Virus record (IMG/VR): IMGVR_UViG_3300025869_002060
Coordinates: 164,349-228,348 of that record
Direction: 5' to 3' (one strand)
Length of the DNA: 64,000 bases
Shown: one piece after another, positions 1 through 64,000 of the stretch
Numbering within the stretch: the stretch's first letter is position 1
Layout: the number at the start of each line of letters is the position of its first letter
Position numbers and translations under genes: made by a program
Notes under the pieces: model-generated
What the model saw: only the letters and a program-made list of their open reading frames with translations
What the model was told of the DNA's origin: nothing
The model's database searches: none

Positions 1-32
1 ATCCACCAACAACATACAAGTAGGAGGCTACT

Positions 33-368
33 ATGAAGAAAACACTTGCCACAGTTGCATTAGTTGGCACCTTGATGATATCAAGTACTGCTCAAGCTGG
101 AGATAGAAACAACTGGATTGCTCCATTTGTAATTGGAACTATTATTGGCAACATACTGCACAATAATCAAGGACATACTACAACTTATGTTCAACCACAT
201 GTTACATATGTACAGCCGCCAGTGATACACGAAGTTAGGCCAGTTAGAAGACATGTACGTTGTGAGCGACACTGGGAAACTAGATATGATAGTTACGGTC
301 ATCCTTACCAAAGTTGGTATAAGGTTTGCACTCGTAACCACCGCAGACACAGTCATAGATACGATTAA
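33..368 (+). CDS. Small exported His/Arg-rich hypothetical protein
   Basis: GGAGG RBS; N-terminal signal-peptide-like MKKTLATVALVGTLMISSTAQA; basic His-rich C-terminus. Confidence 0.7.
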   Translation: MKKTLATVALVGTLMISSTAQAGDRNNWIAPFVIGTIIGNILHNNQGHTTTYVQPHVTYVQPPVIHEVRPVRRHVRCERHWETRYDSYGHPYQSWYKVCTRNHRRHSHRYD

Positions 369-382
369 AAGGACTGCAATAA

Positions 383-700
383 ATGTATCGACCATTGCCA
401 GACGGACTAACTATCCGTGATTCAAATGTACAAGGTCTTGGACTCTTTGCTACACAAGACTTTGTTGAAGATACGGTTTTTGGTATTGTACATATCAAAA
501 ACAAAAACTTTCCTCATGGTTATATAAGGACCGCATTAGGTGCTTTCTATAACCATTCCGAGGAACCTAATTGCAAAACTGTAAAAGGATTCTGGCATCA
601 AGTTCCTGTTGTATACCTTATGAGTACTAGCCCTATTCATGCCAATGACGAACTTACTGCAAAATATACTTTATACAACGATTTTAACGACATACCGTAA
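383..700 (+). CDS. Minimal SET-domain protein (putative lysine methyltransferase)
   Basis: SET motifs GLGLFA, YNHSEEPNC, ELTAKY. Confidence 0.85.
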   Translation: MYRPLPDGLTIRDSNVQGLGLFATQDFVEDTVFGIVHIKNKNFPHGYIRTALGAFYNHSEEPNCKTVKGFWHQVPVVYLMSTSPIHANDELTAKYTLYNDFNDIP

Positions 701-787
701 AAAATATTATTTTGGTTATCTAAATTGTAGACCTAAATAGGTTTATATGCTATAGTATATAAACAATCAACTTAAAGGTTTAGATGC

Positions 788-1417
788 ATGGACGACGAAG
801 CACTTATTAAATCTGTCAGGGTTACTGATAGGTCTGACAGCGATTTTATGGTGGGTAGAGAGATTGAACATACTCCAGCCTACAATATGCAAACTTTGTT
901 TTTGCCTAAAATATATCCAGTTAAATTTATTATGTCGGTTAAACCAAAACATTGTACACACCTTTACTTTGGTGCAAACAAAGGTTTTCCAGAAACTGTT
1001 GACTCTAAAGAGTTCAAGATATGGGAACTGACTGTACTTGCTTTTCTTAAGAAAGGCTTCTGGTGTACACTAGATTTTCAACCACACCATTGGAACTTGG
1101 TTATGAATTCCAAACTTATCAACGAACCGCGTTTTATTCCGTTGGTGTCTTTGGAAGTACCCGGAATTGAACGTGCAAATTATAATACTTGTATCAAACT
1201 TGACGACACAGGTATTGAAGCAACCAATGGTGGTGTATGGGTGCATGAACTTCACAACTTACGTACACGTGAAACATTTACACGTTGGGACGAATACCGA
1301 GGTGATAAGCATCATAAATTTTTAACTCAAGGTGTTAATGATCGTAAACGTGTTTATGGATTATGCATGGAAGACGATGTAATTAAAAACAAATCTACAA
1401 AGGAAGATGAACAATGA
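788..1417 (+). CDS. Hypothetical protein heading the 7-deazaguanine-associated cluster
   Basis: 209-aa ORF whose TGA overlaps the ATG of the QueD-like gene (ATGA coupling); no family recognised. Confidence 0.75.
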   Translation: MDDEALIKSVRVTDRSDSDFMVGREIEHTPAYNMQTLFLPKIYPVKFIMSVKPKHCTHLYFGANKGFPETVDSKEFKIWELTVLAFLKKGFWCTLDFQPHHWNLVMNSKLINEPRFIPLVSLEVPGIERANYNTCIKLDDTGIEATNGGVWVHELHNLRTRETFTRWDEYRGDKHHKFLTQGVNDRKRVYGLCMEDDVIKNKSTKEDEQ

Positions 1418-1848
1418 GCGCCAATGATAACATAGTCAGCTTAACTGGAAAAGGTATGGATAAGTCCAGCGAAGTTATTGGATTAGCAAAAAGAATGATT
1501 TGGGTTACTTTTACCAAAGAAGGTATGCATTGTTATCCTGCCGCGGCAACTGATCCTAACCTTGCCACTGGTGATGAATATGATGTAAGTTTTCTTGCTC
1601 ACCCACACAGACATATCTTTCATTTTCGTGTAGCTATTGAAGTATTTCATGACGATAGAGATATTGAATTCATTCAGTTTAAACGTTGGTTAATGAAACT
1701 GTTTGAAGGCGAACTAAACGTAGACTATAAGTCATGTGAGATGATTGCAGATGACTTATACAGAGAAATTGCAACCATTTATCCAGGACGTGATGTTACT
1801 ATTCATGTGTCTGAAGATGGTGAAAATGGTTGCGAAATTCAGTATTAG
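1414..1848 (+). CDS. QueD/PTPS-like T-fold protein (second QueD paralog)
   Basis: His-rich HPHRHIFHFRV metal-binding stretch, DRDIEF, SCEMIA and VSEDGENG motifs resemble QueD/PTPS T-fold enzymes. Confidence 0.7.
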   Translation: MSANDNIVSLTGKGMDKSSEVIGLAKRMIWVTFTKEGMHCYPAAATDPNLATGDEYDVSFLAHPHRHIFHFRVAIEVFHDDRDIEFIQFKRWLMKLFEGELNVDYKSCEMIADDLYREIATIYPGRDVTIHVSEDGENGCEIQY

Positions 1849-1852
1849 ACAC

Positions 1853-1881
1853 TTGACAAACTTGCTAGAACATATTACAAT
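1853..1881 (+). promoter_or_regulatory. Sigma70-type promoter
   Basis: TTGACA-17nt-TACAAT. Confidence 0.7.
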
Positions 1882-1925
1882 AATGAACTTCAACTTACTT
1901 ACACTCCAAAAGAAGGAACAAAACA

Positions 1926-2165
1926 ATGAAGTCCGAAGTCACAGCAATATTCGACGATCTCGATCAATACCGTCAGTTTTGTGTGCAGTTTGGGAGGCCC
2001 TATAATGAACGGGATCTCTACAATAAGTCCAACAATCACTATGTTGATTTTTTGGCATTCAAGGAAGGCAAACGAATTCGTAACCACTGGAATAGCCAGT
2101 CCAAGAAGAAGCGACCGTTTGTGAAAAAGAGCAATTATAAAATGGCCAAGAGGAAACATGCGTAA
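1926..2165 (+). CDS. Hypothetical basic protein
   Basis: 79-aa ORF downstream of a promoter, overlapping the next start. Confidence 0.7.
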   Translation: MKSEVTAIFDDLDQYRQFCVQFGRPYNERDLYNKSNNHYVDFLAFKEGKRIRNHWNSQSKKKRPFVKKSNYKMAKRKHA

Positions 2166-3339
2166 ATTATTCTATATGGGTTTAGAACCCTACGAAGGTC
2201 GATACACTTTACAACTTCAAGATTGGAGCACTGAAGTGTTCGACCGCCGGGGGATTGACTATGTTGTCGTTCCCGGAACTACAATAGATGACACTAAAGC
2301 AATTAGTGTTGGGCAAGTACTAGATGCACATGGTCGTTCATACTTTGGTATGAGTCAGTTGATGAACCTGGTACAGATGATGCGAAATGGAGAATGTACT
2401 GGTGAAGATGTTGTATTCTTTGAAGACATGTTTCAGCCTGGTATGGAATCATTACCTTATATCATGTGTCAGATACCAGAAGAGCAACGACCTAAGATTT
2501 TTCTACGTTGTTTAGCCCAGGCAATTGACCCAGATGACTTTGTTCATGTATGGGGTATGAGCAAGTGGATGTCATTGTACGAACAGATGTGCAACGAAAT
2601 TCCTAATGTTCATATTCTAGCAACCAATGAAGAGATGGTTGCACACATGAAGATTGCAAACTGGACTGCTCCAATTTATAACATCTCAGGTTTGAGTTTT
2701 GGTAAAGCAGAAGTTCAAAGACGTATTGATAACAAAATTAAACCGTGGACAGAACGTAGCGACAGAGTAGTATTTGCGGCTCGCTTTGACCAAGAGAAGC
2801 AACCAGACTTCTTTATGGATGTTATTGAAATGGTCAAAGAGAAAAGGCCTGATGTTGAGTTTGCAGTACTAAGTGGTGGTCCATTGCGTAGTAATAATGA
2901 AAAGTATTTGGATCGAGCACTTGCAATGCAGGCTGAAGGTAAACTTACAATACTGAAATACTTGCAAAAGAATGATTACTACTATACAGTAAATGATAGC
3001 AAAGTATTGTTTAATTGTGCATTGCAAGACTGGGTAAGCAATACTGTAAGTGAAGCAGATGCATTGGGTTGTAACGTGGTGTATCCTGCTTACAGAAGTT
3101 TTCCTGAAACGTTTGCAAATGATTATACACGTCTGTATACTCCGTGGAGCAAAGAAGATGCAGTAAGTAAAATCATGCAAGGTCTTTTGGAACCAAGTCC
3201 TAATATGGGTAAAATCAGTAACTGGACTGATGGTACTATTGATCGTATGATTGATATTATGGAAGGCAGTTACAAACACAATACTTGGTTACGAAGTGGT
3301 AACAGGTATCGTGATCATGTAGCGGAAGGGAAATACTAA
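2158..3339 (+). CDS. GT-B fold glycosyltransferase (GT4-like)
   Basis: C-terminal domain motifs VFAARFDQEKQP and NCALQDWVSNTVSEADALGCNVVYP. Confidence 0.8.
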   Translation: MRKLFYMGLEPYEGRYTLQLQDWSTEVFDRRGIDYVVVPGTTIDDTKAISVGQVLDAHGRSYFGMSQLMNLVQMMRNGECTGEDVVFFEDMFQPGMESLPYIMCQIPEEQRPKIFLRCLAQAIDPDDFVHVWGMSKWMSLYEQMCNEIPNVHILATNEEMVAHMKIANWTAPIYNISGLSFGKAEVQRRIDNKIKPWTERSDRVVFAARFDQEKQPDFFMDVIEMVKEKRPDVEFAVLSGGPLRSNNEKYLDRALAMQAEGKLTILKYLQKNDYYYTVNDSKVLFNCALQDWVSNTVSEADALGCNVVYPAYRSFPETFANDYTRLYTPWSKEDAVSKIMQGLLEPSPNMGKISNWTDGTIDRMIDIMEGSYKHNTWLRSGNRYRDHVAEGKY

Positions 3340-3340
3340 G

Positions 3341-4339
3341 ATGCCTGAAAACACCGTATTAATTACCGGCAGTGATGGCTACGTTGGTAGCCATGTTGCT
3401 AAAGCATTTAAAGATATCAGTTGGTATGTGTGCGGTTTAGATCGCACTGGTGCAAATGAAAATGCACGTTCATACTGTAACGAGTTTTTACGTGCTGATT
3501 ACGGTGAGAGTAAGGTCGTTGGAAAGTATATTGAAACTATCAAACCAGATGTTATTGTACATTGTGCTGGTACTAGTCTAGTAGGTCCAAGTGTTACAGA
3601 TCCGCATGCCTACTATCAGAACAATGTACTTGGTACAATCAATTTATTAGACAATATAATTAACGTACAAAAAGATAATTTACCTGTTGTGCTTTTTAGT
3701 AGTTCAGCAAGTGTTTATGGCAATCCCGAACAACTTCCAATCACAGAAGATAGCAAGATCAATCCTGTAAACCCATATGGTAATACAAAGTCAATAATTG
3801 AAACCATGCTCAAAGACTATGCTAGTGCATACGGATTGAACAGTGTATCATTTCGTTTCTTTAATGCCGCTGGTGCCAGTGAAGATCTTGGTCAAGTGTT
3901 TGGTGCTACTCATATTATTGCTCGCATACTTGAAGCCAAGTTACGCCAACGACAGTTTACTTTGTATGGTACAGATTATAAAACTGAAGATGGTACTTGT
4001 GTTAGAGATTATGTACACGTAAAAGATATTGCTCAGGCACACCTAAACGCCGTTACAAAATACACAGCCGTTGGTGCCAATGCATTTAATCTTGGCACTA
4101 GCAAAGGATTCAGTAACCAAGAGATTATTGATGCGGTGGTAGAACAAATTGGCGAATTCGAAGTAGAAAAAGGACCACGCAGAGAAGGTGATCCAGATAT
4201 GCTAATAGCCAGCAGTGATAAAGCAAAAACACAACTAGGTTGGGATCCAGTAAATAGTAACTTAGACACAATTATCAATGACGTATGGGCTTGGTATAAC
4301 GTACTACTAGAGAAACAAAAAGAGCAAGAACAGGCATGA
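3341..4339 (+). CDS. galE: UDP-glucose 4-epimerase
   Basis: TGSDGYVGSH Rossmann motif, FSSSASVYG, YGNTK (YxxxK), FRFFNAAGA, GTCVRDYVHV. Confidence 0.9.
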   Translation: MPENTVLITGSDGYVGSHVAKAFKDISWYVCGLDRTGANENARSYCNEFLRADYGESKVVGKYIETIKPDVIVHCAGTSLVGPSVTDPHAYYQNNVLGTINLLDNIINVQKDNLPVVLFSSSASVYGNPEQLPITEDSKINPVNPYGNTKSIIETMLKDYASAYGLNSVSFRFFNAAGASEDLGQVFGATHIIARILEAKLRQRQFTLYGTDYKTEDGTCVRDYVHVKDIAQAHLNAVTKYTAVGANAFNLGTSKGFSNQEIIDAVVEQIGEFEVEKGPRREGDPDMLIASSDKAKTQLGWDPVNSNLDTIINDVWAWYNVLLEKQKEQEQA

Positions 4340-4929
4340 GTTTTAGTCATATACAGGAGTTTGAGGAGCAATTAGCACTATATACTGGTGCCAAGTGGGC
4401 CGTAATGACAGACACCTGTACCAATGCATTAGAACTATGTTTTAGGTACGATGAAGTTAAAGAATGCCAGTTTAGTGCATATACCTACCTAAGCATTTAT
4501 CAGTTATTACATAGATTGGATATCTCTTATACACTTACAGAAGAAGTATGGAGAGGCCAATATCATTTTGAAAATACCCGTATTTGGGATAGTGCAAGAT
4601 TACTTAAAAAGAATATGTATCAACCAGGACAATTACAATGTTTAAGTTTTGGTTATGACAAACCCTTATATCTCGGTTGGGGTGGTGCGATCCTAACCGA
4701 CGACCCGGCGTTCTACAAACATACGATTCAGCAACGTTATGACGGGCGGAACCTCTCAGTTACTCCATGGGAAACAGAAATACTTCCACGTATTGCATTC
4801 CATATGAGACCTACCCCTGAGATTGCACTAGATGGACTAGAACGATTAAGGACCGGAGATATAAGTAAACTTCCACCAAAGGCCGCTGACGAATTATATC
4901 CAAATGGAAAAGATATAAAATGGAAATAA
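4336..4929 (+). CDS. Truncated DegT/DnrJ-like PLP-dependent protein
   Basis: FEEQLALYTGAKWAV, CTNAL, WDSA, SFGYDKPL (PLP lysine) and GGAILTDD; 197 aa versus about 370-400 aa for typical DegT proteins. Confidence 0.75.
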   Translation: MSFSHIQEFEEQLALYTGAKWAVMTDTCTNALELCFRYDEVKECQFSAYTYLSIYQLLHRLDISYTLTEEVWRGQYHFENTRIWDSARLLKKNMYQPGQLQCLSFGYDKPLYLGWGGAILTDDPAFYKHTIQQRYDGRNLSVTPWETEILPRIAFHMRPTPEIALDGLERLRTGDISKLPPKAADELYPNGKDIKWK

Positions 4930-4945
4930 AACCTAATATTACTAC

Positions 4946-4974
4946 TTGACAATAACTCTAAATAAAGGTATAAT
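4946..4974 (+). promoter_or_regulatory. Consensus sigma70 promoter upstream of the folE unit
   Basis: TTGACA-17nt-TATAAT. Confidence 0.85.
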
Positions 4975-4980
4975 AAGAAG

Positions 4981-5187
4981 ATGATAGACATTTATGCATT
5001 AATTATAGTATGTTCAATTGGACAACCATGTTACGAAGTAAGAGATAGAGTAGAAGAGTATACTACCATATCCGAATGTAAAAGTTCTATCGGACGATTA
5101 AAAAGGTTATATAATAGTACGATGGTTACCTGTCATAGAGGTAACATCTTAAGAGACAATCACGGACAACTACCAAAGTCCGCATAA
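4981..5187 (+). CDS. Small Cys-containing hypothetical protein
   Basis: 68-aa ORF with hydrophobic N-terminus and 4 Cys; ATG only 6 nt after the -10 box. Confidence 0.6.
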   Translation: MIDIYALIIVCSIGQPCYEVRDRVEEYTTISECKSSIGRLKRLYNSTMVTCHRGNILRDNHGQLPKSA

Positions 5188-5225
5188 TAAATGGCAATCC
5201 TCTGCCTTAACATCGGAGATTTTAA

Positions 5226-5924
5226 ATGAGTGAACTAATATCTAAAATTATCACAGATCGTGTAAAAGAATCAGGCGACCGCTACTGGGCTGGTGATAAT
5301 ATTTCTAAACATATCCATAACGAATACGAAAAACAAGATTTAATTAATGAAATTGCAGTAGCATTTGAAGATGTTCTTGATGCATTGGTTATTGATAGAT
5401 TCAATGACCCTAACAGTATGGATACTGCAAGACGTCTTGCTAAAATGTATATTAATGAAGTTATGAGTGGCAGGTACGACCCAATGCCTAAGGCAACAGC
5501 CTTTCCTAATCATGTAGATGATGGATACAAAGGTATGTTGGTTGTACGTTCAGAACTTAAAAGTATGTGTTCGCATCATCATCAACCAGTAAGCGGTGTT
5601 GCATACATTGGTATTATTGCCGCAGAAACACTAATTGGTCTTAGCAAGTATACACGTATTGCTCAATGGTGTGCAAGGCGAGGTACACTACAAGAAGAAC
5701 TTAATAATGTTATTGCTAACGAGATTCAAAAAGCAACAGGTAGTCCTAACATAGGTGTTTACGTTCAGGCCACTCATGGTTGTTGCGAAAACAGAGGCAT
5801 TATGGCACATAGTAGTTTAACACAAACAACTGTACTTAGAGGTGCATTTAGTGATGATCCAGGCACTAAGAAAGAGTTTATGGATAACATTAAACTGCAA
5901 CAAGAGTTTGCTTGTGGAAAATAA
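5226..5924 (+). CDS. folE: GTP cyclohydrolase I
   Basis: TARRLAKMY, SMCSHHHQP, GLSKYTRI, LQEEL, HGCCENRG; GGAG RBS. Confidence 0.95.
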   Translation: MSELISKIITDRVKESGDRYWAGDNISKHIHNEYEKQDLINEIAVAFEDVLDALVIDRFNDPNSMDTARRLAKMYINEVMSGRYDPMPKATAFPNHVDDGYKGMLVVRSELKSMCSHHHQPVSGVAYIGIIAAETLIGLSKYTRIAQWCARRGTLQEELNNVIANEIQKATGSPNIGVYVQATHGCCENRGIMAHSSLTQTTVLRGAFSDDPGTKKEFMDNIKLQQEFACGK

Positions 5925-6385
5925 AGAGCACAGTTTTTGGTGCTAGAAAGGAAGTTATGTTTTTAAAGTTACTTGATCGATTAGGTCGAAAAAGAATTGT
6001 TTACGATAGGTTGGATGACGAGCCTTATCTTGAACGTTACTATGTGTTTATTAAAGAAAGAAAACACTTTCCTTTCAATATTTTCCTACACAAATTTCTT
6101 AAAAGCGATCCAGATGATTTACACGATCATCCTTGGGGATATGCTACACTTATTCTTAAAGGTGGATATTGGGAGCATACCCCCGACGGAAAGTTTTGGA
6201 GAGGTCCCGGACATTTTAGAATGTGCAAGTCCAACAATACACACAGAATTGAACTAGACCCTGATGTTCAAGCCTGGACATTGTTTATGCCCGGACCACA
6301 AAGGAAAGACTGGGGATTTATCAAAGACGGTAAATGGATTCAACACGAAAAATATCTTTCATCTAGAAAAATGTTAAAGGAATGA
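5912..6385 (+). CDS. Cupin-fold protein
   Basis: LHDHPW...ILKGGYWE and later HRIEL cupin metal motifs. Confidence 0.7.
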   Translation: MWKIKSTVFGARKEVMFLKLLDRLGRKRIVYDRLDDEPYLERYYVFIKERKHFPFNIFLHKFLKSDPDDLHDHPWGYATLILKGGYWEHTPDGKFWRGPGHFRMCKSNNTHRIELDPDVQAWTLFMPGPQRKDWGFIKDGKWIQHEKYLSSRKMLKE

Positions 6386-6906
6386 CAATGAATAAACTCT
6401 ATATTGACGATACTCAGATTAAAAATGCATGTCATTCCATTGTAACAAAAATGTATAGAGATAACTTTAAACCTAAATACATTGTAGGAATTACACGCGG
6501 CGGGCTAGTTCCAGCTTTATACCTAAGTCATATGACTGGTATTACAATGCATACACTAGATGTTCGTTTACGTGATGGTGATGAACAAGAATCAAATCTA
6601 TGGATGGCCGAAGATGCATTTGGTTATCCTAATCAAGACAGTGGCGGACAAGGAAAAAATATTTTAATTGTAGATGATATAAATGACACTGGTGCAACGT
6701 TCAACTGGATTAAACAAGATTGGCCCTCAGGGTGCTTACCTAACGATCTTCGTTGGAATGAAGTATGGCATAACAATGTACGTTTTGCAAGTATTATTGA
6801 CAATATGGGTAGCAACTTCAAGGTTGACTATTCAGAAATTGAGATTAATAAATCCGAGGAGGATGTGTGGGTAGTATTTCCGTGGGAAGAACCTTTAAGG
6901 GTCTAG
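6382..6906 (+). CDS. Type I phosphoribosyltransferase (xanthine/guanine PRT-like)
   Basis: VGITRGGLVPA, PRPP-binding ILIVDDINDTGAT, C-terminal WVVFPWE. Confidence 0.9.
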   Translation: MTMNKLYIDDTQIKNACHSIVTKMYRDNFKPKYIVGITRGGLVPALYLSHMTGITMHTLDVRLRDGDEQESNLWMAEDAFGYPNQDSGGQGKNILIVDDINDTGATFNWIKQDWPSGCLPNDLRWNEVWHNNVRFASIIDNMGSNFKVDYSEIEINKSEEDVWVVFPWEEPLRV

Positions 6907-7109
6907 AAGGAAAATACAATGTGCATTATAACTTTGATGTGCGAGCAACTACCGATGGTGGAATTCCAGGTACGACAATTAACTGGTGTAAAGAAAATAT
7001 AACTAACGAATGGGGTTGGTACTTTGATCAAGACAATAAAGATATCGGGTACTGTACTTTTATTGATGAAAAAGACGCAATTTATTTTGCATTAAGGTAC
7101 TCAAAATAA
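6867..7109 (+). CDS. Hypothetical protein
   Basis: 80-aa ORF; W...W...F.DEKDA.YFAL pattern resembles 24101..24397. Confidence 0.6.
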   Translation: MGSISVGRTFKGLEGKYNVHYNFDVRATTDGGIPGTTINWCKENITNEWGWYFDQDNKDIGYCTFIDEKDAIYFALRYSK

Positions 7110-7678
7110 TGCTTGGATTTTATCCAAATTTTAAAATCACATGCAATGTAGATTGGACTGAACTGTCATTACGTGTCACTGACACGGCTATAAATTATGT
7201 TCACACAAACAAATACAAAGAAAATATATTATACGAAAGTGTAAACAGTATCGTAGCAAGTCTACCTACAGGTGGTTGGATAAGCAAGAGTGGTCCAAGT
7301 TTTGATTTCTTTGTAATGGGCGGAATACCCGAAACCGAAATATTAGATAATTGGTTTAAAAAACAATTTCCAAATTTAACATTTACCCCAGCAACAATTT
7401 GTTGGAGTAGTAAAAATGTTCCGTTGCACAGAGACAACATAAAGAACGGACAATCAAGTTTAGTATATCCTATATCAAATAATAGTGGATACGGAACTGT
7501 ATATAGCAACGATGCCAAGTTCACTTATGGTACCGAAAAACATAAACCTGTTGTAATCAATATAACTGTTGATCACGAGGTAGTAATTACTGAACCAAGA
7601 GTCTGGTTCAGTATTCATATGCAAGAACCAATTAAAATGGTTAAAGAAGTACTTGACAATTATGCAAATAACGTATAG
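7109..7678 (+). CDS. Putative 2OG-Fe(II) oxygenase-like protein
   Basis: PLHRD (HxD) plus distal His (VDHEV) in a beta-rich fold pattern. Confidence 0.5.
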   Translation: MLGFYPNFKITCNVDWTELSLRVTDTAINYVHTNKYKENILYESVNSIVASLPTGGWISKSGPSFDFFVMGGIPETEILDNWFKKQFPNLTFTPATICWSSKNVPLHRDNIKNGQSSLVYPISNNSGYGTVYSNDAKFTYGTEKHKPVVINITVDHEVVITEPRVWFSIHMQEPIKMVKEVLDNYANNV

Positions 7679-7706
7679 TATTAAATATTATAAAGGTGAT
7701 TTCTAA

Positions 7707-8198
7707 ATGACATACTACAGTACAAAAACATACGGACACAACATAGGACTAAGTGCAGTGTTCCGTCAACCAAATGCAGATCACTCACATTGCCATTTGT
7801 TACATGGTTATAGTTTGCAGTTTAAATTTACATTTGGTTGTTCTGAATTAGATAAAAAAAACTGGGCCGTTGACTTTGGTGGATTAAAACCACTCAAAGC
7901 ATGGCTTGAAGATAGCTTTGATCATAAGACAGCAATTGATATTGCTGATCCTCATAAACAAGAATTTTATGATTTGCAGGACAAAGACTTATGTGAAGTA
8001 AGAGAATTTGACGGGGTTGGTGCAGAGAAGTTTGCAGAACATGCATGGCGCTTTGCAGACAAACTCGTCAAAGAAATGACAAATGGACGTTGTTGGTGTG
8101 AGAGTTGTGAGTGTGCAGAACACGGGGCAAATTCTGCTATTTATTCTCCGTATGTCGTACAAAAAACCTCGTTCAAGGAGAACCATAATGAACAATAA
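7707..8198 (+). CDS. queD: 6-carboxy-5,6,7,8-tetrahydropterin synthase
   Basis: HCHLLHGY, WAVDFGGLK, FDHK, AEKFAEH, CAEHGANSA motifs. Confidence 0.9.
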   Translation: MTYYSTKTYGHNIGLSAVFRQPNADHSHCHLLHGYSLQFKFTFGCSELDKKNWAVDFGGLKPLKAWLEDSFDHKTAIDIADPHKQEFYDLQDKDLCEVREFDGVGAEKFAEHAWRFADKLVKEMTNGRCWCESCECAEHGANSAIYSPYVVQKTSFKENHNEQ

Positions 8199-8394
8199 AC
8201 TACTATTGGCATTGCAGGCAAGGTATCAAGCACAAAAGGCAGAAGGCCTTGCTAATATCGATGTCTACATGCAAAATCCAGCAGGTATTGGCGAGCATCC
8301 AGACATCACTGGTGCTATTGCTGAACAAATTGCTAAGATTGCAGAAGCAGACGATGGTTTGCTTGTGTTAGAAGAAAACTTCAGTGACAAGTAA
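8188..8394 (+). CDS. Small hypothetical phage protein
   Basis: GGAG RBS before ATG 8188 (the track start at 8083 is too far upstream); NPAGIGEHPDI motif. Confidence 0.75.
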   Translation: MNNKLLLALQARYQAQKAEGLANIDVYMQNPAGIGEHPDITGAIAEQIAKIAEADDGLLVLEENFSDK

Positions 8395-8512
8395 TACTGA
8401 CAAACAGTGGATATGCCCGGTTTGTGGGCATATCCATTATGGCGAAACTCACCCTGAGGTTGATTGCCCTATCTGTGCATTGCCTGGTGAAGAATACATT
8501 GAACAAGAATAG
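8384..8512 (+). CDS. Rubredoxin-like / zinc-ribbon micro-protein (42 aa, not in ORF track)
   Basis: Manual translation from GTG: MTSNTDKQWICPVCGHIHYGETHPEVDCPICALPGEEYIEQE; two CxxC knuckles. Confidence 0.8.
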   Translation: MTSNTDKQWICPVCGHIHYGETHPEVDCPICALPGEEYIEQE

Positions 8513-8523
8513 AAAGGCACACT

Positions 8524-9396
8524 ATGAACTGGCGTTATAGCGAAGAATTTTATAGTATACAAGGTGAAGGCAAATTTGTAGGAGTACCTAGTGTATTTTT
8601 ACGTATGTTTGGTTGCAACTTTCGTTGTAAGAACTTTGGTAGATCCAAAGACGAAACCTTTGCTAAAAACGAACCAAATCCTGAAGTGCAAGAAGTTATT
8701 GATAATATTGATCAATACGAGAATTTTGGAGATTTACCAATTGTGCATACTGGTTGCGATACGTATGCAAGTATCTATCCGCAGTTTAAACGTTTTATGA
8801 AAAATCTTAACACTGACGAGGTAGCTGAACGTTTACTAGCATTAACACCAAATGGTTCATGGACCATGCCCAATGGGCAAGATATTCATCTAATTATAAC
8901 TGGCGGAGAGCCATTGCTTGGTTGGCAAAAAAATTATGTTGAATTATTTAATCATCCGAAAATGAAAGATTTAAAAAATGTTACAATCGAAACAAATGGT
9001 ACTCAAGCTCTTAGACCGGAGTTTGTTGACTTTATCACACATCAAGAAAGAATATGTATTACTTTCTCGTGTAGCCCAAAGTTATCCGTTTCGGGAGAGT
9101 CTTGGAGTGATGCTATTAACCCTGACATTGTTAGCACTTACTATAATCTTCCTAATAGTGATTTGTATCTTAAGTTTGTGGTTAACGATGATGTGGATGT
9201 GGACGAAGTTAGCAGAGCTACTGAAGAGTATCGTGCGGCCGGGGTTGAGTGTCCAGTATATACTATGCCGCTTGGCGGACGGTATGACGAGTATAAAGCA
9301 ACGACTAAAAGGGTCGCAGAACTCGCAATGCAAAAAGGGTGGAGATATACACCCAGACTACACGTTGATATCTTCGGAAATGCATGGGGCACGTAA
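8524..9396 (+). CDS. queE: 7-carboxy-7-deazaguanine synthase (radical SAM)
   Basis: EFYSIQGEG, FLRMFGCNFRC...GCDT, ITGGEPLL, IETNGT, SPKL, PRLHVDIFG. Confidence 0.92.
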   Translation: MNWRYSEEFYSIQGEGKFVGVPSVFLRMFGCNFRCKNFGRSKDETFAKNEPNPEVQEVIDNIDQYENFGDLPIVHTGCDTYASIYPQFKRFMKNLNTDEVAERLLALTPNGSWTMPNGQDIHLIITGGEPLLGWQKNYVELFNHPKMKDLKNVTIETNGTQALRPEFVDFITHQERICITFSCSPKLSVSGESWSDAINPDIVSTYYNLPNSDLYLKFVVNDDVDVDEVSRATEEYRAAGVECPVYTMPLGGRYDEYKATTKRVAELAMQKGWRYTPRLHVDIFGNAWGT

Positions 9397-9469
9397 GAAA
9401 GAAACGCCATTAGAAAAGGCTATGAAAGCACCCATTGACATTGACAAACTGAGGAACCGAGGATTTTGA
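9380..9469 (+). CDS. Possible 29-aa micro-ORF
   Basis: MHGARKKETPLEKAMKAPIDIDKLRNRGF bridges the queE end and the next start with overlaps at both ends. Confidence 0.35.
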   Translation: MHGARKKETPLEKAMKAPIDIDKLRNRGF

Positions 9470-10137
9470 CCAAAGTAGTACACACCCAAATAGTATGTGG
9501 AATGCCACACCTACTATCAAATTTTGATTTGAACCTAAATCATCTTAGCAAAGAACTTGGAGACATACACTGGCATTTTATGTATGATCGTCCCGGTGAT
9601 GCAACAGTAAAAGGTGAGCGTGTTTATCAAAGTTTTCTACGTCTTGATTTTGACATTGTAGATACATTTAAAGAAGATGATGTACTTCATATTGTTACAA
9701 CAGGAGAACAAGTTGACGATGCTATCTTTAAGACTGTACATACATTTGGTAAAAATAAAATTACCTTGTACAGTATTGGGATAATTATTGATAAGGGTTC
9801 ACTTGTTAAAGCTATAACTGCAAAAAATAGAGACTTAGAGTTTTGGGCCAATCACAGAAATTTTAAACGTGTTACACGTTCAAAAGAAATATTAGCCTCA
9901 TTTAATACGTATCCTAGTATTGATTTTAATTGTGCTGGAATACTATATTGTGCAAACTATGTTAGGTACATATACCAGTTTGCAGATATACTAAAGAAAC
10001 AAGTTACTGTTAAAAATATGTACTTCTTTGGTAACATTAAACCATATCAAGTACTTGATATTGTTCAGGACGAACACGGCATACATATTATTAGTGAAGA
10101 CCGATTAATAGCAACTTGTATATGCGAACTAGAATAG
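9466..10137 (+). CDS. Double-hotdog protein resembling the Pnap_2097/LnmK-related biosynthetic family
   Basis: GMPHL...LSKELGDIHW, ERVYQSFL, DFNCAGILY, YFFGNI motifs recalled from that family. Confidence 0.55.
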   Translation: MTKVVHTQIVCGMPHLLSNFDLNLNHLSKELGDIHWHFMYDRPGDATVKGERVYQSFLRLDFDIVDTFKEDDVLHIVTTGEQVDDAIFKTVHTFGKNKITLYSIGIIIDKGSLVKAITAKNRDLEFWANHRNFKRVTRSKEILASFNTYPSIDFNCAGILYCANYVRYIYQFADILKKQVTVKNMYFFGNIKPYQVLDIVQDEHGIHIISEDRLIATCICELE

Positions 10138-10147
10138 GAGTAGAAAT

Positions 10148-10489
10148 ATGAATTCATTTTTTGATAAGTTTAAGAAGAAACCTGCTACAGCCACTCCTCC
10201 AAAGCAGAAGCCTAAGAAGACTCCAAAGGAAATTGCTACCGAAGCAGGTGAACCATGGGTTGAAGTTATCTCAATGGATATTGATCCGGATGATGTTGGC
10301 AACGGGGCATTTGAATTAGACTGGAATGATAAATTTATTGTTAATTTAGTCAGAGCAGGATACCAGGTCAAACCAGGCGAAGCCGAAGAATTAATTGTAG
10401 ATCGTTGGTTTCAATCTGTTTGTCGCAATGTTGTTATGGAAAACTATGAACAAGAACAAGCAGATCCTGATATTCGAAATCAGAAGTAA
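10148..10489 (+). CDS. Hypothetical protein
   Basis: GGAG RBS; 113 aa. Confidence 0.75.
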   Translation: MNSFFDKFKKKPATATPPKQKPKKTPKEIATEAGEPWVEVISMDIDPDDVGNGAFELDWNDKFIVNLVRAGYQVKPGEAEELIVDRWFQSVCRNVVMENYEQEQADPDIRNQK

Positions 10490-11217
10490 TGTCAAAGATA
10501 CTATACATTAACGGCGACAGTCATGCGGCCGGCGCTGAAGCAGTGGTTTCATTTGCATTTGCAGAAGATGATCCACATAACTATCCTCCGCCTAATCGTA
10601 AACCACACCCAGAAAACGAAATAGCAAGTTTTGGCAACGTATTAGCAGATCAATTGGGCATGACTCCTTACAATGATAGCGAGAGTGCTAGTAGCAATGA
10701 TCGTATTGTACGTACTACCCGGAAATGGCTTGAAGAAACATCAGAAAAACCTGGACTAGTATTAATTGGATGGAGTACTTGGGAAAGAGAAGAATGGTTC
10801 CATGATAATGAATATTTTCAGGTAAATTGTAGTGGAGTTGACCTGGTCCCACGAGATTTGCGAGATAAATACAAGCAGTGGATTATAACACAATCAAAAA
10901 AAGAACGTGAACTAGAATATAAATGGCATGATGAAATACATCAGTTCCATTTAGAATTATCAAGAAAGAACATAAATCACCTATTCTTTAATACATATCA
11001 GTATTTCTTTAACACTGTGTCGTTTAGTCGTGAAAAACTAAATTGGGACAACTGTTATATCAACCCATACGAACAAGACGGAACATATTACTATTACCTA
11101 AAGAAACAGGGTTATAGTACAGTAAACAAAAATAGTTATCATTACCCAAAATTAGCACATCGTGCTTGGGCAGACTATTTAAGACAATATCTCCAAAGAG
11201 GCGGAAATCACATTTAA
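10489..11217 (+). CDS. SGNH/GDSL-like protein
   Basis: Block I INGDSH; C-terminal HYPKLAH. Confidence 0.6.
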   Translation: MSKILYINGDSHAAGAEAVVSFAFAEDDPHNYPPPNRKPHPENEIASFGNVLADQLGMTPYNDSESASSNDRIVRTTRKWLEETSEKPGLVLIGWSTWEREEWFHDNEYFQVNCSGVDLVPRDLRDKYKQWIITQSKKERELEYKWHDEIHQFHLELSRKNINHLFFNTYQYFFNTVSFSREKLNWDNCYINPYEQDGTYYYYLKKQGYSTVNKNSYHYPKLAHRAWADYLRQYLQRGGNHI

Positions 11218-11222
11218 ATTGG

Positions 11223-11251
11223 TTGACTTAATCAAAAATATGTATTATACT
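11223..11251 (+). promoter_or_regulatory. Sigma70-type promoter
   Basis: (GG)TTGACT-17nt-TATACT. Confidence 0.75.
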
Positions 11252-11285
11252 ATATAAAATTTGAATATTATAATAGGATATACAC

Positions 11286-12275
11286 ATGAAGTATCTGTTA
11301 GTTGACACCGCAAATACGTTCTTTCGTGCCCGGCATGCGGCATTTAGAGGATCTGATACTTGGACTCGATTAGGTTTTGCAATGCATGTTACCTTAGCCG
11401 GACTCAACAAAGTTTGGCGTGATCAACAAGGTGAACATATTGTATTCTGTCTTGAAGGACGCAGTTGGCGTAAAGACTTTTATGATCCGTATAAGAAAAA
11501 TAGGGCAGTGGCTCGTGCCGCCCTTACAGAAGCAGAGCTAGAAGAAGATAAAGTATTCTGGGAGGCATTTGACGACTTTAAAGACTTTGTGTCAGAAAAA
11601 ACCAATTGTACTGTTATGCAACACCCCCAACTAGAGGCAGACGATCTTATTGCAGGTTGGATACAAAGTCACCCAGACGATGAACATATTATTGTTAGTA
11701 GCGACAGTGATTTTTACCAGCTACTATCAAGTAACGTAAAACAGTACAATGGCATAACCGACGAGTTGCATACACTCGAAGGTATCTTTGATAAGAAAGG
11801 TAACAGAGTATTGGATAAAAAGACTAAAGAACCTAAAGTAATTCCAGACCCTGAATGGTTATTGTTTGAAAAATGTATGCGAGGTGACTCTAGTGATAAT
11901 GTATTCAGTGCATATCCTGGGGTACGTAAGAAAGGTACTAAGAACAAAGTTGGTCTACTAGAAGCATATGCTGATAGAAAGACTAAAGGATATAATTGGA
12001 ATAACCTAATGTTACAACGTTGGGTTGACCATAACGAAATTGAGCACCGTGTGCTTGATGACTACGAACGTAATGTAACATTGGTTGATCTTTCTGCTCA
12101 ACCAGATGACGTTAAACAAATTATTGCTACTACTATTGCAGAAAATAGTGTAACAAAAAACATCTCACAAATAGGAACTAAGTTTCTTAAATTTTGCGGC
12201 AAGTATGAACTTAACCGCATGAGTGAAAATGCTCAGCAGTTTGCTGAGATACTATCATCGGAGTATAAAGAATGA
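11286..12275 (+). CDS. rnh: 5'-3' exonuclease / T4 RNase H-like flap nuclease
   Basis: LVDTAN, SWRKDFYDPYKKNR, EADDLIA, SSDSDFYQL, GDSSDNV. Confidence 0.88.
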   Translation: MKYLLVDTANTFFRARHAAFRGSDTWTRLGFAMHVTLAGLNKVWRDQQGEHIVFCLEGRSWRKDFYDPYKKNRAVARAALTEAELEEDKVFWEAFDDFKDFVSEKTNCTVMQHPQLEADDLIAGWIQSHPDDEHIIVSSDSDFYQLLSSNVKQYNGITDELHTLEGIFDKKGNRVLDKKTKEPKVIPDPEWLLFEKCMRGDSSDNVFSAYPGVRKKGTKNKVGLLEAYADRKTKGYNWNNLMLQRWVDHNEIEHRVLDDYERNVTLVDLSAQPDDVKQIIATTIAENSVTKNISQIGTKFLKFCGKYELNRMSENAQQFAEILSSEYKE

Positions 12276-12760
12276 CACAAAAAACAGCCACTCCAGTTCT
12301 AAAAAATAAATTTTGGATTGTAGAAGATAACGGTAAAAAGATTGCCACTATTCAAGCCGTTGAAGGCGGCGGGTTTACGTATGTTAAAGGAGCAACATAC
12401 AGAGAACGATTCCCGGCACTCAAAGATATTGAAGTGAAATATAACGTTAGTATCAGCGACGAAAACAATGAATCAGCTAAAACTAAAGACAATTCATTGT
12501 ACGGATATCCAGTTGGAGATACAAAAACTTTTAACGAAAGTTACAATGCTCAAACTAAAATGCCGGTATTTACTAAAACTCCAGCAAGTAAAAGTCAATA
12601 TTGTGCAGGGTTTTATTGTATTGAACTTGACAACGATCAATGGATCAGTCACTTCTGTCCCAAGCTAATTACGGTCAGAAGGTATGCATATATGGGTCCA
12701 TTTAAAAACGAAAATGAAATGTTGGAAGCATGGAAAACAGCCTACCCACACCTAAGTTAA
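12272..12760 (+). CDS. Hypothetical protein
   Basis: 162-aa ORF coupled to the exonuclease gene. Confidence 0.75.
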   Translation: MTQKTATPVLKNKFWIVEDNGKKIATIQAVEGGGFTYVKGATYRERFPALKDIEVKYNVSISDENNESAKTKDNSLYGYPVGDTKTFNESYNAQTKMPVFTKTPASKSQYCAGFYCIELDNDQWISHFCPKLITVRRYAYMGPFKNENEMLEAWKTAYPHLS

Positions 12761-12987
12761 CTCGTAACTTACAAACTTTAAGTGACCGTGTGCAAGTTGC
12801 ACAACAGACAGGTAAACGAGAAGTTGTATTGGATATAAAACTTGCTAGTGGTGTGGTAAGTGAAATTGTTAAACTATTATCGCTTAATATTGAATTACAC
12901 CAGCAGTATTTAGAAAACCAACTTATTCAAGTTGAGCTTGATGCCGGAAATTACATTTTAGATCCTAACGAAAAAATAGATAAATAA
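12730..12987 (+). CDS. Hypothetical protein
   Basis: 85-aa ORF in the same run. Confidence 0.6.
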   Translation: MENSLPTPKLTRNLQTLSDRVQVAQQTGKREVVLDIKLASGVVSEIVKLLSLNIELHQQYLENQLIQVELDAGNYILDPNEKIDK

Positions 12988-13039
12988 AAGTAGCATATAA
13001 TAGAGGTATGCGGTTAACTCAATAAAAGCGATTTAAACT

Positions 13040-13327
13040 ATGTCAAGACCTAAGCCAAATATCATCATAGAGCATGTAAATAAACAATCATTTAAAAGTG
13101 ATCAGGTACTCGCCAGTGAAGGAATTTGGGCAGTGTATTATGAAGGCAAACCGATCAATCTTAAAACTCATAATATTCTTATTAGTTATCCTGGACCAAA
13201 ATACAAAAAGGTTTCATTTAGCAATCCAGGACATGCAATTAATTTAGCAAAGAAACTAAACGAGTTATTTAACAATGACGGTTTTACAGTAGTACTGTTG
13301 AAAAAAGGTGAAACAATTTACCCCTAA
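13040..13327 (+). CDS. Hypothetical protein (MSRPKP...)
   Basis: 95 aa; preceded by ATAAATA late-promoter-like motif at 12980-12986. Confidence 0.8.
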   Translation: MSRPKPNIIIEHVNKQSFKSDQVLASEGIWAVYYEGKPINLKTHNILISYPGPKYKKVSFSNPGHAINLAKKLNELFNNDGFTVVLLKKGETIYP

Positions 13328-13694
13328 ACGTTACAGTCAATCACAAGTGGCTAAGATTATATTAACTTTGCCAGATTTGCCTCCTGAATTAAATTCCCTA
13401 CCAAAACTAAATTTAACAATTTGGAAGAATCCTCTCAATAAAGAGAGTTTACACCTTAGTCATCAAGGTTGGTTGCTTGCCAACAAACTAAAAATGACCA
13501 TGTACAAATTTGAGCTTCCCAGTGCCTTTACTCCCAAACAACTACTAGAGCTAGAGAGATATCTCGCTGGACCTTACCATGTATATCATAAAGGATTGCG
13601 TCTAGCAGTTCTCGATGAGTCAGATTCTGTGATGTTAAATCTTCAAAAAGACAATATTCCAGGATATTTAGACAATTTATCTAAATATTCGTAA
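13308..13694 (+). CDS. Hypothetical protein
   Basis: 128-aa ORF overlapping the previous stop. Confidence 0.7.
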   Translation: MKQFTPKRYSQSQVAKIILTLPDLPPELNSLPKLNLTIWKNPLNKESLHLSHQGWLLANKLKMTMYKFELPSAFTPKQLLELERYLAGPYHVYHKGLRLAVLDESDSVMLNLQKDNIPGYLDNLSKYS

Positions 13695-13702
13695 TTTTTT
13701 GG

Positions 13703-13731
13703 TTGACTTTTTGGGTATCTTATAGTACTAT
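13703..13731 (+). promoter_or_regulatory. Sigma70-type promoter
   Basis: (GG)TTGACT-17nt-TACTAT. Confidence 0.7.
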
Positions 13732-13831
13732 AAACTTATAACAGTAGAGAACTAGGACGACTACTGGTATTAAATAATAGTTAGAGACACACACTACGAA
13801 AGTTTACAATAAAAATACAGGAGGTTGTAAC

Positions 13832-14626
13832 TTGAAAAAACTAACATTTATTGCCTTGGTAGGTATTCTTGGATTTGTTTCTATTAACATCTCTGGGATT
13901 AATGTGAAATCTGATCAAGCTGGACTTAATCTCAATGAAGCAAAAGCACAACAACATAATATTGGCACAGACGAACTTGTTTCTGATCAAGAAATTGCAT
14001 CAGAACATAATTGCACAGACGATGGATGTGCAGAGTTTGATGCCCAATCCAAAATTGTTGACGCAACCATATCAACAAAGAATCAGATCGAAAATGAACT
14101 ACCGGCAATCATTTATTTAACTGGTACTTCCGAACATCAATCAATGGAAGATTTAAGTGATGCAATTAATGATGAAATTAAATGCATGGCAGAAAATATT
14201 TATTGGGAAGCCCGGAATCAATCCAAACTAGGAATGATTGCAGTTGGTCGTGTTGTAGTAAATCGTGTACGTAGCAAAAACTACCCTGACACAGTATGCG
14301 GAGTAATACTGCAAGGACCAACAAGAGAGAGCTGGAAAACTCGTCAACACAAACATCTTAAAGACAGTGAAAGACGTTATTACCCAGTACGTAATAGGTG
14401 CCAATTTAGTTGGTATTGTGATGGAAAAAATGACGAAGTTCGTCGCAATGAAGGGGACATATTTACTCAAGCATGGCATATTGCCAGTGCTATTGTCCTA
14501 GACAACAGATGGGATGGTTTTATTGGTGGTGCAACTCACTATCATGCAGACTATGTAACACCATCTTGGAGACATGAACTTGTAGTTGTTAGCAAGATTG
14601 ACAACCACATTTTTTATAGACCGTAG
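13832..14626 (+). CDS. SleB/Hydrolase_2-family cell wall hydrolase
   Basis: Signal/TM N-terminus; CMAENIYWEAR, VVVNRV, TVCGVI, CQFSWYCDG, GATHYHADYVTPSW; GGAGG RBS before TTG. Confidence 0.9.
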   Translation: MKKLTFIALVGILGFVSINISGINVKSDQAGLNLNEAKAQQHNIGTDELVSDQEIASEHNCTDDGCAEFDAQSKIVDATISTKNQIENELPAIIYLTGTSEHQSMEDLSDAINDEIKCMAENIYWEARNQSKLGMIAVGRVVVNRVRSKNYPDTVCGVILQGPTRESWKTRQHKHLKDSERRYYPVRNRCQFSWYCDGKNDEVRRNEGDIFTQAWHIASAIVLDNRWDGFIGGATHYHADYVTPSWRHELVVVSKIDNHIFYRP

Positions 14627-14655
14627 TTGACAAAAGAATAAAAGTTTGCTATAGT
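14627..14655 (+). promoter_or_regulatory. Sigma70-type promoter with extended -10
   Basis: TTGACA-17nt-TATAGT, TG at -15/-14. Confidence 0.8.
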
Positions 14656-14732
14656 GTAAAAATTATAGCAAACTTTATCCTTGCTAAAGGCATTGTGCTG
14701 ATAGCAGTTTTATTGTAAAATGGAGAAACACT

Positions 14733-15758
14733 ATGAGACTTACTCGTAAACTTACCGATGTCATTGAAGAAGTTCGTATTATATTACAAACAGACTTTGA
14801 CATAACCACAGAAAAACTTAAAGCCTTAAGAGAACGTGTAGAAAAGAATGGTCACGATTATCCTATAGGAACAAACTTTATTCCGTTTAGTGAACAATGG
14901 CTTGACTATGAAGTTCAACGTGCCGCTATTCCTCAACATATTCTTAACATCATGCGAAACTACGATCCACGACTTTGTGGGCCGGCTAGTGCATGTCAAA
15001 TTGAAGGTCAAGATATAACAACCATATATGATGGACAACAAAGAAGTATTGCAACTGCCTTACTAGGATATCAAGCAGGACCTTGTAATGTTGTACGTAC
15101 CGATGATGTTGCATTTCCAAGTTATGCATTTGAGATGTTAAACGAAACTGGAGTTAAACGATTAACACCAGGAGATCTTCATCGTAATGCTTTGACTCGT
15201 TACCGGTTAGGATCACGAGAAGAAAAGAATGTTCGTGCAAGGAGTTTACAAGATCAATTTGATGATTGTGAAATTGACTTAGAAGATAAGAATACCCGAA
15301 AAGGAAATAATCGAGGTGAACACGATTACTTCTTTAGTCATTTCAATTATGCATACAAGGCAATTGATCTTGACTCAACAGGCAATGTACTCTTTAATAT
15401 ATTAAACAGTATTAAAGATGTATTTCCGTTACAAGAAGAAATTGATCAAGGTGTTTTTATTGGACTATATGAGATTGCACGTCTTGATAAAAGACAAGAG
15501 CTACCTGAAGATTGGATGAATACAGTTCTTAGGTCTGCTAAAAAACTATTTCCTTCAAGTGCAATAGTTCACAGTAAAGGTAGAATGCAATGGGGACATA
15601 TTAACCCTGGTGCTTCATGGAGTGCTCCAAGTGCAATGGCTAACTTTCTAAGAGAGATTTATTTGCTCAATGAAAGCGATTTAAACTTGCCTTATCACGG
15701 AGAAGGTGCTATAATGCAGGTTGCTACTAACCCTGAGCCTTCTTTAATTAGGAATTGA
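14733..15758 (+). CDS. ParB/Srx-superfamily protein (DGQQR type)
   Basis: LDYEVQR...YDGQQR...AFEMLNETG...LTPGDLHR. Confidence 0.65.
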   Translation: MRLTRKLTDVIEEVRIILQTDFDITTEKLKALRERVEKNGHDYPIGTNFIPFSEQWLDYEVQRAAIPQHILNIMRNYDPRLCGPASACQIEGQDITTIYDGQQRSIATALLGYQAGPCNVVRTDDVAFPSYAFEMLNETGVKRLTPGDLHRNALTRYRLGSREEKNVRARSLQDQFDDCEIDLEDKNTRKGNNRGEHDYFFSHFNYAYKAIDLDSTGNVLFNILNSIKDVFPLQEEIDQGVFIGLYEIARLDKRQELPEDWMNTVLRSAKKLFPSSAIVHSKGRMQWGHINPGASWSAPSAMANFLREIYLLNESDLNLPYHGEGAIMQVATNPEPSLIRN

Positions 15759-15759
15759 A

Positions 15760-16044
15760 ATGGAACCTAACCTTTACAAATTTACTAAGGTATTACCAAA
15801 AGCATACGATAAAGTATTGCGAGAGGCTGTATGGAGCGAAGACGAATCTGAGTTATACGATTTGTGTTATCATTATCATAACAAAGATTCAGAACGCGAT
15901 GTACAAATGGCGGCTGAACGTTTATATGATCTAATGATGGATGTTGCTAGTGTACGTCAACTTGATATGAGTCTTAATGTAGTAGAAATACTTGAAGAAG
16001 TTCGTGAAGATCTAAGGAAGGAATATCCTCAAGATGGATCTTAA
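15760..16044 (+). CDS. Acidic hypothetical protein
   Basis: 94-aa ORF between two coupled genes. Confidence 0.7.
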   Translation: MEPNLYKFTKVLPKAYDKVLREAVWSEDESELYDLCYHYHNKDSERDVQMAAERLYDLMMDVASVRQLDMSLNVVEILEEVREDLRKEYPQDGS

Positions 16045-16591
16045 AGAAAGAATAAGCAAGTTTAGGCAACCCAAGTTTGCTAATCGTAAACGTAATAAAG
16101 AGTCCTACGTAAACATTGCCAAGTATGCATATGCCAATTTAGATAGGTTGTGCAAGGAATATAATAGTACTGTAAACAATGAAGATACTGTTAAACTAAT
16201 ACGAACAGATGTCGATCAAGTACTACGAAGGTTTCACAAGTACTGTATTAAAGAACGTATTGGATCTCATTATATTGAAATAGGAGTAGACATCGATGAT
16301 GCCGAATTTGAACATATGGTTCCTAATACCGTTACTTTGGATTTGCTTTTACACAATGTTATAACTGTGACAGATGCATGTAACATGCCAACTTGTACAT
16401 TAAGCAAAGAACGACATAATTCTCTTAGAGAAAAAGGTTGGGGTAGCAAGACACCAGACATATACGAGTTTTGGAAACGTTACGAATATTGTTTTGAAGT
16501 TGATGGACAGTTTACAACGTGGGACGGAATTCCAGTTGATGTTAATCAGACTTTGCTAAAGCATCTTCAAACAGAGTCTTCATGGATTTAG
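16034..16591 (+). CDS. Putative His-Me finger (HNH-like) nuclease
   Basis: FEHMVP (EHxxP) followed by PTCTLSKERHNSL. Confidence 0.5.
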   Translation: MDLKERISKFRQPKFANRKRNKESYVNIAKYAYANLDRLCKEYNSTVNNEDTVKLIRTDVDQVLRRFHKYCIKERIGSHYIEIGVDIDDAEFEHMVPNTVTLDLLLHNVITVTDACNMPTCTLSKERHNSLREKGWGSKTPDIYEFWKRYEYCFEVDGQFTTWDGIPVDVNQTLLKHLQTESSWI

Positions 16592-17552
16592 TATCCTGCC
16601 AGTCAGTGTTCATCATAACGTCATAATTGTGATCTAATATCTGTTGAGGCACTTCCGGGTCATGTGTCAGATTGTCTATTAGAGATGCTATACGATCTAC
16701 CCGAGAATACAAATTGGTAATTTTATCATATCCTTCGTCAATGATTCCATCGAATGTTTTAAATCCAAGATAATGTAATACTTGTAAACTAAAAGGATTG
16801 CCAACAATAATAAATGGCATCTTGGCCATTATAGGTTTAGCAATTTTTTCAGTGAAAAATACAAACTCGCTTTGATAATTTGTTTCTGCAACAATACACC
16901 AATTGGTTTTCTTATAAACATCAATTGGAACCACCTGACTTAAACTAACCTGTTCGCCATCATATTCGATATTGTCAATTGTATAACTAACTGGCTGTGG
17001 TTTTCCTTCCCATATAAATTGCGAGTTATCAAGAACTGCTTCATCAATTGTATGTTCTGATTGTATATATGTACTGAGTACCTGTTTATTCTTGTATATA
17101 CATTTGTATATCAAGTCACGGTGCTGTTTTTTACGACCCAACAGGGCATTAAAGTGTACAAGATTATCACCTATAGGAGTTTTATTGTGCAGTTCTTCTA
17201 GTATATGGAGGCGTTTCTTGTAGAAGTGTGTCGTTGTAGCAAACCAATCCATATACGGGTATTGATTTGCTTTTATATTGTGTATGCGACCACTAAGATA
17301 CACATGAGCCTTCTTGGGTAACGTGGATAACCAATCAACTGTAGGAGGATGTAGTTCAGTGCTGAACACTATAACATCTTTTGCTTTTTTAATTAACTTG
17401 TTGGCAGTTTCTACCCATGTAACGTCCCAAGGATAAGGTGTATGTAATAATAACACCGCACCCTTAGGATCGTTAGTTTGTGTAAATGGAATGTTTGCTT
17501 TAGACAGAATATGATTAAAAAAGTAAAAATCTCGATCTAAGCAATATATCAT
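16542..17552 (-). CDS. Glycosyltransferase-like protein with GT10-type motif
   Basis: IVAETN...FFTEKIAKPIMAKMPFIIVG...GFKTFDGIIDEGYD. Confidence 0.55.
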   Translation of the reverse strand: MIYCLDRDFYFFNHILSKANIPFTQTNDPKGAVLLLHTPYPWDVTWVETANKLIKKAKDVIVFSTELHPPTVDWLSTLPKKAHVYLSGRIHNIKANQYPYMDWFATTTHFYKKRLHILEELHNKTPIGDNLVHFNALLGRKKQHRDLIYKCIYKNKQVLSTYIQSEHTIDEAVLDNSQFIWEGKPQPVSYTIDNIEYDGEQVSLSQVVPIDVYKKTNWCIVAETNYQSEFVFFTEKIAKPIMAKMPFIIVGNPFSLQVLHYLGFKTFDGIIDEGYDKITNLYSRVDRIASLIDNLTHDPEVPQQILDHNYDVMMNTDWQDTKSMKTLFEDALAKSD

Positions 17553-17815
17553 TTTTTAGTAAGTTTAAGAACTTGATCTACTAGGTCAGATTTCTTAAGT
17601 CTTCTGTCTAGTTCATGATCCCATTCTTTACGAGCTAGGTCTTCAAGTTGAACTTTTGTAAGTTTGGTCAACGAAGCCTTTGTATGTTTAACTGCCTTCG
17701 AAGCTTTCTTTTCCATTAACGAAAATGAGCCTTCTGCACCAACTACTGTGGCAACTTCTTCGGCCTGCTTCTTTATCTTTGAAGGGCTAAACCAACTCAT
17801 AATTGATTTAAACAT
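17549..17815 (-). CDS. Small basic protein with C-terminal helix-extension-helix-like motif
   Basis: LTKLTKVQLEDLARKE...RRLKKSDLV; GGAG RBS. Confidence 0.7.
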   Translation of the reverse strand: MFKSIMSWFSPSKIKKQAEEVATVVGAEGSFSLMEKKASKAVKHTKASLTKLTKVQLEDLARKEWDHELDRRLKKSDLVDQVLKLTKK

Positions 17816-17842
17816 GTTTAGTCTCCTTTAAGGTTACGATTG

Positions 17843-17850
17843 TATTTATA
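17843..17850 (-). promoter_or_regulatory. T4-type late promoter
   Basis: Exact TATAAATA on the minus strand upstream of 17815. Confidence 0.7.
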
Positions 17851-17872
17851 AGGTAGTTAGAGCTAATCGTAG

Positions 17873-17898
17873 AAAAAGGTGCCCTGGAGCACCTTTTT
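17873..17898. terminator. Rho-independent terminator (bidirectional form) after dctP
   Basis: AAAAAGGTGC-cctgga-GCACCTTTTT perfect 10-bp inverted repeat. Confidence 0.85.
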
Positions 17899-17923
17899 CA
17901 ATTTTAAGATATTGAAACTTAAA

Positions 17924-18892
17924 TTAAGCTTCTTTAATCTTGTTAACTAGTCCGTCTGCGAACATATGATCTAGTGTGTCGTATACACTTTCAGTTTTTG
18001 CACGGAAGTCTTCCATGTCAGCTTGTGAAAGATAAACAACGTCAACATTGTCTGACTCAAGGCGTGCCTTGTTCTTTTCAATGTCTAGTAGAGCTTCGCG
18101 ACGCTCTTCTAAAGCGGCTTCTTGTGCGGCTTCTAGGAAAGCTTCTTTTAGCTCTGCATCAAATGATGCCCAAAGATCCTTATTAATTAACACTGTGGTT
18201 AAGAATAAGCTATGCTCTGTATTAATAACAGCCTTTGCAGTTTTGCTTGGCTGAATTGTTTGCTCAGAACCATATAAACGTGGGTATGTGCTTTCGCCAG
18301 CTACGATACGACCATCTCCGATAGCCGCTCCGATTTCTTCAATTAGAAGATCGCCAACAACGTCACAACCTAAGACTTTGAAAGTTTCTTTGGAAACTTC
18401 AGAGCCGGTACGTACTTTTTCTCCAGCTAGTTCAGAAAGGTTTTCAATTTTCTTACTAGAAGGTAGTACGCGGAAACCACCGGAGTAGGTAAAGCATAAT
18501 GGCTGAGCATTGGTTTTGGATGCAAAGCCGTCACGTAGATTGTCACCAATCTCGCCATCTAGTACGCGAGCAACATGATCGTGATCATTAAACAAGAAAG
18601 GCATGTCTAATGCTAGTAGATCTTTGTGGTACTGGCTACCTAGTGTAGTGGTATAAAGCTGAGTCATTTCTAGCTGACCTTCTTCAAGGTGCTTCATTAA
18701 CTCATAGCGATATTGTGTGTTAACTTGGTCAATATTATGATATTTCTTGGCATACTCGTCGCATGATAGAATTTCAATATTAATTGCGCCATCTGTCTTT
18801 TCACTGATTACTCTAGCGAAACGATTAGCGGCACGAATGAATATCTCAATTGGTTCATGTGCTAGTACCCAACGAAGTGTTCTTTTTTCCAT
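17924..18892 (-). CDS. dctP: TRAP transporter substrate-binding protein-like
   Basis: LDMPFLFNDHDH, YSGGFRVL, LAGEKVRT, NTEHSLF; GGGAG RBS supports start at ATG 18892 (MEKRTLRW). Confidence 0.85.
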   Translation of the reverse strand: MEKRTLRWVLAHEPIEIFIRAANRFARVISEKTDGAINIEILSCDEYAKKYHNIDQVNTQYRYELMKHLEEGQLEMTQLYTTTLGSQYHKDLLALDMPFLFNDHDHVARVLDGEIGDNLRDGFASKTNAQPLCFTYSGGFRVLPSSKKIENLSELAGEKVRTGSEVSKETFKVLGCDVVGDLLIEEIGAAIGDGRIVAGESTYPRLYGSEQTIQPSKTAKAVINTEHSLFLTTVLINKDLWASFDAELKEAFLEAAQEAALEERREALLDIEKNKARLESDNVDVVYLSQADMEDFRAKTESVYDTLDHMFADGLVNKIKEA

Positions 18893-19144
18893 TTTAAATA
18901 TTCTCCCGGGAATGTTAAAGATAAGCAATGTAATAACTCGATTTGGTACCATTGCTATTACTGTGCTTAGTAATATTATTTATGCTAGAAGCAGATTTAG
19001 ATACTTTTTAACTAGTATATTAAAAGGCCTTGTAATGATGGGGATCTGCTCTTTCAACTACATTTATTTATGGATAAAATATCAAAAAAATGTAATTTTT
19101 TTAGGTTTTCAATGATTTCAATAGGTTAGCACCCCATAAAAAGG

Positions 19145-19173
19145 TTGACCTTTTGGGAAAGATGCCGTATACT
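19145..19173 (+). promoter_or_regulatory. Early sigma70-type promoter
   Basis: (GG)TTGACC-17nt-TATACT. Confidence 0.75.
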
Positions 19174-19203
19174 GTATACATAATAAGGAATTAGGAGCAA
19201 GAC

Positions 19204-19548
19204 ATGAAATACCAAATTCACCAAGTGCAACTTACAGACGCTGAAGTAGATAAGATCAACGCCGAAGGGCACGATGCGGTAGAGCGTCATGCAATGAAGT
19301 TGAAGATGTCCTTTAGCGAAGATGCTGGTGGAATTGCTAGCCGCATGTATGGTCAGGGCTTTTATGATCACGTTGCTAACATTACTGCTGATAGCCTCGA
19401 GGGTGTGTTCCATACAGGTAACATGGGTCCTGAGGAGAACATCGAGCGTTTGGCGCAGATGAGCAGTGTTAGCGTTGGTGACTTAGTTATTGCTGAGAAC
19501 GGTGATAAGCATGTAGTTGCTAGTTTTGGTTTTAAGGAGGTATTCTAA
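19204..19548 (+). CDS. Early hypothetical protein
   Basis: GGAG RBS; SSVSVGDLV motif near the C-terminus. Confidence 0.8.
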   Translation: MKYQIHQVQLTDAEVDKINAEGHDAVERHAMKLKMSFSEDAGGIASRMYGQGFYDHVANITADSLEGVFHTGNMGPEENIERLAQMSSVSVGDLVIAENGDKHVVASFGFKEVF

Positions 19549-19549
19549 A

Positions 19550-19723
19550 ATGACTGTATACGAGCTGATTGATTTTCTTCAGGGTGCCAATCCCTTGGCC
19601 GAAGTATTCATTGAGACGTACTCATGCGGTGAAACGTTTCGTGAACCTCTAACTGGCGAATGGTTGGAATTTCACGATATTGATGACAAACGAGCTGTTG
19701 TAATTGACGCGGCCATCAACTAA
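19550..19723 (+). CDS. Early hypothetical protein
   Basis: GGAGG RBS before ATG 19550. Confidence 0.7.
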   Translation: MTVYELIDFLQGANPLAEVFIETYSCGETFREPLTGEWLEFHDIDDKRAVVIDAAIN

Positions 19724-19752
19724 CATCAACGAACACAAATAGAGGATTTGAC

Positions 19753-19908
19753 ATGTATTATTATAATGTTTATGCTGGCACCAAACATATTAATTTAGTT
19801 CGTGCAATTAGCGAACAAGATGCTATTAATCAGGTGTACATGAAGTTTGGTGGTGCTAGTAGATACACAGGATATAGTGCCGATAATTTTGTTGCAATCC
19901 GAGCATAA
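19753..19908 (+). CDS. 51-aa early hypothetical protein (not in ORF track)
   Basis: AGAGG RBS; MYYYNVYAGTKHINLVRAISEQDAINQVYMKFGGASRYTGYSADNFVAIRA. Confidence 0.7.
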   Translation: MYYYNVYAGTKHINLVRAISEQDAINQVYMKFGGASRYTGYSADNFVAIRA

Positions 19909-19913
19909 AAAGG

Positions 19914-19943
19914 TTGACCCTAAGGACCTTTTAGTGTTATAAT
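19914..19943 (+). promoter_or_regulatory. Early sigma70-type promoter
   Basis: (GG)TTGACC-18nt-TATAAT with TGn extension. Confidence 0.75.
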
Positions 19944-19978
19944 AAGTTATAGTTAAACAACTTGAGGTAATTATTAAA

Positions 19979-20227
19979 ATGTCTACATACACCACACAAC
20001 AACAACTTTTTCTGTTCCTAGGCGAGATTACCATTAACCCTAACGTTCCTGCAAGTGTGCAAGAGGACGCCCTAGCGTTACAAGCAAAAATGGGAGATTA
20101 TGCTAGTATGCAACTGCCTTACCACCCCAGCGAGGAGGAATTTGTAGCAGTTTATACTAACACAGCAAAAAAGCACCCCTGTGCTACTCTTAATCCCAAG
20201 CAATACATGTACACACACAAGGATTAA
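19979..20227 (+). CDS. Early hypothetical protein
   Basis: GAGG RBS; 82 aa. Confidence 0.7.
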   Translation: MSTYTTQQQLFLFLGEITINPNVPASVQEDALALQAKMGDYASMQLPYHPSEEEFVAVYTNTAKKHPCATLNPKQYMYTHKD

Positions 20228-20274
20228 AATCCACTTGTTGACTAAATTAATTTGATATTTTGGCAAGAAAATGG

Positions 20275-20303
20275 TTGACATATTACATTTTATCGTGTAC
20301 TAT
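20275..20303 (+). promoter_or_regulatory. Early sigma70-type promoter
   Basis: (GG)TTGACA-17nt-TACTAT. Confidence 0.75.
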
Positions 20304-20356
20304 GTATATATAAGCTAAAAAATTAGCTATTAACAGATAGAAAGGCCCGTGACGCT

Positions 20357-21466
20357 ATGACTACTATTACTACTGAAAGAACTGTTACTGTACGAGACGC
20401 AAAGACTCGTTTACTTCGTTGCTTTAAAAAACAACGTCCTGTATTTTTATGGGGACCTCCGGGTGTTGGCAAATCTGAGGTTGTTAATGACCTTACTACC
20501 GAACTTGGTGGGTTTATGATTGATCTTCGTTTAGGTCAAATGGATCCTACAGATATTCGAGGTATTCCATACTTCAACAAAGAACTTGGTGTAATGGATT
20601 GGGCACCGCCAATTGATCTTCCTACTGAAGAGATGGCCGCTGAGTACCCAATGGTTACTTTGTTCTTAGACGAAATGAACAGTGCCGCACCGGCTGTACA
20701 AGCCGCTGGTTATCAGCTAATTCTTAACAGACGAATTGGCAAGTACAAATTGCCCGACAACGTTGTGATTGTTGCCGCAGGTAACCGTGAAAGTGATAAA
20801 GGTGTTACTTACAGAATGCCTAGCCCACTTGCTAATCGTTTTGTACACCTTGAAGTCCGTCCAGAATTTGAAAGCTGGTTGGAGTGGGCAGTAAACAAGA
20901 AGATCCACAAAGATGTGGTTGGTTACTTGTCTTTTGCTAAATCAGACTTGTTTGATTTTGATCCTAAGAGCCCAAGCAGAGCTTTTGCTACACCACGTAC
21001 CTGGACTTTTATGTCAGATCTTCTTGAAGACGAAGATATTGGTGTTGACGAACTTGCTGACTTAGCATCTGGTACTATTGGTGAAGGGCTCGCTATTAGG
21101 TTCATGGCTCACCGTAAGGTTGCTAAAGATATGCCTAACCCAGAAGATATTCTTTCTGGCAAGGTTAAAACAATGAAGGTTACTGAAGTTTCAGCAATGT
21201 ATGCTTTGGTTACTGGAATGTGCTACGAACTGCAAGAGCAGTTTAAGAAGCCTGAGACCAAAACAGATATGACTGAGTGGCACAAAATGGCTGATAACTT
21301 CCTTCGCTTTATGATGGACAACTTCACTACTGAGTTGGTTGTTATGGGTGCAAAGGTTTCGTTGGCTACTTACAACCTTCCGTTAATTCCTGGAAAGCTC
21401 AAGAACTTTAACGAGTTCCACGAAAGTTATGGCAAGTACATAACGAATGCGAGTGCCAAAAACTAA
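20357..21466 (+). CDS. MoxR-like AAA+ ATPase
   Basis: Walker A GPPGVGKS, Walker B LFLDEMN, VAAGNR, PLANRF. Confidence 0.9.
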   Translation: MTTITTERTVTVRDAKTRLLRCFKKQRPVFLWGPPGVGKSEVVNDLTTELGGFMIDLRLGQMDPTDIRGIPYFNKELGVMDWAPPIDLPTEEMAAEYPMVTLFLDEMNSAAPAVQAAGYQLILNRRIGKYKLPDNVVIVAAGNRESDKGVTYRMPSPLANRFVHLEVRPEFESWLEWAVNKKIHKDVVGYLSFAKSDLFDFDPKSPSRAFATPRTWTFMSDLLEDEDIGVDELADLASGTIGEGLAIRFMAHRKVAKDMPNPEDILSGKVKTMKVTEVSAMYALVTGMCYELQEQFKKPETKTDMTEWHKMADNFLRFMMDNFTTELVVMGAKVSLATYNLPLIPGKLKNFNEFHESYGKYITNASAKN

Positions 21467-21550
21467 CTGAATCGCTGTCACGGGCGGTATGGGGGCAGGT
21501 TTTATCCGTAAGACCCCCACTTTATTACCGTTGATATCGACACTTTTTGG

Positions 21551-21579
21551 TTGACATTTGGTAAAAGATGTTATATAAT
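21551..21579 (+). promoter_or_regulatory. Consensus sigma70 promoter
   Basis: (GG)TTGACA-17nt-TATAAT. Confidence 0.88.
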
Positions 21580-21610
21580 GTATATAACAATTAGGAATTA
21601 GGAGTTTTTT

Positions 21611-22882
21611 ATGTCTCAGGCAAGTTCAACATTAGCAGAAAAATCTAAAGAAAAAACTGTTACAGATCCTGTTGCAGATAATAAAGCCAGAGAGATGCTG
21701 ATTACTGCTCGTGTTGGTTTGTTGCTTAAGGCACCATTCTTTGGTAACATTGCTACTAGAATGGATTTGATTAATGCAGACGATTGGTGCCCGACAGCGG
21801 CAACAGATGGCCGTCGTTTTTATTATAATTCCGCTTTTGTTAATTCACTTCCGTTGCGTCAGCTAGAGTTCTTAGTAGGACACGAAGTATTACATGCGGT
21901 ATATGATCACTGTGGTAGACGTATTGACCGTGATCCTAAGATATGGAATATTGCCGCTGACTATTGTGTGAACTCAGATCTATTAGAACAAAAAGTTGGT
22001 GAACGTATTACTGTGGTGCCAATTTTGTTTGCTCACAAATACGTTGGTTGGGCATGTGAAGGTGTATATGATGACCTTATTGAAAACTCATCTGAAGAGC
22101 AACTAAGCGAATTACTTCAGCAGGTACTTGACGAACACCTTGATGGTGATGATGGTATGGGTTCTGAAACTGATTCAAAGGATGGCAAAGGTCGTCCTAC
22201 AATGTCAGATGCTGAACGTAGACAGATACGTGATGACATTAAAGAGGCTGTTCTTAATGCGGCTGAAACTGTAGATGCTGGTGATTTGCCTAGTGGTGTT
22301 AAACGACTTATTCAAAATATGACTAAGCCAGTTATCCGTTGGCAGGATCTCATTGAGCAACAGATACAGAGTGTTATCCGCAATGATTTTTCATTCTCGA
22401 GAATCAGCCGTAAGGGTTGGCACAACGATGCAATTATGCCAGGTATGATTCCTGGAGAGCAGATTGATGTTTGTATTGCTTTTGATATGAGTGGGTCAAT
22501 TGGAGTAGAAGATGCGAGTGCCTTCCTAAGTGAGGTACAAGGTATTATGGAACAGTACACAGAATACAATATTCGTATTTGGAGTTTTGATACTGCCGTA
22601 TACAATGAGCAGATGTTTACAAGCGACAATATGAGAGATATTACTGAATATGAGCCACAAGGTGGTGGTGGTACCGACTTTATGTGTAACTGGGAATATA
22701 TGAAAGAACAAGGGATTGAACCCAAAAAATTCATTATGTTTACAGATGGTATGCCATGGGATAGTTGGGGTGATGAACACTATTGTGATACAGTATTCAT
22801 TATCAAAGGCAACGAAGATGTACAACCACCATTTGGTATTTGGGCTAGTTACGAAAAAGAAGTTAGTAAACAAGCGGCATAA
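21611..22882 (+). CDS. Zincin metallopeptidase-VWA domain protein (DUF2201-like)
   Basis: TAATDG, HEVLH (HExxH), WNIAADY; MIDAS DMSGS; GGGGTDF. Confidence 0.88.
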   Translation: MSQASSTLAEKSKEKTVTDPVADNKAREMLITARVGLLLKAPFFGNIATRMDLINADDWCPTAATDGRRFYYNSAFVNSLPLRQLEFLVGHEVLHAVYDHCGRRIDRDPKIWNIAADYCVNSDLLEQKVGERITVVPILFAHKYVGWACEGVYDDLIENSSEEQLSELLQQVLDEHLDGDDGMGSETDSKDGKGRPTMSDAERRQIRDDIKEAVLNAAETVDAGDLPSGVKRLIQNMTKPVIRWQDLIEQQIQSVIRNDFSFSRISRKGWHNDAIMPGMIPGEQIDVCIAFDMSGSIGVEDASAFLSEVQGIMEQYTEYNIRIWSFDTAVYNEQMFTSDNMRDITEYEPQGGGGTDFMCNWEYMKEQGIEPKKFIMFTDGMPWDSWGDEHYCDTVFIIKGNEDVQPPFGIWASYEKEVSKQAA

Positions 22883-22887
22883 AACGG

Positions 22888-22916
22888 TTGACTTTTCTTA
22901 AGAACTATCGTATACT
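22888..22916 (+). promoter_or_regulatory. Sigma70-type promoter
   Basis: (GG)TTGACT-17nt-TATACT. Confidence 0.75.
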
Positions 22917-22945
22917 ACAAGTATAATAAGGAATTGGAGAAGCTC

Positions 22946-23803
22946 GTGATTACGAAAACCTTAAAATTAATTGCAGTAGCTGGTTTACTAGCTGGAACTT
23001 CAGCATGTAATTCAGCTACACTTAGTACCGTTTATGAAGGTACTCACAAGGACCTTAGTTATAAGAGTTCACAGGCATATGGAATTGGAAACAGGATTTT
23101 CAAGCCTGCTAATTTTAACGGTGGAGCAGTATTGTTTCTTCCTAGTTGTACTGGTGTACAACATTTTAATTCAACAGACATTAAACGTAACTGGATTGAT
23201 CCGTTATTGGAGCAAGGTTACGTAGTTGCCGTTACTGATTACAACGAAGGTCGTAGTGCAAGCCGTCCTTGGAACTGTGGTAAGAATAAACATCTATCAC
23301 ATGATCGTTTAGTACGTGATGTATACAACGGTGTGCAGGCTCTTGCTGAAGTGCCAGGTGTAAACAAAAATCAAATCTTTACCATTGGAACCAGCCTAGG
23401 TGGACAGATTGGTGCCGCGGCAATTGATGGTCATGTTATTGACAAAGCCGAAAAGCAGGGTCTTGCTACTCCAAGAGCTCATGTAAGTTTGTATGCAGGT
23501 TGTGCTTACCCAAGCCAAACTTATCTTGATAGCAGTATTAAACGTCCGGTACTTTGGATGTCTGGAAGTGATGACGTTGAAGTTGGCGAAGGATGTAGCA
23601 GTTGGTTATATAGTAGTATCACAAAGAAGTTGCCTGAGAGCAAGTTTATTGAGTATGATGCAACTCACTGTTGGGATTGCCAACAACTAAATGGTTTTAG
23701 CAAAAACACTTACTACGGACATCAAGTTTATACATACAACGAAGATGTAACTGCAAAAAGCCAAGACGAAACTTTTAAATTTATTGATAGGTTTATGAAA
23801 TGA
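22946..23803 (+). CDS. Exported alpha/beta hydrolase (dienelactone hydrolase-like), probable lipoprotein
   Basis: Signal with ...GTSAC; nucleophile elbow GTSLGG; DDVEV; ATHCWD; GGAG RBS before GTG 22946. Confidence 0.75.
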   Translation: MITKTLKLIAVAGLLAGTSACNSATLSTVYEGTHKDLSYKSSQAYGIGNRIFKPANFNGGAVLFLPSCTGVQHFNSTDIKRNWIDPLLEQGYVVAVTDYNEGRSASRPWNCGKNKHLSHDRLVRDVYNGVQALAEVPGVNKNQIFTIGTSLGGQIGAAAIDGHVIDKAEKQGLATPRAHVSLYAGCAYPSQTYLDSSIKRPVLWMSGSDDVEVGEGCSSWLYSSITKKLPESKFIEYDATHCWDCQQLNGFSKNTYYGHQVYTYNEDVTAKSQDETFKFIDRFMK

Positions 23804-24114
23804 CAGCAATGGATCCAGAAACAACAAAAGAAGAAATTGATATTGGCCCCAAGTGGGCCAATATTCCTGAAGATTTAGAGAGTGCCATCGAACGAATTAA
23901 AAGACTTGAATGGGTACTTTCTGATCTAAGTCGTAGTGTTGAAATTGCAATAGCAATGGACAGGCCCGAGTTAATGAATGAGTTCATAGTTACTGCAAAC
24001 AAAGAACTTGAAACTAAAATTGATCAGATTCACAATGACGATCAACAGCCTATTAAAATTGTTCGTGTAGTAGACGACGTCAGTGATAAGGAAGAAAAAG
24101 ATGCTAAAGTTTAA
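23800..24114 (+). CDS. Hypothetical coiled-coil protein
   Basis: 104-aa ORF, ATGA-coupled. Confidence 0.7.
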   Translation: MTAMDPETTKEEIDIGPKWANIPEDLESAIERIKRLEWVLSDLSRSVEIAIAMDRPELMNEFIVTANKELETKIDQIHNDDQQPIKIVRVVDDVSDKEEKDAKV

Positions 24115-24397
24115 TGAGCCAAATGCTATTGAAGTACAAGGTCTCAGACGTTTATATCATCTTCCACCGCATTTTGACAGTGTAACATTCAATCTTTATG
24201 TACATGAAAAAGATGTTACAGATTGGATTTATGAAAACTTAAATAGTCGTTTCTATGTTGGACCTTTTGCACAAAAAGATATGCAAAATATTGGATCAAG
24301 AGAGATGACACATATAGCAGGATTTGAAGAAAATAGCGAAGCCAGTTACTTTGCTTTATTGATGGATACGTTCAATAGTTCAAAAATTACGTACTAA
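24101..24397 (+). CDS. Hypothetical protein
   Basis: Start refined to MLKFNE; resembles 6867..7109 in its C-terminal F.E..EA.YFAL pattern. Confidence 0.7.
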   Translation: MLKFNEPNAIEVQGLRRLYHLPPHFDSVTFNLYVHEKDVTDWIYENLNSRFYVGPFAQKDMQNIGSREMTHIAGFEENSEASYFALLMDTFNSSKITY

Positions 24398-24475
24398 CCG
24401 AAATAATATTTGGATACAGTACAAATACACGTTAAATAACAGAGTAGTTTATTCAATTAAAGGAGACTAAAAACT

Positions 24476-24832
24476 ATGAGTGATGAAGTAGAAAACGAAG
24501 TAGTTGAAGCACCAGAGCCAGTAAGTACTGAGCCAACTCCCCCAGGCGACACACCAAGTGCCGCAGGATTAGGCGTTAGTGACTTATTGTTAATGTTGCA
24601 AACTATCCAAGTTATTGCCAGACGCGGTGGTTTTCGTGCCGATGAAATGGCAAATGTAGGCGGACTTCATGACCGTTTACTTAACTTTCTGGAAACTAGC
24701 GGAGCAATCACCAGAGAAGCTCCTAAGACAGAAAGTACACAATCAGAAGGTTCTATCTCAGACGCACCAGCAGAAGGCGATAATATCGCTAGTGAATTAA
24801 GTGGTGACGATGAGGAGCCAGCAGGAGAATAA
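24476..24832 (+). CDS. Acidic hypothetical protein
   Basis: AAGGAG RBS; TTAAATA motif upstream at 24432. Confidence 0.75.
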   Translation: MSDEVENEVVEAPEPVSTEPTPPGDTPSAAGLGVSDLLLMLQTIQVIARRGGFRADEMANVGGLHDRLLNFLETSGAITREAPKTESTQSEGSISDAPAEGDNIASELSGDDEEPAGE

Positions 24833-24834
24833 AA

Positions 24835-25527
24835 ATGGCAGGTTTTACAAAACACGTAGCTCAGCATAATCAACGTAAATGTGTAGTCGCATTTAGACAA
24901 GTACCAGATGAAGCACATATGGCTCTCGTTGTATATACTGATGATTTACCAGCACAAGTACACGATGAATTAATTAAAGCAGTTGATAGCGAGCCGGCTC
25001 AAGCCACTCCAGATCTAGCTGATGTACTTCATCGTACAACTATGTCGGACAATAGAAATTTACTAGATGTTCTACACAACGAACATCGTATTAAAAAGGT
25101 ACCAACTAATCAGGTATTGTTGACTCCTAATGTTTCAACCAAGCAAAGATTAGATGAGGTTAATACATTACTAGCAGATATTAAAGCTGGTAATGAAGCC
25201 GCACAAAAGGCCAAAGCACTAGATGAAAATCAAGGTATGGCCGCTAATCATGCAAGGGCTTATAATAGAGGAAGAGATGTTGGTGAACCGCCAGCACCTA
25301 TGGAGACAGTTGCACCGCCAGTAATTAATGCACCGGATGGTGGAGTATTATCCAATGAGGCAATCGCAACTAATTTACTGGAACAAGCCAAAGCTCATGA
25401 AACCAATGCAAAGGGATTAATGGCTGAAGCAAAGCGATTAAAAGAAGAAGCTAAAGGGCTCAATCCAAATGTCAAAAGTACCACAACCCGCAAAAAGACG
25501 ACGAGGACCAAAAAGCAAACGGCTTAA
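24835..25527 (+). CDS. Hypothetical protein
   Basis: GGAG RBS; 230 aa with coiled-coil and basic tail. Confidence 0.75.
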   Translation: MAGFTKHVAQHNQRKCVVAFRQVPDEAHMALVVYTDDLPAQVHDELIKAVDSEPAQATPDLADVLHRTTMSDNRNLLDVLHNEHRIKKVPTNQVLLTPNVSTKQRLDEVNTLLADIKAGNEAAQKAKALDENQGMAANHARAYNRGRDVGEPPAPMETVAPPVINAPDGGVLSNEAIATNLLEQAKAHETNAKGLMAEAKRLKEEAKGLNPNVKSTTTRKKTTRTKKQTA

Positions 25528-25825
25528 GATTACCAAGAAAGACAAGTGGGAACGAATACTAAACGATGTTGATAAAGCTCAAGTTCCAATCACTTGTTTG
25601 GAGTCGTTAGACGTTAATCTTAAAGACGGGTCTGTAGTAAGAATTGATATTCAGGAATTGCTTGACGAAGGTCAGCTACACCCTGATGAAATTGAGCTAC
25701 AAATTAATACTCGTTTATCCGATATGGAAGATATTATACGAGATGTAGATTTTTATATTAATCTCGACTCAGTTGCAAATAGTGTGCAACCATTAACAGA
25801 TAAAATATTAAAGGATCTTACATGA
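25469..25825 (+). CDS. Hypothetical protein
   Basis: 118 aa, basic N-terminus and acidic body. Confidence 0.7.
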   Translation: MSKVPQPAKRRRGPKSKRLKITKKDKWERILNDVDKAQVPITCLESLDVNLKDGSVVRIDIQELLDEGQLHPDEIELQINTRLSDMEDIIRDVDFYINLDSVANSVQPLTDKILKDLT

Positions 25826-26328
25826 TATCAGCATTACTAGCAGTAGATTCAAGAGGAGGAATGGGATATAAAGGCACATTGCCTTGGTATGTTCCAGAAG
25901 ACTTGCAAAAGTTTAAAGACCTCACTATGAATAATGTTGTAGTAATGGGAAGAAAGACTTGGGACGATAAGAAGATGCCCAAGCCATTGGTAAACCGAAC
26001 TTGTTACGTAGTAACTTCTCGCCCTGATACACTAGGTGATCATGCTTTACCAATTAACGGAACTAACCTTGAGAAGTCCATATTAGATTTAGAATTCAAA
26101 CATCAAGATAAAAAAATATATGTTATTGGTGGACCTAAAATAATCATGCAGGTTCATAATATATTAGATCAAATACACATCACTCAAATTCAAGGTCAAT
26201 TTAAAACTGATGTTAGAATCAATGTTGACAATTTAGTAACTCGTGATTTTATTCCAAGAAGCAGTTCATCAGGGCCAGACCAAAAAGCGACATTTATACG
26301 TTATGAAAAATTATTTAAACGCCATTAA
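25822..26328 (+). CDS. folA: Dihydrofolate reductase
   Basis: GMGYKGTLPW..PEDLQKFK, VVMGRKTW, PLVNR, VIGG. Confidence 0.93.
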   Translation: MISALLAVDSRGGMGYKGTLPWYVPEDLQKFKDLTMNNVVVMGRKTWDDKKMPKPLVNRTCYVVTSRPDTLGDHALPINGTNLEKSILDLEFKHQDKKIYVIGGPKIIMQVHNILDQIHITQIQGQFKTDVRINVDNLVTRDFIPRSSSSGPDQKATFIRYEKLFKRH

Positions 26329-27133
26329 AGAAGTACTAATAAACGGACAAGAACGCAGAGATCGCACCGGCGTTGGTACCATTGGTTTATTTGGTATGCA
26401 ACAACGTTATGATCTAAACAAAGGTTTCCCAGCAGTAACTACAAAGAAACTTGCATGGAAAAGTGTAGTTAGCGAGTTGCTCTGGTTCTTAGAAGGCAGT
26501 GGCGACGAACGTAGACTAGCCGAAATATTACACAAAACAAGAGATGAAAACAAGAAAACTATCTGGTCTCCTAATGCAGAAGCAGACTACTGGTTACCTA
26601 ATGCGGAATACAAAGGCGACCTTGGTAGAGTGTATGGTGTACAATGGCGTGAATGGGGAACAGATCAAATTGAAAAACTAATTGAAGGTATTAAACAAGA
26701 TCCATTTTCACGTAGACATATACTAAGTGCATGGAATGTAGGCGAGCTAGATCTAATGGCATTACCACCATGTCATATTATGGCTCAGTTTTATGTTAGC
26801 ACAGACAACAAATTAAGTTGTCAAATGTACCAACGAAGTTGCGACATGTTTCTTGGAGTACCATTTAACATTGCAAGTTATAGTCTACTCACACATATGA
26901 TTGCCCAAGTATGCAATCTAAAAGTAGGCGAGTTTGTGCATACATTAGGCGATGCACATATATATCTTAACCATGTCAATCAAGTTAAAGAACAACTTGC
27001 AAGAGAACCGTTGCCTTTACCTACACTTTGGCTAAATCCAGAAAAAAGACATATTGATCATTTTACAATGGATGATATACGTTTGCAGAATTATCAAAGT
27101 CACGAAACAATTAAAGCGGAGATGGCAGTATGA
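26303..27133 (+). CDS. thyA: Thymidylate synthase
   Basis: DRTGVGT, TTKKL, ELLWFL, ALPPCH, YQRSCDMFLGVPFN, DAHIYLNH; start refined to MKNYLN. Confidence 0.95.
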   Translation: MKNYLNAIKEVLINGQERRDRTGVGTIGLFGMQQRYDLNKGFPAVTTKKLAWKSVVSELLWFLEGSGDERRLAEILHKTRDENKKTIWSPNAEADYWLPNAEYKGDLGRVYGVQWREWGTDQIEKLIEGIKQDPFSRRHILSAWNVGELDLMALPPCHIMAQFYVSTDNKLSCQMYQRSCDMFLGVPFNIASYSLLTHMIAQVCNLKVGEFVHTLGDAHIYLNHVNQVKEQLAREPLPLPTLWLNPEKRHIDHFTMDDIRLQNYQSHETIKAEMAV

Positions 27134-28137
27134 CCAGAGCATTAGTAACAGGCGGATTAGGACTTATTGGTCATAATATAGTACAAGAACTTGTTAGTCA
27201 AAATATCCCTACAGCCATTGTTGACAACCTAACAAATTATAACAATGCAATTAGTATGAAAGAATTAGGATATCTATTTGGTGAAAGACTTAAACTAGTA
27301 CACGACCTGCCACCTAATCTTGTTAGTTTAAATTACCTACACAAAGACATTGAAACAAACGATTTTGAATCTTGTTTTAACTTTGTAAAACCAACAGTTT
27401 TGTATCATTTGGCTTGTCCTCCTAGACAAAAGATTGTTGGACTAAGTCCACAGTTCTGCGGTAATACAATGATTGGCGGATTGCTTAATACTTTAAAACA
27501 CTGTGTCAAATACAATGTAGAAAGAATTGTTTATATTAGTTCTAGTATGGTATATGGAGACTTTGAAGATAATGTTACTGAAGATGCAGTACTAAATCCA
27601 CAAGGTGAATACGGTATTTTAAAACTTGCTGGTGAACAATTGGTCAAAGACTATCACAGAAAGTATGGACTAAATTATACTATCATTAGACCAAGTGCAG
27701 TTTATGGTCCGCTTGATTTAAGTGATAGAGTTATTAGTAAGTTTCTGTTAACTGCAATGGGAGGCGGAGAGCTTACTGTCAATGGTGAACACGAAACACT
27801 TGATTTTACATATGTTGGTGATGCCGCACAAGGTATTACGAGTGCCGGATTAAGCGAAGAAGCAGAAAATAAAACCTATAACATTACCAAGAGCCACAGT
27901 AAGACTTTATTAGCGGCCGCTGAACTAGCAGTTGAGATTGCTGGAAAAGGTACTATTAAGATCAATGAAAAAGATGATGATTTTCCAAGTCGTGGAGCAT
28001 TAGACATTACCGCGGCAAAACAAGACTTTGGGTTTGATCCCCAAGTTGATATTGAAGAAGGATTTGGCTTATATCATGAGTGGCTTTCAAATTCCGTTTA
28101 CTGGAACAAAGCGGCAATATCAAAGTTTGCGAAGTGA
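27130..28137 (+). CDS. NAD-dependent NDP-sugar epimerase/dehydratase
   Basis: TGGLGLIG, ISSSMVYG, YGILK (YxxxK), RPSAVYGP, LDFTYVGD. Confidence 0.9.
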   Translation: MTRALVTGGLGLIGHNIVQELVSQNIPTAIVDNLTNYNNAISMKELGYLFGERLKLVHDLPPNLVSLNYLHKDIETNDFESCFNFVKPTVLYHLACPPRQKIVGLSPQFCGNTMIGGLLNTLKHCVKYNVERIVYISSSMVYGDFEDNVTEDAVLNPQGEYGILKLAGEQLVKDYHRKYGLNYTIIRPSAVYGPLDLSDRVISKFLLTAMGGGELTVNGEHETLDFTYVGDAAQGITSAGLSEEAENKTYNITKSHSKTLLAAAELAVEIAGKGTIKINEKDDDFPSRGALDITAAKQDFGFDPQVDIEEGFGLYHEWLSNSVYWNKAAISKFAK

Positions 28138-29239
28138 GCTTCTTGATACTGCTGATAAAGTTTGGTCTACAGGACAACACCTAAACGGATACTACACAGA
28201 GACTTTTGAAAGTGTAATTGCTGAACGATGCAATCGCAAATATGCTATTGCTGTTAACAGCGGAACACAGGCGTTGATATTCGCTATTAGATCTCTCAAG
28301 CTACCCTTTCGTAGCAAGATAGCAATACCAGGTTTAAGTTTTGTTGCAACTCTTAACAGTATAATTGAAACTGGTTATATCCCACATTTAATTGATGTTG
28401 ACAAAGATGGTCTAATAGATCTGACAACCGATGAAGATATTGAAAAAACCTATGATGCTTTGGTATATGTTAACCTATATGGTAACATGGTTGATTATAG
28501 TAAAATTAAATTAATTACAGAATTTTTTGGACAAATTACAAAGTTACCTGTTATTGAAGATGCCGCTCAGAGTTTTGGATCCACGTTTCAAGGTAAACCA
28601 AGTGGTAGCTTTGGAGACATTAGTATATTAAGTTTTGATCCAATGAAAAACTTTAACAGTTATGGCAGTGGCGGAATGGTATTAACTGATGACATGGCTA
28701 TTGCATCAAGTGTTAGAGACCTTGCTACCAATGGCAAAGAAAATAACTATTCTCACAGTGGAACCAACAGTCGTATGAGCGAACTGGATTGTGCTTGTAT
28801 GTTAGTGAAGTTGGGCCACTTTGATAAATGGCAAGCACGCCGAAAGAAGATTGCAACTTACTGGAATGATGAATTTAACAATCATATTAGAACACTTGTT
28901 GTACATGATGATGTTGAATCAAGTTATCACAAATATCCAATATTTGTTAATCCAAATGTAACCAGTAGAAATAGATTAAAGTATAACCTACAAGAGTTAG
29001 GAATTGCAACAAAAGTACACTACGATAAAGCTCTTGGCAACTATCAATCCTTTATTGAATGTGCTTATAGTATTTACGATGCCGACCTTAGAGCCGGAAT
29101 AGAACACCAAGCCACACAAACCAACATGGCTGTAACTATAGCAAATAACCAATTGAGTTTACCTATATATCCTGAACTAACTGATGCTGAAGTTGAATTT
29201 ATTGCAGAACAAGTTAAAGATAATGCATCCAAGTACTAG
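28076..29239 (+). CDS. DegT/DnrJ/EryC1/StrS NDP-sugar aminotransferase
   Basis: AVNSGTQAL, EDAAQSFG, SFDPMKNF..YGSGG, NSRMSEL, LSLPIYP; start refined to MSGFQIP. Confidence 0.92.
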   Translation: MSGFQIPFTGTKRQYQSLRSELLDTADKVWSTGQHLNGYYTETFESVIAERCNRKYAIAVNSGTQALIFAIRSLKLPFRSKIAIPGLSFVATLNSIIETGYIPHLIDVDKDGLIDLTTDEDIEKTYDALVYVNLYGNMVDYSKIKLITEFFGQITKLPVIEDAAQSFGSTFQGKPSGSFGDISILSFDPMKNFNSYGSGGMVLTDDMAIASSVRDLATNGKENNYSHSGTNSRMSELDCACMLVKLGHFDKWQARRKKIATYWNDEFNNHIRTLVVHDDVESSYHKYPIFVNPNVTSRNRLKYNLQELGIATKVHYDKALGNYQSFIECAYSIYDADLRAGIEHQATQTNMAVTIANNQLSLPIYPELTDAEVEFIAEQVKDNASKY

Positions 29240-30014
29240 AAAACTTGATAAGTTTCTTTACAGTAACAAAGTACATGCTTCAGCATTTGAAAAAGGCTTG
29301 AACGGAGATATCCGTGACTTTAGAGGCCAAACCCTTGACTGGCTTCCAACGGATACCGAAAAGCTATACCTAACAAATATTAAAAAGTTTCCTGAGTTTT
29401 TTGCAGACAAGGAATGGACACAACCAGGAAATATTACATATCATATCAATGCACACGGGTTTCGTGGAGAGTTCTATACTGAGCCAGATATAGTAGCACT
29501 AGGATGTAGTAACACTATGGGCATTGGGTTACCCGAGGATAAGATATGGTGCTACCAACTTGGTCAAAAATTAAATATGACTGTAACCAATTTAGGAGTT
29601 GGCGGAATTGGTACAGACAGTATATATAATATTGTTAAGTCAATGATATTATCAAAGATAGTAAAACCTAAATTTGTTGCAATGCTTGTGCCACCAATTG
29701 GAAGACTTGAAATACGTACAAATCATCATGATGTTCAACAAGTGAACACTGCGTCAGATAGTGCTACATTAATAGGTAAACATTGGTGGCTTAATGATGA
29801 GAATAGCACACTGTTTGATGAAAGAAATATTATGGCAATTTACTTTCTACTAGAAAGTTTAAATATTCCAATTATACACTTAAACAGTAATCAACTCCTG
29901 CACCGGCAACACCCCAAGGGAGATCTTGCAAGAGACATGATGCATCCTGGTCCTGTATCACACAACGGACTATCTCAACTTATGGCAAACCTAGTAGAAG
30001 CAAAACTAACTTGA
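29223..30014 (+). CDS. SGNH-like protein
   Basis: ALGCSNT (block I), NLGVGG (block II), RDMMHPG (DxxH). Confidence 0.65.
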   Translation: MHPSTRKLDKFLYSNKVHASAFEKGLNGDIRDFRGQTLDWLPTDTEKLYLTNIKKFPEFFADKEWTQPGNITYHINAHGFRGEFYTEPDIVALGCSNTMGIGLPEDKIWCYQLGQKLNMTVTNLGVGGIGTDSIYNIVKSMILSKIVKPKFVAMLVPPIGRLEIRTNHHDVQQVNTASDSATLIGKHWWLNDENSTLFDERNIMAIYFLLESLNIPIIHLNSNQLLHRQHPKGDLARDMMHPGPVSHNGLSQLMANLVEAKLT

Positions 30015-32657
30015 CTCAAACTTTTCTTTGAGCCACGCCCAATCAAAACTCTTTTGTAGCTCTATAGGATCACCATCTACTTCTTCATAATATCTAAGTG
30101 CATCACTTGCACCTTGTATACTATAAACACCATTCAAACTATCTCGACCTTTTGTTAGCCAAGAAGTAAGTCTAGCTTCATTTTCAATACTAGGGTTTAT
30201 GTCATCAAACTGTTTCAGTTTCAATACTTCACGAAATGCTGTACGCCAAGTCATCCACGGGTCTGTATTGTAATGAGCAGTGCCGCTAAGAACTGGTACA
30301 ACTTCATGTGGAGCACTCAGTGTAAAGTCCAGTCCTGGTTGGTTTGTGGCTAGTGTAAGACGCTTATTATAAGCTATAACCCCCATGTGTCCGTATTCTA
30401 ATCCGTTTACTGGATTACGTGCATTAAAAATATAGTGCTTTGCTTGTTGGAAATAGTCTGGTTGCCAAGTAAAATCAAAGTCTCGTTCTACTTCAATTTT
30501 AGCAAACACTGCAAAGAACCATTCAGTGTTTGATGCATGGGCCGCGGCTTGGTATGCTTTTACACGACCATCAATACCTTCAATGTGATGTATTGTATTC
30601 TTATGTTCTAATGCTCCTGCTGGATCTTTTGTAATTGCTACATCTATTAGATGTGTGTACCAACGATTTGCTTCAGTCTCGCCGTTACTGATAAAACATA
30701 TATCCAATGGTCGTGGTATAAAATCAGAACGTCCCGGAGACTTTTTATTAATATAAGGAAAGTCATATACCTGTTCAATTTGACGTTTACTAATATCACG
30801 AGGTATAACAGCCAAGCTATTGTCGCTGGTTAAACTTACAACCTCACGGTCTTTTTGCCTCCACAAACATATAGCACCATATACTTCGGAAGTGTAACGT
30901 ATTGATGCCCCCATGTTAGGTAATAGATTATCTTGTTTCTGAAAAACGGCATATGGAAAATTGGACCAAACATAATTGTTAATTGTATCAACCATGTTAT
31001 CAGTGGTGTATTCAACAACAGGCATTGGCCATCTTTTTAGTTCTTGTTCTAATGTATAATTAATAACGTTGAACCAATCCAGTATTTCTAAATCATACAT
31101 CTGAGTTTTAAAACTCTCAACGTGTATATAAAAAGTATCTCCTCGTTTTTGTCCGTTACTAGGAAATACGTGTATCATTTCGTTTTGCCAAGGCTCAGGT
31201 TGCCAACTAAAATCAAAACGAGCATAGTCACAAATACTGTTGATGATCCAAATGTATTCATGTCCTTCGTGGTTGTTAATAATTCTTTTGAATGTATCCA
31301 GATAGTTGTCAACAAAACGTGTAACAGTTATATTATTGTGTTGACTTTGCAGTTTGTCAAGTTGAACTTGACTTTGTTCATTACCCCAATCAACATATAC
31401 AATAGCATGTAGATCATCAGGTACAGTAACAGATTGTTCTTTAACAAAATTTAAATTTGGAAACTCCGTTATGGAGTTGGCCCATTGACTTGATCGTTGA
31501 AATTCAAACTTGTTAATTAAAAAAGTATCACTCCATTTTTGCCATTGGCTACCAAACACATGAGTCATATAACTTTGCCAACTCTCAGGACGCCAATCAA
31601 AATCAAATTCATCATATACATTTTCGCTACTAATAATCCAAAATCTATTGGTACTACTACGACTAACACATCTGCGTACTGTTTCCAACATTGAGTTGGC
31701 GTAGCGAATCTTTTGCATTCCAGGGTACTTTTCTAGTAGTTTTTCGTACCTTGCCTTAGCTAAACTATTGTTTTTATCTACGTAAAATACATCTATTTCT
31801 TTGAAGGTGCCAATGTCGTGTCCTGGAAAATAATCCATCAATTTAACTTCTGTAGCACCTTCAACAGTGTACATCAATCCGCTTGATTGTATATCACCAA
31901 TTGGAAAATGGTATATGTACGGAGGATCAAGTACATTGGGTTTCCATGTAAAGTCAACTGTTGATTCATCAACATCGTCGGGTATTGTCCAACATTCTTT
32001 GCTTTCGTCTTGCGTACTTATAAAGTCTGCAATTTTAATTTGTTCACCCATTCCGTATGTAATGCCACCTGCACTTTGCCACTTAGTAGGAAAATGGTAT
32101 GTGTATTCTGGATCTAATATGTTAGGATGCCAACTGGTATCAATTGACATGTCATTGGGAATATGCCAATTATCTAATACTGGAAATGCTGTTGCTATTT
32201 GTGCATCAACTAACTTAACTCCAGCAGTGCCAGAATACACAGGACCTCCTGCACTTTGGTGTTGTGTAGGAAAGTAATAACTGTAGTCAGGTTCATGTGG
32301 ATCAGGATGCCAACTATAATCAAAATTTTCTGTATATTCAGTATTAATAAATTTTGATTTGTCTGACAAACGTGTTACAGTTTGATCTGTGCAGAAATGG
32401 TATTGCATTTCTTGTATACGTTTACTCACAAGATATACTTCGCCATCACGTTGCCATTGGCTGGCCCAACAATGTACATACTTTTCCATCCAAGGCTCTG
32501 GAACCACATGAAAGTTAAAGTTTGAGTAGTCATTACCGCCATATAAATAGAAACAATACCTAGTACGACTTAGTTTGATAGCTTCAGTTAAACTTGAAGC
32601 AGGCTTCTCAAACTCAAATAAACCAGGCTTAGGGCCAAAGTAAAAAACATCAAACAT
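30006..32657 (-). CDS. Large repeat-containing protein with C-terminal GT-A-like domain
   Basis: Seven copies of an (F/V/I)DxxWxP...H/Y.F motif; C-terminal DICFISNGE...AWRTAFRE-like domain paralogous to 47138..48070. Confidence 0.65.
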   Translation of the reverse strand: MFDVFYFGPKPGLFEFEKPASSLTEAIKLSRTRYCFYLYGGNDYSNFNFHVVPEPWMEKYVHCWASQWQRDGEVYLVSKRIQEMQYHFCTDQTVTRLSDKSKFINTEYTENFDYSWHPDPHEPDYSYYFPTQHQSAGGPVYSGTAGVKLVDAQIATAFPVLDNWHIPNDMSIDTSWHPNILDPEYTYHFPTKWQSAGGITYGMGEQIKIADFISTQDESKECWTIPDDVDESTVDFTWKPNVLDPPYIYHFPIGDIQSSGLMYTVEGATEVKLMDYFPGHDIGTFKEIDVFYVDKNNSLAKARYEKLLEKYPGMQKIRYANSMLETVRRCVSRSSTNRFWIISSENVYDEFDFDWRPESWQSYMTHVFGSQWQKWSDTFLINKFEFQRSSQWANSITEFPNLNFVKEQSVTVPDDLHAIVYVDWGNEQSQVQLDKLQSQHNNITVTRFVDNYLDTFKRIINNHEGHEYIWIINSICDYARFDFSWQPEPWQNEMIHVFPSNGQKRGDTFYIHVESFKTQMYDLEILDWFNVINYTLEQELKRWPMPVVEYTTDNMVDTINNYVWSNFPYAVFQKQDNLLPNMGASIRYTSEVYGAICLWRQKDREVVSLTSDNSLAVIPRDISKRQIEQVYDFPYINKKSPGRSDFIPRPLDICFISNGETEANRWYTHLIDVAITKDPAGALEHKNTIHHIEGIDGRVKAYQAAAHASNTEWFFAVFAKIEVERDFDFTWQPDYFQQAKHYIFNARNPVNGLEYGHMGVIAYNKRLTLATNQPGLDFTLSAPHEVVPVLSGTAHYNTDPWMTWRTAFREVLKLKQFDDINPSIENEARLTSWLTKGRDSLNGVYSIQGASDALRYYEEVDGDPIELQKSFDWAWLKEKFESS

Positions 32658-33738
32658 GTATAATATTCACTCTCATTATGAAAACATCTTCGCGTTAGCA
32701 AACCAACATTGGCCCGAAGGTGTTGTGTTAGTATATCCGTTTCCTTTTGGTTCTAGCACTGTTGAAAGCCTCGAATGGTTAAACAGTGGCGACGATGGCC
32801 CTGTATTGTTTTGCTATGATCAAGAACCTCTTATTCCAGGTTACAATGATCCGTTATTTGATTACGTTAGAGACTCATGGCCTAATAGACGTATAATATT
32901 ACTTAACACTGAATACCACAGTGAGTCAAAAAACTATTTCAACGACAAGTACGGCTTTGAAGATTGCTATTACTTTTATCATGTATTTGCCGCACATGAT
33001 TGGTTCCGCGGTTATCAATACTGTCCAGATATTATAGCACCAGTTGATCGAAAAGTCAAGAAGAAATTTATTACATTTAACCGAATTACAGGTAATGCTA
33101 GAAGTTATCGTAGTTTGCACGTTGCTGATTTAAAACGCAACAATCTATTACAACACGGAAATATCAGTTATAGTGTTGATTGTCCAGAACACGGAAACAA
33201 CATTAAACAACTTGATTGGGCAGAAGATACTTACAAGTATGATTTTACCTGGGCTAAAAACGAACTAAAAGATTTAGAAGAGTTACGTATTGATACAGAA
33301 TCATTGAGTCATATACCAAACGGAAGTATGGTACTTAGTGCAGTTAAACAATGCATGGAAAGTTTCTTGTTTGTTGTTACAGAGACTGAATTTTGGACTA
33401 ACAAATGTCACTTAACAGAAAAGATATTCAAACCTATAATCAGCGAAATGCCATTTGTATTACTTGGTCCTCCGGGTAACTTGTTATACTTTAGAAGTCA
33501 CGGATTTAAAACGTTCAATGACTGGTGGGACGAAAGTTACGATAATATAGTTGACCCTGTTGATCGTTTGTTGGCTGTTAATAAAGTTATTAAAGATATC
33601 TGTGCAATGCCACATAGTGAATTAGAATCTATGCTTAAAGATATGGCTCCTGCACTAAAGTCTAATAGACAAAAGTTTGAAAGTCAATGTTTTCTTAATT
33701 CTATGTGGGACGAATTAAAACACAATCTATTTAAGTAA
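32656..33738 (+). CDS. Glycosyltransferase-like protein with GT10-type motif
   Basis: FVVTETE...LTEKIFKPI..EMPFVLLG...GFKTF..WWDESYD; paralog of 16542..17552. Confidence 0.55.
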   Translation: MYNIHSHYENIFALANQHWPEGVVLVYPFPFGSSTVESLEWLNSGDDGPVLFCYDQEPLIPGYNDPLFDYVRDSWPNRRIILLNTEYHSESKNYFNDKYGFEDCYYFYHVFAAHDWFRGYQYCPDIIAPVDRKVKKKFITFNRITGNARSYRSLHVADLKRNNLLQHGNISYSVDCPEHGNNIKQLDWAEDTYKYDFTWAKNELKDLEELRIDTESLSHIPNGSMVLSAVKQCMESFLFVVTETEFWTNKCHLTEKIFKPIISEMPFVLLGPPGNLLYFRSHGFKTFNDWWDESYDNIVDPVDRLLAVNKVIKDICAMPHSELESMLKDMAPALKSNRQKFESQCFLNSMWDELKHNLFK

Positions 33739-34224
33739 CTTCTTTGCTTTCTTTGTAGCCATATCCCATTTTAGTTTACTACATCGATCTTTGAATGTAA
33801 TACCCATTAAATGATCAAACTCATGCAAGTAGCACCTGGCAGTATAACCAGTTAATGTTTCTGTTTGCAACTCAAGTTTTTCATTATAAAACTCAGCAAT
33901 AACAGTTTTAGGTCTGGCAATCTTAACAAACACCATTGGAAAACTTAAACAACCTTCATAGTCTACTACAACCTCATCATCAGTTGTTTCGTCAATACGT
34001 ATTGTTGGATTGATACACAATGTACTATTTTCTTTGCTGTCGCCAATAACAAACAAACGGTGATCAATTCCAACTTGATTAGCACTTAAACCCATGCCTT
34101 CATGTTGTACCATCAAGTCTACCATTTCGTTTTTCATTTGCCCAGGATCAAATCCTGGGTTATCAATATCCACTGCGGTTACTGCTTTCGCTAACCAAGG
34201 ATCTGGTGCTAGTATTAATTCCAT
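33727..34224 (-). CDS. def: Peptide deformylase
   Basis: GMGLSANQVG, EGCLS, HEFDH; start refined to MELILAP. Confidence 0.95.
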   Translation of the reverse strand: MELILAPDPWLAKAVTAVDIDNPGFDPGQMKNEMVDLMVQHEGMGLSANQVGIDHRLFVIGDSKENSTLCINPTIRIDETTDDEVVVDYEGCLSFPMVFVKIARPKTVIAEFYNEKLELQTETLTGYTARCYLHEFDHLMGITFKDRCSKLKWDMATKKAKKLLK

Positions 34225-34643
34225 TATTGCCTTCCTGCCCAAAAGTCTCTGTTAAAATGTTGCTTTTCAGCAATCGTTGTTTTAGTTTCAAGTGGTTCAA
34301 GATCTTTATCAATATGTATACGTTCAACATCATAACCAATTGTACGTCCGTAGAAAACATTAGTAATATTTGGAACTTGAATTATTTCAATCATTTTAGG
34401 ATAATCAACTTTGAGATCATCTTCGATTGTTTTTTTAATTTGTTCAAATGTGTAAGGATCTTTCTTGTGTGGTGCTCGCACCATTATAACAACTTGTTGA
34501 GCTTTGCTTGTTCTATACATTTCTGGAGTTTCGATTCTACCTTTATAGATCATAGAATCAAGTATAGCACGATGTCCTGGATCCCAAGGTTGAAATCTTC
34601 CTAAGAATTGAGCAGTGGGTCTACTCCAATCTTCAATACTCAT
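34224..34643 (-). CDS. Cytidyltransferase-like (HxGH superfamily) protein
   Basis: FLGRFQPWDPGH; IIQVPNITNVFYGRTIGY. Confidence 0.65.
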   Translation of the reverse strand: MSIEDWSRPTAQFLGRFQPWDPGHRAILDSMIYKGRIETPEMYRTSKAQQVVIMVRAPHKKDPYTFEQIKKTIEDDLKVDYPKMIEIIQVPNITNVFYGRTIGYDVERIHIDKDLEPLETKTTIAEKQHFNRDFWAGRQ

Positions 34644-34655
34644 TTTATTGTCCTC

Positions 34656-36140
34656 TTAACTGCAAACATCTATGCCGTATTGATCTTCAAAACGATCAGC
34701 ATCAGCTCTAGTGTTTACTATTGGTTCACCTCTGATATTTAAACTGGTGTTTAGTAACATTGGGCATCCAGTTAGTATAAACCATTTTTCTAACATCTCT
34801 CTAATATGTTTAAACTCTGGCTCTTTACCTACAGTTTGTACTCTGCTTGAATTGTCAACATGACATATAGCAGGAAACTTTTTTGGAGATTTACATATTC
34901 CAACACTTTGCATATACGGACTATGAACCCAAGCCTTGGGCAAATCAAAATATGCTTGTGCTTGTTCTTCTAATATCATTGGAGCAAACGGCCTAAACTT
35001 TTGTCTACGTTTAATTTCGTTTACTCTATCTTTAATATCATCTCCTCTTGGATCTGCTAGTAAACTTCTATTGCCTAATGCTCGTGGTCCAAACTCTGCA
35101 CGACCACTTGCTACACCTACAATTTGTTTTTCTAATAATAGATCAAGTAATTGGTCCACTGGATATTCACCCGGGATATCACAGCCCAAAAACGGACCTT
35201 GCCAGTTAAGTTTCTTTTTATAACTCAATGCCGCCGCACCTAAACTGCTACCTGCATCACCTGGGTTAGGCATAATCCAAATATTATCAAAACTATCAAT
35301 TTTACTATTAGCGACACAATTGAGAGCAACACCACCCATTAATACCAAGTTGTTGCTGTAAAAACTATGCCTTGCTCTATTGCATAAACGAGTTACCAAG
35401 TGTTCAGTTATAGCTTGTACACTAGCCGCAAGATCAATATCCAATGCTCCTGGCAAATAATCTTCGTCAATACCAGCATGACAATTTTGTCTAAATGTAA
35501 AGTCTCGTGAGTTTAGAATAAAGTCGTTGTATATTGTATCAAAATGTTTATTCTCACCCCAAGCGGCCATGCCCATAAAAATATACTCTTCGTCCATTGG
35601 CTTTAAACCAACATGTTTTGTCATTGCACTATAGAATAATCCCAAACTATGAGGATAACCTTGCTTCCATATTTGACGGTATCGTGCAATGCCTTGGTTA
35701 TCATACATTGCTCGCCATATACTAGCGGTTGTAAATTCGCCAATGGCATCTATTACAACTACTGTAGCAACATCATATGGTGATGTTTGAAACCCTGCGG
35801 CCGCATGTGATAAGTGATGATCATACTTATGAATTTTAGTGTTACACTGAAAAGGAACGCCTTGATTCTTTAATACATGCCTTACTGTAATGTTTGACCA
35901 ATCAATTTTTTGGCCTGCATAACACTGTCTTACTTGTTTCTTAATTGGATCTTCGTAGTATGCAATAGTATCAATATCGTCAAAATCAACTTCGCTCAAC
36001 AGCTCACGACATAAGTCTTTATCATTTTTATTTCTACTATATCTTTCGCTATGACTTGCAAATGAAATATTTCCTTGTTCGTCTACAACGCTTACTGCCG
36101 CATCATGAAATCCAGCTGATATTCCTAATATACTCATCAA
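34656..36140 (-). CDS. Carbamoyltransferase (NodU/CmcH/TobZ family)
   Basis: GISAGFHDAA, HHLSHAA, VIDAIGE, GGVALNC, GDAGSSLG, EFGPRALGNRS, FRPFAP, LLNTSLN. Confidence 0.95.
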   Translation of the reverse strand: MMSILGISAGFHDAAVSVVDEQGNISFASHSERYSRNKNDKDLCRELLSEVDFDDIDTIAYYEDPIKKQVRQCYAGQKIDWSNITVRHVLKNQGVPFQCNTKIHKYDHHLSHAAAGFQTSPYDVATVVVIDAIGEFTTASIWRAMYDNQGIARYRQIWKQGYPHSLGLFYSAMTKHVGLKPMDEEYIFMGMAAWGENKHFDTIYNDFILNSRDFTFRQNCHAGIDEDYLPGALDIDLAASVQAITEHLVTRLCNRARHSFYSNNLVLMGGVALNCVANSKIDSFDNIWIMPNPGDAGSSLGAAALSYKKKLNWQGPFLGCDIPGEYPVDQLLDLLLEKQIVGVASGRAEFGPRALGNRSLLADPRGDDIKDRVNEIKRRQKFRPFAPMILEEQAQAYFDLPKAWVHSPYMQSVGICKSPKKFPAICHVDNSSRVQTVGKEPEFKHIREMLEKWFILTGCPMLLNTSLNIRGEPIVNTRADADRFEDQYGIDVCS

Positions 36141-36759
36141 TAACCTTTGCTATTCTTTTGTGTCCAAGTTCTAAAGGATGACCTCCAGGACCTTTAACAC
36201 AATTTCCTTGCCATTCTAGTATGCCGTCTTTAGGCCAACCAACAAAGAATCTTTTATCAATTTCTCTAAACTGAGCTTCAAGAAGTTGATAGTATTCGTC
36301 ATAGTAACCTTGTAAACCAGCTACATTATACATTAGATAACGTTGATTACGATTTAGTAAAAATCCTTGCAATGCAATTATCTGATTAAACTGTTTTCGA
36401 AATCCCCAAGCGATATCATAACTATACTTATAATAGTCTGTTATCCAGTCTGGTTCTTTTTGTGTTCGAGCACGAATTGACATGAACTGCGAAGGTTCTG
36501 TATTTGGTAAATCAAGTGCTTCAAAACGACTTTGTTCCGGCCAACTTATTAATACTAAATCAAATGTTTCGTTGATTAAAGTTTCAATTGTTGTTCTAAA
36601 AACATAATCAGAACTAGCACCGCAAAGTCCTAGATTAACTACTTCGTCAAAGCCCAATAAGTTTTTCATTAGATATGGGTAGGCATCAACTTCTCTATTA
36701 GGAAGTTCATCTCCATATGTAAAACTATCACCAACGGTTAATAATCTACGTTTACTCAT
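36103..36759 (-). CDS. SGNH-like protein
   Basis: VGDSFTYG, NLGLCGASSD, GGHPLELGH. Confidence 0.65.
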   Translation of the reverse strand: MSKRRLLTVGDSFTYGDELPNREVDAYPYLMKNLLGFDEVVNLGLCGASSDYVFRTTIETLINETFDLVLISWPEQSRFEALDLPNTEPSQFMSIRARTQKEPDWITDYYKYSYDIAWGFRKQFNQIIALQGFLLNRNQRYLMYNVAGLQGYYDEYYQLLEAQFREIDKRFFVGWPKDGILEWQGNCVKGPGGHPLELGHKRIAKVIDEYIRNISWIS

Positions 36760-36860
36760 TTATAGATAAACGGATCCCGTTTGCGTAATTCTTTAAGTTT
36801 TTTGCGATATGCAATCTCTAATTTCACACGGTTAATTAAACTCTTAAACCATTTGATCAT
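36756..36860 (-). CDS. 34-aa basic micro-protein (not in ORF track)
   Basis: MIKWFKSLINRVKLEIAYRKKLKELRKRDPFIYK; stop overlaps the next ATG (ATGA). Confidence 0.75.
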   Translation of the reverse strand: MIKWFKSLINRVKLEIAYRKKLKELRKRDPFIYK

Positions 36861-37626
36861 TGAAAAACTCCTGCATTAGGTTTGCGGCTGATTTATGTGC
36901 ATCTTCTAAGGGGTGTGTAGTGCCTACCTTGTATTTATTCTCTAGTGCCCACTGGTAAAAACCTCTAGGGTTCTGAGTTTCACCATTCTTTGTTCCTTCT
37001 GGAAACCAAAACCATTTGTTCATATCTATTAGATTGTACAAAGTTTTGATTGACACATCGGCATTTTCTATTGTATAATTGTATAATATACAGTTGTCAG
37101 CACAGGTAAACATGTAGGGAATACTATTAGATTTTAAGTAGTTTTGTAAGTACACTATTTCTTTTAGTGTGCTATATATTTCCCAGTATTCACTGCTACC
37201 AACATGTTTATAGAATGTTTGAGCAAAGCCAGCAACACCTGTCTCGTTTGCTCTTTTAATAGTATCTTGTTGAGCCGTTAGAATACCATCATCTTGGGTA
37301 TGGAACTCTTTTTCAATTGAAGATAAGTCACTTTCAATTGTCCACGAGTTAATTGAATACCAATGCCCTGTACGTTGTTTGGTATCGTAATTGAAACGAA
37401 ACTCATAGCGTCCTGGAAATGTCCAACTAACTATAGCAAACTTATCTTTTGTTAATGACTCTAATGCATTAATTGTTTGTCTAGCGATTGCTTCGTTGCT
37501 ATTGCCAGGTGTTGCTACATTTATATAATTGGTATATTGTTGACTAACCAACTTTGTAAAATTATTATCAGAGTGTTCTAGTTCACTTCCTGCAACAAAA
37601 CTATCACCCCCGGCTACTATAATCAT
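36844..37626 (-). CDS. SGNH-like protein
   Basis: AGGDSFVAG, NVATPGNSNE, TTHPLEDAH. Confidence 0.65.
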   Translation of the reverse strand: MIIVAGGDSFVAGSELEHSDNNFTKLVSQQYTNYINVATPGNSNEAIARQTINALESLTKDKFAIVSWTFPGRYEFRFNYDTKQRTGHWYSINSWTIESDLSSIEKEFHTQDDGILTAQQDTIKRANETGVAGFAQTFYKHVGSSEYWEIYSTLKEIVYLQNYLKSNSIPYMFTCADNCILYNYTIENADVSIKTLYNLIDMNKWFWFPEGTKNGETQNPRGFYQWALENKYKVGTTHPLEDAHKSAANLMQEFFNDQMV

Positions 37627-38677
37627 AACCTGGTTTTAACCTTTCAATTTGTACGTCATAATAATCCTTGTCTGTCCAGCAATAATCAAAATCACATGAA
37701 GCCTCAAGTGTTTCAATTTTTACAATGTCTAAGTGTTCGCCAATGATCTCCCACACTGTTTCAGGATTGTCTGTACCAAAACTACCTACTAGATCAACTT
37801 GTCCAACTGAATGATATCCATAGTTGTATTGTGTGTCATTGTGATTAAAACCATTACGCTCTAACCAATCTGCATATTCATCCATTCGTTGCTTGTGCCA
37901 CGGATATTCACCAGCATAGGTAATATCACGTGACCATTCAATGTCAAACTCGCCACTGTAGTAACGCAAATGAGTAATCTCTTCACACATTGCGTCTGTT
38001 AAATCAGGTGCGCCTTCATCAACGAACACTTCATATAATGTTTTTCCTACTTGAGTCCAGTGTTGGTAAACAGTACCAAAGGTACGATCATATCTTTCCT
38101 TGTTGAATGTCCGCTTATGCTCGTCGGGATAATCAAATCTAGGAGCATTTAAAAATGTTGTGATCTGAGACGGACGCATCCACTGCGGTGCCTCAATTTG
38201 TTTCTTCTGGCTCAGCATTAATGATTCTGCTTCGTGACACAAATTGTTTAACTGTCTAATAGCAAACTTAGTTTCGTGATTTGCTTTTTTATACCAGTCA
38301 CTCAATCCCCATGCACTACCTTGTAGTACTTCAAAATGATTATGCAATCTGTTCATAATATCCTGATTTGGGTTCATGCCATCTCTCAATGTTTTTGGTG
38401 TAAATATTTCTCTTATTATATACTCCTTGTTAAAAAAATCATTGATAGTATTTTTGACCCACTGTAACTCTTTACATATGAAGTTAATATCTCTAGCAGT
38501 ATTAGGAAAACCCAAGAATAAAAAGTTCTTTTCTAAGTAGGAATCATTTATTAATAATCCATTTAATGCACCTAGCCAGTTACGTCCCATTATAGTTTGC
38601 TCAACGTCAATATGAAAATCAACTGTTTTACTTTTGTTAACTGGATTTCTTAATACTACTTTAACTTCTCGTGTCAT
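37604..38677 (-). CDS. Hypothetical protein downstream of the radical SAM array
   Basis: About 357 aa, ATGA-coupled to radical SAM gene 38674; start refined to MTREVKV. Confidence 0.75.
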   Translation of the reverse strand: MTREVKVVLRNPVNKSKTVDFHIDVEQTIMGRNWLGALNGLLINDSYLEKNFLFLGFPNTARDINFICKELQWVKNTINDFFNKEYIIREIFTPKTLRDGMNPNQDIMNRLHNHFEVLQGSAWGLSDWYKKANHETKFAIRQLNNLCHEAESLMLSQKKQIEAPQWMRPSQITTFLNAPRFDYPDEHKRTFNKERYDRTFGTVYQHWTQVGKTLYEVFVDEGAPDLTDAMCEEITHLRYYSGEFDIEWSRDITYAGEYPWHKQRMDEYADWLERNGFNHNDTQYNYGYHSVGQVDLVGSFGTDNPETVWEIIGEHLDIVKIETLEASCDFDYCWTDKDYYDVQIERLKPGYDYSSRG

Positions 38678-39972
38678 ATTTCTAACCACCAATCTAATAT
38701 ATCATGCCGTGAAGATAGAATATCTGTCATCGTCAGATCTTGTGTTCTAATTTGTTCTAATTTTAATATACGTGCTTTGCCTTTTTGTAGTCCTGCTTCA
38801 TACTGATCTGGCCATTGTTCTGCAAATGTTGGTCTATTCTTTAGTTGTACTAGCACATCTTTTAACGCACCATCAACTGAAGGAATAAGTTCATCTAACC
38901 ATTTATCCAACAGGTTACGAGGCAATGCCAATGGCGACATTACAATGTCAGGACTAAAACTAAAGATTACTTTAGCAAGTATTCCTACACCTAATCTTTT
39001 TGCGAGTTCTTGTATTTTTTGGACTTCAAAGAGTCCTGGTAAGGTAAGAGTGAAGTCAATACGAATTTGGCGCGAGTGGTTGCTGACCTCAACTCCTTTA
39101 TTGAAGTTTTCAAGCCACTGGTCAAAATTGAGACCTGTTCGAATATACTCTCCAATTCGTCCCGTGCCATCGAGGCTTGCACATATTTGCCAATCACGTA
39201 GCCTAGCCAAAATATCAGTATAAAGATTAGTGCCAGAATAACTAATCCTAGATAAGTTAGTGTTATATCTTGCATAAACATTTGGTCCATCTCCTAGCTC
39301 TATAATTCTCTTCATATACCTCCAATGCTGTTCATACATTAAAGGTTCGCCACCTACCCAGTAGACTTCTTCTACGCGGTGACTTTCAACTGCTTCAGCA
39401 AACTCCTGTTCTATCTGAGTTGACTGAAATTTTTCTATTTGTTTTTTGAGATTAGGTCGCATCCAGTTGTTCTTAGGATCTTCCCAATTTATCATATTAT
39501 GCTTACGTTGCTCGGCTTCCCAACTTGAACTGAGCATATCACCACACATACGACATTTGAAGTTGCATAGGTTTGAAAACCTATAATCCCAACTAACTGG
39601 CTTTAAACGGGTCGTACCATCAGGATCGGTGTGATCCCATATACTATCATATTTATGTCCAAATAGGTTATTAAAATAACTTCTGTAAACATCTGTGTTT
39701 AATAACTTGTTAGTACAAACTTCACATTCACTAAGTTCTTCACCAGACATCATTCTACGCCTAACACTTTTCATGTGTTCGCTGTTCCAGTGTTCGTCTA
39801 GTGTGGTAGGTTTATATTCACCTGTTCCTGAGTCTGTATCAATATACTGCTCAAAGTTCTGTGCTGGTTCTCTACTAGCACAACAAAGTCTGCGTTCTGT
39901 TTGCGGACTTAGGTAGGTATGTGTCCACGGAGCCATACACAAATTTTCAGGTTTTTTGTCTGGTTTTATCAT
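38674..39972 (-). CDS. Radical SAM protein with N-terminal SPASM/twitch-like domain (copy 1)
   Basis: CMAPW...CC...CEVC; CNFKCRMC; VGGEPL; YNTN. Confidence 0.9.
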   Translation of the reverse strand: MIKPDKKPENLCMAPWTHTYLSPQTERRLCCASREPAQNFEQYIDTDSGTGEYKPTTLDEHWNSEHMKSVRRRMMSGEELSECEVCTNKLLNTDVYRSYFNNLFGHKYDSIWDHTDPDGTTRLKPVSWDYRFSNLCNFKCRMCGDMLSSSWEAEQRKHNMINWEDPKNNWMRPNLKKQIEKFQSTQIEQEFAEAVESHRVEEVYWVGGEPLMYEQHWRYMKRIIELGDGPNVYARYNTNLSRISYSGTNLYTDILARLRDWQICASLDGTGRIGEYIRTGLNFDQWLENFNKGVEVSNHSRQIRIDFTLTLPGLFEVQKIQELAKRLGVGILAKVIFSFSPDIVMSPLALPRNLLDKWLDELIPSVDGALKDVLVQLKNRPTFAEQWPDQYEAGLQKGKARILKLEQIRTQDLTMTDILSSRHDILDWWLEI

Positions 39973-39973
39973 A

Positions 39974-40483
39974 TTAAAAATTTACATATAAAGATTTTCG
40001 AATAACATTGTTAGGAACTTTACCTTTCATGCCGTGTTGTATTGTGTGCGAATTTAATAACATTAGTCCAGTATTTACTTCATAGTCAACTTCGTACTTG
40101 ATATCATTTTCATACCAGTAAGTACCCATTGATTCACTGTTACTTTCTTCTCCTAAGTACAACATAATAATATTACAAACACTATTAGGATCATCAGTAT
40201 GCATTGCGTTTTCATAGCCAGCATGATCAAACCATATTTCAACACCACGCACCTTTTGCTTGTCAATATCAAGGCTAGAAAATCTACCTGCTATTTCATT
40301 GCGTACAATACTATCACGATCAATATCTAACCACCACAACTCTCTGTAGCCTCCAAGATGCCATGTTTCAGTAATAGGGTCAAATTGCGTTGTATGATTA
40401 AACAACTTATTTTTAACACCATTGGGGATATTGTGTTTTAACTTGTATCCGTTTGTGGATATTTGTTGTACCTCACGTATCAC
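39974..40483 (-). CDS. 2OG-Fe(II) oxygenase-like protein
   Basis: MHTD (HxD), IMLYL, TIQHGM, RKSLYVNF. Confidence 0.6.
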   Translation of the reverse strand: MIREVQQISTNGYKLKHNIPNGVKNKLFNHTTQFDPITETWHLGGYRELWWLDIDRDSIVRNEIAGRFSSLDIDKQKVRGVEIWFDHAGYENAMHTDDPNSVCNIIMLYLGEESNSESMGTYWYENDIKYEVDYEVNTGLMLLNSHTIQHGMKGKVPNNVIRKSLYVNF

Positions 40484-41696
40484 TGTAACCCATTGCCTTT
40501 GCTATTTGTGTATGTGTTTCTAAAAAGTTTTCTTTACGATATGTATCTGTTTGTTTCATTAATCTAACAAAGTCTTTACCATTACTGCTAGGTCCATTGT
40601 CAATAAACTTTATTAGTTTATCAATTTCATTTTTATCGTGTGGATGAAATTGATCTTGTTTTAAACGATTGGTTACTATTTGTTTTGCTTCTATTGTCAT
40701 TTCACCAATGTTTTGGTGGCGCGGATCATGTAACATATTAAAGTGATGATAATCAAAGTCCTGTGTACGCATCCAGTCACATAAATCTTTCAAGTAGTAG
40801 ACATTCTGAATATTTACAGTTAAACAAATCTGTAACTTAATATTGTTATTCTGATCACGCAAGTCTCTAAAACGTTTTATATTTTCGCATACTTCGTCCC
40901 AGCGAGCTCCAAAACGTTCGTACTCAAATCGTTTGCCTACGTTATCAATACTAAATGCAATCTCAACATACTTAAACTCTTTCCATAAATGTACAAACTC
41001 TTCTGGATATTGTGTGCCGTTGGTATTGTAATGTATTTCAATATCTTTTGCAAAGCCGCCGTCAACTGCTTGTTGTAGCAATTGAAAGTGTTCTTTGATC
41101 ATAAAAGGTTCACCACCTGTAAACTCAAAGTATTTTATGTTAGGCAGTAAGTCAATCATGTTCTCCCAAAATACTTCAGACTCACGAGGCCACTTGCCAT
41201 CTTTAAGCCACTTGTATGCAATATGATCCTTGGCATTTCTATTTTTGTATTTGCGTATATAATCAATTTCTTCTCTTGCCCATTTACTGCTTGACCAACT
41301 TCCACATATACGACATTTAAGATTACAAATGTTTCCAAGTTTTAGATCAATAAACCATAAACTGTCAGGATTGGTGTCAGAAAAATCTATCAACGGGCGT
41401 TCATGTTTGAAACGCACATCTGTGTTCATGCGTTTGCTTGTGCGTCCTGCATCTTCTTCATCCCAACAGCGACTACATGTTTTAGGTTTTTCTCCACGCA
41501 AAAACTGTTCACGTAAATCAACCATGTATTCGCTTTTATATATTTCTTCAAGTGTATTTTCTCGTAGTGCATACTTTGTACCATCTGGTTTTGTAATTTC
41601 GTCCATTGCTAAACAACAAGGTCGACTGGTACCCATTGGTGTTGTTTCCATACTAACCCAAGGTAACATACATATTGTCTTGGAATTATTATCCAC
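40473..41696 (-). CDS. Radical SAM protein with N-terminal SPASM/twitch-like domain (copy 2)
   Basis: CMLPW...CC...CSRC; CNLKCRIC; TGGEPF; YNTNG. Confidence 0.9.
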   Translation of the reverse strand: MDNNSKTICMLPWVSMETTPMGTSRPCCLAMDEITKPDGTKYALRENTLEEIYKSEYMVDLREQFLRGEKPKTCSRCWDEEDAGRTSKRMNTDVRFKHERPLIDFSDTNPDSLWFIDLKLGNICNLKCRICGSWSSSKWAREEIDYIRKYKNRNAKDHIAYKWLKDGKWPRESEVFWENMIDLLPNIKYFEFTGGEPFMIKEHFQLLQQAVDGGFAKDIEIHYNTNGTQYPEEFVHLWKEFKYVEIAFSIDNVGKRFEYERFGARWDEVCENIKRFRDLRDQNNNIKLQICLTVNIQNVYYLKDLCDWMRTQDFDYHHFNMLHDPRHQNIGEMTIEAKQIVTNRLKQDQFHPHDKNEIDKLIKFIDNGPSSNGKDFVRLMKQTDTYRKENFLETHTQIAKAMGYSDT

Positions 41697-43014
41697 GTGC
41701 CGACTCCAACTCCGGAAATGTTTTCCAAAAATCTTCGTTGCGTATGCGATCTAACTTTGTAATTTCTTCTTCAAACCTTGGCCATTCTTTTGATCCATCG
41801 TTGCTCATCATAAAGTTAATAGCACTTTCAAATCCTGTTGTTGCTCTACGTAACTTATCTTGTGGATCTAACCATTCAATGTGTTTGCGATATGCAGGTT
41901 CAATAACTTCTTTTTTAAACTTCTCTGGAAAAATATCAATACGATACCATTCAGGACTTTGACAAATATTAACATTAAAATCCTGTGGTTGAATAAACCC
42001 TTTTTCAACCCAGTCTTTGTGAAAGTCTAGTACATGTAAAACGTTTTGACTAGTGACTGTAGCACTAACATAAAAGTCAACATGTGGCACTTCAGCCATC
42101 ATACGTACTCTGTTTTCTTCAGTCTGTTTCCAATCTGCACCTTTGCGTATTAGCTCTGCTTGTGGACCCATGCCATCAAGACTAGCACCAACATTTACTG
42201 TTTTAAACTGTTTCCAATAATCAAATACATGCTTTTTCTTGTAACGCATTTCACTAAAGTTTGTATTGTATACCAAACGCACATCAGTCTTGCCTAGTTC
42301 AATTAAACGCTCAAGCAAGTAATAATGCTCCTTCATAATCAAAGGTTCACCACCTGCAAAATATACTTGTTCTAAATACGGAATATGTTCTTCCATTTGA
42401 TTCAGCATTCCGTCTTCATCGCCAGTTGTGTACTCTACTCTGGCCATGTCTCTTTTAAGCACATCAGGTACTCTTCCGTACAGTTTTACATGATCGTTGA
42501 ACCAGTTACTGCTAAAAATAGGACCACAAGAACGGCATTTAAAGTTACATAGGTTACTGAAGCGTATATCCCAATAACGCAACTTAAACTCAGGATGTTC
42601 GCCATCTTCTGTTGTTTGATTTACTTCTTCGATCAAATGTCCGTAGTTTCTATTAGCATCATTTCGCATACTAAAGAAACCGTTTTGTTCTTGTTCATAG
42701 CATTTAGTACATTCTTTACATGGCTTGTCTTCAAGCATGTTTTTACGCATTGTTTTATACGCATCTTGATTCCATACTTCACGCATTGTGTCTTTGCGTA
42801 AGTCTCCAATTGGATGCCAGTAATCACCTAAACAACAAGGATACACTCTACCATCTGGAAAGGCATGCATGTGAACCCAAGGCAACATACAAAAGTTATC
42901 CTCTTTGACAAGTCTGCTAAGTTGCTTGTCTGTTAAATCTTCAGGCTTGACAAAGTGCGGAGTTCTTTCGTTATAATCATATTTTTCATAAAAGTCTTTT
43001 TTACTTGAGTCCAT
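41689..43014 (-). CDS. Radical SAM protein with N-terminal SPASM/twitch-like domain (copy 3)
   Basis: CMLPW...CC...CTKC; CNFKCRSC; AGGEPL; YNTN. Confidence 0.9.
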   Translation of the reverse strand: MDSSKKDFYEKYDYNERTPHFVKPEDLTDKQLSRLVKEDNFCMLPWVHMHAFPDGRVYPCCLGDYWHPIGDLRKDTMREVWNQDAYKTMRKNMLEDKPCKECTKCYEQEQNGFFSMRNDANRNYGHLIEEVNQTTEDGEHPEFKLRYWDIRFSNLCNFKCRSCGPIFSSNWFNDHVKLYGRVPDVLKRDMARVEYTTGDEDGMLNQMEEHIPYLEQVYFAGGEPLIMKEHYYLLERLIELGKTDVRLVYNTNFSEMRYKKKHVFDYWKQFKTVNVGASLDGMGPQAELIRKGADWKQTEENRVRMMAEVPHVDFYVSATVTSQNVLHVLDFHKDWVEKGFIQPQDFNVNICQSPEWYRIDIFPEKFKKEVIEPAYRKHIEWLDPQDKLRRATTGFESAINFMMSNDGSKEWPRFEEEITKLDRIRNEDFWKTFPELESARG

Positions 43015-44356
43015 TGTACCACTCCGCTAAGGTTGGAAACGTAGCGGTAAAGTCTTTACCTCTGCGTTGGTCGTATTGTGAATAAAATTGTTTAAAATCG
43101 TTGTGAAGTTTAGGCATTTCAAATGTTTCTCTATGTGGAGTTTTAACAACATCTAAGTAATCAATTAAACGCTGTACATGATTAATTTCGTGTTCATGTA
43201 ACATTGCATGGTTACGAAAATTAGATAACCAATCTTGTAATCTTTGCTTGTGATGTTCCCTAATCTCGTCAGGTAACACAAGAGGTGATTGGAAACTTGG
43301 AAAGCGTAAAATATTGAGTGTAAAGTTTGGAAAGTCTCTGCCAAACTTTGATTTCCATTCTAGCATCCACGTTAAGAACTCAGGTAAACTTTCTAAGCAT
43401 AATGCATTAATGGTATTCATTACATGCAATCCTCGTAGTTTACCACTTCGTATCAGTAGCTCTACGTTTGCTGTCCATTGTTTCCATTCTAATCCATCAC
43501 GTATATATTCGGCTTGTAGACCCATACTCTCGTTGCTGGTATATAAGTCTAATTCAAGATGTTCTGCCGCATCAAGCAATTTCTCAACTTTTTCGCTTTC
43601 AAATCCCAAGTTGCTGTTAATAGCAATTCGAGTTTTTGACTTACCTTTGTTTTCTTTAAACCAATCAAACAGGTCCCATGTGTGACCGCTCATCAACGGC
43701 TCTCCGCCAGTGATACGTAATTCTTGTAATGTTTCGTGCAAGTCACTTTCCCACCATTTGAAAAATGCTTCAACGTATGGGTTGGTTTCGGAATACTTGT
43801 ACAAACTTGCTTCGTTGTGTTCATGTGTAAAGTGATTACGACCATCGCTTTCTAGACCGGCATATGCTCCATTCTTTTTAATATCTTTAACCCATGTAGT
43901 ACTGAACGCTGGGTTACAATAACTACATGCAAACTGACAAGTTCTATCAAAAGCAATTTCAAGTGTACGCAAGTTAACATCATCTTCCGGAGGTGTATTG
44001 TATGCATCTTGTAATAATTTGTCACTGTAGATTACACTTTTGTAAACTCTATCACTGATATTATCTCGTTTAATATCTTCAATCTTCCAGCAGTATTCGC
44101 AACCTTTGGGCCTTACACCTGTGAGCATATCAGCACGATCTTGTTTCTTTTGTGAACTGTTGTGCAATGCTCTTGGATTAAATTTAACTTCATCAACATC
44201 AACTTTGTGTGCTGGTGGATGATGACAACTTGTAGTCATACCACTGCCTAACCATATAGTAGCATTATACCATTTGGCTCCACAAAAACTTGCACTCTTT
44301 GGATCAAGAATTCTTTTTCTAAATTCTAAATCTGTTTCATTAACTAACTTAGGCAA
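43001..44356 (-). CDS. Radical SAM protein with N-terminal SPASM/twitch-like domain (copy 4, AKW subtype)
   Basis: CGAKW...SCHHP...CEYC; CQFACSYC; TGGEPL. Confidence 0.9.
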   Translation of the reverse strand: MPKLVNETDLEFRKRILDPKSASFCGAKWYNATIWLGSGMTTSCHHPPAHKVDVDEVKFNPRALHNSSQKKQDRADMLTGVRPKGCEYCWKIEDIKRDNISDRVYKSVIYSDKLLQDAYNTPPEDDVNLRTLEIAFDRTCQFACSYCNPAFSTTWVKDIKKNGAYAGLESDGRNHFTHEHNEASLYKYSETNPYVEAFFKWWESDLHETLQELRITGGEPLMSGHTWDLFDWFKENKGKSKTRIAINSNLGFESEKVEKLLDAAEHLELDLYTSNESMGLQAEYIRDGLEWKQWTANVELLIRSGKLRGLHVMNTINALCLESLPEFLTWMLEWKSKFGRDFPNFTLNILRFPSFQSPLVLPDEIREHHKQRLQDWLSNFRNHAMLHEHEINHVQRLIDYLDVVKTPHRETFEMPKLHNDFKQFYSQYDQRRGKDFTATFPTLAEWYNGLK

Positions 44357-45440
44357 AGTGTTCCTCCATTTCGGATATATAGTTTACTATCTTTGTGCCA
44401 CGATGTCTATCTCTAATAGTAATCATATCTAAAAATTCTTTCCAGTTTTCTTCATTGGAGTTATCCAATGTATTGATAATTCCTTCTAAACCATTTTGTG
44501 CTTCGTAGTCAACAGCACGAAGTCTATCTTGTGCAAGTTGAGCTAATTCTTTTGGCAAACATACAGGTGCCAGATAATGAGGCTTTGTTAATATATCAAA
44601 CTGTACAAAAAGCTCTTCCTGTTCAGCCCACTCTAATAATCTATCAATATATAATACATTTAAATTTTGTACGACTGTGTTTACAAAAATATTAGCATCG
44701 GGTATTTGACGCATCAACTCTATATTATTAGTTATAACATTCCATTTACTTGGATATCTTATGTAATGATTAAGTTCTGCATATCCGTCAATACTTAAAC
44801 ACATCTTAATGTCGTGTGCTGACAATACATCAACCCAACTTTGATCAAATTTAGTTCCATTTGTTGCAATCATTATTTCTTTACGTTGTGTCAATGATGA
44901 AAGAATATCGCGAACCCAAGGCAACATAAACGGTTCGCCTCCTCTTAGAATAAAACTATCACAGTGTTCCATTATTTCAAGTATCTTGTAATTGTCTTTT
45001 TCATTCCAATCGTATTTCTTCTGATCCCATACCTTGTCAAACAGTTTGTTTTCTTCAACTAAAAATTGACTACTAGATTGCGGATTACACATCAAGCATT
45101 TCAAGTTACATAAATTTGATAACTGTATTTCCCAATCCAGTGGCTGTTCTGTTTGTTCTGTTATGTCACTCCAACGTTCATTGCTGTACTGTCGAAAACT
45201 TTTTGATCCTTGCTCCTCTTGTTTATAACAACGAACACATTCATCACTGTGTTCATTGTTCTTTATACGCTTTCTTAGATCATTGAGATAATCGCTATTC
45301 CACCACTCGTCAACAGAGTGTGTTTTCATATTAAAATCTGTTGTAACAAAACTACGACAACAAGGCATAAAACGTCCTTGGGTGTCTACTAGACTATGCA
45401 TAAACGGACGCACACAAAATTTATCGTTATCTTTGAGCAT
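44349..45440 (-). CDS. Radical SAM protein with N-terminal SPASM/twitch-like domain (copy 5)
   Basis: CVRPF...CC...CVRC; CNLKCLMC; RGGEPF; ATNGT. Confidence 0.9.
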   Translation of the reverse strand: MLKDNDKFCVRPFMHSLVDTQGRFMPCCRSFVTTDFNMKTHSVDEWWNSDYLNDLRKRIKNNEHSDECVRCYKQEEQGSKSFRQYSNERWSDITEQTEQPLDWEIQLSNLCNLKCLMCNPQSSSQFLVEENKLFDKVWDQKKYDWNEKDNYKILEIMEHCDSFILRGGEPFMLPWVRDILSSLTQRKEIMIATNGTKFDQSWVDVLSAHDIKMCLSIDGYAELNHYIRYPSKWNVITNNIELMRQIPDANIFVNTVVQNLNVLYIDRLLEWAEQEELFVQFDILTKPHYLAPVCLPKELAQLAQDRLRAVDYEAQNGLEGIINTLDNSNEENWKEFLDMITIRDRHRGTKIVNYISEMEEHFA

Positions 45441-46833
45441 AATATCTACACTGTTTCCAAAACTCTTCCATCTCAGGAAATGTTGCTAAAAAGTTTGTGT
45501 CTCTGCGTTTATCGTGTTCAGTAAAGAACCTATAAAAGTCTGCACGATTGTTTTGCAAATATTGTTCAGGTAATTCATCTCCTTTACGCATCCACGCTAT
45601 ATCTCTACGCATACGCTGTACTTCATAATCTTTAAATCCGTGGAATGGATCGTCTTTGGTTTCTAAGTTTCGTTCCATCCAATTTGCAACTTCTTCTAAT
45701 TTTTCAGCATAAGGCCATGGCAATATCTGTAGACTTTGCCAAGTTGGTTGACGCAACAATGGTGTATCAAACCATATACGCTGATAAGTTGAACTAAACG
45801 CTTTACGTAAATCAAGTATCCATTCTAACTGCTTTTTAATTCCACTCACACTCAAGTTATTCATTGTAATAATAAATGTTAAACTATTACGCTCGGGCAC
45901 CTCTCCTAAATACCTATATACATTATGATGCATACGAGTCCATTGAAGTCCGTGCCTAATATATTCTGCTTGTTCTGGCACACCAGTGTCAAGGCTAACA
46001 TATTGCATAAAATGTTCTATTTGTGTTTTACATAACTTTTTTACGTAACCAATATACTTTTCAAACAGTTTATCTTCAACACTGAAGTTGCTTGTTACAT
46101 TTAGATGTAACTCTGGATTTGGTAATGCTAGTACATAATCAAACACACGATATGTATTGTTATCCATCAACGGTTCACCACCAGTCATACGGAAATGTTT
46201 TAGGTGTGGGTATAACGAGGGCCACCATTCCCAAAACGCATCAACATATGGATTTTCTTCTCTGTGTGGAATTGGTCTATTACGCCCAACAAAATGTTCA
46301 GGTGCATTATGCGGAACACTAGTAGGATATGCTCCTACTTTTTTAGTTTCCTTCATCCATGTGCTACTAAATTGTGGACTGCAATACGAACAGGCCAAGT
46401 TACATGCATTATTAAAATTAACTTCAACGTAACTAGGTTTCCAGTCTTCGTCACCAGTACTGTTTTTAATTGCTTCGTAATCACTGGCCGCCCAAGGTTC
46501 TCCACTGCGATAATGTCTATCGCTTAGGTTACCTGAATCCTCAATGTTCCAGCAATACTGACACTCTGGAGGACGTTCACCTTTGAGCATCATTTTACGC
46601 TGTTCTTTTTTGTGTTCTGTATTGTGCAATGCATTAGGATCGAGTTTTACTTTCTCGCGATCCATTTGATGCAACGGAGGATGATAGCAACTATTATTCA
46701 GCCCTGTTGGTAAATGAAAACTTACTTGTTTCCATTTTGCTAAACACAAGCCGTGGCCAAGATTATCTTTCATAAACTCGGCACTAGCCATAAACTTACT
46801 TTTATTACCTACGGATTCGTCACCCTTGTTCAT
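45427..46833 (-). CDS. Radical SAM protein with N-terminal SPASM/twitch-like domain (copy 6, AKW subtype)
   Basis: CLAKW...SCYHP...CQYC; CNLACSYC; TGGEPL. Confidence 0.9.
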   Translation of the reverse strand: MNKGDESVGNKSKFMASAEFMKDNLGHGLCLAKWKQVSFHLPTGLNNSCYHPPLHQMDREKVKLDPNALHNTEHKKEQRKMMLKGERPPECQYCWNIEDSGNLSDRHYRSGEPWAASDYEAIKNSTGDEDWKPSYVEVNFNNACNLACSYCSPQFSSTWMKETKKVGAYPTSVPHNAPEHFVGRNRPIPHREENPYVDAFWEWWPSLYPHLKHFRMTGGEPLMDNNTYRVFDYVLALPNPELHLNVTSNFSVEDKLFEKYIGYVKKLCKTQIEHFMQYVSLDTGVPEQAEYIRHGLQWTRMHHNVYRYLGEVPERNSLTFIITMNNLSVSGIKKQLEWILDLRKAFSSTYQRIWFDTPLLRQPTWQSLQILPWPYAEKLEEVANWMERNLETKDDPFHGFKDYEVQRMRRDIAWMRKGDELPEQYLQNNRADFYRFFTEHDKRRDTNFLATFPEMEEFWKQCRYYAQR

Positions 46834-47136
46834 TTACCATCCCATCATAAATCGAGTTTCTTCAGGTACCATTTCTATTGTAAACGGTGGATCAAATGTT
46901 GTGTTAACAATAACACTCAACACTTCTGGTGCATACCCTGCTTGTTGTATATCACTAACAATTTGATCTGCAAACGGACAGAATGCACTTGTTAATGTGT
47001 GCGTGATTGTAACTTCGTATTCGCTTTGATCTATCGCAATATCGTATATCAATCCTAAATCATATACATTACAACTTATTTCTGGATCAAAAACTTTACG
47101 TAAGTTTTCAATAACAATATCTTTATCTATTGCCAT
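46834..47136 (-). CDS. SufT/PaaD-like (DUF59) Fe-S assembly protein
   Basis: LRKVFDPEI..NVYDLGLIYDI; TLTSAFCP; FDPP. Confidence 0.9.
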   Translation of the reverse strand: MAIDKDIVIENLRKVFDPEISCNVYDLGLIYDIAIDQSEYEVTITHTLTSAFCPFADQIVSDIQQAGYAPEVLSVIVNTTFDPPFTIEMVPEETRFMMGW

Positions 47137-47137
47137 T

Positions 47138-48070
47138 TTACCAACCCTCTATTCTGCGAATAACATCAATTTCTTTTGTCATTAGCTCTAAGTTTTTATG
47201 ACCAGTTGCATAGTGATATTTAAAGAAAGCACTTTGTTCTGCATCAAGTTCAACAATATTTAATGCTAATCTATTATTAAGTAATTCTGTAATAGTTTCC
47301 ATGTCATTATGATTTCCTATTGCAGTAACTTCGAGGTATTCTTCATGTAAGTATGCAAGTTTATCAAAGTCTTGTACTTGAGTAAAATCCCAATCCGACA
47401 ACATTGTTTTGTATGTGCCGTACCGAGCTCCGTTGATTGCTTCTTCTCCGTGTTCAACATCACGACCAATTGTTTGCCAAATCTGCAAGTGATCTAGATT
47501 ACGTTTCTTTGCGTTATCATCGAACTCTTGCAGACTTGGCTTGCGTCCACGATCTAAGCACATTTTAACACCTTCGCGAAAACCAGCCCTCCAGGCATGA
47601 TATTGACTTCCGTTAGGATATGTAGTGCTATAGCAGTTGTGCATAGGGTAGTAAGTTTCCTCGAAACAAAACTCTACAGCCGTTTCGTGACTCCCGTCAC
47701 TTGCTTCGTGGGTTCGCATATTGTTAACAAAGCCTTTGCTCCAGACACTCATGCCACCATTACCATACATTAATCCATTAATGTGGTTACGTGCTTTCCA
47801 TCTAAAAGCAGAGTCTTCGCCAGGCGTTTCAATTTGTAAATTAAAAAACTCTGGATCTGGAATATTATCGCCATCAATTAAAACAAAAAAGTTAGTGTCA
47901 CTTGCATCAGCACACGCCTTATGAGCCGCATCTGATCCTTTAACGTTATCTACTCGTTTTGCCCATGGAACAATATTCTGTATTTGTAGCCAGAATTCTT
48001 CTTTCTGAGGTTCGTCATAACTTAAATAGATGCAGTCTAAATCTGCAACATCAGTGATTTTCAAATCCAT
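47138..48070 (-). CDS. GT-A fold glycosyltransferase-like protein
   Basis: DCIYLSYDEP, KGSDAAHKAC, FVLIDGDN (DxD), AWRAGFREGVK. Confidence 0.7.
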   Translation of the reverse strand: MDLKITDVADLDCIYLSYDEPQKEEFWLQIQNIVPWAKRVDNVKGSDAAHKACADASDTNFFVLIDGDNIPDPEFFNLQIETPGEDSAFRWKARNHINGLMYGNGGMSVWSKGFVNNMRTHEASDGSHETAVEFCFEETYYPMHNCYSTTYPNGSQYHAWRAGFREGVKMCLDRGRKPSLQEFDDNAKKRNLDHLQIWQTIGRDVEHGEEAINGARYGTYKTMLSDWDFTQVQDFDKLAYLHEEYLEVTAIGNHNDMETITELLNNRLALNIVELDAEQSAFFKYHYATGHKNLELMTKEIDVIRRIEGW

Positions 48071-48338
48071 AGTATTGCCCTTCTCCGGAGTTAATTAATA
48101 TACCAGCATGATTCTTAGCAGACTTATACGAACTGATTTTACATTTTTGTAATAACATTTGATCAGGATTATCTGTTGCACGAGTAAGTTTTCCATTGAC
48201 TACTCTTAGGCGTGTATACTCAGGTCTATCGTACATTGCTTTATTGATACGAATAAATCTACCAGGAACCTCTTCATTGACTGTTATCCTAATAGGCATT
48301 CCTGCCTCATCATAGTATAACCTGTAGATAAAATCCAT
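48051..48338 (-). CDS. Hypothetical protein
   Basis: Start refined to MDFIYRLYY (TAATG overlap with the upstream micro-ORF). Confidence 0.7.
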   Translation of the reverse strand: MDFIYRLYYDEAGMPIRITVNEEVPGRFIRINKAMYDRPEYTRLRVVNGKLTRATDNPDQMLLQKCKISSYKSAKNHAGILINSGEGQYYGFENH

Positions 48339-48463
48339 TATTTTAAAATCCATAGCAGAGTTAATCCCACTGTAAGGAATGCAAGTAAATGCCATATCTT
48401 AAGTTTAGGATACACAACGTGGCCTTTGTTTTCGTCTTGTAAATCATCCCATATGTTTTTCAT
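48338..48463 (-). CDS. 41-aa membrane micro-protein (not in ORF track)
   Basis: MKNIWDDLQDENKGHVVYPKLKIWHLLAFLTVGLTLLWILK; C-terminal TM helix; fills the gap between two genes. Confidence 0.65.
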   Translation of the reverse strand: MKNIWDDLQDENKGHVVYPKLKIWHLLAFLTVGLTLLWILK

Positions 48464-49298
48464 AGTCTTGTATTAACTCCTTAACTTTAAATTTTTTATC
48501 ATGATAATGTACTGGTTGAAGTTGTTGTACGTTATTAATACGCAATTCATTTAATTCATTTTCAACCAGCACACTATCAAATATTTGTGTACTCTCAGCC
48601 CAACCTTGTATACCCGGTTTCATATGTGCAAATGTAAAGAAATCTAAGCTAGGAACATAAGGCTCAATTTCTAACATTGCTGATACAATACTGTAAACAA
48701 CATCAGTTGTAGGATTTTCATCACGTATATTAGTAAGTGCAAAATCACGCACTTCAGTCCAGTTACGATATACGTCACGAGCTAGGGTAAAAAACTCTGT
48801 TGCTTCGCGACTGTACCGGAAATACATCATACCATTATATACATCAGGTAAATTATTATCACTGAATAACTTACGATAGCGATTGCCTGTGTATAAACGT
48901 TGTTGCAGATCTACTACTCCATGACTTAAAACTACATTTCTTAATCTAAGTGCTGGCCACCAATGGGAGATATTCCTTGGAAACAGCAAATCAGATTCAA
49001 GTTTGATGGTCTCTTTAAACGGCGTTAACCAGAATGATTGCCATTCGTTGGCCAACTTCCATTCATCATTTTCAGCTTCATCAATTTCTAGGGTAATAAC
49101 GTAGTCGAACGCACGGCGTTGAGTGTCTGTTATTTGAGACTTAGTAAACTCGTCAACTATGACAGCATATAGACTGTCGGGCTGAGTTACCTTTATATTT
49201 AGCGCCTGAAGGTAGGCCAGCTCTAAATAATCCACATCATTTGTGTTCTGTGCAATAGTTAGAAATCCTCTTTGAGCACAATGTGGTTGTTTACGCAT
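48444..49298 (-). CDS. GT-A glycosyltransferase-like protein (GT8-like)
   Basis: GFLTIA, YLELAYLQALNIK, TPFKETIKLESDLLF, VYNGMMYF. Confidence 0.65.
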   Translation of the reverse strand: MRKQPHCAQRGFLTIAQNTNDVDYLELAYLQALNIKVTQPDSLYAVIVDEFTKSQITDTQRRAFDYVITLEIDEAENDEWKLANEWQSFWLTPFKETIKLESDLLFPRNISHWWPALRLRNVVLSHGVVDLQQRLYTGNRYRKLFSDNNLPDVYNGMMYFRYSREATEFFTLARDVYRNWTEVRDFALTNIRDENPTTDVVYSIVSAMLEIEPYVPSLDFFTFAHMKPGIQGWAESTQIFDSVLVENELNELRINNVQQLQPVHYHDKKFKVKELIQDYEKHMG

Positions 49299-50037
49299 TT
49301 AATACCTCTTCAAACTCTATACTTTGTAGATATTGTTTGTCGTGGAAATGCAAAGATATGTATGGTAAAACATATGCTCCGTCGTCTGTAATAACTTTGA
49401 TCCAATCGTCTATAATAATTTGGTTAACTTTGCCTTGAATAGTTTGTATACTCCACGGTATTTTAGTAGAAGTATCTTCAACATAACCATTTACTAACCT
49501 ATCTGCAATAGTAAAAGCGGCATCATTGCGAAAATTACTTGTCTGTAATTTATACAATGCACGATAATAAGGATAGTTGTTTTGTATCATTTTAGCAAAC
49601 TCAAATAAATCCTTTGACTTCTGTGTCTTATTAAATACAATTACTGTAGCCCATAACATAGGACCAATCGATAACTGTCCAAGAGTATCAACCAAGTTTT
49701 CTTTGTTAACATAAGTGTTCTTGTCTACTATAGCATAATCTTGTACAGTGTCAAGTACTTTGAGTAAATTACTATCAAATATTAGATAATCGCCGTCAAC
49801 TAATATAGTTTGATCATATGGAGATAAGTCGTATGCTTCACACCTTCCGGTATTTTGCCATTCGACTATTTCATTGTCCACTCTTCTTTTATTACTTGAC
49901 TTTGTACCACTTACAATAGTTGTTGGCAATCCAAGATACTTTTTAATTAGTTTAGCATTAATTTTTGCAATCTTTATATAATCAATTTCTTTTGTATTAG
50001 TTGCAAATATTAATACACCTTTAGACTTTTCTGACAC
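49291..50037 (-). CDS. GT-A glycosyltransferase-like protein (GT8-like)
   Basis: YDLSPYDQTILVDGDYL (DxD), WATVIVFNK, FRND. Confidence 0.7.
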   Translation of the reverse strand: MSEKSKGVLIFATNTKEIDYIKIAKINAKLIKKYLGLPTTIVSGTKSSNKRRVDNEIVEWQNTGRCEAYDLSPYDQTILVDGDYLIFDSNLLKVLDTVQDYAIVDKNTYVNKENLVDTLGQLSIGPMLWATVIVFNKTQKSKDLFEFAKMIQNNYPYYRALYKLQTSNFRNDAAFTIADRLVNGYVEDTSTKIPWSIQTIQGKVNQIIIDDWIKVITDDGAYVLPYISLHFHDKQYLQSIEFEEVLNA

Positions 50038-50326
50038 GTTTTAGTTCCTGGTGTTGAGTATGCCAATCATTCATTACTGCTTGGTAACGTTGATTGGCTA
50101 ACTCTAATAATTCATAACGTTTAATAGCAATAGGATTATTATACGTATCTTCGAGGAACATGTCTTCGTCGTTCCAGGTTGACAAAAAAGAAATTAGTTC
50201 AGGTGTGATATAAAACAGTCCACCATTATAGGTTACATGTAACTCTGTAACCATTTTTTCTCTAAGTGCTTTTTTATTTGTTTGGAATTTAGTAGCTGAC
50301 TTAACACGTTCTACTATATCAGTCAT
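50021..50326 (-). CDS. Hypothetical protein
   Basis: 101-aa ORF directly after ACP in the same run. Confidence 0.75.
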   Translation of the reverse strand: MTDIVERVKSATKFQTNKKALREKMVTELHVTYNGGLFYITPELISFLSTWNDEDMFLEDTYNNPIAIKRYELLELANQRYQAVMNDWHTQHQELKRVRKV

Positions 50327-50327
50327 A

Positions 50328-50582
50328 TTATTTTCCTTGAACTTTTCTTACATTCTCTATAAAGGTAATTGCATCCTCTACGGTATGAAAATTTTCAGCA
50401 TCGCTATCATCTATTTCAATCTGAAATTCTTCTTCAAATGCCATAGCCAACTCAATGGTATCCAGGCTATCGGCCCCCAGATCATCAACAAAGTCTGAAT
50501 TTAAATATATATTTTGTTCTTCAACACCTAGGTGTTCTTCTAAGATATTGATTATTCTAGGTAAAGTGTCTTCGTAAACCAT
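50328..50582 (-). CDS. acpP: Acyl carrier protein
   Basis: DDLGADSLDTIELAMAFEEEF phosphopantetheine-attachment motif; acidic 84 aa; GGAG RBS. Confidence 0.93.
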   Translation of the reverse strand: MVYEDTLPRIINILEEHLGVEEQNIYLNSDFVDDLGADSLDTIELAMAFEEEFQIEIDDSDAENFHTVEDAITFIENVRKVQGK

Positions 50583-50610
50583 GTAATACTCCTAAACGAA
50601 AGTTGCTAGT

Positions 50611-50639
50611 AGTATATAACAAAAAACCCACTCTGTCAA
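50611..50639 (-). promoter_or_regulatory. Sigma70-type promoter for the ACP-led transcript
   Basis: Minus strand TTGACA-17nt-TATACT. Confidence 0.8.
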
Positions 50640-50658
50640 GTGGGTTTTTCTTTTTTTG
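50621..50658. terminator. Rho-independent terminator ending the virion-gene block
   Basis: AAAAACCCACT-ctgtca-AGTGGGTTTTT inverted repeat with U-tracts on both strands. Confidence 0.85.
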
Positions 50659-50678
50659 GTTTAATTAGTGGAAATTTA

Positions 50679-51602
50679 TTAACCTGGAGTAATGGATCCC
50701 CATGTATTTGCTAAATTAGTTGTTTCTGGTGGGCGAACAGTAAGAGAAGTAACAACATTTACACTAACCGCATCATCAAATCCATCAGCGGCTGTATCAG
50801 TTAATTCTACAGTCAATGTTACAATCTGACCAACGTCTGCGTTAGAACCTTGTACACCATTTGTATGGATTTTAACTTGTACATCGTTGTTGTTATAGTC
50901 TGCTGTACCTGTGGCACCGAATAGTCTTAGAATTGATGCGGCGCTTGTGCCTGCATTCCAATATCCTAATGCTGTATTAGATGAGTTTAATGTACCACCT
51001 GTTCCTGTACGACTGTTAGTTTGACCGCCAATGACAATAGTTCCAATGTGGCCTAGTAATGTAACCCAGTCACCACTTTTTGATGTACTGTTTTGATTAG
51101 TTGATGAAAAGTTCCAAATTAGTTTACCACCTGCGTTAAAGAAATAACGTGCTTGGTCCGCACTAGCGAATGTTGCTGTACGTGTAAAACTTTGTGTTCC
51201 AGTATTAGTTGTATAGTTGTATGTTGAACTGCCTGTTGCAGTTGCATCAGATCCGTTTGAATTTGCATCTAAACGATTGTTCATTCCGTCTGTAATCTTA
51301 GAACTTAGTGTGCTTAGGAAAGCAATGTTACTTCCTGCTGTCGGAGCACTAATTCCTGATCCAGATCCTGCTTGGTGTGTTAGGATAGAATCAAGTCTAG
51401 CAATCAATGTAGCCCATTGCGTTGCTGTTACGGTTTCAACTCCAACTGTTGATAGTGTTGATGTTTGGCCGTATCCTTTGTTTCCTGTTCCGACACCCCA
51501 AACTGTGTTAATGTTCGCAGTTGTATGCGTTACAGACGCACCACCTTGTGCGAATGTATTGTAATCAACCGCTTGGATTAATCCACCTTGGCTATATGTC
51601 AT
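50679..51602 (-). CDS. Thr/Gly/Ser-rich putative virion protein
   Basis: Composition and position in the structural block. Confidence 0.65.
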   Translation of the reverse strand: MTYSQGGLIQAVDYNTFAQGGASVTHTTANINTVWGVGTGNKGYGQTSTLSTVGVETVTATQWATLIARLDSILTHQAGSGSGISAPTAGSNIAFLSTLSSKITDGMNNRLDANSNGSDATATGSSTYNYTTNTGTQSFTRTATFASADQARYFFNAGGKLIWNFSSTNQNSTSKSGDWVTLLGHIGTIVIGGQTNSRTGTGGTLNSSNTALGYWNAGTSAASILRLFGATGTADYNNNDVQVKIHTNGVQGSNADVGQIVTLTVELTDTAADGFDDAVSVNVVTSLTVRPPETTNLANTWGSITPG

Positions 51603-51620
51603 TTTGTTTTTACCCTATAA

Positions 51621-53165
51621 TTATGATGTTAATTTAACAATGGCTTCGACTTGGCCTTCCTCGTCTGTCCATTTATCTTCTAAAGAACGTCCGATGACGT
51701 TCCAAGGGGTAATTTCATCTTTAGTAGCGGATCTAGCACGGCCATCACCTGCACTCACTAATCTGTCACCCTTATTGACTGTTCCAACTACTGTTACCGG
51801 AACTCTTCCACTAACTGCAATCGCTGGATGCGTTTCATCGTCTCCGGCACCACTATTCATTAAGTATGCCGCTCTACTACTTACCACGCCAAAGACATCG
51901 TCTGATAAATCATTGGCCACTTTGGTAATTTCTTCTGCTCCACCTAGTGCAACAACTGTTCCAGGAGCATAACTGCCATCACTGGCAAAACGCTCCGCCA
52001 AGTCAGCGTATTGTGCTTGGGTTGAAGTTCCATTAAATGTGGAAGCATAAATTGTGTTAAATTTGTGTGTAGCATTACCTAAACTAAATGAGTTTCCTGT
52101 TGAAACTCTAATACTACCTGTAATTTCATTTGTACCGTCATGTTTTAGTAATGACGCTAACTGTGTTTGAATATCTGAAATGCTACTACCTGAACCAGCA
52201 ATAGCGTTTGTTAATGTAGTAATTTCACCATCAACATAACCTTTAGTCGCAATACCATTTGTAGTTGTTGGAACACCAACTGGAACTTCTGCACGGCCTG
52301 CGCCTGTTAATGAAAGTACTTTGGTGTTAACGTTGCTTGATTTAACATAAAAATCAAGATCATTTCCGTTTGTTACACTAGTAACGTTACTAGCACCCGA
52401 TGTAACAGTTAAACTCATATCGTTACTTGAACCAATGTTTAGTCCGCTGTTATTCTGAATTGATTGTGCGGCTGTAAATGCTGTGGTTCCTGCTAGTGTA
52501 GCATATGCTGTTGCCGCAACACCGTTAAGTGAAGTAGCGTTATCTGCATCGCCCCAATATTTAAGTCCTGAAATTGCTGTACTTAAATTAAAGCCTGGTT
52601 TGATTGTAGTGAAACCTGGAGCAGAACCTGCTGTTAATGGAGTAAACTCTGCATCTCTACTTAGTATACTAGTTAATTGGTTATTAACGAAGAACTTAAC
52701 AACAACGTGAGTAGCGTTACTAACTGTGTTATCAGCAATAATATCTGCTACTGCACCTGTTTGTCCTGATGTTGCTGTAAATGCTGGGCCAATTGTTACA
52801 AAGCTAGTTCCGGAGTAAACTTTAAGCTGAGTATTTGTGGTATCCCACCATAAATCGCCAACAACTGGATCAGCTGGGGCGGATGAACTACTAATTGAAC
52901 TCGAAATAACTTTCCAAGCACTTCCTGTGAACACTTTAAGTAGTTTGTTAGCACTATCATACCAAAGTTGTCCAGTAAGTGGATCATCTGGGGCGGCAGA
53001 GTTTGAAAAGTTCTCTAATATTTTGACAAAGTTCTGGTTAAGGAAAGCACCGTAACCTGAATAGTTTTTTCCGATTAGTACAAGACTTGTGGTTGTTTCG
53101 TCAGTCAACCCGTCTGCTAAGTTAATTAGCGTAGTACCATCTGTTTTGGTAATTGTATATGGCAT
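51621..53165 (-). CDS. Fibre/baseplate-appendage-like protein with C-terminal autoprocessing-chaperone-like domain
   Basis: N-terminal Y.I..TDG...G(K/R)NY.GYG..LN.NF..LLENF; C-terminal YADLAERF...AVSGRVPV..GD.L. Confidence 0.7.
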   Translation of the reverse strand: MPYTITKTDGTTLINLADGLTDETTTSLVLIGKNYSGYGAFLNQNFVKILENFSNSAAPDDPLTGQLWYDSANKLLKVFTGSAWKVISSSISSSSAPADPVVGDLWWDTTNTQLKVYSGTSFVTIGPAFTATSGQTGAVADIIADNTVSNATHVVVKFFVNNQLTSILSRDAEFTPLTAGSAPGFTTIKPGFNLSTAISGLKYWGDADNATSLNGVAATAYATLAGTTAFTAAQSIQNNSGLNIGSSNDMSLTVTSGASNVTSVTNGNDLDFYVKSSNVNTKVLSLTGAGRAEVPVGVPTTTNGIATKGYVDGEITTLTNAIAGSGSSISDIQTQLASLLKHDGTNEITGSIRVSTGNSFSLGNATHKFNTIYASTFNGTSTQAQYADLAERFASDGSYAPGTVVALGGAEEITKVANDLSDDVFGVVSSRAAYLMNSGAGDDETHPAIAVSGRVPVTVVGTVNKGDRLVSAGDGRARSATKDEITPWNVIGRSLEDKWTDEEGQVEAIVKLTS

Positions 53166-53226
53166 TTACATGTTCTCCGTACAAGTATATTTCACTTTAT
53201 ATGTTTTATTTATCAACATCGTAGTC

Positions 53227-54756
53227 TTACTGATCAACGACAAACCAAAAATCTCCATCAACTCCAGTAGCACTATCTGGCGTTTCTGTGGAAACAAATT
53301 TCTTAGATCCATGCCATTTTTCATCATTGATAATTGCCTGCGTAACAAACTCTGTATTTGCAATCTGCTGATCGCTTTGGTTTGCTGTTGCAGTAGGCGT
53401 TAATGGTTGACCTGCAAGTTGAGGTGATGCAAGAGGTGCTTTTGGTGTGATTTGAGCTATTACCTCAGATCTTACTTCGTTGTCTCTATTTTGTGCCCAG
53501 TTTTGTATTTCTGCTATAACTTGAGCTTTGATTGCTTGAACATAAGCCGTTGTTGCTAACTTTTGACTGTTATCAGTTAGGTTTGGTGTTGCGGCTTGTG
53601 GTGTCCCAATGAACACTGGGGCATTCAATGGTGCTTTAGTATTCAATACTGTATTGATTGTTGATATATCTGCTGTATGACCTGATATAGTAGTTTCAGC
53701 TGAAATCAATCGAGTATTAATTCTACTAATAGTATTGTTTAATTCATCTTTAGCAGTGTTAATTGCTGTTGTATAATCTGCTGTAATATCACTTCTAACA
53801 CTTGTAACATATCCTCTATGAGCAACTCCTTGCTCAGTTGAAGGTTGTGTACCAGCAAAACTTGGACCCACTTGGATTTCTCCTGTGTTTCCTTGAATAG
53901 TCATTGCTCTAGTTCGTGTTCCATTAAAATTAATAAAGAATTCAAAATCAGCATTTAATTGTTCGTTATCAAAACTTATGCTTTTAATATTTTGATCAGT
54001 GTATATTCTACCGTGTGTAGTTCCACCAGATGCAATCTTTAATCCTTGAGATCCATTGATTGTTACATTGGCATTGATTGTGCTATCTTGATTCTTTCTA
54101 ACATATTCAGTTGCTAGTTGATTTCCCAATTTGGTTGAATCTTCGCTTATGCCGTGGAAATGAAAGTTTGGTGTTGATTTGTTAATATTAATTCCGTTTT
54201 TAATAGTATCAAATCCAACTAGTGCTGGTTGAGGAACAAATTCAGCATCTTGGTTAATAATTGCGGCAATAGTGCCGCCTGTAACTATTTTAAGAACAAC
54301 GTGTGGAATAGTATTGTTGTCAGGTACAATAAAAGGTATACATCCTGACTCGCCCCAGTTCTTTTCATAATCTGGACCAATAACTTTAAAGCCTGATCCG
54401 CTGTATACTTTTAATTGATCTTTACCTGTGTCCCACCAAAAATCACCAACTGCTGGGTTTGCTGGTGTTTCAAGTGATATACTTTCAGATGCCAATGGCT
54501 TCCAACCTGCAGATGATCCTTTAAATACATAAAGTATCTTGTGTGCGGTATTATACCAAACTTGCCCAGTAACTGGTCCAACTGGAGCACTAGGGGAAGC
54601 AAAGTTTTCAGCTAATTTGTATGTATTTTCGTTTAAGACTTTACCATAACCTGCAAAGTTACGCCCTGCAAGAATAACAGGTGCGTCATTAACTGTGGTA
54701 GTTGTACCATCAGCTAGTGTAGTAAATAAGTCTCCGTTACTCTTGTAAATATCCAT
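53227..54756 (-). CDS. Tail-fibre-like protein
   Basis: Same N-terminal module; coiled coil; two APL.SP...G.P..PT...Q.A.T.(F/Y)V fibre repeats. Confidence 0.75.
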   Translation of the reverse strand: MDIYKSNGDLFTTLADGTTTTVNDAPVILAGRNFAGYGKVLNENTYKLAENFASPSAPVGPVTGQVWYNTAHKILYVFKGSSAGWKPLASESISLETPANPAVGDFWWDTGKDQLKVYSGSGFKVIGPDYEKNWGESGCIPFIVPDNNTIPHVVLKIVTGGTIAAIINQDAEFVPQPALVGFDTIKNGININKSTPNFHFHGISEDSTKLGNQLATEYVRKNQDSTINANVTINGSQGLKIASGGTTHGRIYTDQNIKSISFDNEQLNADFEFFINFNGTRTRAMTIQGNTGEIQVGPSFAGTQPSTEQGVAHRGYVTSVRSDITADYTTAINTAKDELNNTISRINTRLISAETTISGHTADISTINTVLNTKAPLNAPVFIGTPQAATPNLTDNSQKLATTAYVQAIKAQVIAEIQNWAQNRDNEVRSEVIAQITPKAPLASPQLAGQPLTPTATANQSDQQIANTEFVTQAIINDEKWHGSKKFVSTETPDSATGVDGDFWFVVDQ

Positions 54757-54780
54757 TGATGCTCTCTATCTTTGTAGTAT

Positions 54781-54966
54781 TTATGTTATCTTATGAGACT
54801 TTGCTTGTGCAAGCCTAGGCATGCCTTCAAATAATTCAGGACCAAGAATTTTAATTAATGTAGTTGCATGTTCTTCGCGTACTGCTTCTCTGATATGTTC
54901 TTTTTCTACTTCTGATAGTGCATCATACCTACTTTTAACAGCTATTTTATATTCGTCGAATGTCAT
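54781..54966 (-). CDS. Small hypothetical protein
   Basis: GGAG RBS before MTFDEY; ATAAATA upstream at 55012-55018. Confidence 0.65.
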   Translation of the reverse strand: MTFDEYKIAVKSRYDALSEVEKEHIREAVREEHATTLIKILGPELFEGMPRLAQAKSHKIT

Positions 54967-55031
54967 TGATTGATCTCCTATGTGATTGTACACAGTTCTC
55001 TTAATATAAACTATTTATGGTCTTTTATTCA

Positions 55032-56147
55032 TCAAAAATCCATGCCGCTGAAGTCACCATCACCAGTGTTTGGATTGTTTGGTTCACGTACTGGCGGCGG
55101 TGGGGGTGGTGGGGGTGGATCAACATATTGAGCACTTGCAGGAGCATGGCCAAAAATACCATCGTTGGGTACAAAAGTTAAATCTGGTTCTTCACCGTAG
55201 TTGTTAACTATATTCCAAGATCCAGTGGCAAAATGATCGCCTTGTGTTTTTAAATAAGCTGATTGTATCTTTTTCCAATCTCCATTAATTTTTTGATGTG
55301 CAGTAACAATTTCTTGCCACTCACCTGATCTTTTGACGTGTCCAATCTTTCCAATTGTAAATTCTATTTCAGCATAACCGTTGGCACCAAGTTCGTAATT
55401 AGTAAGTCCACCTTGACCGTATCTAAATGTTCCATCATCAAATTTGACTGGTGTACGACCAATTCCAAGTTCAGCGAACCCTCCACCGGTGGCACTTAAT
55501 ATGTATCCGCCGGAACTTCCACCGCCTCCACCAGAGACATTATCTGCACCAAAGTGTCCGCCGCGTCCAGAGTTTGGGCCGCCACCACCGCCTCCGCCTC
55601 CGGCGCCATTGCCAATCATTTCCTGTCCTTGTTGACCGGGGCCAAATGCGTAATCACCAGGTGTTGTGGTTCCATGGCCGCCTGCGTGTCCAACACTTGC
55701 ACCTCCACCACCACCGCCGCCTCCTGCGGCGGCAAGAACTAGGTTATTAACTAATACTAAACTTGCACCTCCGCCGGCGCCACCTCTACCCATAGAATTA
55801 TTAGAGTTTTTGTGCCCGTGCCAGCCGCCAGCACCTCCAGATGTTTTAAAACCGTTTTCTTCGTATAAGGACTTACCACCTAGTGCTAAGTTACTTCCAG
55901 GATGGGAGCCAGATTGTCCGCCGCCTGCACCTACAGCAACTGTCATAGTTATATGTTTTTTTAGATAAAATAAATTGGTTCTTATATGAACTCCAGCCGC
56001 ACCACTTCCACCTGCTTGACCAGTACTATTGGCACCGGCCCCGCCGCCGCCTCCCCATAATCGTACTTTTGCATATGCTTCTATTCCTTCAGGAAGAGTA
56101 ATAGTGTAAACACCTGGATGCGGAAAAGTAATTAATTTTCTAGACAC
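55032..56147 (-). CDS. Glycine-rich putative tail/receptor-binding protein
   Basis: Many GGGGG tracts, WGGGGGAG motif, C-terminal poly-Pro. Confidence 0.7.
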   Translation of the reverse strand: MSRKLITFPHPGVYTITLPEGIEAYAKVRLWGGGGGAGANSTGQAGGSGAAGVHIRTNLFYLKKHITMTVAVGAGGGQSGSHPGSNLALGGKSLYEENGFKTSGGAGGWHGHKNSNNSMGRGGAGGGASLVLVNNLVLAAAGGGGGGGGASVGHAGGHGTTTPGDYAFGPGQQGQEMIGNGAGGGGGGGGPNSGRGGHFGADNVSGGGGGSSGGYILSATGGGFAELGIGRTPVKFDDGTFRYGQGGLTNYELGANGYAEIEFTIGKIGHVKRSGEWQEIVTAHQKINGDWKKIQSAYLKTQGDHFATGSWNIVNNYGEEPDLTFVPNDGIFGHAPASAQYVDPPPPPPPPPVREPNNPNTGDGDFSGMDF

Positions 56148-56161
56148 TTAGTTGATCCTAT

Positions 56162-57970
56162 TTACGAATTTAGTCGAACAATAGCTTCAATTGTTCCAAA
56201 GGCCTCATCATCTTTATTTTCTAAACTGCGACCAATAACATTCAAGTTTGTTATTTCTTCTTTAGTCGCTCCTTTTGCAATGCCATTGCCGGCACTTATA
56301 AGTCTTTGACCTTTTTTAACTTTGCCTACTACTTTAACAGGAACTCTTCCGCTAACAGCTACAGCCGGGTGTGTTCCGTTTGTACCTGCACCGGCATTCA
56401 TTAAATGTGCTGGTTTAGTACTAATAACTCCAAATACTTCTTCACTGGCTTCTTCAACTGCCGCTGTAATTTCATTTACACCGCCTAACGCAACCACTGT
56501 GCCTGCATCATATAAACCATCTGCATGAAAACGTTCTGCAACGTCAGCGTATTGTGCAGTAGTGGAAGTTCCGTTGAATGTGCCAGCATAGACTGTACTA
56601 AAAGTCTTAGATGACGATCCAAGATCCAGTGTACCATCAGCAATAGGAACTATGTTACCAGTTAGTGCGGCCGTTCCAGCTAGTGGAATAGACGTGTTTC
56701 CAGTTAAGTCTGCGTAAGCACCAGTTGTGGCTACCGTAGCAAAGGCTGGCTGATTGATTAAATCTCCATAATCTCCTGTGGTAGCCACAGTAGCGAAAGA
56801 TGGTTTTCCAGTAATTTCTGTCCATGCATTTGATCCTGCTGGTCCTTCAGGTCCAACTGGTCCTTCAACTCCTTGAACTCCTTGTGGTCCAGTTGCTCCC
56901 TGAGCTCCTGTGGCTCCTTGTGATCCAGTAAGTCCAGTTGGTCCTTGTGGTCCTGCCGGTCCTTGTGGTCCAGTTGCTCCTGTGGGTCCTGCAACTCCTT
57001 GACTACCTGTTGGTCCAGCATCTCCTTGAGAGCCAGTGGGTCCTGCTGGTCCTTGTGGTCCGGTTGGTCCTGCAATTCCTTGCGGTCCTGTGGGTCCAGT
57101 TGGTCCTTGAATACTACCAACATTCTCCCAAGCTGTTCCATTCCATACATATAAACTACCACTGATTAAATATCCATCTCCAAGTGTACCTAATGCGGGT
57201 AAATCAACCTCAGCCGCTACGCTTCCAAGAATAGTAATACTAGTACCATCAGTACCTTCAGCACCAGTTGCACCTTGTGGTCCAGTAGCACCTTGTATTC
57301 CTTGTTCGCCTTGTATTCCTTGAATACCTCTAAGTCCTTGTACACCAGCTGATCCTGCTGGGCCTGCAACTCCTTGTGGTCCTTGGTCTCCAGTAGAGCC
57401 TTGCGGTCCAGCTGGGCCTGTAGGTCCTTGTACTTCACCAACATTAGTCCAACGCTCAGTGTCCCAAATATGTAAGTCACCGTCAATTAAGTATGCATCG
57501 CCTGCAACTTGTCCTGATGTAGGTAGCTGGGCTACATTGGTTAGTGTTCCTTTAATAAAGACACTTGCTAATCTAGATAAATCAGTTGGACCAATTAATG
57601 TCCAACTTGTACCATTCCACATATAAAATTCGTTTTGATCAGTGTTGAACCATTGGTCGCCAATATTAGTATTTAAAGGCCTGCCTAATTCACCTGCCAC
57701 TGTCAAGTTACTAATTGGTTTAAAAACACTACCGTTGTAATATTTCAAAGAACCAGTTGCTGTATCATACCAAAGTTGCCCTGTCATTGCTTGACTAGGT
57801 CTTGTTGAATTTGCAAAGTTCTCTAACAACTTAATAAAGTTTTCTTGTTGGATTTCGCCATAGCCGATATAATTTCGACCAACCAGCGACAATCCTGTAC
57901 TATTATCCAATGCACCATCGGGTAAGTTAATTAATATATCACCATTGGTTCTGTTTATAACGTATGACAT
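56162..57970 (-). CDS. Collagen-repeat fibre protein with C-terminal chaperone-like domain
   Basis: Shared N-terminal module, two G-X-Y runs, two FATVATTG.Y.DL repeats, YADVAERF C-terminal domain. Confidence 0.8.
   Translation of the reverse strand: MSYVINRTNGDILINLPDGALDNSTGLSLVGRNYIGYGEIQQENFIKLLENFANSTRPSQAMTGQLWYDTATGSLKYYNGSVFKPISNLTVAGELGRPLNTNIGDQWFNTDQNEFYMWNGTSWTLIGPTDLSRLASVFIKGTLTNVAQLPTSGQVAGDAYLIDGDLHIWDTERWTNVGEVQGPTGPAGPQGSTGDQGPQGVAGPAGSAGVQGLRGIQGIQGEQGIQGATGPQGATGAEGTDGTSITILGSVAAEVDLPALGTLGDGYLISGSLYVWNGTAWENVGSIQGPTGPTGPQGIAGPTGPQGPAGPTGSQGDAGPTGSQGVAGPTGATGPQGPAGPQGPTGLTGSQGATGAQGATGPQGVQGVEGPVGPEGPAGSNAWTEITGKPSFATVATTGDYGDLINQPAFATVATTGAYADLTGNTSIPLAGTAALTGNIVPIADGTLDLGSSSKTFSTVYAGTFNGTSTTAQYADVAERFHADGLYDAGTVVALGGVNEITAAVEEASEEVFGVISTKPAHLMNAGAGTNGTHPAVAVSGRVPVKVVGKVKKGQRLISAGNGIAKGATKEEITNLNVIGRSLENKDDEAFGTIEAIVRLNS
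56833..57427 (-). repeat. Collagen-like G-X-Y repeats (two segments)
   Basis: Segments at about 57245-57427 and 56833-57106, rich in GPT/GPQ/GAT, separated by a 40-aa globular spacer. Confidence 0.9.
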
Positions 57971-57983
57971 TTTATTCTATTCC

Positions 57984-58637
57984 TCAACTAATACTACTTA
58001 GATTTGTTAATGTTTGAATTCTAACAGTATAATCGATTTGGATAAGTCTATTCAATGACTTTTGCACGGGGTGAAACACAACGTGAGTAAGTAGTTTGCC
58101 TGTTGTTGTTAATCCGCTTGTACCATCTGTACTCCTGGCTCTTAGACCTAATTCATCAAACACATAATCTCCGTTTAAATCTTGTACGTTATCAAATGCA
58201 CTTTGATCACTTGGTTCACCATAATCAAGTAAGCATGTTACTAATATATCTGTATATGGCTGACCTGGTGTGTGTCTAATTTCCATTTTATTCCTTGTTG
58301 CATCAAGGTTGTTACTGTCTGTATCGTCTACAATTTTACTGTATGTTGGATTGTATAAACTACTGTTCTGTGCATTGGTGTTTGCAGGGTTGTATGTAAT
58401 AACACCAGTAGCATTAACAGTTGTGCCACCATTTCCAAAATGCATTTCGTAAACGTAATTACTATTTTTATTTGCTAAATTGAACGCTAGTGCTTCACTT
58501 ATGTTTTCATAATGAATTGCATTACGTTTATTAACAAATACTTCACCAGAATCTGGATCGTGTATTTTGATATGCCCTTGAAGATGGAAACCACCTTGTT
58601 CGTCGGGCACTCTAGTTGTTTTTGTATCATTTTTCAT
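57984..58637 (-). CDS. Putative baseplate/tail structural protein
   Basis: GHIKI.D...V.K.NAIH, FGNGG, VFDELGL, KSLNRLIQIDY; start refined to MKNDTK because an ATAAATA motif lies at 58673-58679. Confidence 0.7.
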   Translation of the reverse strand: MKNDTKTTRVPDEQGGFHLQGHIKIHDPDSGEVFVNKRNAIHYENISEALAFNLANKNSNYVYEMHFGNGGTTVNATGVITYNPANTNAQNSSLYNPTYSKIVDDTDSNNLDATRNKMEIRHTPGQPYTDILVTCLLDYGEPSDQSAFDNVQDLNGDYVFDELGLRARSTDGTSGLTTTGKLLTHVVFHPVQKSLNRLIQIDYTVRIQTLTNLSSIS

Positions 58638-58678
58638 ATTATCAGTATCCTGCTCTACTGTTGTATTATCATTATTTA

Positions 58679-61600
58679 TCATGGGTTATAAGCCGTTGCT
58701 TTGGATAAGAAAGTGGCTTGCTCAGATGCACCTCCACCCGACGAAATACTAATACTGTAATCGAATGGTGCATCACCTGGATCACTGTCTGCATCGTTTG
58801 GACTATCTGGGAAACTTTGGTTGAATGCATAACCAAATCCTGGACCAATGTAGTCAAAATCGCCAACTTCAATAAATCCAAATTCATTCAAACCATTCAT
58901 CCAGTCTGTGTGATCTGAATTGTCTGGTAATGATTGTAAGTATCCTAGATCGTCTGCTCTAGTACCGACTGCGATAGTAGCCGGTACACTAGTTCCTAGT
59001 ACACCTCTGCGTATTCTACCAACGGTATTATTAACAGTATCTTTTTCATAGTAGTATATGATTTCTCCCTGACAATACAGTACTCCTGGTTTTCCAAGTC
59101 CTGGGTCTGGGTCTGGAATTTTACTAACATCTTGTAGATGTAGTGTAGTATCCGACCAATCAAAGGGTTGTGTTAATACTGTTGAACGTGCTTCTGCAAT
59201 TCTATAATACTTACGTGAAGTTTCTGGAGCAAATTTAACCGGACATGTTCCTGTATTACTTTCAACATTGACCTGTTGCCATATAATTGGCATACTTAAT
59301 GGTGTACTACCTAACGTTTCTGAAATCTGTGTTAATCCTAACCAAAAAGCTGGTTGGTTGGCTGGAGTTGATCCAGCTACTGCCCAATTAAAGCCATTCC
59401 AGTAATAATAGTTTGATTGATCTGTAACAAAATGTACATCACTTTCAAGTTGGTCAGTTGATGGCAATGAAGCTATATCAGCAACTTCTGTTTTGTAATT
59501 AAATCCACGTCGTGATTTATAAAGTGTTCCATTGTATACAATGCTATCACCTTTTCTATAGACAGACTTGGGTACCCAAGTGTCAGCACTTGCAACTAGC
59601 CATGCATTGTCAGTATCTTTCCAGTAATAGTGTGTTGATTCTGCTGTTACGTAGTACAGATCAAAATCTATATTTGATGCTGACACCGGTAAGTCTGCTG
59701 TTTGTGCTACTGTGCCTTTATGATCTATTTTATGCCTGGTTACATATGTATGTCCATTATAGGTAGCGTATGCCGTTTTGTCATAATCAGCATCACTATT
59801 CCATGCAACCGGAGGCTTCCAAACAAATCTCCAACGTGCATTAGTATCTGGTGTTAATGTAAGTTTATTTTTAACATCTGCAATAGCAACATAATAAATT
59901 CCGTTGTATTTTACATAATCGCCTTTGTTGTATGTTATAGACGAAGTCCAATCGGTTGGACATAACTCTTGACTTCCAGTTAAATCATGCACAACTCTAT
60001 ATCCTAGTGGAGGTCCACTAACTATTGCACCTGTGTTATCTGTTACTCTTGTAAACACACTTAAAATTAATGTATCAAAATTAATTCCTGGAACTAATTC
60101 TTCTGGGGCATGCGAGCTATACTTGTCAACAAATGCTCCACCGTCAATGCTGATATCTTCAGCACGAGTACCCAAAGCAGTATCAAGATACGTACTTTGA
60201 ATGTATGAGTCAATAAAGTCTCCTGCAACATTTTCATCACTAAATTTTAACCCTGTGACTATTACACCTGGGTAGTTGATACCAATGATCAAGTTTGTAA
60301 GTAAATCTTCACCAGCTACTCCATCTTCATTGACATAGTACGCAACAATTCTATCAAGTGCGTTTCCATATTCATGACTTAGTTGTGTAAAAAATCTAAA
60401 ATCAAATATTGTACTTGCTGGTACATCTTGCGTGGCTTGGTAAATTTCGTTTTGGTAATAAACATAATCACCAGACACAACATCTAATGTAGATGTCCAT
60501 TTAACCAAGTTACTTCTATATGTTGTTCTATCAAATTTAATTGTAGTGTTTAGTCCTCTAACTTTGTTATTAACCATAACAGGATATGCTTTGCCACCTG
60601 TTCCGTTACCGTTAATGTTAATGATTGGACTAGAATTAAATGTGTATGTTCCACTGAATGTAATACTTGTAACTTTTCCTGTTGATGGATTAATCTTAGC
60701 AATTGGTTTAACACTAGACAATGCTCCAGTTACACCATCGTTAACTGTAACAACCGGAGGAACTGTATAGCCTTCTCCACCTTGTGCAACTTGAATACTT
60801 TCAAGTGTCAATGCTTTATTTGATACCCAATCCTGGTATTGTGTTTGCTCAAGTAATGTATTATCATTGATACCTTCTCCTGACGGACTACGGAAAGCAT
60901 CAATAGTTTCCTCGTAGTATGAAGGTAAATCAAAGTCTGACACGTTGCCAAAGAAAGTATCGTTACCAGCATAACTAATTAAATATTCACGTATCTTACT
61001 TCTATACGGTTTAACCTCATTGATATAATCAATGTAATAATTTTGATTGTCTTTAACATAACTTGGATACTGAGTTAATTCACGTAACTGATGGAAAACA
61101 GTTATGAAACTGGTTTTAAATATCCAGTCAGTATTTCTTTGTGTGTAAAGAATATAGTAAACCAATGTAAAGAATAACTTGTTAAACTCTTCACGTAGTT
61201 CACCAATGTAGATATCAAATCTAAGTGCATTAAAGATATTGCGTATTTCAACACTAGGATTAATATCAAATCTTTCACTGTCAAAGTTTTCAGTAGCAAA
61301 TCCTAATGTATACTTTGAACTATCATAAAGTTTATCTGTTATTTGAACTGTTCCGTTACCAAGACCAATTAATGTTAGATTATTAACGTCGTTGTAATTT
61401 ATAGTCCTGTATAGTGTAAATGTCCCAATTTGGTTGTATCTAACTTTAATAACACTTCCTGCTGGAACTAGACTTAGTTTTTTAACATCTGCTTCGTAAT
61501 CAACAGTATAGTCTGGCCTATTTGTTACTGACCAACCTTCAGCGTACCAATCAACATAATCCCAAAAGAAATTTGTATCATATGATTGTACTCTAGTTAA

Positions 61601-64000
61601 AACAAAATCATTTGCACTGTTCAATGTATATATTGACCAACGGTTTTCAATCGTACTATCAACCTTAACATATACTCTATGTCCTGCAGATAATGCTGTT
61701 AAATCAAGATATGCTAATTCATCATAAATGTCAACCACTGAATCAAATTCAGTTACTCCTGGTACAGGCTCAGAACTAAGTAGTCTAGTTAAAATCTTTT
61801 GTTGTCTAATAGGATGTTTTATTAATACAGCATTGGCTGAACCAACAAAGTTTTTTAGTGCTTCTTGTCTATTAATAATCATTGTCTGTCGAGGTCTAAC
61901 ATTGATGCCGTAACGATCCTGCTCAAGTAATCCAGAGTCTGGAACAACAAAACCTGATGAATCTTCACCTGCTAAACTATCAATTAATTTACTAATAATA
62001 CTTTCTGGAATATTACTATCAGGATTGCCTTCTTGTATCAATTCATATTCAGTGTGTACAGTATTAGAGTTGCGTATCTTATCGTAACGAATTTGTAAGA
62101 CTGTGTCTGTACCACTTAGTTTATCATTTACATTGTATAAACTTATTGCGTTTTCTGCAACCAATGCGGCATACGGAATACCTTGTAATTCAGGTTGCTC
62201 AATCATTTCTGCAATACCAACAATACTTCTAGTTTTGTTAATAGCACTATTTTTATTTGTTACCCAATAATAGTATTTTTCTTTAACAATTCCTGTGCTT
62301 TCGTCAACGGCAGTAGTAGTAACAAATGTTCCTTCGCCAGTATATTTTGGCACTCCGTCTGCATCAGTTAATGAAGTATATTCACTTGGCTTAACAGTAC
62401 TTTCAATCCATTCGCTAACACTTACTACACTTCCTGGGAATAATTTACCCCAGTTCTTAATACGATAAGTTAAGGAATCTTGTTCGTAGTCTACGTACCT
62501 AACCAAACTTAAATCCCACCAAGTTGTTCCAACTTGATCTTCACCCCAGTGCATGTTTTCGTCAACCTGTACGTCAACTCTGCTACTTGGGTTAGTTGTA
62601 TAAAAAGCAGGATCAGTTGCTGTTTTGTAATCAAGGTTTATTTCAGCTTGTCCTAGTACCTTTCCTTTAGCAGGATCAATATAATCAAAGTTTGAAATAA
62701 TTGAATTTGATTCTTTGCTATATATCAACATACGACTTAGTGTATCAATATCAACATGTGTACCTTCTTGCCTTGTACGTGACCAGATTCTGGTGTTATT
62801 AGTTTTGTATAACCAAGCAGTACCACCATTGGGCACAATATTGTCATCACCTGGATCGCCTACAATAATATATTGGTTTTTAAGATCAAGTCCCAGACCA
62901 AAGAAATCAAATCTACGATTCTTTATTAAGTCAAATTTCTGTGCAAATATTTGTAATCCTGTATTGGATACGTGAGTTTCTTTGTTTTCAAATAGTTCGT
63001 AAATGTATGCATTACTTCCAAAGATTTGATCAATAAATGCAGTACTGTTTCCATCAAATGTAGTAGTTGATTCTGTAGTATCTTCTGCTTTGTCAATTAT
63101 TAATGCTTGTAATGTTTTACTATTTCCGCTTCCAATTAGTAGCGTTTCATCTGAGTCGCCAACGCTGATACTTAATCCAAAGCTCTCACTACGTGCTCCG
63201 CCTGGCACTGCAATAGTTTGTTCGTATTCAAATTTACCAATATCTAAATCATCACATATTGTATGATCCATACCAGTAACAAATAGTTTGTTTCTTTTTA
63301 GTTTACTAGTGCTTTCAATAGTTAACAAACCATTGGCAATTGAACTGCTAATTCCTGGAATGCCGCTGGCATTAATCTGTTCACTCAATGTTTCAATTGA
63401 AGTGTCGTTTAGTGTAATTCTAAATCCATTAACGTACAAGTTGTCACCAGCAGTGAGTGATGGGTTTGCAACCTTAGCTGTTGCTTTACCAAGATATCTA
63501 TTTTTCTTTGTGTATCTGTAAACCTTACCACTATCATAAAAACTTGTTTTATATCCTGGTGCAGTAACATAAACACCTGCACCACTAGAGTCAACTGCAA
63601 TCTGCGATCCAAACAATGTATTAGCAATATTATCTTCGCTTGGAGCAGTAAGTTCTTGTACTTTGTCCCAATGTGTAGAACTAAATTTAATCTTTTGTCC
63701 TGATTCAACTGTTTCGGTTAAAATAATTTCTGACGTACTTGATAATGCATCTGTATAGCTTGTGCCATCAAGTAGTTCTTGTTCACCAACATAAACATTT
63801 GCCATGCTAGTAATATCAGGTGTTGGAGTATATGAAGTTGTGAGTGAATTAGATTTTTGGAATTCAACTCTTCGTTGATAGCAATATACTTTACCTGCGT
63901 CTGCTAAACCACCAACTGTTTCGCTTGGTGCTCCAACAAATAACTCTGACCCATCTTTGTTGCAATAAAGAAACTTGCCAAACTCTGCATCTGCATTAAT
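58679..64000 (-). CDS. Very large virion/baseplate-like protein, 5'-partial (>1770 aa)
   Basis: Reading frame stays open from ATG 63805 to the window edge (INADAEFGK...DGSELFVGAP); FG-GAP-like repeats and CBM5/12-like repeats. Confidence 0.8.
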   Translation of the reverse strand: MNADAEFGKFLYCNKDGSELFVGAPSETVGGLADAGKVYCYQRRVEFQKSNSLTTSYTPTPDITSMANVYVGEQELLDGTSYTDALSSTSEIILTETVESGQKIKFSSTHWDKVQELTAPSEDNIANTLFGSQIAVDSSGAGVYVTAPGYKTSFYDSGKVYRYTKKNRYLGKATAKVANPSLTAGDNLYVNGFRITLNDTSIETLSEQINASGIPGISSSIANGLLTIESTSKLKRNKLFVTGMDHTICDDLDIGKFEYEQTIAVPGGARSESFGLSISVGDSDETLLIGSGNSKTLQALIIDKAEDTTESTTTFDGNSTAFIDQIFGSNAYIYELFENKETHVSNTGLQIFAQKFDLIKNRRFDFFGLGLDLKNQYIIVGDPGDDNIVPNGGTAWLYKTNNTRIWSRTRQEGTHVDIDTLSRMLIYSKESNSIISNFDYIDPAKGKVLGQAEINLDYKTATDPAFYTTNPSSRVDVQVDENMHWGEDQVGTTWWDLSLVRYVDYEQDSLTYRIKNWGKLFPGSVVSVSEWIESTVKPSEYTSLTDADGVPKYTGEGTFVTTTAVDESTGIVKEKYYYWVTNKNSAINKTRSIVGIAEMIEQPELQGIPYAALVAENAISLYNVNDKLSGTDTVLQIRYDKIRNSNTVHTEYELIQEGNPDSNIPESIISKLIDSLAGEDSSGFVVPDSGLLEQDRYGINVRPRQTMIINRQEALKNFVGSANAVLIKHPIRQQKILTRLLSSEPVPGVTEFDSVVDIYDELAYLDLTALSAGHRVYVKVDSTIENRWSIYTLNSANDFVLTRVQSYDTNFFWDYVDWYAEGWSVTNRPDYTVDYEADVKKLSLVPAGSVIKVRYNQIGTFTLYRTINYNDVNNLTLIGLGNGTVQITDKLYDSSKYTLGFATENFDSERFDINPSVEIRNIFNALRFDIYIGELREEFNKLFFTLVYYILYTQRNTDWIFKTSFITVFHQLRELTQYPSYVKDNQNYYIDYINEVKPYRSKIREYLISYAGNDTFFGNVSDFDLPSYYEETIDAFRSPSGEGINDNTLLEQTQYQDWVSNKALTLESIQVAQGGEGYTVPPVVTVNDGVTGALSSVKPIAKINPSTGKVTSITFSGTYTFNSSPIININGNGTGGKAYPVMVNNKVRGLNTTIKFDRTTYRSNLVKWTSTLDVVSGDYVYYQNEIYQATQDVPASTIFDFRFFTQLSHEYGNALDRIVAYYVNEDGVAGEDLLTNLIIGINYPGVIVTGLKFSDENVAGDFIDSYIQSTYLDTALGTRAEDISIDGGAFVDKYSSHAPEELVPGINFDTLILSVFTRVTDNTGAIVSGPPLGYRVVHDLTGSQELCPTDWTSSITYNKGDYVKYNGIYYVAIADVKNKLTLTPDTNARWRFVWKPPVAWNSDADYDKTAYATYNGHTYVTRHKIDHKGTVAQTADLPVSASNIDFDLYYVTAESTHYYWKDTDNAWLVASADTWVPKSVYRKGDSIVYNGTLYKSRRGFNYKTEVADIASLPSTDQLESDVHFVTDQSNYYYWNGFNWAVAGSTPANQPAFWLGLTQISETLGSTPLSMPIIWQQVNVESNTGTCPVKFAPETSRKYYRIAEARSTVLTQPFDWSDTTLHLQDVSKIPDPDPGLGKPGVLYCQGEIIYYYEKDTVNNTVGRIRRGVLGTSVPATIAVGTRADDLGYLQSLPDNSDHTDWMNGLNEFGFIEVGDFDYIGPGFGYAFNQSFPDSPNDADSDPGDAPFDYSISISSGGGASEQATFLSKATAYNP

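What the first reader, a model, noticed from the sequence alone, without database searches (positions are those of the whole stretch)
1414..1848. Two QueD paralogs: one canonical, one divergent (possible CDG decarboxylase)
7707..8198 has canonical QueD features (CxxLHGY, DFG, FDH). 1414..1848 has a different His array (HCYP...HPHRHIFH) and a C-terminal SEDGENG (seen). A QueD-like paralog, DpdL, has been predicted to decarboxylate CDG to 7-deazaguanine in phages lacking QueC (established prediction). With queC absent here, this ORF fits that role (inference).
Basis: partly seen in the sequence, partly recalled or inferred. Interest (0 to 1): 0.6.

Follow-up and report, generated by a model that had tools for sequence, protein, structure and literature searches.

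The report
Phage DpdL, a QueD-like enzyme

Summary
Window 1414-1848 (+) is a real 144-aa gene in a ~350-kb-class uncultured jumbo phage related to Pseudomonas phage PA5oct. It has no Pfam or NCBIfam hit. It is homologous to the two named DpdL proteins: Acidovorax phage ACP17 (53% identity) and Cellulophaga phage phiST CGPG_00067 (32%).

It carries the published DpdL signature LxxxHRHxF as LAHPHRHIF. Its predicted fold is a QueD/PTPS-type T-fold (pLDDT 87; VIA-align Z 11). It keeps QueD's three metal-binding His and two Glu, and has Leu in place of QueD's catalytic Cys.

The cluster holds FolE, a phage-type QueD and QueE. A TGT-like DpdA candidate lies 1.8 kb upstream of the window. No QueC is found in the 228-kb record, nor above threshold in 11 of 12 complete DpdL phages.

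The decarboxylase activity itself remains an untested prediction.

DpdL is also repeatedly linked to a GT4-type glycosyltransferase, a sugar epimerase and an XPRT-like phosphoribosyltransferase. This leaves open a glycosylated product or a nucleotide-level route.

Verdict: new member of a known kind, moderate interest.

The parts
788..1417 (+). 209-aa protein of unknown function ('F12'), translationally coupled to dpdL
   Evidence: No Pfam, PHROG or NCBIfam hit. Its stop overlaps the dpdL start. Homologue beside DpdA in ACP17 (E 7.5e-10) and in metagenomic L012. Present in 49 of 62 eligible IMG/VR loci just upstream of DpdL. The Atlas search was uninformative.
1414..1848 (+). DpdL-family QueD-like T-fold protein (the finding)
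   Evidence: Homology to ACP17 and phiST DpdL. Signature LAHPHRHIF. AF2 pLDDT 87 with a beta-beta-alpha-alpha-beta-beta fold. Foldseek top hit is E. coli QueD 4ntk at probability 1.0. VIA-align Z 11.5-10.4 to PTPS/QueD. hhalign to a QueD set gives 81%, E 1.2e-5. Catalytic-site residues are invariant in 203 sequences.
1926..2165 (+). 79-aa conserved small ORF between dpdL and the glycosyltransferase
   Evidence: Homologue at the same place in L012 and in 40 of 59 eligible IMG/VR loci. No family hit.
2158..3339 (+). GT4/GT-B type glycosyltransferase, acceptor unknown
   Evidence: Pfam Glycos_transf_1, 37.2 bits, 2.7e-9. Homologues lie beside DpdL or DpdA in ACP17, X1, PA5oct, Phosso, BCSR5 and BUCT-ZZ01. 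70% identical to the BUCT-ZZ01 GT that follows its DpdL.
3341..4339 (+). NAD-dependent nucleotide-sugar epimerase (GalE-like)
   Evidence: Pfam Epimerase 2e-50. phrog_540 nucleotide-sugar epimerase. Related ORFs in L012 and PA5oct.
4336..4929 (+). Half-length DegT/DnrJ/EryC1-like protein
   Evidence: Pfam PF01041 2.1e-10, N-terminal part only. Conserved in 27 of 49 eligible loci.
5226..5924 (+). FolE, GTP cyclohydrolase I
   Evidence: Pfam 9e-38 and phrog_2197 3.5e-43. Present in 46 of 47 eligible loci.
5912..6385 (+). 157-aa protein of phrog_4786 (labelled 'cysteine dioxygenase'), role unknown
   Evidence: phrog_4786 7.1e-38. No Pfam or NCBIfam hit. Homologue in L012.
6382..6906 (+). Purine phosphoribosyltransferase, XPRT-like
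   Evidence: Pfam Pribosyltran 1e-11. NCBIfam xanthine PRT 8.5e-14, below the curated cut-off. Homologues in the clusters of PA5oct, L012 and BUCT-ZZ01.
7707..8198 (+). Phage-type QueD (CPH4 synthase), CxxxHGY variant
   Evidence: Pfam PTPS 3.8e-12 and phrog_2389 2.2e-38. 108 phage records carry this type, including QueC-bearing phages.
8524..9396 (+). QueE, radical-SAM CDG synthase
   Evidence: phrog_2076 2.1e-51 and a weak Radical_SAM hit. Homologous to the annotated QueE of PA5oct, X1, Ahp1 and ACP17.

Best explanation
ORF 1414-1848 encodes a DpdL-family enzyme. DpdL is a QueD/PTPS-like T-fold protein. This one keeps the three-His metal site (H39, H65, H67) and the two substrate-anchoring Glu (E109, E134) of QueD. 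It has lost QueD's catalytic Cys (Leu61 instead) and gained its own invariant residues: R82, E85 and C108 in all 203 sequences, and H79 in 199 of 203.

It belongs to a phage 7-deazaguanine DNA-modification module. FolE, QueD and QueE make 7-carboxy-7-deazaguanine (CDG) from GTP. With no QueC to turn CDG into preQ0, DpdL most likely removes the 7-carboxylate by a metal-assisted, non-oxidative decarboxylation to give 7-deazaguanine. The TGT-like DpdA candidate just upstream of the window would then exchange this base for guanine in phage DNA, which protects it from host nucleases.

Shown here: family membership, fold, conserved site, gene context, absence of QueC. Inferred: the metal, the substrate, the decarboxylation, and the order of steps.
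For: - **Homology to named DpdL.** tblastn and blastp hit ACP17 ASD50405.1 (53% identity, about 1e-31 to 1e-38) and phiST CGPG_00067 (32%, 6e-7 to 3e-12). The paper names both as DpdL and gives the signature LxxxHRHxF. The ORF reads L61-A-H-P-H65-R-H67-I-F69.
- **Fold.** AF2 pLDDT 87. Foldseek's best hits are E. coli QueD and PTPS at probability 1.0. VIA-align gives Z 11.5-10.4, rmsd 2.2-2.6 A over 94-108 residues.
- **Residue mapping.** hhalign of DpdL against a QueD set gives 81%, E 1.2e-5, and maps H65, H67, E109 and E134 onto QueD H31, H33, E86 and E110. H39 to QueD H16 and L61 to C27 rest on the full-length alignment, which is not significant alone.
- **Conservation.** H39, L61, H65, H67, R82, E85, C108, E109 and E134 are invariant in 203 distinct sequences.
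- **Pathway genes.** FolE, QueD and QueE lie in the same cluster.
- **QueC.** No QueC in the own record. None above threshold in 11 of 12 complete DpdL phages.
- **DpdA candidate at G000:161043-162512.** It has the DSGGFQ and FDC motifs, matches ACP17 DpdA at E 8e-5, and the ACP17 protein hits TIGR00449 at 4.6e-7. hhalign to E. coli Tgt gives 90.5% and Atlas features point to TGT clusters. It lies about 2.4 kb upstream of DpdL in 70 of 70 eligible IMG/VR loci.
- **Experimental support in relatives.** phiST DNA contains dDG (PMC10516641). DNA of PA5oct, which has a syntenic cluster, resists G-site restriction enzymes (PMC12191111).
Against: - No biochemical proof exists for any DpdL. The authors expressed phiST and ACP17 dpdL with their dpdA in E. 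coli and detected no dDG.
- The ORF matches no curated family model and no solved structure by sequence, so function rests on context.
- A GT4 glycosyltransferase, a sugar epimerase and an XPRT-like PRT are linked to DpdL in several lineages. The simple CDG to DG to DNA scheme does not need them.
- In tubercidin biosynthesis the equivalent decarboxylation is done by a UbiD enzyme on the nucleotide, not the base.
- The own genome record is about 65% complete, so a QueC elsewhere cannot be excluded.
- A complete 328-kb relative has two PP-loop ORFs with weak QueC-like C-termini.
Confidence: 0.6

Rival explanations
1. DpdL is a decarboxylase that works on the nucleotide, not the free base. The cluster's XPRT-like phosphoribosyltransferase first joins CDG to PRPP, as TubE does in tubercidin biosynthesis. 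DpdL then decarboxylates 7-carboxy-7-deaza-GMP. The product enters the dNTP pool and is built into DNA by the phage polymerase, alone or alongside DpdA.
For: A purine PRT lies in the cluster. It recurs in PA5oct, metagenomic L012 and cyanophage BUCT-ZZ01 and in 25 of 53 eligible IMG/VR loci. TubE is CDG-specific and refuses 7-deazaguanine, and decarboxylation follows ribosylation in a QueC-less pathway. phiST has a MazG-like pyrophosphatase and a kinase-like AAA protein flanking DpdL. This order would explain why DpdL plus DpdA alone gave no dDG.
Against: A DpdA-type transglycosylase is tightly linked to DpdL (70 of 70 loci), which argues for base exchange. The PRT is missing from the DpdL neighbourhoods of ACP17, X1 and phiST. 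The PRT could simply salvage the guanine that DpdA releases. The paper's model of DpdL suggested a base-sized pocket.
Confidence: 0.15
2. DpdL is not a decarboxylase. It carries out another metal-dependent step on CDG, CPH4 or a pterin. The final DNA base in the GT-bearing phages is then a different, possibly glycosylated, 7-deazaguanine derivative.
For: Activity has never been shown. A GT4 glycosyltransferase sits beside DpdL or DpdA in 8 of 13 lineages, and a sugar epimerase lies in three clusters (own, L012, PA5oct). A GT that glycosylates the 2-amino group of a 7-deazapurine exists in huimycin biosynthesis. The identity of the PA5oct modification is unknown.
Against: phiST has DpdL, no GT in the region examined, and its DNA contains dDG. 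Something must remove the carboxyl group there, and DpdL is the only enzyme-like candidate the authors found. The GT could act after decarboxylation without changing DpdL's role.
Confidence: 0.15
3. It is a second CPH4 synthase (a redundant or specialised QueD) that backs up the phage QueD, which lacks two of E. coli QueD's three zinc ligands in alignment.
For: QueD/PTPS are the closest folds. The ORF keeps all three His and both Glu of QueD, whereas the annotated QueD has Phe and Tyr at two His positions.
Against: Leu61 replaces the Cys that QueD needs for activity, in 203 of 203 sequences. The Asp-His pair of QueD (D70, H71) has no counterpart in the alignment. No PF01242 hit. The CxxxHGY QueD type also occurs in QueC-bearing phage genomes, such as phiSM, Iggy, Erebus and RHEph06, that did not appear among the DpdL hits.
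Confidence: 0.05

Closest known systems
DpdL (proposed 7-carboxy-7-deazaguanine decarboxylase) of Cellulophaga phage phiST (CGPG_00067) and Acidovorax phage ACP17 (ASD50405.1); Cui, Hutinet et al., NAR 2023
   Same: Direct sequence homology (32% and 53% identity). Same signature LxxxHRHxF, and the three His and two Glu shared with QueD. Same size core of about 120 aa. Same context with FolE, QueD, QueE and a DpdA, without QueC.
   Different: Variable N-terminal extension of about 25 residues. The host phage is a PA5oct-like jumbo phage. The DpdA candidate is a different, longer TGT-like subfamily (489 aa) than phiST DpdA3, for which no match was found. The cluster also holds a glycosyltransferase, an epimerase and an XPRT-like PRT, which the paper's main text does not mention.
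QueD, 6-carboxy-5,6,7,8-tetrahydropterin synthase (E. coli, PDB 4ntk), and PTPS
   Same: T-fold with beta-beta-alpha-alpha-beta-beta topology (Z about 11). The metal-binding His triad and the two Glu align.
   Different: 18-24% identity and no Pfam PTPS hit. The catalytic Cys27 is Leu. The Asp70-His71 pair is not conserved. DpdL has its own conserved residues: R82, E85 and C108 invariant, H79 in 199 of 203. It coexists with a true QueD in the same cluster.
Tubercidin pathway: TubE (CDG phosphoribosyltransferase) plus TubF (UbiD decarboxylase), Streptomyces tubercidicus
   Same: A QueC-less deazapurine pathway in which CDG loses its carboxyl group. A purine PRT is encoded beside FolE, QueD and QueE homologues.
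   Different: The decarboxylase there is a prFMN-dependent UbiD enzyme, unrelated in fold to DpdL. The product is a free nucleoside antibiotic, not a DNA base. No DpdA is involved.
Metal-dependent non-oxidative decarboxylases of aromatic acids (e.g. 5-carboxyuracil decarboxylase IDCase, LigW; amidohydrolase superfamily). Recalled from established knowledge, not tested here.
   Same: A possible chemical analogy: a divalent metal binds the carboxylate of a heteroaromatic acid, and a nearby acid protonates the ipso carbon.
   Different: Entirely different fold (TIM barrel versus T-fold). The analogy is mechanistic only.

Membership tests
DpdL | Detectable sequence homology to the founding members (phiST CGPG_00067, ACP17 DpdL) | tested here: met
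   tblastn 6e-7 (phiST) and 4e-31 (ACP17), with hits falling exactly on those genes. blastp 2.9e-12 and 9e-39.
DpdL | Signature LxxxHRHxF in place of QueD's CxxxHGH | tested here: met
   L61-AHP-H65-R66-H67-I-F69. L61, H65 and H67 are invariant and R66 is present in 201 of 203 family sequences.
DpdL | Three His and two Glu shared with QueD; fourth His displaced | tested here: met
   hhalign maps H65, H67, E109 and E134 to QueD H31, H33, E86 and E110. H39 to H16 rests on the full-length alignment, not significant alone. H79 (199 of 203) has no counterpart at QueD H71.
DpdL | QueD-like T-fold | tested here: met
   AF2 pLDDT 87. Foldseek gives QueD/PTPS at probability 1.0. VIA-align Z 11.5-10.4. 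This is a predicted model, not a solved structure.
DpdL | Genome encodes FolE, QueD, QueE and a DpdA but no QueC | tested here: met
   FolE, QueD and QueE. TGT-like DpdA candidate 1.8 kb upstream of the window. No QueC in the 228-kb record, which is 65% complete. Same pattern in 11 of 12 complete DpdL phages; D479 has a partial 32.8-bit QueC-like hit.
DpdL | CDG decarboxylase activity, or dDG in virion DNA | not testable with these tools
   Never shown for any member. The published heterologous test was negative.
QueD / PTPS (PF01242) | Match to the family model | tested here: not met
   No Pfam or NCBIfam hit at E up to 0.1. The family profile finds no QueD among PDB sequences.
QueD / PTPS (PF01242) | Catalytic Cys in CxxxHGH | tested here: not met
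   Leu61 at that position in 203 of 203 sequences.
DpdA / TGT superfamily (for the 489-aa neighbour at G000:161043-162512) | TGT-like catalytic motifs and profile similarity to Tgt | tested here: met
   DSGGFQ and SFDC motifs. hhalign to E. coli Tgt gives 90.5%, E 1.4e-6, over 99 columns. Atlas features score 0.93 to clusters carrying TGT. The Pfam TGT model itself does not hit, and the AF2 model was too poor to use (pLDDT 48).

The most novel reading that the evidence does not exclude
In this phage and its many relatives DpdL is one step of a longer pathway, not a simple CDG to 7-deazaguanine to DNA route. The conserved partners are the GT4 glycosyltransferase, the nucleotide-sugar epimerase, the XPRT-like phosphoribosyltransferase and the unknown 209-aa protein. 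Two outcomes would follow. Either 7-deazaguanine in DNA is further glycosylated, for example on N2 as in huimycin and dapiramicin. Or the deazaguanine is made as a nucleotide, tubercidin-style, and incorporated during replication. Either would be a DNA hypermodification route not yet described.
Probability: 0.2. Interest if true: 0.75.

Novelty: new member of a known kind. Interest (0 to 1): 0.35.

Why it matters
DpdL is the only proposed enzyme for making 7-deazaguanine itself as a DNA base, and its activity has never been demonstrated.

This work shows the family is far larger than the roughly two dozen cultured phages that carry it. More than 8000 protein clusters at 90% identity and at least 594 IMG/VR contigs hold relatives. 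Many of the fetched loci share the gene order of this PA5oct-like jumbo phage, and several relatives lie on contigs of about 350 kb.

The active-site residues are absolutely conserved. That gives precise targets for mutagenesis: H39, H65, H67, R82, E85, C108, E109 and E134.

The recurrent neighbours (glycosyltransferase, PRT, 209-aa protein) are concrete candidates for the 'other unknown enzymes' that the original authors suspected when their reconstitution failed. They could guide a successful assay.

If the modification turns out to be decorated deazaguanine, it would add a new kind of phage DNA hypermodification. That bears on restriction evasion and on sequencing of such genomes.

Tried and rejected
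- **Family models.** Pfam, NCBIfam and PADLOC-independent family scans gave nothing for the ORF. PHROGs gave only an unnamed family, phrog_17812.
- **Sequence search of PDB.** A profile search with the family alignment found no QueD, only noise.
- **Nucleotide search.** megablast of 12 kb against phages gave no match.
- **First profile comparison.** The first hhalign against four phage QueDs was weak (17.8%). Adding E. coli QueD raised it to 81%.
- **Known DpdA types.** phiST DpdA3 and ACP17 DpdA used as tblastn queries found no clear DpdA in the own genome. The Pfam TGT model finds nothing in the own genome, nor in five DpdL phages (ACP17, phiST, Phosso, RHph_I1_18, PA5oct), two of which the paper reports to encode a DpdA, so its silence is uninformative. 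The candidate came from synteny with PA5oct and a weak pairwise match.
- **Fold of the DpdA candidate.** The AF2 model failed (pLDDT 48) and was not searched.
- **The 209-aa neighbour.** It stayed unexplained.
- **Possible fusions.** DpdL fusions in Vibrio phage Bakedbeans gp176 and Chryseobacterium phage MA9V-3 XQU63047 gave no informative partner domain.
- **GT acting on pyrimidines.** A role in a 5hmC or 5hoC glycosylation route is not supported. The only ThyA homologue is a full-scoring thymidylate synthase next to DHFR.
- **GT acting on pterins.** A link to pterin glucosyltransferases was not seen; PDB sequence hits are generic GT4 enzymes.
- **QueC-like ORFs.** The PP-loop ORFs of a complete relative have no homologue in the own record.
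- **Literature.** The supplementary tables of the DpdL paper are not held.
Full report
**What is there.** The window is the last 64 kb of a 228,348-bp IMG/VR virus record estimated at 65% complete. ORF 1414-1848 (+) encodes 144 aa. An AGGAAG ribosome-binding-like site lies 7 nt before the ATG. The ATG overlaps the stop codon of the upstream ORF 788-1417 (ATGA), which suggests coupled translation.

The second gene, 7707-8198, is a QueD by Pfam (PTPS, 3.8e-12) and PHROGs (phrog_2389 'QueD-like', 2.2e-38).

**What the ORF is.** It matches no Pfam or NCBIfam model. In PHROGs it matches only an unnamed family (phrog_17812, 1.7e-30). A tblastn search of 50,697 phage records found 28 records.

Among them are Acidovorax phage ACP17 (53% identity, 4e-31) and Cellulophaga phage phiST (32%, 6e-7). 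The matches fall exactly on ASD50405.1 and CGPG_00067. These are the two proteins that Cui, Hutinet et al. (NAR 2023, PMC10516641) named DpdL, the proposed 7-carboxy-7-deazaguanine (CDG) decarboxylase.

That paper defines DpdL by three features. QueD's CxxxHGH is changed to LxxxHRHxF. Three His and two Glu are shared with QueD. A fourth His is displaced. The window ORF reads L61-A-H-P-H65-R-H67-I-F69.

**Fold and residue mapping.**
- An AlphaFold2 model built on 25 homologues has mean pLDDT 87 and the beta-beta-alpha-alpha-beta-beta order of a T-fold.
- Foldseek's best PDB matches are E. coli QueD (4ntk) and PTPS, at probability 1.0 and 18-20% identity.
- VIA-align gives Z 11.5-10.4, rmsd 2.2-2.6 A, to PTPS and QueD, just above other T-fold enzymes at Z 8-10.
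- Profile-profile comparison with a QueD set that includes E. coli QueD gives 81% probability, E 1.2e-5.
- It maps H65/H67 to H31/H33, E109 to E86 and E134 to E110. H39 to QueD H16 and L61 to C27 come from the full-length alignment (E 0.11), which is consistent but not significant by itself.

In 203 distinct family sequences H39, L61, H65, H67, R82, E85, C108, E109 and E134 never vary. The set includes cultured phages, metagenomic proteins and IMG/VR loci. R66 is kept in 201 sequences and H79 in 199. The 'SCE' cysteine (C108) and R82/E85 are family-specific invariants that the paper's main text does not single out.

**Context.** All on the + strand and downstream of the ORF lie, in order:
- a 79-aa ORF;
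- a GT4-type glycosyltransferase (2158-3339);
- a GalE-like epimerase;
- a half-length DegT-like protein;
- FolE (5226-5924);
- a phrog_4786 protein;
- an XPRT-like phosphoribosyltransferase (6382-6906);
- two unknown ORFs;
- QueD (7707-8198);
- QueE (8524-9396).

BLAST of the whole record against fetched phage loci shows synteny with Pseudomonas jumbo phage PA5oct and Sinorhizobium phage Phosso. The shared order is DNA polymerase, clamp, a roughly 500-aa protein, glycosyltransferase, DpdL, PRT, QueE and a flap endonuclease.

**The DpdA candidate.** The roughly 500-aa protein is at G000:161043-162512, 1.8-3.3 kb upstream of the window start. The evidence that it is a DpdA:
- It is 36% identical to PA5oct EST35_0316.
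- It aligns weakly to ACP17 ASD50403.1 (E 8e-5) through a DSGGFQ motif.
- ASD50403.1 hits the TGT superfamily model TIGR00449 at 4.6e-7 and is 38% identical to the Xanthomonas phage X1 protein annotated as queuine tRNA-ribosyltransferase.
- hhalign of this family against E. coli Tgt gives 90.5% and lines up SFDC with Tgt's MFDC.
- Language-model features also point to TGT clusters.

I take it as the DpdA of this phage. The fold could not be confirmed, because the AF2 model reached only pLDDT 48.

**QueC.** The Pfam QueC model finds nothing in the own record. Because the record is incomplete, I tested 12 complete genomes of DpdL-bearing phage lineages. Eleven have no above-threshold QueC. Vibrio phage D479 has one partial hit of 32.8 bits, C-terminal region only.

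A complete 328-kb IMG/VR relative has NAD synthase and two PP-loop ORFs with weak QueC-like C-termini. These have no homologue in the own record. The pairing of DpdL with a missing QueC therefore holds broadly, as the paper stated.

**How it most likely works.** FolE, QueD and QueE convert GTP to CDG; this is the established pathway, as summarised in PMC10516641. With no QueC, CDG is the branch point.

DpdL keeps a QueD-like metal site and the Glu residues that in T-fold enzymes hold the 2-amino-4-oxo ring. It lacks the Cys that QueD chemistry needs. The most economical reading is therefore a metal-assisted decarboxylation of CDG to 7-deazaguanine, followed by DpdA-catalysed exchange into DNA.

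Two observations in other phages fit this. phiST DNA contains dDG. PA5oct DNA resists restriction enzymes with G in their sites.

The steps shown here are membership, fold, site conservation and context. The chemistry is inferred. The only published attempt to show it was negative.

**What the simple scheme does not explain.** A GT4-type glycosyltransferase lies next to DpdL or DpdA in 8 of 13 lineages examined: the own phage, metagenomic L012, PA5oct, Phosso, ACP17, X1, BCSR5 and cyanophage BUCT-ZZ01. The window's GT is 70% identical to the BUCT-ZZ01 GT, although the two DpdL proteins share only 37%.

An XPRT-like PRT recurs in the own phage, L012, PA5oct and BUCT-ZZ01. The 209-aa upstream protein recurs in ACP17 and L012.

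In 80 IMG/VR loci the linkage to DpdL is as follows.

| Neighbour | Present / eligible loci |
|---|---|
| DpdA candidate | 70 / 70 |
| Clamp | 68 / 68 |
| FolE | 46 / 47 |
| 209-aa protein | 49 / 62 |
| Glycosyltransferase | at least 37 / 60 |
| PRT | 25 / 53 |

The main text of the 2023 paper mentions neither glycosyl- nor phosphoribosyl-transferases.

Two precedents make these neighbours meaningful. In QueC-less tubercidin biosynthesis TubE ribosylates CDG, and not 7-deazaguanine, before a UbiD enzyme removes the carboxyl group. In huimycin biosynthesis a glycosyltransferase loads GlcNAc onto the 2-amino group of a 7-deazapurine.

Two rivals follow. DpdL may act on the nucleotide. Or the final base may be a decorated deazaguanine. 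A plainer alternative for the PRT is salvage of the guanine released by DpdA; this is my inference.

**Abundance.** The word-index search returned its ceiling of 8000 scored clusters, all with E at or below 0.001. The top hits are 66-92% identical, unnamed, and without Pfam domains, and several come from Tara and other aquatic sources. The DpdA candidate has more than 7000 relatives, several on contigs of about 350 kb.

**Verdict.** The gene is a new member of the known, still uncharacterised, DpdL family. Interest is moderate.

The value added here is fourfold: the conserved catalytic-site map, the DpdA candidate, the scale of the family, and the recurrent glycosyltransferase, PRT and 209-aa partners that may explain the failed reconstitution.

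No alternative code was used.

Noticed in passing
outside the window: G000:C1:161043-162512 (= L011:6044-7513, window coordinates about -3305..-1836), + strand: 489-aa TGT-like protein with DSGGFQ and SFDC motifs, the likely DpdA of this phage. It has more than 7000 metagenomic relatives at 76-91% identity among the best hits, with no Pfam hit. It is a DpdA subfamily distinct from phiST DpdA3 and from the ACP17/X1 type.
   Followed up: partly
window 2158-3339 (+), with 3341-4339 and 4336-4929: A GT4-type glycosyltransferase followed by a GalE-like epimerase and a half-length DegT-like protein. The GT is 70% identical to the GT downstream of DpdL in Synechococcus phage BUCT-ZZ01, although the DpdLs are only 37% identical. 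That suggests the GT moves between phage lineages together with this pathway. Its acceptor is unknown.
   Followed up: partly
window 6382-6906 (+): An XPRT-like purine phosphoribosyltransferase inside the deazaguanine cluster. It recurs in PA5oct, a metagenomic relative and cyanophage BUCT-ZZ01. It recalls the CDG-specific TubE of tubercidin biosynthesis, or it may salvage guanine released by DpdA.
   Followed up: partly
window 7707-8198 (+): The 'canonical' QueD has Phe and Tyr where E. coli QueD has zinc ligands His16 and His33 (CxxxHGY). Phage QueDs that lack His16 have a His directly before the catalytic Cys (HC), while the one that keeps His16 (RHph_I1_18) has EC. This looks like a migrated metal ligand. 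The type is common in phages, including ones with QueC.
   Followed up: partly
window 9466-10137 (+): A 223-aa protein with NCBIfam hits to LnmK-family acyltransferase/decarboxylase (2.2e-13) and Pnap_2097 family, directly after QueE. It was found in only 1 of the 80 related IMG/VR loci, the near-identical contig, so it is specific to this phage.
   Followed up: no
window 5912-6385 (+): A 157-aa protein of phrog_4786 (labelled cysteine dioxygenase) between FolE and the PRT. In relative L012 its homologue (145 aa) is followed by a 2OG-Fe(II) oxygenase-like ORF just before the PRT. An oxygenase in this cluster could matter for further base decoration.
   Followed up: no
window 383-700 (+): A 105-aa SET-domain protein (Pfam SET 1.6e-9) just upstream of the cluster. 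This is unusual for a phage. It is inserted between the DpdA candidate and DpdL relative to most related contigs.
   Followed up: no
window 1853-1881, 4946-4974, 7653-7681, 11223-11251 (+): Near-consensus sigma-70 promoter-like sites (10-12 of 12 matches) in short gaps just before gene blocks: after dpdL, before the FolE block, before QueD and before the flap endonuclease. The total count of sites is not above shuffled expectation.
   Followed up: no
window 25822-27133 (+): DHFR (Pfam 4e-30) followed by a full-scoring thymidylate synthase (363 bits). There is no sign of a hydroxymethylase-type ThyA homologue in the record.
   Followed up: yes
L097:781-1677 (+) and L100:1495-2292 (-), in complete 328-kb relative G001; also Vibrio phage D479 at 153872-154066: PP-loop ATPase ORFs (SGGxDS) whose C-termini weakly match QueC (22-33 bits, CxxC motif). 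They lie 40-100 kb from the DpdL cluster and have no homologue in the window's record. They could be QueC-like amidotransferases of unknown role.
   Followed up: partly
L009:11245-12396 (Vibrio phage Bakedbeans gp176) and L106:7395-8276 (Chryseobacterium phage MA9V-3 XQU63047.1): DpdL is annotated as the C-terminal part of longer proteins (383 and 293 aa). The N-terminal parts match nothing, so these are either true fusions or start-codon calls that run through an upstream gene.
   Followed up: partly
L011:4159-5154 and L011:7747-8208 (own genome, upstream of the window): A class I SAM methyltransferase-like ORF lies between the DNA polymerase and the clamp. A small MotA/ExbB-like membrane protein lies between the DpdA candidate and the window start.
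   Followed up: no

What the first reader, a model, noticed from the sequence alone, without database searches (positions are those of the whole stretch)
788..10137. 7-deazaguanine pathway that stops at CDG and is interleaved with sugar enzymes: candidate new hypermodified base
Seen: folE, queD and queE (GTP to CDG) are all present, while queC and queF are absent from the cluster and the whole window. The same co-oriented, often translationally coupled block holds a second QueD paralog, a GT-B glycosyltransferase, GalE, a mini-DegT, a cupin, a PRTase, a 2OG-oxygenase-like ORF, a rubredoxin-like ORF and a hotdog protein. Established: phages use FolE/QueD/QueE products with DpdA transglycosylases to put 7-deazaguanines (dPreQ0, dPreQ1, dG+, dADG, dCDG, dDG) into DNA; I know of no glycosylated member. 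Inference: this phage may make CDG or 7-deazaguanine and decorate it with a galactose-derived or amino sugar. No DpdA/TGT is visible in this window, so the insertion step is unproven.
Basis: partly seen in the sequence, partly recalled or inferred. Interest (0 to 1): 0.85.

Follow-up and report, generated by a model that had tools for sequence, protein, structure and literature searches.

The report
Sugar-linked 7-deazaguanine DNA modification module
A marine jumbo phage carries the known gene set for replacing guanine in its DNA with 7-deazaguanine, and a sugar-transferring enzyme almost always sits next to that set in hundreds of phages, so the DNA base may carry a sugar, which has not been reported for any purine in DNA.

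Summary
Most of the gene inventory is real: FolE, QueD, QueE, a QueD paralog, a GT4 glycosyltransferase, a true GalE, a truncated DegT, a cupin and a 6-oxopurine PRTase, all co-oriented and often overlapping. No QueC, QueF or Pfam TGT was found in the window. The "2OG-oxygenase", "rubredoxin" and "hotdog" ORFs have no profile support.

Two corrections:
- **The QueD paralog (1414-1848) is DpdL.** It is the predicted CDG decarboxylase of the published dDG pathway, so the pathway probably goes on to 7-deazaguanine rather than stopping at CDG.
- **A DpdA-like gene exists.** It lies 1.8 kb upstream of the window on the same 228-kb contig. It has the DSGGFQ and FDC motifs, and its only significant fold matches are tRNA-guanine transglycosylase.

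The new result is that the GT is an integral part of the module. DpdL lies within 2.8 kb on the same strand in 145 of 148 loci with enough flank. It is present in all 17 GT clusters at 50% identity and in all 16 isolate phage records that have the GT, including PA5oct, whose modified G is unidentified.

A glycosylated 7-deazaguanine is plausible and unreported, but it is not shown here.

The parts
788..1417 (+). Conserved protein of unknown function ('o788' family; homolog of Acidovorax phage ACP17 gp122), directly upstream of DpdL with a 4-base overlap
   Evidence: Present in 66/80 loci of the window's clade and 26/80 of the distant clade. ACP17 gp122 links to it by jackhmmer at 5.6e-45. There are 821 clusters in the representative library. 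The AF2 model is confident (pLDDT 84.3) but has no fold match (best E 0.026) and no sequence match in PDB. Invariant acidic residues are listed.
1414..1848 (+). DpdL: QueD/T-fold paralog, predicted 7-carboxy-7-deazaguanine decarboxylase
   Evidence: It carries the motif FLAHPHRHIF, which fits the published DpdL signature LxxxHRHxF and replaces QueD's CxxxHGH (PMC10516641). phrog_17812 matches at 1.7e-30. tblastn homologs are found in 28 phage records, including phiST CGPG_00067, ACP17 and PA5oct.
1926..2165 (+). Small ORF of unknown function overlapping the GT start
   Evidence: No family match. Homologs at the same position in 24/80 related loci.
2158..3339 (+). GT4-family (GT-B type) glycosyltransferase, a core partner of DpdL
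   Evidence: Glycos_transf_1 2.7e-9, above the Pfam cut-off. The nearest solved relatives are group-1 glycosyltransferases (7ec7, 1.3e-6). It keeps a D/E-x7-E motif and an invariant N-terminal ExxExRYT motif. It is 71-88% identical across at least 600 viral contigs and belongs to at least 7,997 protein clusters. For DpdL co-occurrence.
3341..4339 (+). UDP-glucose 4-epimerase GalE
   Evidence: TIGR01179 equivalog scores 307.4 bits against a 262.3 cut-off. An epimerase sits at this position in 77/80 loci of the window's clade but only 7/80 of the distant clade.
4336..4929 (+). Truncated DegT-like protein (197 aa) that keeps the SFxxxK PLP-lysine stretch
   Evidence: DegT_DnrJ_EryC1 2.1e-10 in two short stretches. 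NCBIfam stretches 5-43 and 96-131. The sequence was read. Present in 18/80 loci, so it is an accessory gene.
4981..5187 (+). Lineage-specific small ORF, unknown
   Evidence: No family match. Found in 4/80 loci, which are the window's own copies. No paired CxxC motifs, so it does not look rubredoxin-like.
5226..5924 (+). GTP cyclohydrolase I (FolE)
   Evidence: PF01227 9e-38. NCBIfam FolE 1.4e-41. Present in 70/80 and 58/80 loci.
5912..6385 (+). Cupin-like protein, accessory
   Evidence: phrog_4786 ('cysteine dioxygenase') 7.1e-38. Weak Cupin_2 matches in PDB at E about 0.05. Present in only 9/80 and 5/80 loci.
6382..6906 (+). 6-oxopurine-type phosphoribosyltransferase
   Evidence: Pribosyltran 1e-11. 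The closest NCBIfam model is xanthine PRTase at 8.5e-14, below its cut-off. The nearest solved structures are purine PRTase 1vdm (2e-12), Sulfolobus GpT and E. coli XGPRT. Present in 61/80 and 24/80 loci, in BUCT-ZZ01 and in PA5oct gp163.
6867..7109 (+). Lineage-specific small ORF, unknown
   Evidence: No family match. Found in 5/80 loci.
7109..7678 (+).
   Evidence: No Pfam or PHROG match and no significant PDB match. Found in 5/80 loci.
7707..8198 (+). QueD (6-carboxytetrahydropterin synthase), phage subtype with an HCxLLHGY motif
   Evidence: PTPS 3.8e-12. QueD 1.9e-8. It is 42% identical to the QueD of phiST and shares its motif.
8524..9396 (+). QueE (7-carboxy-7-deazaguanine synthase, radical SAM)
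   Evidence: phrog_2076 2.1e-51. Five NCBIfam QueE models match at 1e-11 to 1e-15. The best isolate match is the QueE of BUCT-ZZ01 at 39.5%.
9466..10137 (+).
   Evidence: No Pfam, PHROG or PDB match. Found in 5/80 loci.

Best explanation
The block is the biosynthetic half of a DpdL-type 7-deazaguanine DNA-modification system.

Family assignments are shown; the chemistry follows from established knowledge of these families:
- FolE, QueD and QueE turn GTP into 7-carboxy-7-deazaguanine (CDG).
- DpdL is predicted, not proven, to decarboxylate CDG to 7-deazaguanine.

A TGT-fold DpdA-like transglycosylase is encoded 1.8 kb upstream of the window, at window-relative -3305 to -1836, next to the DNA polymerase. 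I infer that it swaps the 7-deazaguanine into phage DNA in place of guanine after replication.

The GT4 glycosyltransferase is a fixed member of this module. I infer that it adds a hexose to the 7-deazaguanine, either on the DNA or on the free base before insertion. In this marine clade the phage's own GalE would supply the donor, pointing to UDP-galactose or UDP-GalNAc. Candidate attachment sites are the exocyclic N2, as in huimycin, or C7, which DpdL frees.

The 6-oxopurine PRTase most likely recycles the guanine that base exchange releases back to GMP and GTP, the substrate of FolE. This too is inferred.

Confidence by step:
- About 0.85 that the DNA carries a 7-deazaguanine-type base.
- About 0.45 that the base carries a sugar placed by this GT.
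For: - **DpdL.** Signature motif and homology to phiST CGPG_00067 (PMC10516641).
- **Position.** The window is identical to contig IMGVR_UViG_3300025869_002060 from position 164349 (13,336 bases compared, 0 mismatches).
- **Upstream ORF L009:4538-6007.** It is a homolog of PA5oct gp168 (7.9e-79). DSGGFQ and FDC are invariant. The AF2 model has pLDDT 90.4. Its 10 matches with E<=0.001 in PDB are all Z. mobilis TGT, probability 1.00. hhalign links it to the proteins of X1 (annotated as queuine tRNA-ribosyltransferase), ACP17 and BUCT-ZZ01 (E 8e-6).
- **GT linkage.** DpdL lies on the same strand within 2.8 kb in 73/75 and 72/73 loci with upstream flank. It is present in 17/17 GT clusters at 50% identity. 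All 16 isolate records with the GT are among the 28 with DpdL. In all 4 bacterial loci the GT sits beside the DpdA-like gene, once with a YhhQ/Vut_1-family transporter between them.
- **GalE.** A true equivalog.
- **PA5oct.** It has the same gene order, and its DNA resists several restriction enzymes in a pattern pointing to a modified G of unknown structure (PMC12191111).
- **Failed reconstitution.** Cui et al. could not reconstitute dDG from ACP17 DpdL plus DpdA and suggested that other enzymes may be needed.
- **Precedent.** A GT glycosylates the 2-amino group of a 7-deazapurine in huimycin biosynthesis.
Against: - 7-deazaguanine has no hydroxyl group, so the acceptor atom is unknown and the chemistry would be unusual for a GT4 enzyme.
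- phiST makes plain dDG with DpdL and no GT, so DpdL does not need the GT.
- DpdL's activity has never been shown.
- GalE, the PRTase and o788 are clade-specific (5 of 17 deep GT clusters each).
- Synteny among related phages partly reflects common descent.
- Pfam does not recognise the DpdA-like protein as TGT, and its DNA-versus-tRNA specificity cannot be read from sequence.
- No structure was predicted for the GT.
Confidence: 0.45

Rival explanations
1. Plain dDG, as in Cellulophaga phage phiST. The module replaces G with unglycosylated 7-deazaguanine. The GT, with GalE, glycosylates something else, such as another DNA base, a virion or replication protein, or a host surface molecule. It travels with the module for regulatory or historical reasons.
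For: - phiST reaches about 100% dDG with FolE, QueD, QueE, DpdL and DpdA3 and no GT.
- dDG offers no obvious acceptor for a sugar.
- The GT's nearest solved relatives include a protein O-GlcNAc transferase type (7ec7; the identification of that entry is from my own knowledge).
- The window holds a second, separate sugar cassette (27130-29239), so this phage handles sugars for other purposes too.
Against: - The GT-DpdL linkage holds in 145/148 loci and 17/17 deep GT clusters, across jumbo and T4-like myophages of unrelated hosts.
- The GT family was found in only 4 of 185,579 species genomes, each time next to the DpdA-like gene.
- No hydroxymethylase for a pyrimidine acceptor was seen. The ThyA at 26243-27133 matches the full thymidylate synthase profile at 7.8e-109.
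Confidence: 0.3
2. Nucleotide-level route, tubercidin-like. The PRTase condenses CDG or 7-deazaguanine with PRPP to make a 7-deaza-GMP analogue. This is phosphorylated, reduced and incorporated by the phage polymerase. The TGT-fold protein has another role.
For: - A 6-oxopurine-type PRTase sits inside the module in 61/80 loci of this clade, in BUCT-ZZ01 and in PA5oct.
- QueC is absent.
- Tubercidin clusters likewise lack QueC and use CDG with a PF00156 PRTase (PMC6112128).
Against: - The PRTase is found in only 5 of 17 deep GT clusters, whereas the DpdA-like gene is in 12 of 17 and in 124 of 160 loci, despite short flanks.
- No UbiD decarboxylase, GMP reductase, dGTP-specific pyrophosphatase or nucleotide kinase appeared in the Pfam scans of the window.
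- All 7-deazaguanine phages studied so far have a DpdA (PMC10516641).
- A guanine-salvage role explains the PRTase equally well.
Confidence: 0.1
3. Not a DNA modification. The module either makes a free glycosylated 7-deazapurine metabolite (huimycin- or dapiramicin-like), or modifies tRNA, in the way glycosylated queuosine arises in eukaryotic tRNA.
For: - Precedent exists for a GT acting on a free 7-deazapurine.
- From my own knowledge, eukaryotic mannosyl-queuosine is made by a GT4-like enzyme.
- TGT enzymes were originally tRNA enzymes.
Against: - The DpdA-like gene lies beside the DNA polymerase.
- PA5oct virion DNA is restriction-resistant at G-containing sites.
- The window has no tRNA genes.
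- No transporter or regulator genes typical of metabolite clusters are present in the phage loci.
Confidence: 0.07

Closest known systems
dDG system of Cellulophaga phage phiST (FolE, QueD, QueE, DpdL, DpdA3; Cui et al. 2023, PMC10516641)
   Same: The same four biosynthetic families. These include the DpdL signature and the HCxLLHGY QueD subtype. QueC is absent. A TGT-superfamily gene lies nearby.
   Different: - phiST has no GT, GalE, PRTase or o788 homolog.
- Its DpdA3 (259 aa, LDNGAG motif) is not detectably related to the 489-aa DSGGFQ protein here or to its relatives.
- phiST has a MazG-like gene; no homolog was found here.
Pseudomonas jumbo phage PA5oct gp162-gp168 (Wroclawvirus)
   Same: The same order: DpdA-like gp168, GT gp167, DpdL gp166, a short epimerase-like gp164, PRTase-like gp163 and QueE gp162. 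Its DNA has a modified G of unknown structure (PMC12191111).
   Different: The GT is only about 22% identical. There is no full GalE and no o788 homolog in the region. The host and habitat differ.
Huimycin and dapiramicin biosynthesis (HuiG glycosyltransferase)
   Same: A glycosyltransferase acts on a 7-deazaguanine-type base made by FolE, QueD and QueE, attaching the sugar to the exocyclic 2-amino group.
   Different: It is an actinomycete metabolite cluster that uses preQ0 (QueC present) and has no transglycosylase.
Tubercidin pathway (TubE PRTase acting on CDG)
   Same: No QueC; CDG is the branch point; a PF00156 PRTase lies in the cluster.
   Different: The UbiD decarboxylase, GMP reductase and Nudix/HAD genes are not seen here. 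Here a T-fold DpdL and a TGT-fold enzyme are present.
T4 alpha- and beta-glucosyltransferases acting on 5-hydroxymethylcytosine
   Same: Phage GT-B enzymes that decorate an already modified DNA base with a hexose from a UDP-sugar (established knowledge).
   Different: Their acceptor is a hydroxymethyl group on a pyrimidine. No such group exists on 7-deazaguanine. No sequence relation was tested.

Membership tests
DpdL-type 7-deazaguanine (dDG) DNA modification system | FolE, QueD and QueE encoded together | tested here: met
DpdL-type 7-deazaguanine (dDG) DNA modification system | QueC absent | tested here: met
   No PF06508 match among the cluster ORFs or the window ORFs of at least 110 aa outside it, nor among the six largest ORFs of the 7.8 kb upstream. 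The other 156 kb of the contig was not seen.
DpdL-type 7-deazaguanine (dDG) DNA modification system | DpdL: QueD paralog with LxxxHRHxF in place of CxxxHGH | tested here: met
   FLAHPHRHIF at 1414-1848. The alignment includes phiST, ACP17, PA5oct, Phosso and BUCT-ZZ01.
DpdL-type 7-deazaguanine (dDG) DNA modification system | A DpdA-family transglycosylase in the same genome | tested here: met
   L009:4538-6007, 1.8 kb upstream of the window on the same contig. It is not of the DpdA3 subfamily.
DpdL-type 7-deazaguanine (dDG) DNA modification system | dDG present in virion DNA | not testable with these tools
   Needs LC-MS/MS of digested DNA.
TGT/DpdA superfamily (for the upstream 489-aa ORF) | TIM-barrel TGT fold | tested here: met
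   AF2 pLDDT 90.4. The top 10 Foldseek matches are all Z. mobilis TGT, probability 1.00, E 2.4e-7 to 8e-6, target TM 0.44-0.56. No other fold reaches E<=1e-3.
TGT/DpdA superfamily (for the upstream 489-aa ORF) | Catalytic aspartates in the DSGGFQ and FDC motifs | tested here: met
   D99-S100-G-G102-F-Q104 and F-D297-C-A299 are invariant in 21 sequences. Their equivalence to TGT Asp102 and Asp280 rests on my knowledge of TGT, not on a residue-level superposition.
TGT/DpdA superfamily (for the upstream 489-aa ORF) | Match to Pfam PF01702 or to a solved TGT by sequence | tested here: not met
   No Pfam match at E<=0.05. No TGT in the PDB profile search. phiST DpdA3 and the X1 protein annotated as TGT fail the Pfam test too.
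TGT/DpdA superfamily (for the upstream 489-aa ORF) | Acts on DNA rather than tRNA | not testable with these tools
   Only context speaks to this: it sits next to PolB, and PA5oct DNA is modified.
GT4 (GT-B) NDP-sugar glycosyltransferases | Glycos_transf_1 domain above the Pfam threshold, with the E-x7-E motif | tested here: met
   37.2 bits against 26.4. D291-x7-E299 here and E-x7-E in distant homologs. The fold itself was not predicted.
UDP-glucose 4-epimerase GalE | Equivalog model TIGR01179 above its trusted cut-off | tested here: met
   307.4 bits against 262.3.
Tubercidin-type CDG nucleotide pathway | PRTase together with a UbiD-family decarboxylase and a GMP reductase | tested here: not met
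   A PRTase is present, but PF01977 and PF00478 are absent from the Pfam scans of the window. Similarity to TubE was not tested because no sequence was at hand.

The most novel reading that the evidence does not exclude
The GT puts a hexose (galactose or GalNAc in the marine clade) on 7-deazaguanine, by N2- or C7-glycosylation. That would give the first sugar-bearing purine known in any DNA. The modification would be common in the ocean, since the GT family has at least 7,997 clusters at 90% identity, many from marine surveys. It would also explain the unidentified modified G of PA5oct and the failure to reconstitute dDG from ACP17 DpdL plus DpdA alone.
Probability: 0.4. Interest if true: 0.9.

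Novelty: new variant of a known kind. Interest (0 to 1): 0.75.

Why it matters
All eight known 7-deazaguanine DNA bases carry small substituents at C7, and sugars are so far known only on modified pyrimidines. A glycosyltransferase locked to DpdL and a DpdA-like enzyme in at least 17 deep lineages suggests one of two things. Either a further class of purine hypermodification exists, or the dDG pathway has an unknown obligatory step.

The question can be tested now. Cultured phages (PA5oct, ACP17, Xanthomonas X1 and BUDD, Synechococcus BUCT-ZZ01, Sinorhizobium Phosso) carry the same module.

The result bears on restriction and type IV defence evasion, on reading modified bases in nanopore data from marine viromes, and on the enzymology of N- or C-glycosylation of deazapurines.

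Tried and rejected
- **Megablast** of the 9.35-kb block against 50,697 phage records: no match.
- **phiST DpdA3 in the window or relatives:** none by blastp, jackhmmer or tblastn. hhalign of DpdA3 against the X1/ACP17/BUCT family was not significant.
- **Pfam hmmscan** cannot see any of these divergent transglycosylases. The absence of PF01702 in the window is therefore weak evidence on its own.
- **My first idea** was that the PRTase replaces DpdA, as in the tubercidin route. I downgraded it once the DpdA-like gene was found upstream.
- **o788 (788-1417) as a hidden DpdA:** rejected. It has no similarity to DpdA3 or to Phosso's 'glycosylase', and its confident model matches no known fold.
- **Informative domain fusions of o788:** none. 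The C-terminal extensions carry no Pfam domain and are not DpdL, GT or other module proteins.
- **Supplements of Cui et al.** are not held, so I could not learn which ACP17 gene they call dpdA.
- **No structure was predicted for the GT,** because both prediction jobs went to o788 and the DpdA-like protein.

Full report
**1. What is in the sequence**

Positions 33-15758 form one co-oriented + strand gene array.
- FolE (5226-5924), QueD (7707-8198) and QueE (8524-9396).
- A group-1 glycosyltransferase (2158-3339).
- An epimerase (3341-4339) that passes NCBI's GalE equivalog cut-off.
- A 197-aa DegT remnant (4336-4929) that keeps the PLP-lysine stretch.
- A cupin (5912-6385).
- A phosphoribosyltransferase (6382-6906). 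Its nearest families and solved structures are 6-oxopurine (xanthine/guanine) PRTases.

Many junctions overlap by a few bases.

Pfam finds no QueC, QueF or TGT in the cluster ORFs or in the other window ORFs of at least 110 aa. There are no tRNA genes.

They occur only in the window's own lineage.

**2. The second QueD paralog is DpdL**

ORF 1414-1848 carries FLAHPHRHIF. This is the LxxxHRHxF signature that Cui et al. (PMC10516641) use to separate DpdL from QueD (CxxxHGH). DpdL is their predicted CDG decarboxylase.

Homologs occur in 28 phage records. They include phiST CGPG_00067, ACP17, PA5oct-like phages, Xanthomonas X1 and BUDD, Sinorhizobium Phosso and Synechococcus BUCT-ZZ01.

In phiST this pathway gives 2'-deoxy-7-deazaguanosine at about 302,000 per million nucleotides. 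So the pathway here most likely proceeds past CDG to 7-deazaguanine. DpdL activity has never been demonstrated, however.

**3. The insertion enzyme lies just outside the window**

The window is the last 64 kb of viral contig IMGVR_UViG_3300025869_002060 (228,348 bp). It is identical to that contig over the 13,336 bases I could compare.

A 489-aa ORF lies 1.8 kb upstream of the window start (locus L009:4538-6007). DNA polymerase B and a methyltransferase lie further upstream. The evidence that it is a transglycosylase:
- It is a strong homolog of PA5oct gp168 (7.9e-79).
- An alignment of 21 relatives has invariant DSGGFQ and FDC motifs.
- Its AlphaFold model is confident (pLDDT 90.4).
- The only significant PDB fold matches are ten Z. 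mobilis tRNA-guanine transglycosylase entries, all at probability 1.00.
- Profile comparison links it to a family of ACP17, BUCT-ZZ01 and Xanthomonas X1 proteins; the X1 protein is annotated as queuine tRNA-ribosyltransferase (E 8e-6). jackhmmer merges the two families once more loci are added.

It is unrelated at sequence level to phiST DpdA3, and Pfam does not see it. I therefore call it DpdA-like: a TGT-superfamily enzyme in a DNA-modification context.

**4. The glycosyltransferase belongs to the module**

The window GT is 71-88% identical to proteins on at least 600 viral contigs. It belongs to at least 7,997 clusters at 90% identity in metagenomes.

In 80 loci of this clade the commonest gene order is DpdA-like, o788, DpdL, GT, epimerase, FolE, PRTase, QueE.

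A second set of 80 loci was fetched with the distant GTs of ACP17, Phosso, PA5oct and X1, which are 21-24% identical to the window's GT. This set shows the same linkage. DpdL lies on the same strand within 2.8 kb in 73/75 and 72/73 loci with upstream flank.

| Family | GT clusters at 50% identity that contain it (of 17) |
|---|---|
| DpdL | 17 |
| FolE | 16 |
| QueE | 14 |
| DpdA-like | 12 |
| QueD | 12 |
| o788 | 5 |
| GalE | 5 |
| PRTase | 5 |

Among 50,697 isolate phage records, all 16 that have the GT are among the 28 that have DpdL. Phosso adds a seventeenth.

In one genome for each of 185,579 bacterial and archaeal species the GT was found only four times, always beside the DpdA-like gene. 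In one of these, Ochrobactrum, a Vut_1 (YhhQ-family) gene lies between them, which from my own knowledge is the preQ0/preQ1 importer family.

**5. Accessory parts**

- **GalE** is near-universal in the window's marine clade (77/80) and rare elsewhere (7/80). It looks like a clade-specific donor supply.
- **The PRTase** is present in 61/80 loci of this clade and 24/80 of the distant clade, in BUCT-ZZ01 and in PA5oct.
- **o788 (788-1417)** is a widespread family (821 clusters at 50% identity) with invariant acidic residues. Its model is confident but has no fold or sequence match in PDB and no informative fusions. Its role is unknown.

**6. Mechanism**

The best-supported chain runs as follows.
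- GTP goes to CDG through FolE, QueD and QueE. The family assignments are shown; the chemistry is established.
- DpdL converts CDG to 7-deazaguanine (predicted by Cui et al.).
- The DpdA-like enzyme exchanges it into DNA (inferred from fold, motifs and context).
- The GT adds a sugar to the base (inferred from co-inheritance only).

PA5oct has the same module, and its virion DNA resists several restriction enzymes in a pattern pointing to an unidentified modified G (PMC12191111). Cui et al. could not obtain dDG from ACP17 DpdL plus DpdA in E. coli and suggested missing enzymes.

There are precedents for both unexplained enzymes:
- A glycosyltransferase N-glycosylates the 2-amino group of a 7-deazapurine in huimycin biosynthesis.
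- A PF00156 PRTase acts on CDG in tubercidin biosynthesis.

With a transglycosylase present, I think guanine salvage is the more economical role for the PRTase. Base exchange releases one guanine per site, and GTP feeds FolE. A nucleotide-level route is not excluded.

The weak point is chemical. 7-deazaguanine offers no hydroxyl group, so the sugar would have to go on N2, C7 or C8, or O6.

**7. Comparison and novelty**

The biosynthetic core is a member of the published DpdL/dDG kind. The following are not described in the papers I could search:
- the fixed GT;
- the DSGGFQ-type 490-aa transglycosylase;
- o788;
- in this clade, GalE and the PRTase.

I rate it a new variant of a known kind. The phage itself is a marine jumbo phage. 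Its polymerase is closest to Phosso (50%), Atu_ph07 (46%) and Rak2-like phages (42%).

**8. Limits**

- Only 64 kb plus 7.8 kb of a genome of at least 228 kb was seen.
- Loci were chosen by GT similarity, so they show that the GT implies DpdL but not the reverse. phiST-type and several other DpdL phages lack the GT.
- No GT structure was predicted.
- Nothing here shows what is in the DNA.

Noticed in passing
window 38674-46833 (- strand), with 34656-36140 and 36103-36759: Six consecutive radical-SAM paralogs. Four have a SPASM domain placed N-terminal to the radical-SAM core, an unusual order. A carbamoyltransferase and a GDSL/DUF6071 protein lie next to them. Function unknown; possibly a peptide- or sugar-modifying array.
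   Followed up: partly
window 25822-29239 (+ strand): DHFR (25822-26328) and a canonical ThyA (26243-27133) are followed by a second sugar-nucleotide cassette: an SDR epimerase/dehydratase (27130-28137) and a full-length DegT aminotransferase (28028-29239). This amino-sugar pathway is separate from the GT/GalE block. Whether it feeds the same GT is unknown.
   Followed up: no
L172 (Ochrobactrum sp. MYb379) 638-13820; also L169-L171: A bacterial island holds a DpdA-like gene, a Vut_1/YhhQ-family transporter and the GT, flanked by a GmrSD type IV restriction enzyme and an integrase. It looks like a cellular version of the DpdA-like plus GT pair, fed by imported 7-deazaguanine precursors.
   Followed up: partly
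L009:2653-3648 (about 4.2-5.2 kb upstream of the window start): A SAM-dependent methyltransferase lies between DNA polymerase B and the DpdA-like gene. It may be a further DNA or base-modifying enzyme of the same region.
   Followed up: no
window 10489-11217 (+) and 36103-36759 (-): Two DUF6071/GDSL-like paralogs in one window. Their role is unknown.
   Followed up: no
window 788-1417: The o788 family gives a confident predicted structure with no match to any solved fold (best Foldseek E 0.026, TM about 0.3). It has 821 clusters at 50% identity in public data. It is a candidate new enzyme fold tied to deazaguanine modules.
   Followed up: yes
window 47138-63805 (- strand; not mapped gene by gene): Large ORFs include one of 1,708 aa. 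Collagen-repeat, Peptidase_G2, FG-GAP, CBM_5_12 and glycine-rich domain matches occur somewhere among the large - strand ORFs (34656-63805) scanned together. They look like tail-fibre or host-recognition proteins.
   Followed up: no

Follow-up and report, generated by a model that had tools for sequence, protein, structure and literature searches.

A phage-only glycosyltransferase family linked to DpdL-type 7-deazaguanine DNA modification clusters

A glycosyltransferase (GT) of a phage-only family, and the epimerase GalE that would supply its sugar, are encoded in hundreds of phage genomes inside the gene set which replaces guanine in phage DNA with 7-deazaguanine, an arrangement pointing to an undescribed, sugar-decorated form of this modification. 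The reading is tentative, the acceptor of the enzyme being unproven.

Organization of the cluster

The window, i.e. the whole 64,000-nucleotide stretch analyzed, derives from an uncultured marine jumbo phage, of which 228 kb (about 65% of the genome) were available. ORFs were translated with genetic code table 11 only. The GT gene starts at an ATG preceded by AAGAGGAAAC, ends at the TAA at 3337-3339, and is separated by one base (3340) from the ATG of galE, whose TGA in turn overlaps the ATG of a compact DegT-like gene (ATGA, 4336-4339), so that the three form one translationally coupled run. The features of the region, all on the plus strand, are the following.

788-1417 (+), u209, conserved alpha/beta protein of unknown fold, directly upstream of DpdL; present in 66 of 80 GT loci, with homologues detected by HMM beside the GT in phage ACP17 and in two further loci (L089 and L091); no Pfam, PHROG or NCBIfam hit.
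1414-1848 (+), DpdL, a QueD-like T-fold protein, proposed 7-carboxy-7-deazaguanine (CDG) decarboxylase; matches phrog_17812.
1926-2165 (+), 79-aa ORF of unknown function overlapping the GT start by 8 nt; homologue at the same position in 22 of 80 loci; no family hit.
2158-3339 (+), GT-B glycosyltransferase, GT4-like retaining type, 393 aa.
3341-4339 (+), GalE, UDP-hexose 4-epimerase, 332 aa.
4336-4929 (+), compact DegT-like protein, 197 aa, about half the normal length, with a partial DegT_DnrJ_EryC1 match.
5226-5924 (+), FolE, GTP cyclohydrolase I; PF01227 E 9e-38; NF006824 142 bits, below its cut-off of 202; 60% identical to the FolE of phage Phosso.
5912-6385 (+), cupin-like protein (phrog_4786, 'cysteine dioxygenase', E 7e-38); present in only 8 of 80 GT loci.
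6382-6906 (+), phosphoribosyltransferase (PRTase), xanthine/guanine PRT-like; PF00156 E 1e-11; NF006613 xanthine PRT E 8.5e-14; present in 59 of 80 loci and in phages BUCT-ZZ01 and PA5oct.
7109-7678 (+), 189-aa protein of unknown function; no family hit; found only in the closest relatives.
7707-8198 (+), QueD-like 6-carboxytetrahydropterin synthase; PF01242 E 4e-12; phrog_2389 E 2e-38; 53% identical to the BUCT-ZZ01 QueD; the motif reads CxxxHGY, not CxxxHGH.
8524-9396 (+), QueE, 7-carboxy-7-deazaguanine synthase (radical SAM); phrog_2076 E 2e-51; five QueE NCBIfam models match, all below cut-off.
9466-10137 (+), LnmK-like double hot-dog protein (acyltransferase/decarboxylase family) of unknown role; TIGR04098 E 2e-13, below cut-off; present in only 4 of 80 loci.

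The observation made in the original prediction, that a GT-B enzyme and a full GalE lie 1 nt apart between a QueD-like gene and folE, is confirmed, with the additions that the QueD-like gene is dpdL and that the 79-aa and DegT-like ORFs also reside in the interval. The large glycan island placed 23 kb away is only partly that: a sugar dehydratase-like SDR and a full DegT were confirmed at 27-29 kb, while four radical SAM/SPASM genes were found at 38.7-44.4 kb. A near-identity DNA search of window positions 50-64 kb against the phage database returned no match.

The protein at 1414-1848 carries LAHPHRHIF, which fits the DpdL signature LxxxHRHxF (PMC10516641) replacing CxxxHGH of QueD, and the same motif is found in 12 neighbours of GT homologues. 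In tblastn searches it hits the DpdL locus of Cellulophaga phage phiST (32% identity, E 6e-7), the DpdL of ACP17 (53% identity, E 4e-31) and, phiST aside, a total of 26 other phage records. The setting is that of DpdL also in that FolE, QueD, QueE and a DpdA-like protein are encoded, and no QueC was found by Pfam search of the genome. Decarboxylation of CDG, not assayed here, is only proposed in the literature, and expression of dpdL with dpdA from phiST and ACP17 gave no dDG in E. coli (PMC10516641).

The DpdA part of the setting rests on a divergent 489-aa protein encoded about 1.8 kb upstream of the window (G000:C1:161043-162512, in coordinates of the phage genome). No Pfam TGT (PF01702) match was found in the genome at E<=1, and no Pfam hit for the protein itself. 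In a 12-member family alignment GDSGGFQ, HFLGTS and SFDCAS are conserved, hhalign to DpdA3 aligned these motifs with a probability of 61% and E 7.8e-5, and an Atlas feature search hit a TGT cluster at 0.93, but the family profile found nothing useful in PDB; these data speak for the assignment only moderately, and leave membership in a recognized DpdA subfamily undecided. The protein belongs to a more divergent subfamily shared with PA5oct and Phosso, the DpdA3 type of ACP17, BUDD and BUCT-ZZ01 being absent from this genome by tblastn. The lack of Pfam TGT and QueC hits had first suggested a DpdA-less, nucleotide-level pathway like that of tubercidin or toyocamycin, rejected as the sole route once the TGT motifs of the 489-aa protein were seen.

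GalE scores 307.4 bits against the TIGR01179 equivalog model (cut-off 262.3). Its best solved relatives are UDP-glucose 4-epimerases (PDB 8wxk, E 2.7e-70), and the regions GSDGYVG, SSSASVYG and PYGNTK, corresponding to the NAD-binding glycine motif and to the catalytic Ser and Tyr-x3-Lys, match those of 8wxk and 4twr. The gatekeeper position was not rigorously aligned to characterized enzymes, and no choice is made between UDP-Glc/Gal and UDP-GlcNAc/GalNAc as substrates. The DegT-like ORF is not a pseudogene fragment, since 15 distinct homologues of 193-225 aa keep the same short length, the Asp of IWDSAR and the Lys of SFGxxKPL. For u209, an AF2 model (pLDDT 84) gave no clear fold match (best PDB Z 6.8), and neither the Atlas search nor a profile search of PDB was informative.

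Distribution of the glycosyltransferase family

A word search with the GT returned only near-identical relatives, while a search of cluster representatives defined a distinct family of 872 representatives at E<=1e-3, very abundant in ocean metagenomes. A scan of 185,579 species genomes, made with 10 closer members, gave 6 hits only, all in phage-synteny contigs binned into MAGs. The placement of the GT is not chance: in every context examined, down to 22% identity, it sits in a DpdL-type deazaguanine cluster, and cultured carriers include phages of Pseudomonas, Acidovorax, Xanthomonas, Sinorhizobium and Synechococcus. All 15 phage-database records with a GT homologue are among the 27 with a DpdL homologue, and the GT lies 0-1 genes from DpdL in BUCT-ZZ01, Phosso, ACP17, the PA5oct group and BUDD/X1. 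Six distant metagenomic members (30-38% identity) all have a DpdL-type (PTPS-like) ORF close to the GT, and the longer contigs also carry FolE, QueD or QueE. Conversely, 26 of 43 well-flanked IMG/VR loci selected by DpdL, about 60%, carry the GT, which is missing in phiST, whose DNA is plain dDG. In the 228 kb analyzed the GT is the only Glycos_transf_1 gene.

GalE directly follows the GT in 73 of 80 related IMG/VR loci, and only 2 of the 7 exceptions are not contig ends. GalE also follows a GT only 22.6% identical (locus L148), as well as the GT in DpdA3-type clusters (loci L137, L138 and L141). An epimerase-like hit occurs in 9 of 40 GT-positive and in 1 of 40 GT-negative DpdL loci (Fisher p 0.014), the single GT-negative hit being only 22% identical. 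Within the lineage median identity is 73% for the GT, against 41-44% for GalE, FolE and the DpdA-like protein. Repeated xenologous replacement, considered to explain the low identity of GalE, is not supported, as GalE and GT divergence correlate (r 0.79), hence the two were co-inherited vertically. The C-terminal 300 residues of a 655-aa GT homologue (P0159), examined as a possibly informative fusion, are charged and of low complexity, with no family or homology.

Predicted structure and sequence relationships

The GT matches Pfam PF00534 (37.2 bits, cut-off 26.4) and PF13692 (33.9 bits, cut-off 27), the only Pfam matches at E<=0.01, and has no PHROG hit. The protein is predicted to fold as a two-Rossmann GT-B enzyme with an interdomain cleft (AF2 pLDDT 95.4, pTM 0.93), and matches about 30 GT4, GT5 and GT20 structures with Z of 20-27 over 310-345 residues. 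The donor-binding residues R209 and K214 (R-x4-K) are invariant, D291 and E299 (D/E-x7-E) at least 90% conserved, in 75 family members. The acceptor-side N-domain is as conserved as the donor domain (22 vs. 19 near-invariant columns), as would fit a common acceptor across hosts. Sugar transfer from an NDP-sugar was not assayed.

Structural comparison with T4 AGT and BGT versus LPS GT4 enzymes had been set out in advance as a way to probe a DNA acceptor, and does not separate DNA from small-molecule acceptors. T4 alpha-glucosyltransferase is a clear structural relative (1y6f, Z 20.8, rmsd 4.0 over 321 residues) but ranks 26th, below many small-molecule GT4 enzymes (Z up to 26.6); PDB matches above it are 6kih (Z 26.6), BshA (25.8), PimA (24.3) and the BH4 glucosyltransferase (23.7), and T4 BGT is not in the top 50. 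Membership in the T4 AGT or BGT sequence families was not found, and neither the GT sequence (E<=1) nor the family profile retrieved useful PDB hits. The protein is acidic (pI 5.1; family median 5.8), not what is expected of a DNA-binding enzyme. Use of hmC as substrate, suggested in the original prediction, is unlikely, as only one thymidylate synthase-family gene, a true ThyA (TIGR03284, 358 bits), was found in the 228 kb, and no hmC or hmU route was detected there, which speaks against either base as the acceptor.

Possible roles of the GT-GalE pair

The interpretation given in the original prediction, of a GT acting on DNA with a donor supplied by GalE, is partly supported: the pair belongs functionally with the deazaguanine genes and not with a general glycan island, yet a DNA acceptor has not been demonstrated. 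The favored, though tentative, explanation is that GT and GalE are the sugar-adding arm of a DpdL-type module. What family matches provide is that FolE, QueD and QueE make CDG, that DpdL is the proposed decarboxylase yielding 7-deazaguanine, and that the DpdA-like transglycosylase would exchange guanine in phage DNA for the deazapurine. The remainder is inference: the GT would transfer a UDP-Gal-derived hexose onto the deazaguanine moiety after insertion of the base into DNA, a second layer of hypermodification analogous to glucosylation of hydroxymethylcytosine in T4; GalE would convert host UDP-Glc (or UDP-GlcNAc) into the 4-epimer used by the GT; the PRTase would recycle the excised guanine; u209 may create or present the acceptor group. 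In line with this view, PA5oct, which carries the family, has DNA resistant to restriction enzymes whose sites contain G, its modified base being not yet identified (PMC12191111). Against it, 7-deazaguanine has no obvious hydroxyl, an O-glycoside would need another, unidentified step, and N- or C-glycosylation by a retaining GT4 enzyme would be unusual. Binding among the proteins of the cluster is not claimed, and complexes were not modelled.

Action on a small molecule of the same pathway is less likely. Free 7-deazaguanine or CDG (for example at N9), or a deazaguanine nucleotide made by the PRTase, could be glycosylated before or instead of insertion into DNA, to give a glycosylated base inserted by DpdA, or a soluble deazapurine glycoside. 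The association with DpdL, FolE, QueD and QueE fits this reading as well as the DNA reading, top structural matches act on small acceptors (BshA, MshA, sucrose-phosphate synthase, LmbT and SenB), the protein is acidic, and a PRTase is conserved in the cluster. Near-invariant acidic and aromatic residues of the N-domain (D56, D90, D124, D127, E142, Y12, Y16, Y101, W137) would suit, by inference, a 2-amino-4-oxo heterocycle. However, no known DpdA or TGT accepts a glycosylated base, known phage GT-B enzymes encoded beside base-modification genes act on DNA (established for T4), and no physiological use for a free deazapurine glycoside is evident.

Synthesis of a pterin glycoside, an auxiliary metabolite unrelated to DNA, is quite unlikely. 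On this reading FolE plus a PTPS-family enzyme (QueD or DpdL) would make a tetrahydropterin, to be glycosylated by the GT as by the cyanobacterial UDP-glucose:tetrahydrobiopterin glucosyltransferase. FolE and two PTPS-family proteins (QueD and DpdL) are encoded around the GT, the UDP-glucose:tetrahydrobiopterin alpha-glucosyltransferase (BGluT) of Synechococcus PCC 7942 is a strong structural match (5zer, Z 23.7, 310 residues), and BUCT-ZZ01 infects that same cyanobacterium. Yet the match ranks ninth and is no better than to a dozen other GT4 enzymes, no sequence relation was detected even with the family profile, and GT-bearing clusters on contigs long enough also carry QueE and a DpdA-type gene, which have no role in pterin glycosides. 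Other carriers infect Pseudomonas, Xanthomonas, Acidovorax and Sinorhizobium. No sepiapterin-reductase-like gene was noted in the cluster, though no dedicated search was made.

Modification of host envelope or other glycans (LPS, capsule or teichoic acid-like), for example for superinfection exclusion, with a coincidental placement of the pair, is improbable. In its favor are generic GT4 membership, public annotations as 'involved in cell wall biosynthesis', weak NCBIfam similarities to TviE, SdgA and PglH (E 1e-3 to 5e-3), and the additional sugar-nucleotide module at 27-29 kb. In contrast, the family is absent from cellular genomes in the scan done, the acceptor domain is conserved across phages of unrelated hosts with different envelopes, the GT is never seen outside DpdL clusters, and no membrane-association or lipid-carrier genes lie next to it.

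Similarly improbable is that the GT glycosylates a protein (a host defence factor, DpdA or a virion protein), or serves as a structural or scaffolding partner of DpdL and DpdA without transferring sugar to the base. Gene junctions with DpdL are tight and often overlapping, and for the failure of dpdL plus dpdA in E. coli 'other unknown enzymes' were suspected (PMC10516641), the GT sitting between the two genes in ACP17. But phiST makes dDG without this GT, conservation of donor-binding residues and co-occurrence of GalE make real sugar transfer likely, and there is no evidence for a protein acceptor.

Comparison with known systems

T4 alpha- and beta-glucosyltransferases are likewise phage-encoded GT-B enzymes using a UDP-hexose in a genome which replaces a canonical base, and act as a second protective layer. 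They differ in sequence family, and no hydroxymethylase was found in the 228 kb of this phage analyzed, the modified base here being a deazapurine without a hydroxymethyl handle. The dDG system of phiST (Cui et al. 2023, PMC10516641) shares FolE, QueD, QueE and DpdL, the lack of QueC and, if the moderate assignment of the 489-aa protein holds, a TGT-like transglycosylase nearby, but has no GT, GalE, u209 or PRTase, and its transglycosylase is of a different subfamily. BGluT has a GT4-like retaining fold and acts on a GTP-derived 2-amino-4-oxo heterocycle made via GTP cyclohydrolase I and a PTPS enzyme, but is a cellular enzyme, not linked to QueE or DpdA. Galactosyl- and mannosyl-queuosine of animal tRNA carry the only known sugars attached to a 7-deazaguanine derivative in a nucleic acid, one of them galactose from UDP-Gal; there the sugar is on the cyclopentenediol side chain of Q, whereas no QueC, QueF, QueA or QueG was detected here, and the nucleic acid would be DNA.

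The association of the GT is not described in PMC10516641, and literature searches on glycosyltransferases linked to 7-deazaguanine DNA, and on DpdL, DpdA3, ACP17 and PA5oct, found no such link, the MMBR review PMC10966956 not being covered. A further possibility, more doubtful than the explanation favored above, is that virion DNA of these phages, and of cultured carriers such as PA5oct, ACP17, BUDD/X1, Phosso and BUCT-ZZ01, contains a hexosylated 7-deazaguanine, made by a dedicated phage-only GT4-like family with galactose supplied by the co-encoded GalE. The sugar may be N- or C-linked to the deazapurine core, or O-linked after an unknown hydroxylation involving u209, and this would be the first sugar-bearing purine analogue in DNA.

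Conclusions

Eight 7-deazaguanine derivatives are known in viral DNA, and none carries a sugar (PMC10516641). DNA glycosylation is known only on hydroxymethyl-pyrimidines. A GT family welded to the DpdL branch suggests a further, unseen layer of guanine hypermodification, which would bear on phage resistance to restriction enzymes and to modification-dependent nucleases and glycosylases (PA5oct, for example, is targeted by END nucleases; PMC12191111), and on the sequencing and cloning behaviour of such DNA. It may explain why reconstitution of dDG from dpdL and dpdA alone failed for ACP17, though not for phiST, which lacks the GT. The cultured carriers make the hypothesis directly testable. 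The family also offers a new enzyme for tagging deazapurines and, even if the acceptor turns out to be a small molecule, the strict gene linkage defines a new step of deazapurine metabolism.

Gene organization of the GT-GalE region

The 64 kb analyzed are the last part of a 228,348-base IMG/VR virus record, estimated to be 65% complete and hence to come from a jumbo phage of roughly 350 kb. The G+C content is about 37%. A tight run of genes, all on the + strand, occupies positions 788-10137, and includes the following:

788-1417 (+), u209, conserved alpha/beta protein with no family or fold match (best PDB Z 6.8)
1414-1848 (+), DpdL
2158-3339 (+), GT-B glycosyltransferase (GT), 393 aa
3341-4339 (+), GalE, 332 aa
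4336-4929 (+), short DegT/PseC-like protein, 197 aa
5226-5924 (+), FolE
between FolE and QueD (+), a cupin and a xanthine/guanine-type phosphoribosyltransferase (PRTase)
7707-8198 (+), QueD
8524-9396 (+), QueE
downstream of QueE (+), LnmK-like hot-dog protein

The GT ORF is preceded by a Shine-Dalgarno-like AAGAGGAAAC and ends at 3339, one base before the start of the GalE ORF, the TGA of which overlaps the ATG of the DegT-like ORF. The first protein matches Pfam Glycos_transf_1 above the gathering score. The second passes the GalE equivalog model TIGR01179 (307 bits vs. 262), and aligns over its whole length with solved UDP-glucose 4-epimerases, NAD motif and Ser/YxxxK regions being in place. 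The arrangement described in the original prediction, a glycosyltransferase and a GalE separated by 1 nt within the deazaguanine cluster, is confirmed. The DegT/PseC-like protein has about half the usual length, but is conserved as a short form (193-225 aa) in 15 distinct homologues, which keep the Asp (IWDSAR) and the PLP lysine (SFGxxKPL). Translationally coupled to GalE, it may be a minimal PLP enzyme acting on the same sugar.

The gene at 1414-1848, regarded as QueD-like in the original prediction, carries the motif LAHPHRHIF, which fits LxxxHRHxF, the signature used to define DpdL (Cui et al. 2023, PMC10516641). By tblastn the protein hits the DpdL locus of phage phiST and 26 other phage records. 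In Vibrio phage Bakedbeans (gp176, locus L096:9245-10396) DpdL makes up the C-terminal 130 residues of a 383-aa protein, the N-terminal 250 residues of which have no family hit. The QueD homologue at 7707-8198 reads CxxxHGY where QueD has CxxxHGH, and the third zinc-ligand position therefore differs.

Neither QueC nor TGT was detected in the genome by Pfam searches. A 489-aa protein encoded about 1.8 kb upstream of the window (161043-162512 of the record; L007:11044-12513) is however conserved with the cluster and features the motifs GDSGGFQ, HFLGTS and SFDCAS. It aligns by hhalign, with the motifs in register, with the DpdA3 proteins of phages ACP17, BUDD and BUCT-ZZ01 (probability 61%, E 8e-5), and its features resemble those of a TGT-annotated Atlas cluster (0.93). 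The protein is taken, with moderate confidence, as a divergent DpdA-like transglycosylase. It is shared with PA5oct (540 aa, directly upstream of the GT), Phosso and Vibrio phage 2.275.O, and looks like an unnamed DpdA subfamily.

Other genes were noticed in the window. A small SET-domain protein (383-700, +, 105 aa; PF00856 E 2e-9) recurs just upstream of the GT in 13 related loci. A true thymidylate synthase, followed by a 4,6-dehydratase-like SDR and a full-length DegT/PseC-like aminotransferase, is found at 26243-29239 (+), and represents a second sugar-nucleotide module, separate from the GT-GalE pair. A very large ORF, which was not examined, runs towards the window end (58679-63805, -, 1708 aa or more). 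Four tandem paralogous radical SAM proteins of 407-451 aa, substrate unknown, are encoded at 38674-44356 (-), three of the four having also an N-terminal SPASM domain.

Distribution of the GT family

In the phage database, GT homologues were found by tblastn in 15 records, all of which are among the 27 records with DpdL. A 16th, the Sinorhizobium jumbo phage Phosso, was found by blastn and blastp. In each, the GT lies inside the deazaguanine cluster, in the order shown below.

Gene order in GT-carrying clusters of the phage database
BUCT-ZZ01: DpdA3, DpdL, GT
Phosso: DpdL, GT (overlapping by 4 nt), FolE
ACP17: FolE, u209-like protein, DpdA3, GT, DpdL, QueE
PA5oct group: 540-aa DpdA-like protein, GT, DpdL, ..., QueE
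BUDD and X1: GT, DpdA3, DpdL, QueE

An exhaustive search of 1.84 billion cluster representatives gave 872 relatives at E<=1e-3 and 201 at E<=1e-30, indicating a small, separate family, and not the bulk of GT4. The encoding contigs were retrieved for six distant members (30-38% identity). In each of them a small DpdL-type (PTPS-like) ORF lies close to the GT, and carries the LxxxHRHxF motif wherever DNA sequence was obtained. The longer contigs also carry QueD, QueE or FolE.

In the reverse analysis, 80 diverse IMG/VR loci were selected starting from DpdL. Of the 43 loci with at least 4 kb on both sides, 26 carry the GT and 17 do not. The GT-less state matches that of phages phiST, RHph_I1_18, Bakedbeans and Ahp1. 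The DNA of phiST naturally has about 100% dDG ([M+H]+ 267.109). The GT is therefore an optional, but very frequent, add-on to the DpdL branch, and was never seen elsewhere. u209 accompanies the GT in the lineage of this phage, and also in ACP17 and in loci L089 and L091, but is not found in GT-less DpdL phages.

One genome for each of 185,579 prokaryote species was scanned. Six hits were found, all in MAG contigs with the same phage synteny, and the family looks phage-only. E-values from the locus scans refer to candidate sets only. Contigs with this synteny (L100-L105) are binned into MAGs labelled Rickettsiales, Phycisphaerae, Chitinophagales, Haliscomenobacter and Chloroflexi. They are probably phage contigs mis-binned or co-binned, and are no guide to the host.

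Association of GT and GalE

In 80 IMG/VR loci (L008-L087) with a GT 71-100% identical to the one analyzed, the usual order is PolB, (methyltransferase-like), u242, DpdA-like, u209, DpdL, GT, GalE, (short DegT-like), FolE, PRTase, ..., QueE. GalE directly follows the GT in 73 loci, and five of the seven exceptions are contig ends. Loci within the marine lineage are not phylogenetically independent, and the weight of the association rests on about ten independent cluster architectures. Median pairwise identity is 73% for the GT, but 41-44% for GalE, FolE and the DpdA-like protein. GT and GalE divergence correlate (r 0.79), and the pair has therefore been co-inherited over a long span, the GT being under unusually strong constraint. 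Similarly, the GT of the Synechococcus phage BUCT-ZZ01 is 70.5% identical, though its other cluster proteins are 28-53% identical, which suggests either extreme constraint on the GT or its transfer.

The pair recurs in other settings. GalE directly follows a GT only 22.6% identical to the one analyzed (locus L148). In DpdA3-type clusters (L137, L138, L141) the order is QueE, PRTase, FolE, a second GT, DpdA3, DpdL, GT, GalE, QueD, and in rearranged clusters (L118, L167) the order is DpdA-like, GT, u209, DpdL, GalE. Among DpdL-anchored loci, an epimerase-like hit occurs in 9 of 40 with the GT and in 1 of 40 without (Fisher p 0.014), the single hit in the latter being only 22% identical. These data support the inference, made in the original prediction, that GalE feeds the GT, though Gal and GalNAc were not discriminated as the sugar supplied. 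The second GT-B protein (447 aa, Glyco_trans_1_4; L001:9010-10353 in BUCT-ZZ01, near 4282 in L137 and L138) is a different one, and sits beside DpdA3 in BUCT-ZZ01-type clusters. Those phages therefore have two glycosyltransferases in the deazaguanine cluster, which recalls the two GTs of T4 or a disaccharide.

Predicted structure of the GT

The AlphaFold2 model, obtained with 75 family members as the alignment, has a pLDDT of 95.4. The predicted fold is GT-B, of the retaining GT4/GT5 kind. A structural comparison with T4 AGT/BGT versus LPS GT4 enzymes had been suggested at the outset as a check on a DNA-directed activity. The fold matches include sucrose-phosphate synthase (Z 26.6), BshA (Z 25.8), PimA (Z 24.3), glycogen synthase (Z 24.0), tetrahydrobiopterin alpha-glucosyltransferase (Z 23.7), and T4 alpha-glucosyltransferase bound to DNA (Z 20.8). 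The GT is not a member of the T4 AGT/BGT families, either by sequence or by fold ranking, and structure does not tell DNA from small molecules as acceptors. The protein is acidic (pI 5.1). Synthesis of a pterin glycoside, as the tetrahydrobiopterin enzyme may bring to mind, is regarded as unlikely, and glycosylation of the free base or of a nucleotide of the same pathway as doubtful, though less so. Among predicted viral structures, only the ACP17 homologue and one unnamed protein stand out (TM 0.75-0.85), other viral GTs being near 0.5-0.64.

Residues R209-x4-K214 and D291-x7-E299 are conserved. In GT4 and GT5 enzymes these bind the diphosphate and ribose of the donor, so the protein is probably an active NDP-sugar transferase. 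The N-terminal (acceptor) domain is as conserved as the donor domain (22 vs. 19 near-invariant columns), and many acidic and aromatic residues are near-invariant there. This argues for a single acceptor common to phages of cyanobacteria, pseudomonads, xanthomonads and rhizobia, that is, something made by the phage itself. A role on host glycans, and a protein-directed or scaffolding role, are both considered very unlikely.

Putative role in DNA modification

The gene inventory and the linkages come from sequence and family matches, whereas the steps of the pathway are inferred, all functional statements resting on homology, fold and gene linkage. In this view, GTP would be converted to CDG by FolE, QueD and QueE, DpdL would give 7-deazaguanine, the DpdA-like enzyme would swap it for guanine in phage DNA, and the PRTase would salvage the released guanine. 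The GT, fed with the 4-epimer made by GalE, would put a hexose on the deazaguanine moiety, most likely in DNA, as in T4 hmC glucosylation. This is the favoured reading, but a tentative one. The weak point is chemical, because dDG offers no hydroxyl. Either a further step creates one, or the linkage is N- or C-glycosidic. Candidates for a further step, which would prepare the acceptor, are u209 or the occasional cupin. A hydroxymethyl-pyrimidine acceptor is unlikely, because the only ThyA-family gene in the 228 kb of this incomplete genome is a genuine thymidylate synthase.

The original interpretation is thus supported in part: the GalE link gains support, the context is stronger than could be known from the sequence alone, and a DNA acceptor is plausible but unproven. 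The base-synthesis part belongs to the DpdL/dDG kind described for phiST. The GT, GalE, u209 and the divergent DpdA-like protein are not mentioned in that paper, nor in any other paper found in the literature searches made. PA5oct, a carrier of the GT family, has DNA resistant to several restriction enzymes whose sites contain G, and is inferred to have a modified G, the chemistry of which has not been determined (PMC12191111). The system resembles T4 AGT/BGT in logic, and would differ from what is known in combining the deazaguanine and glycosylation themes of phage DNA hypermodification, which is directly testable on cultured phages. The added sugar would provide the phage with a second shield against nucleases that have learnt to recognise deazaguanine.
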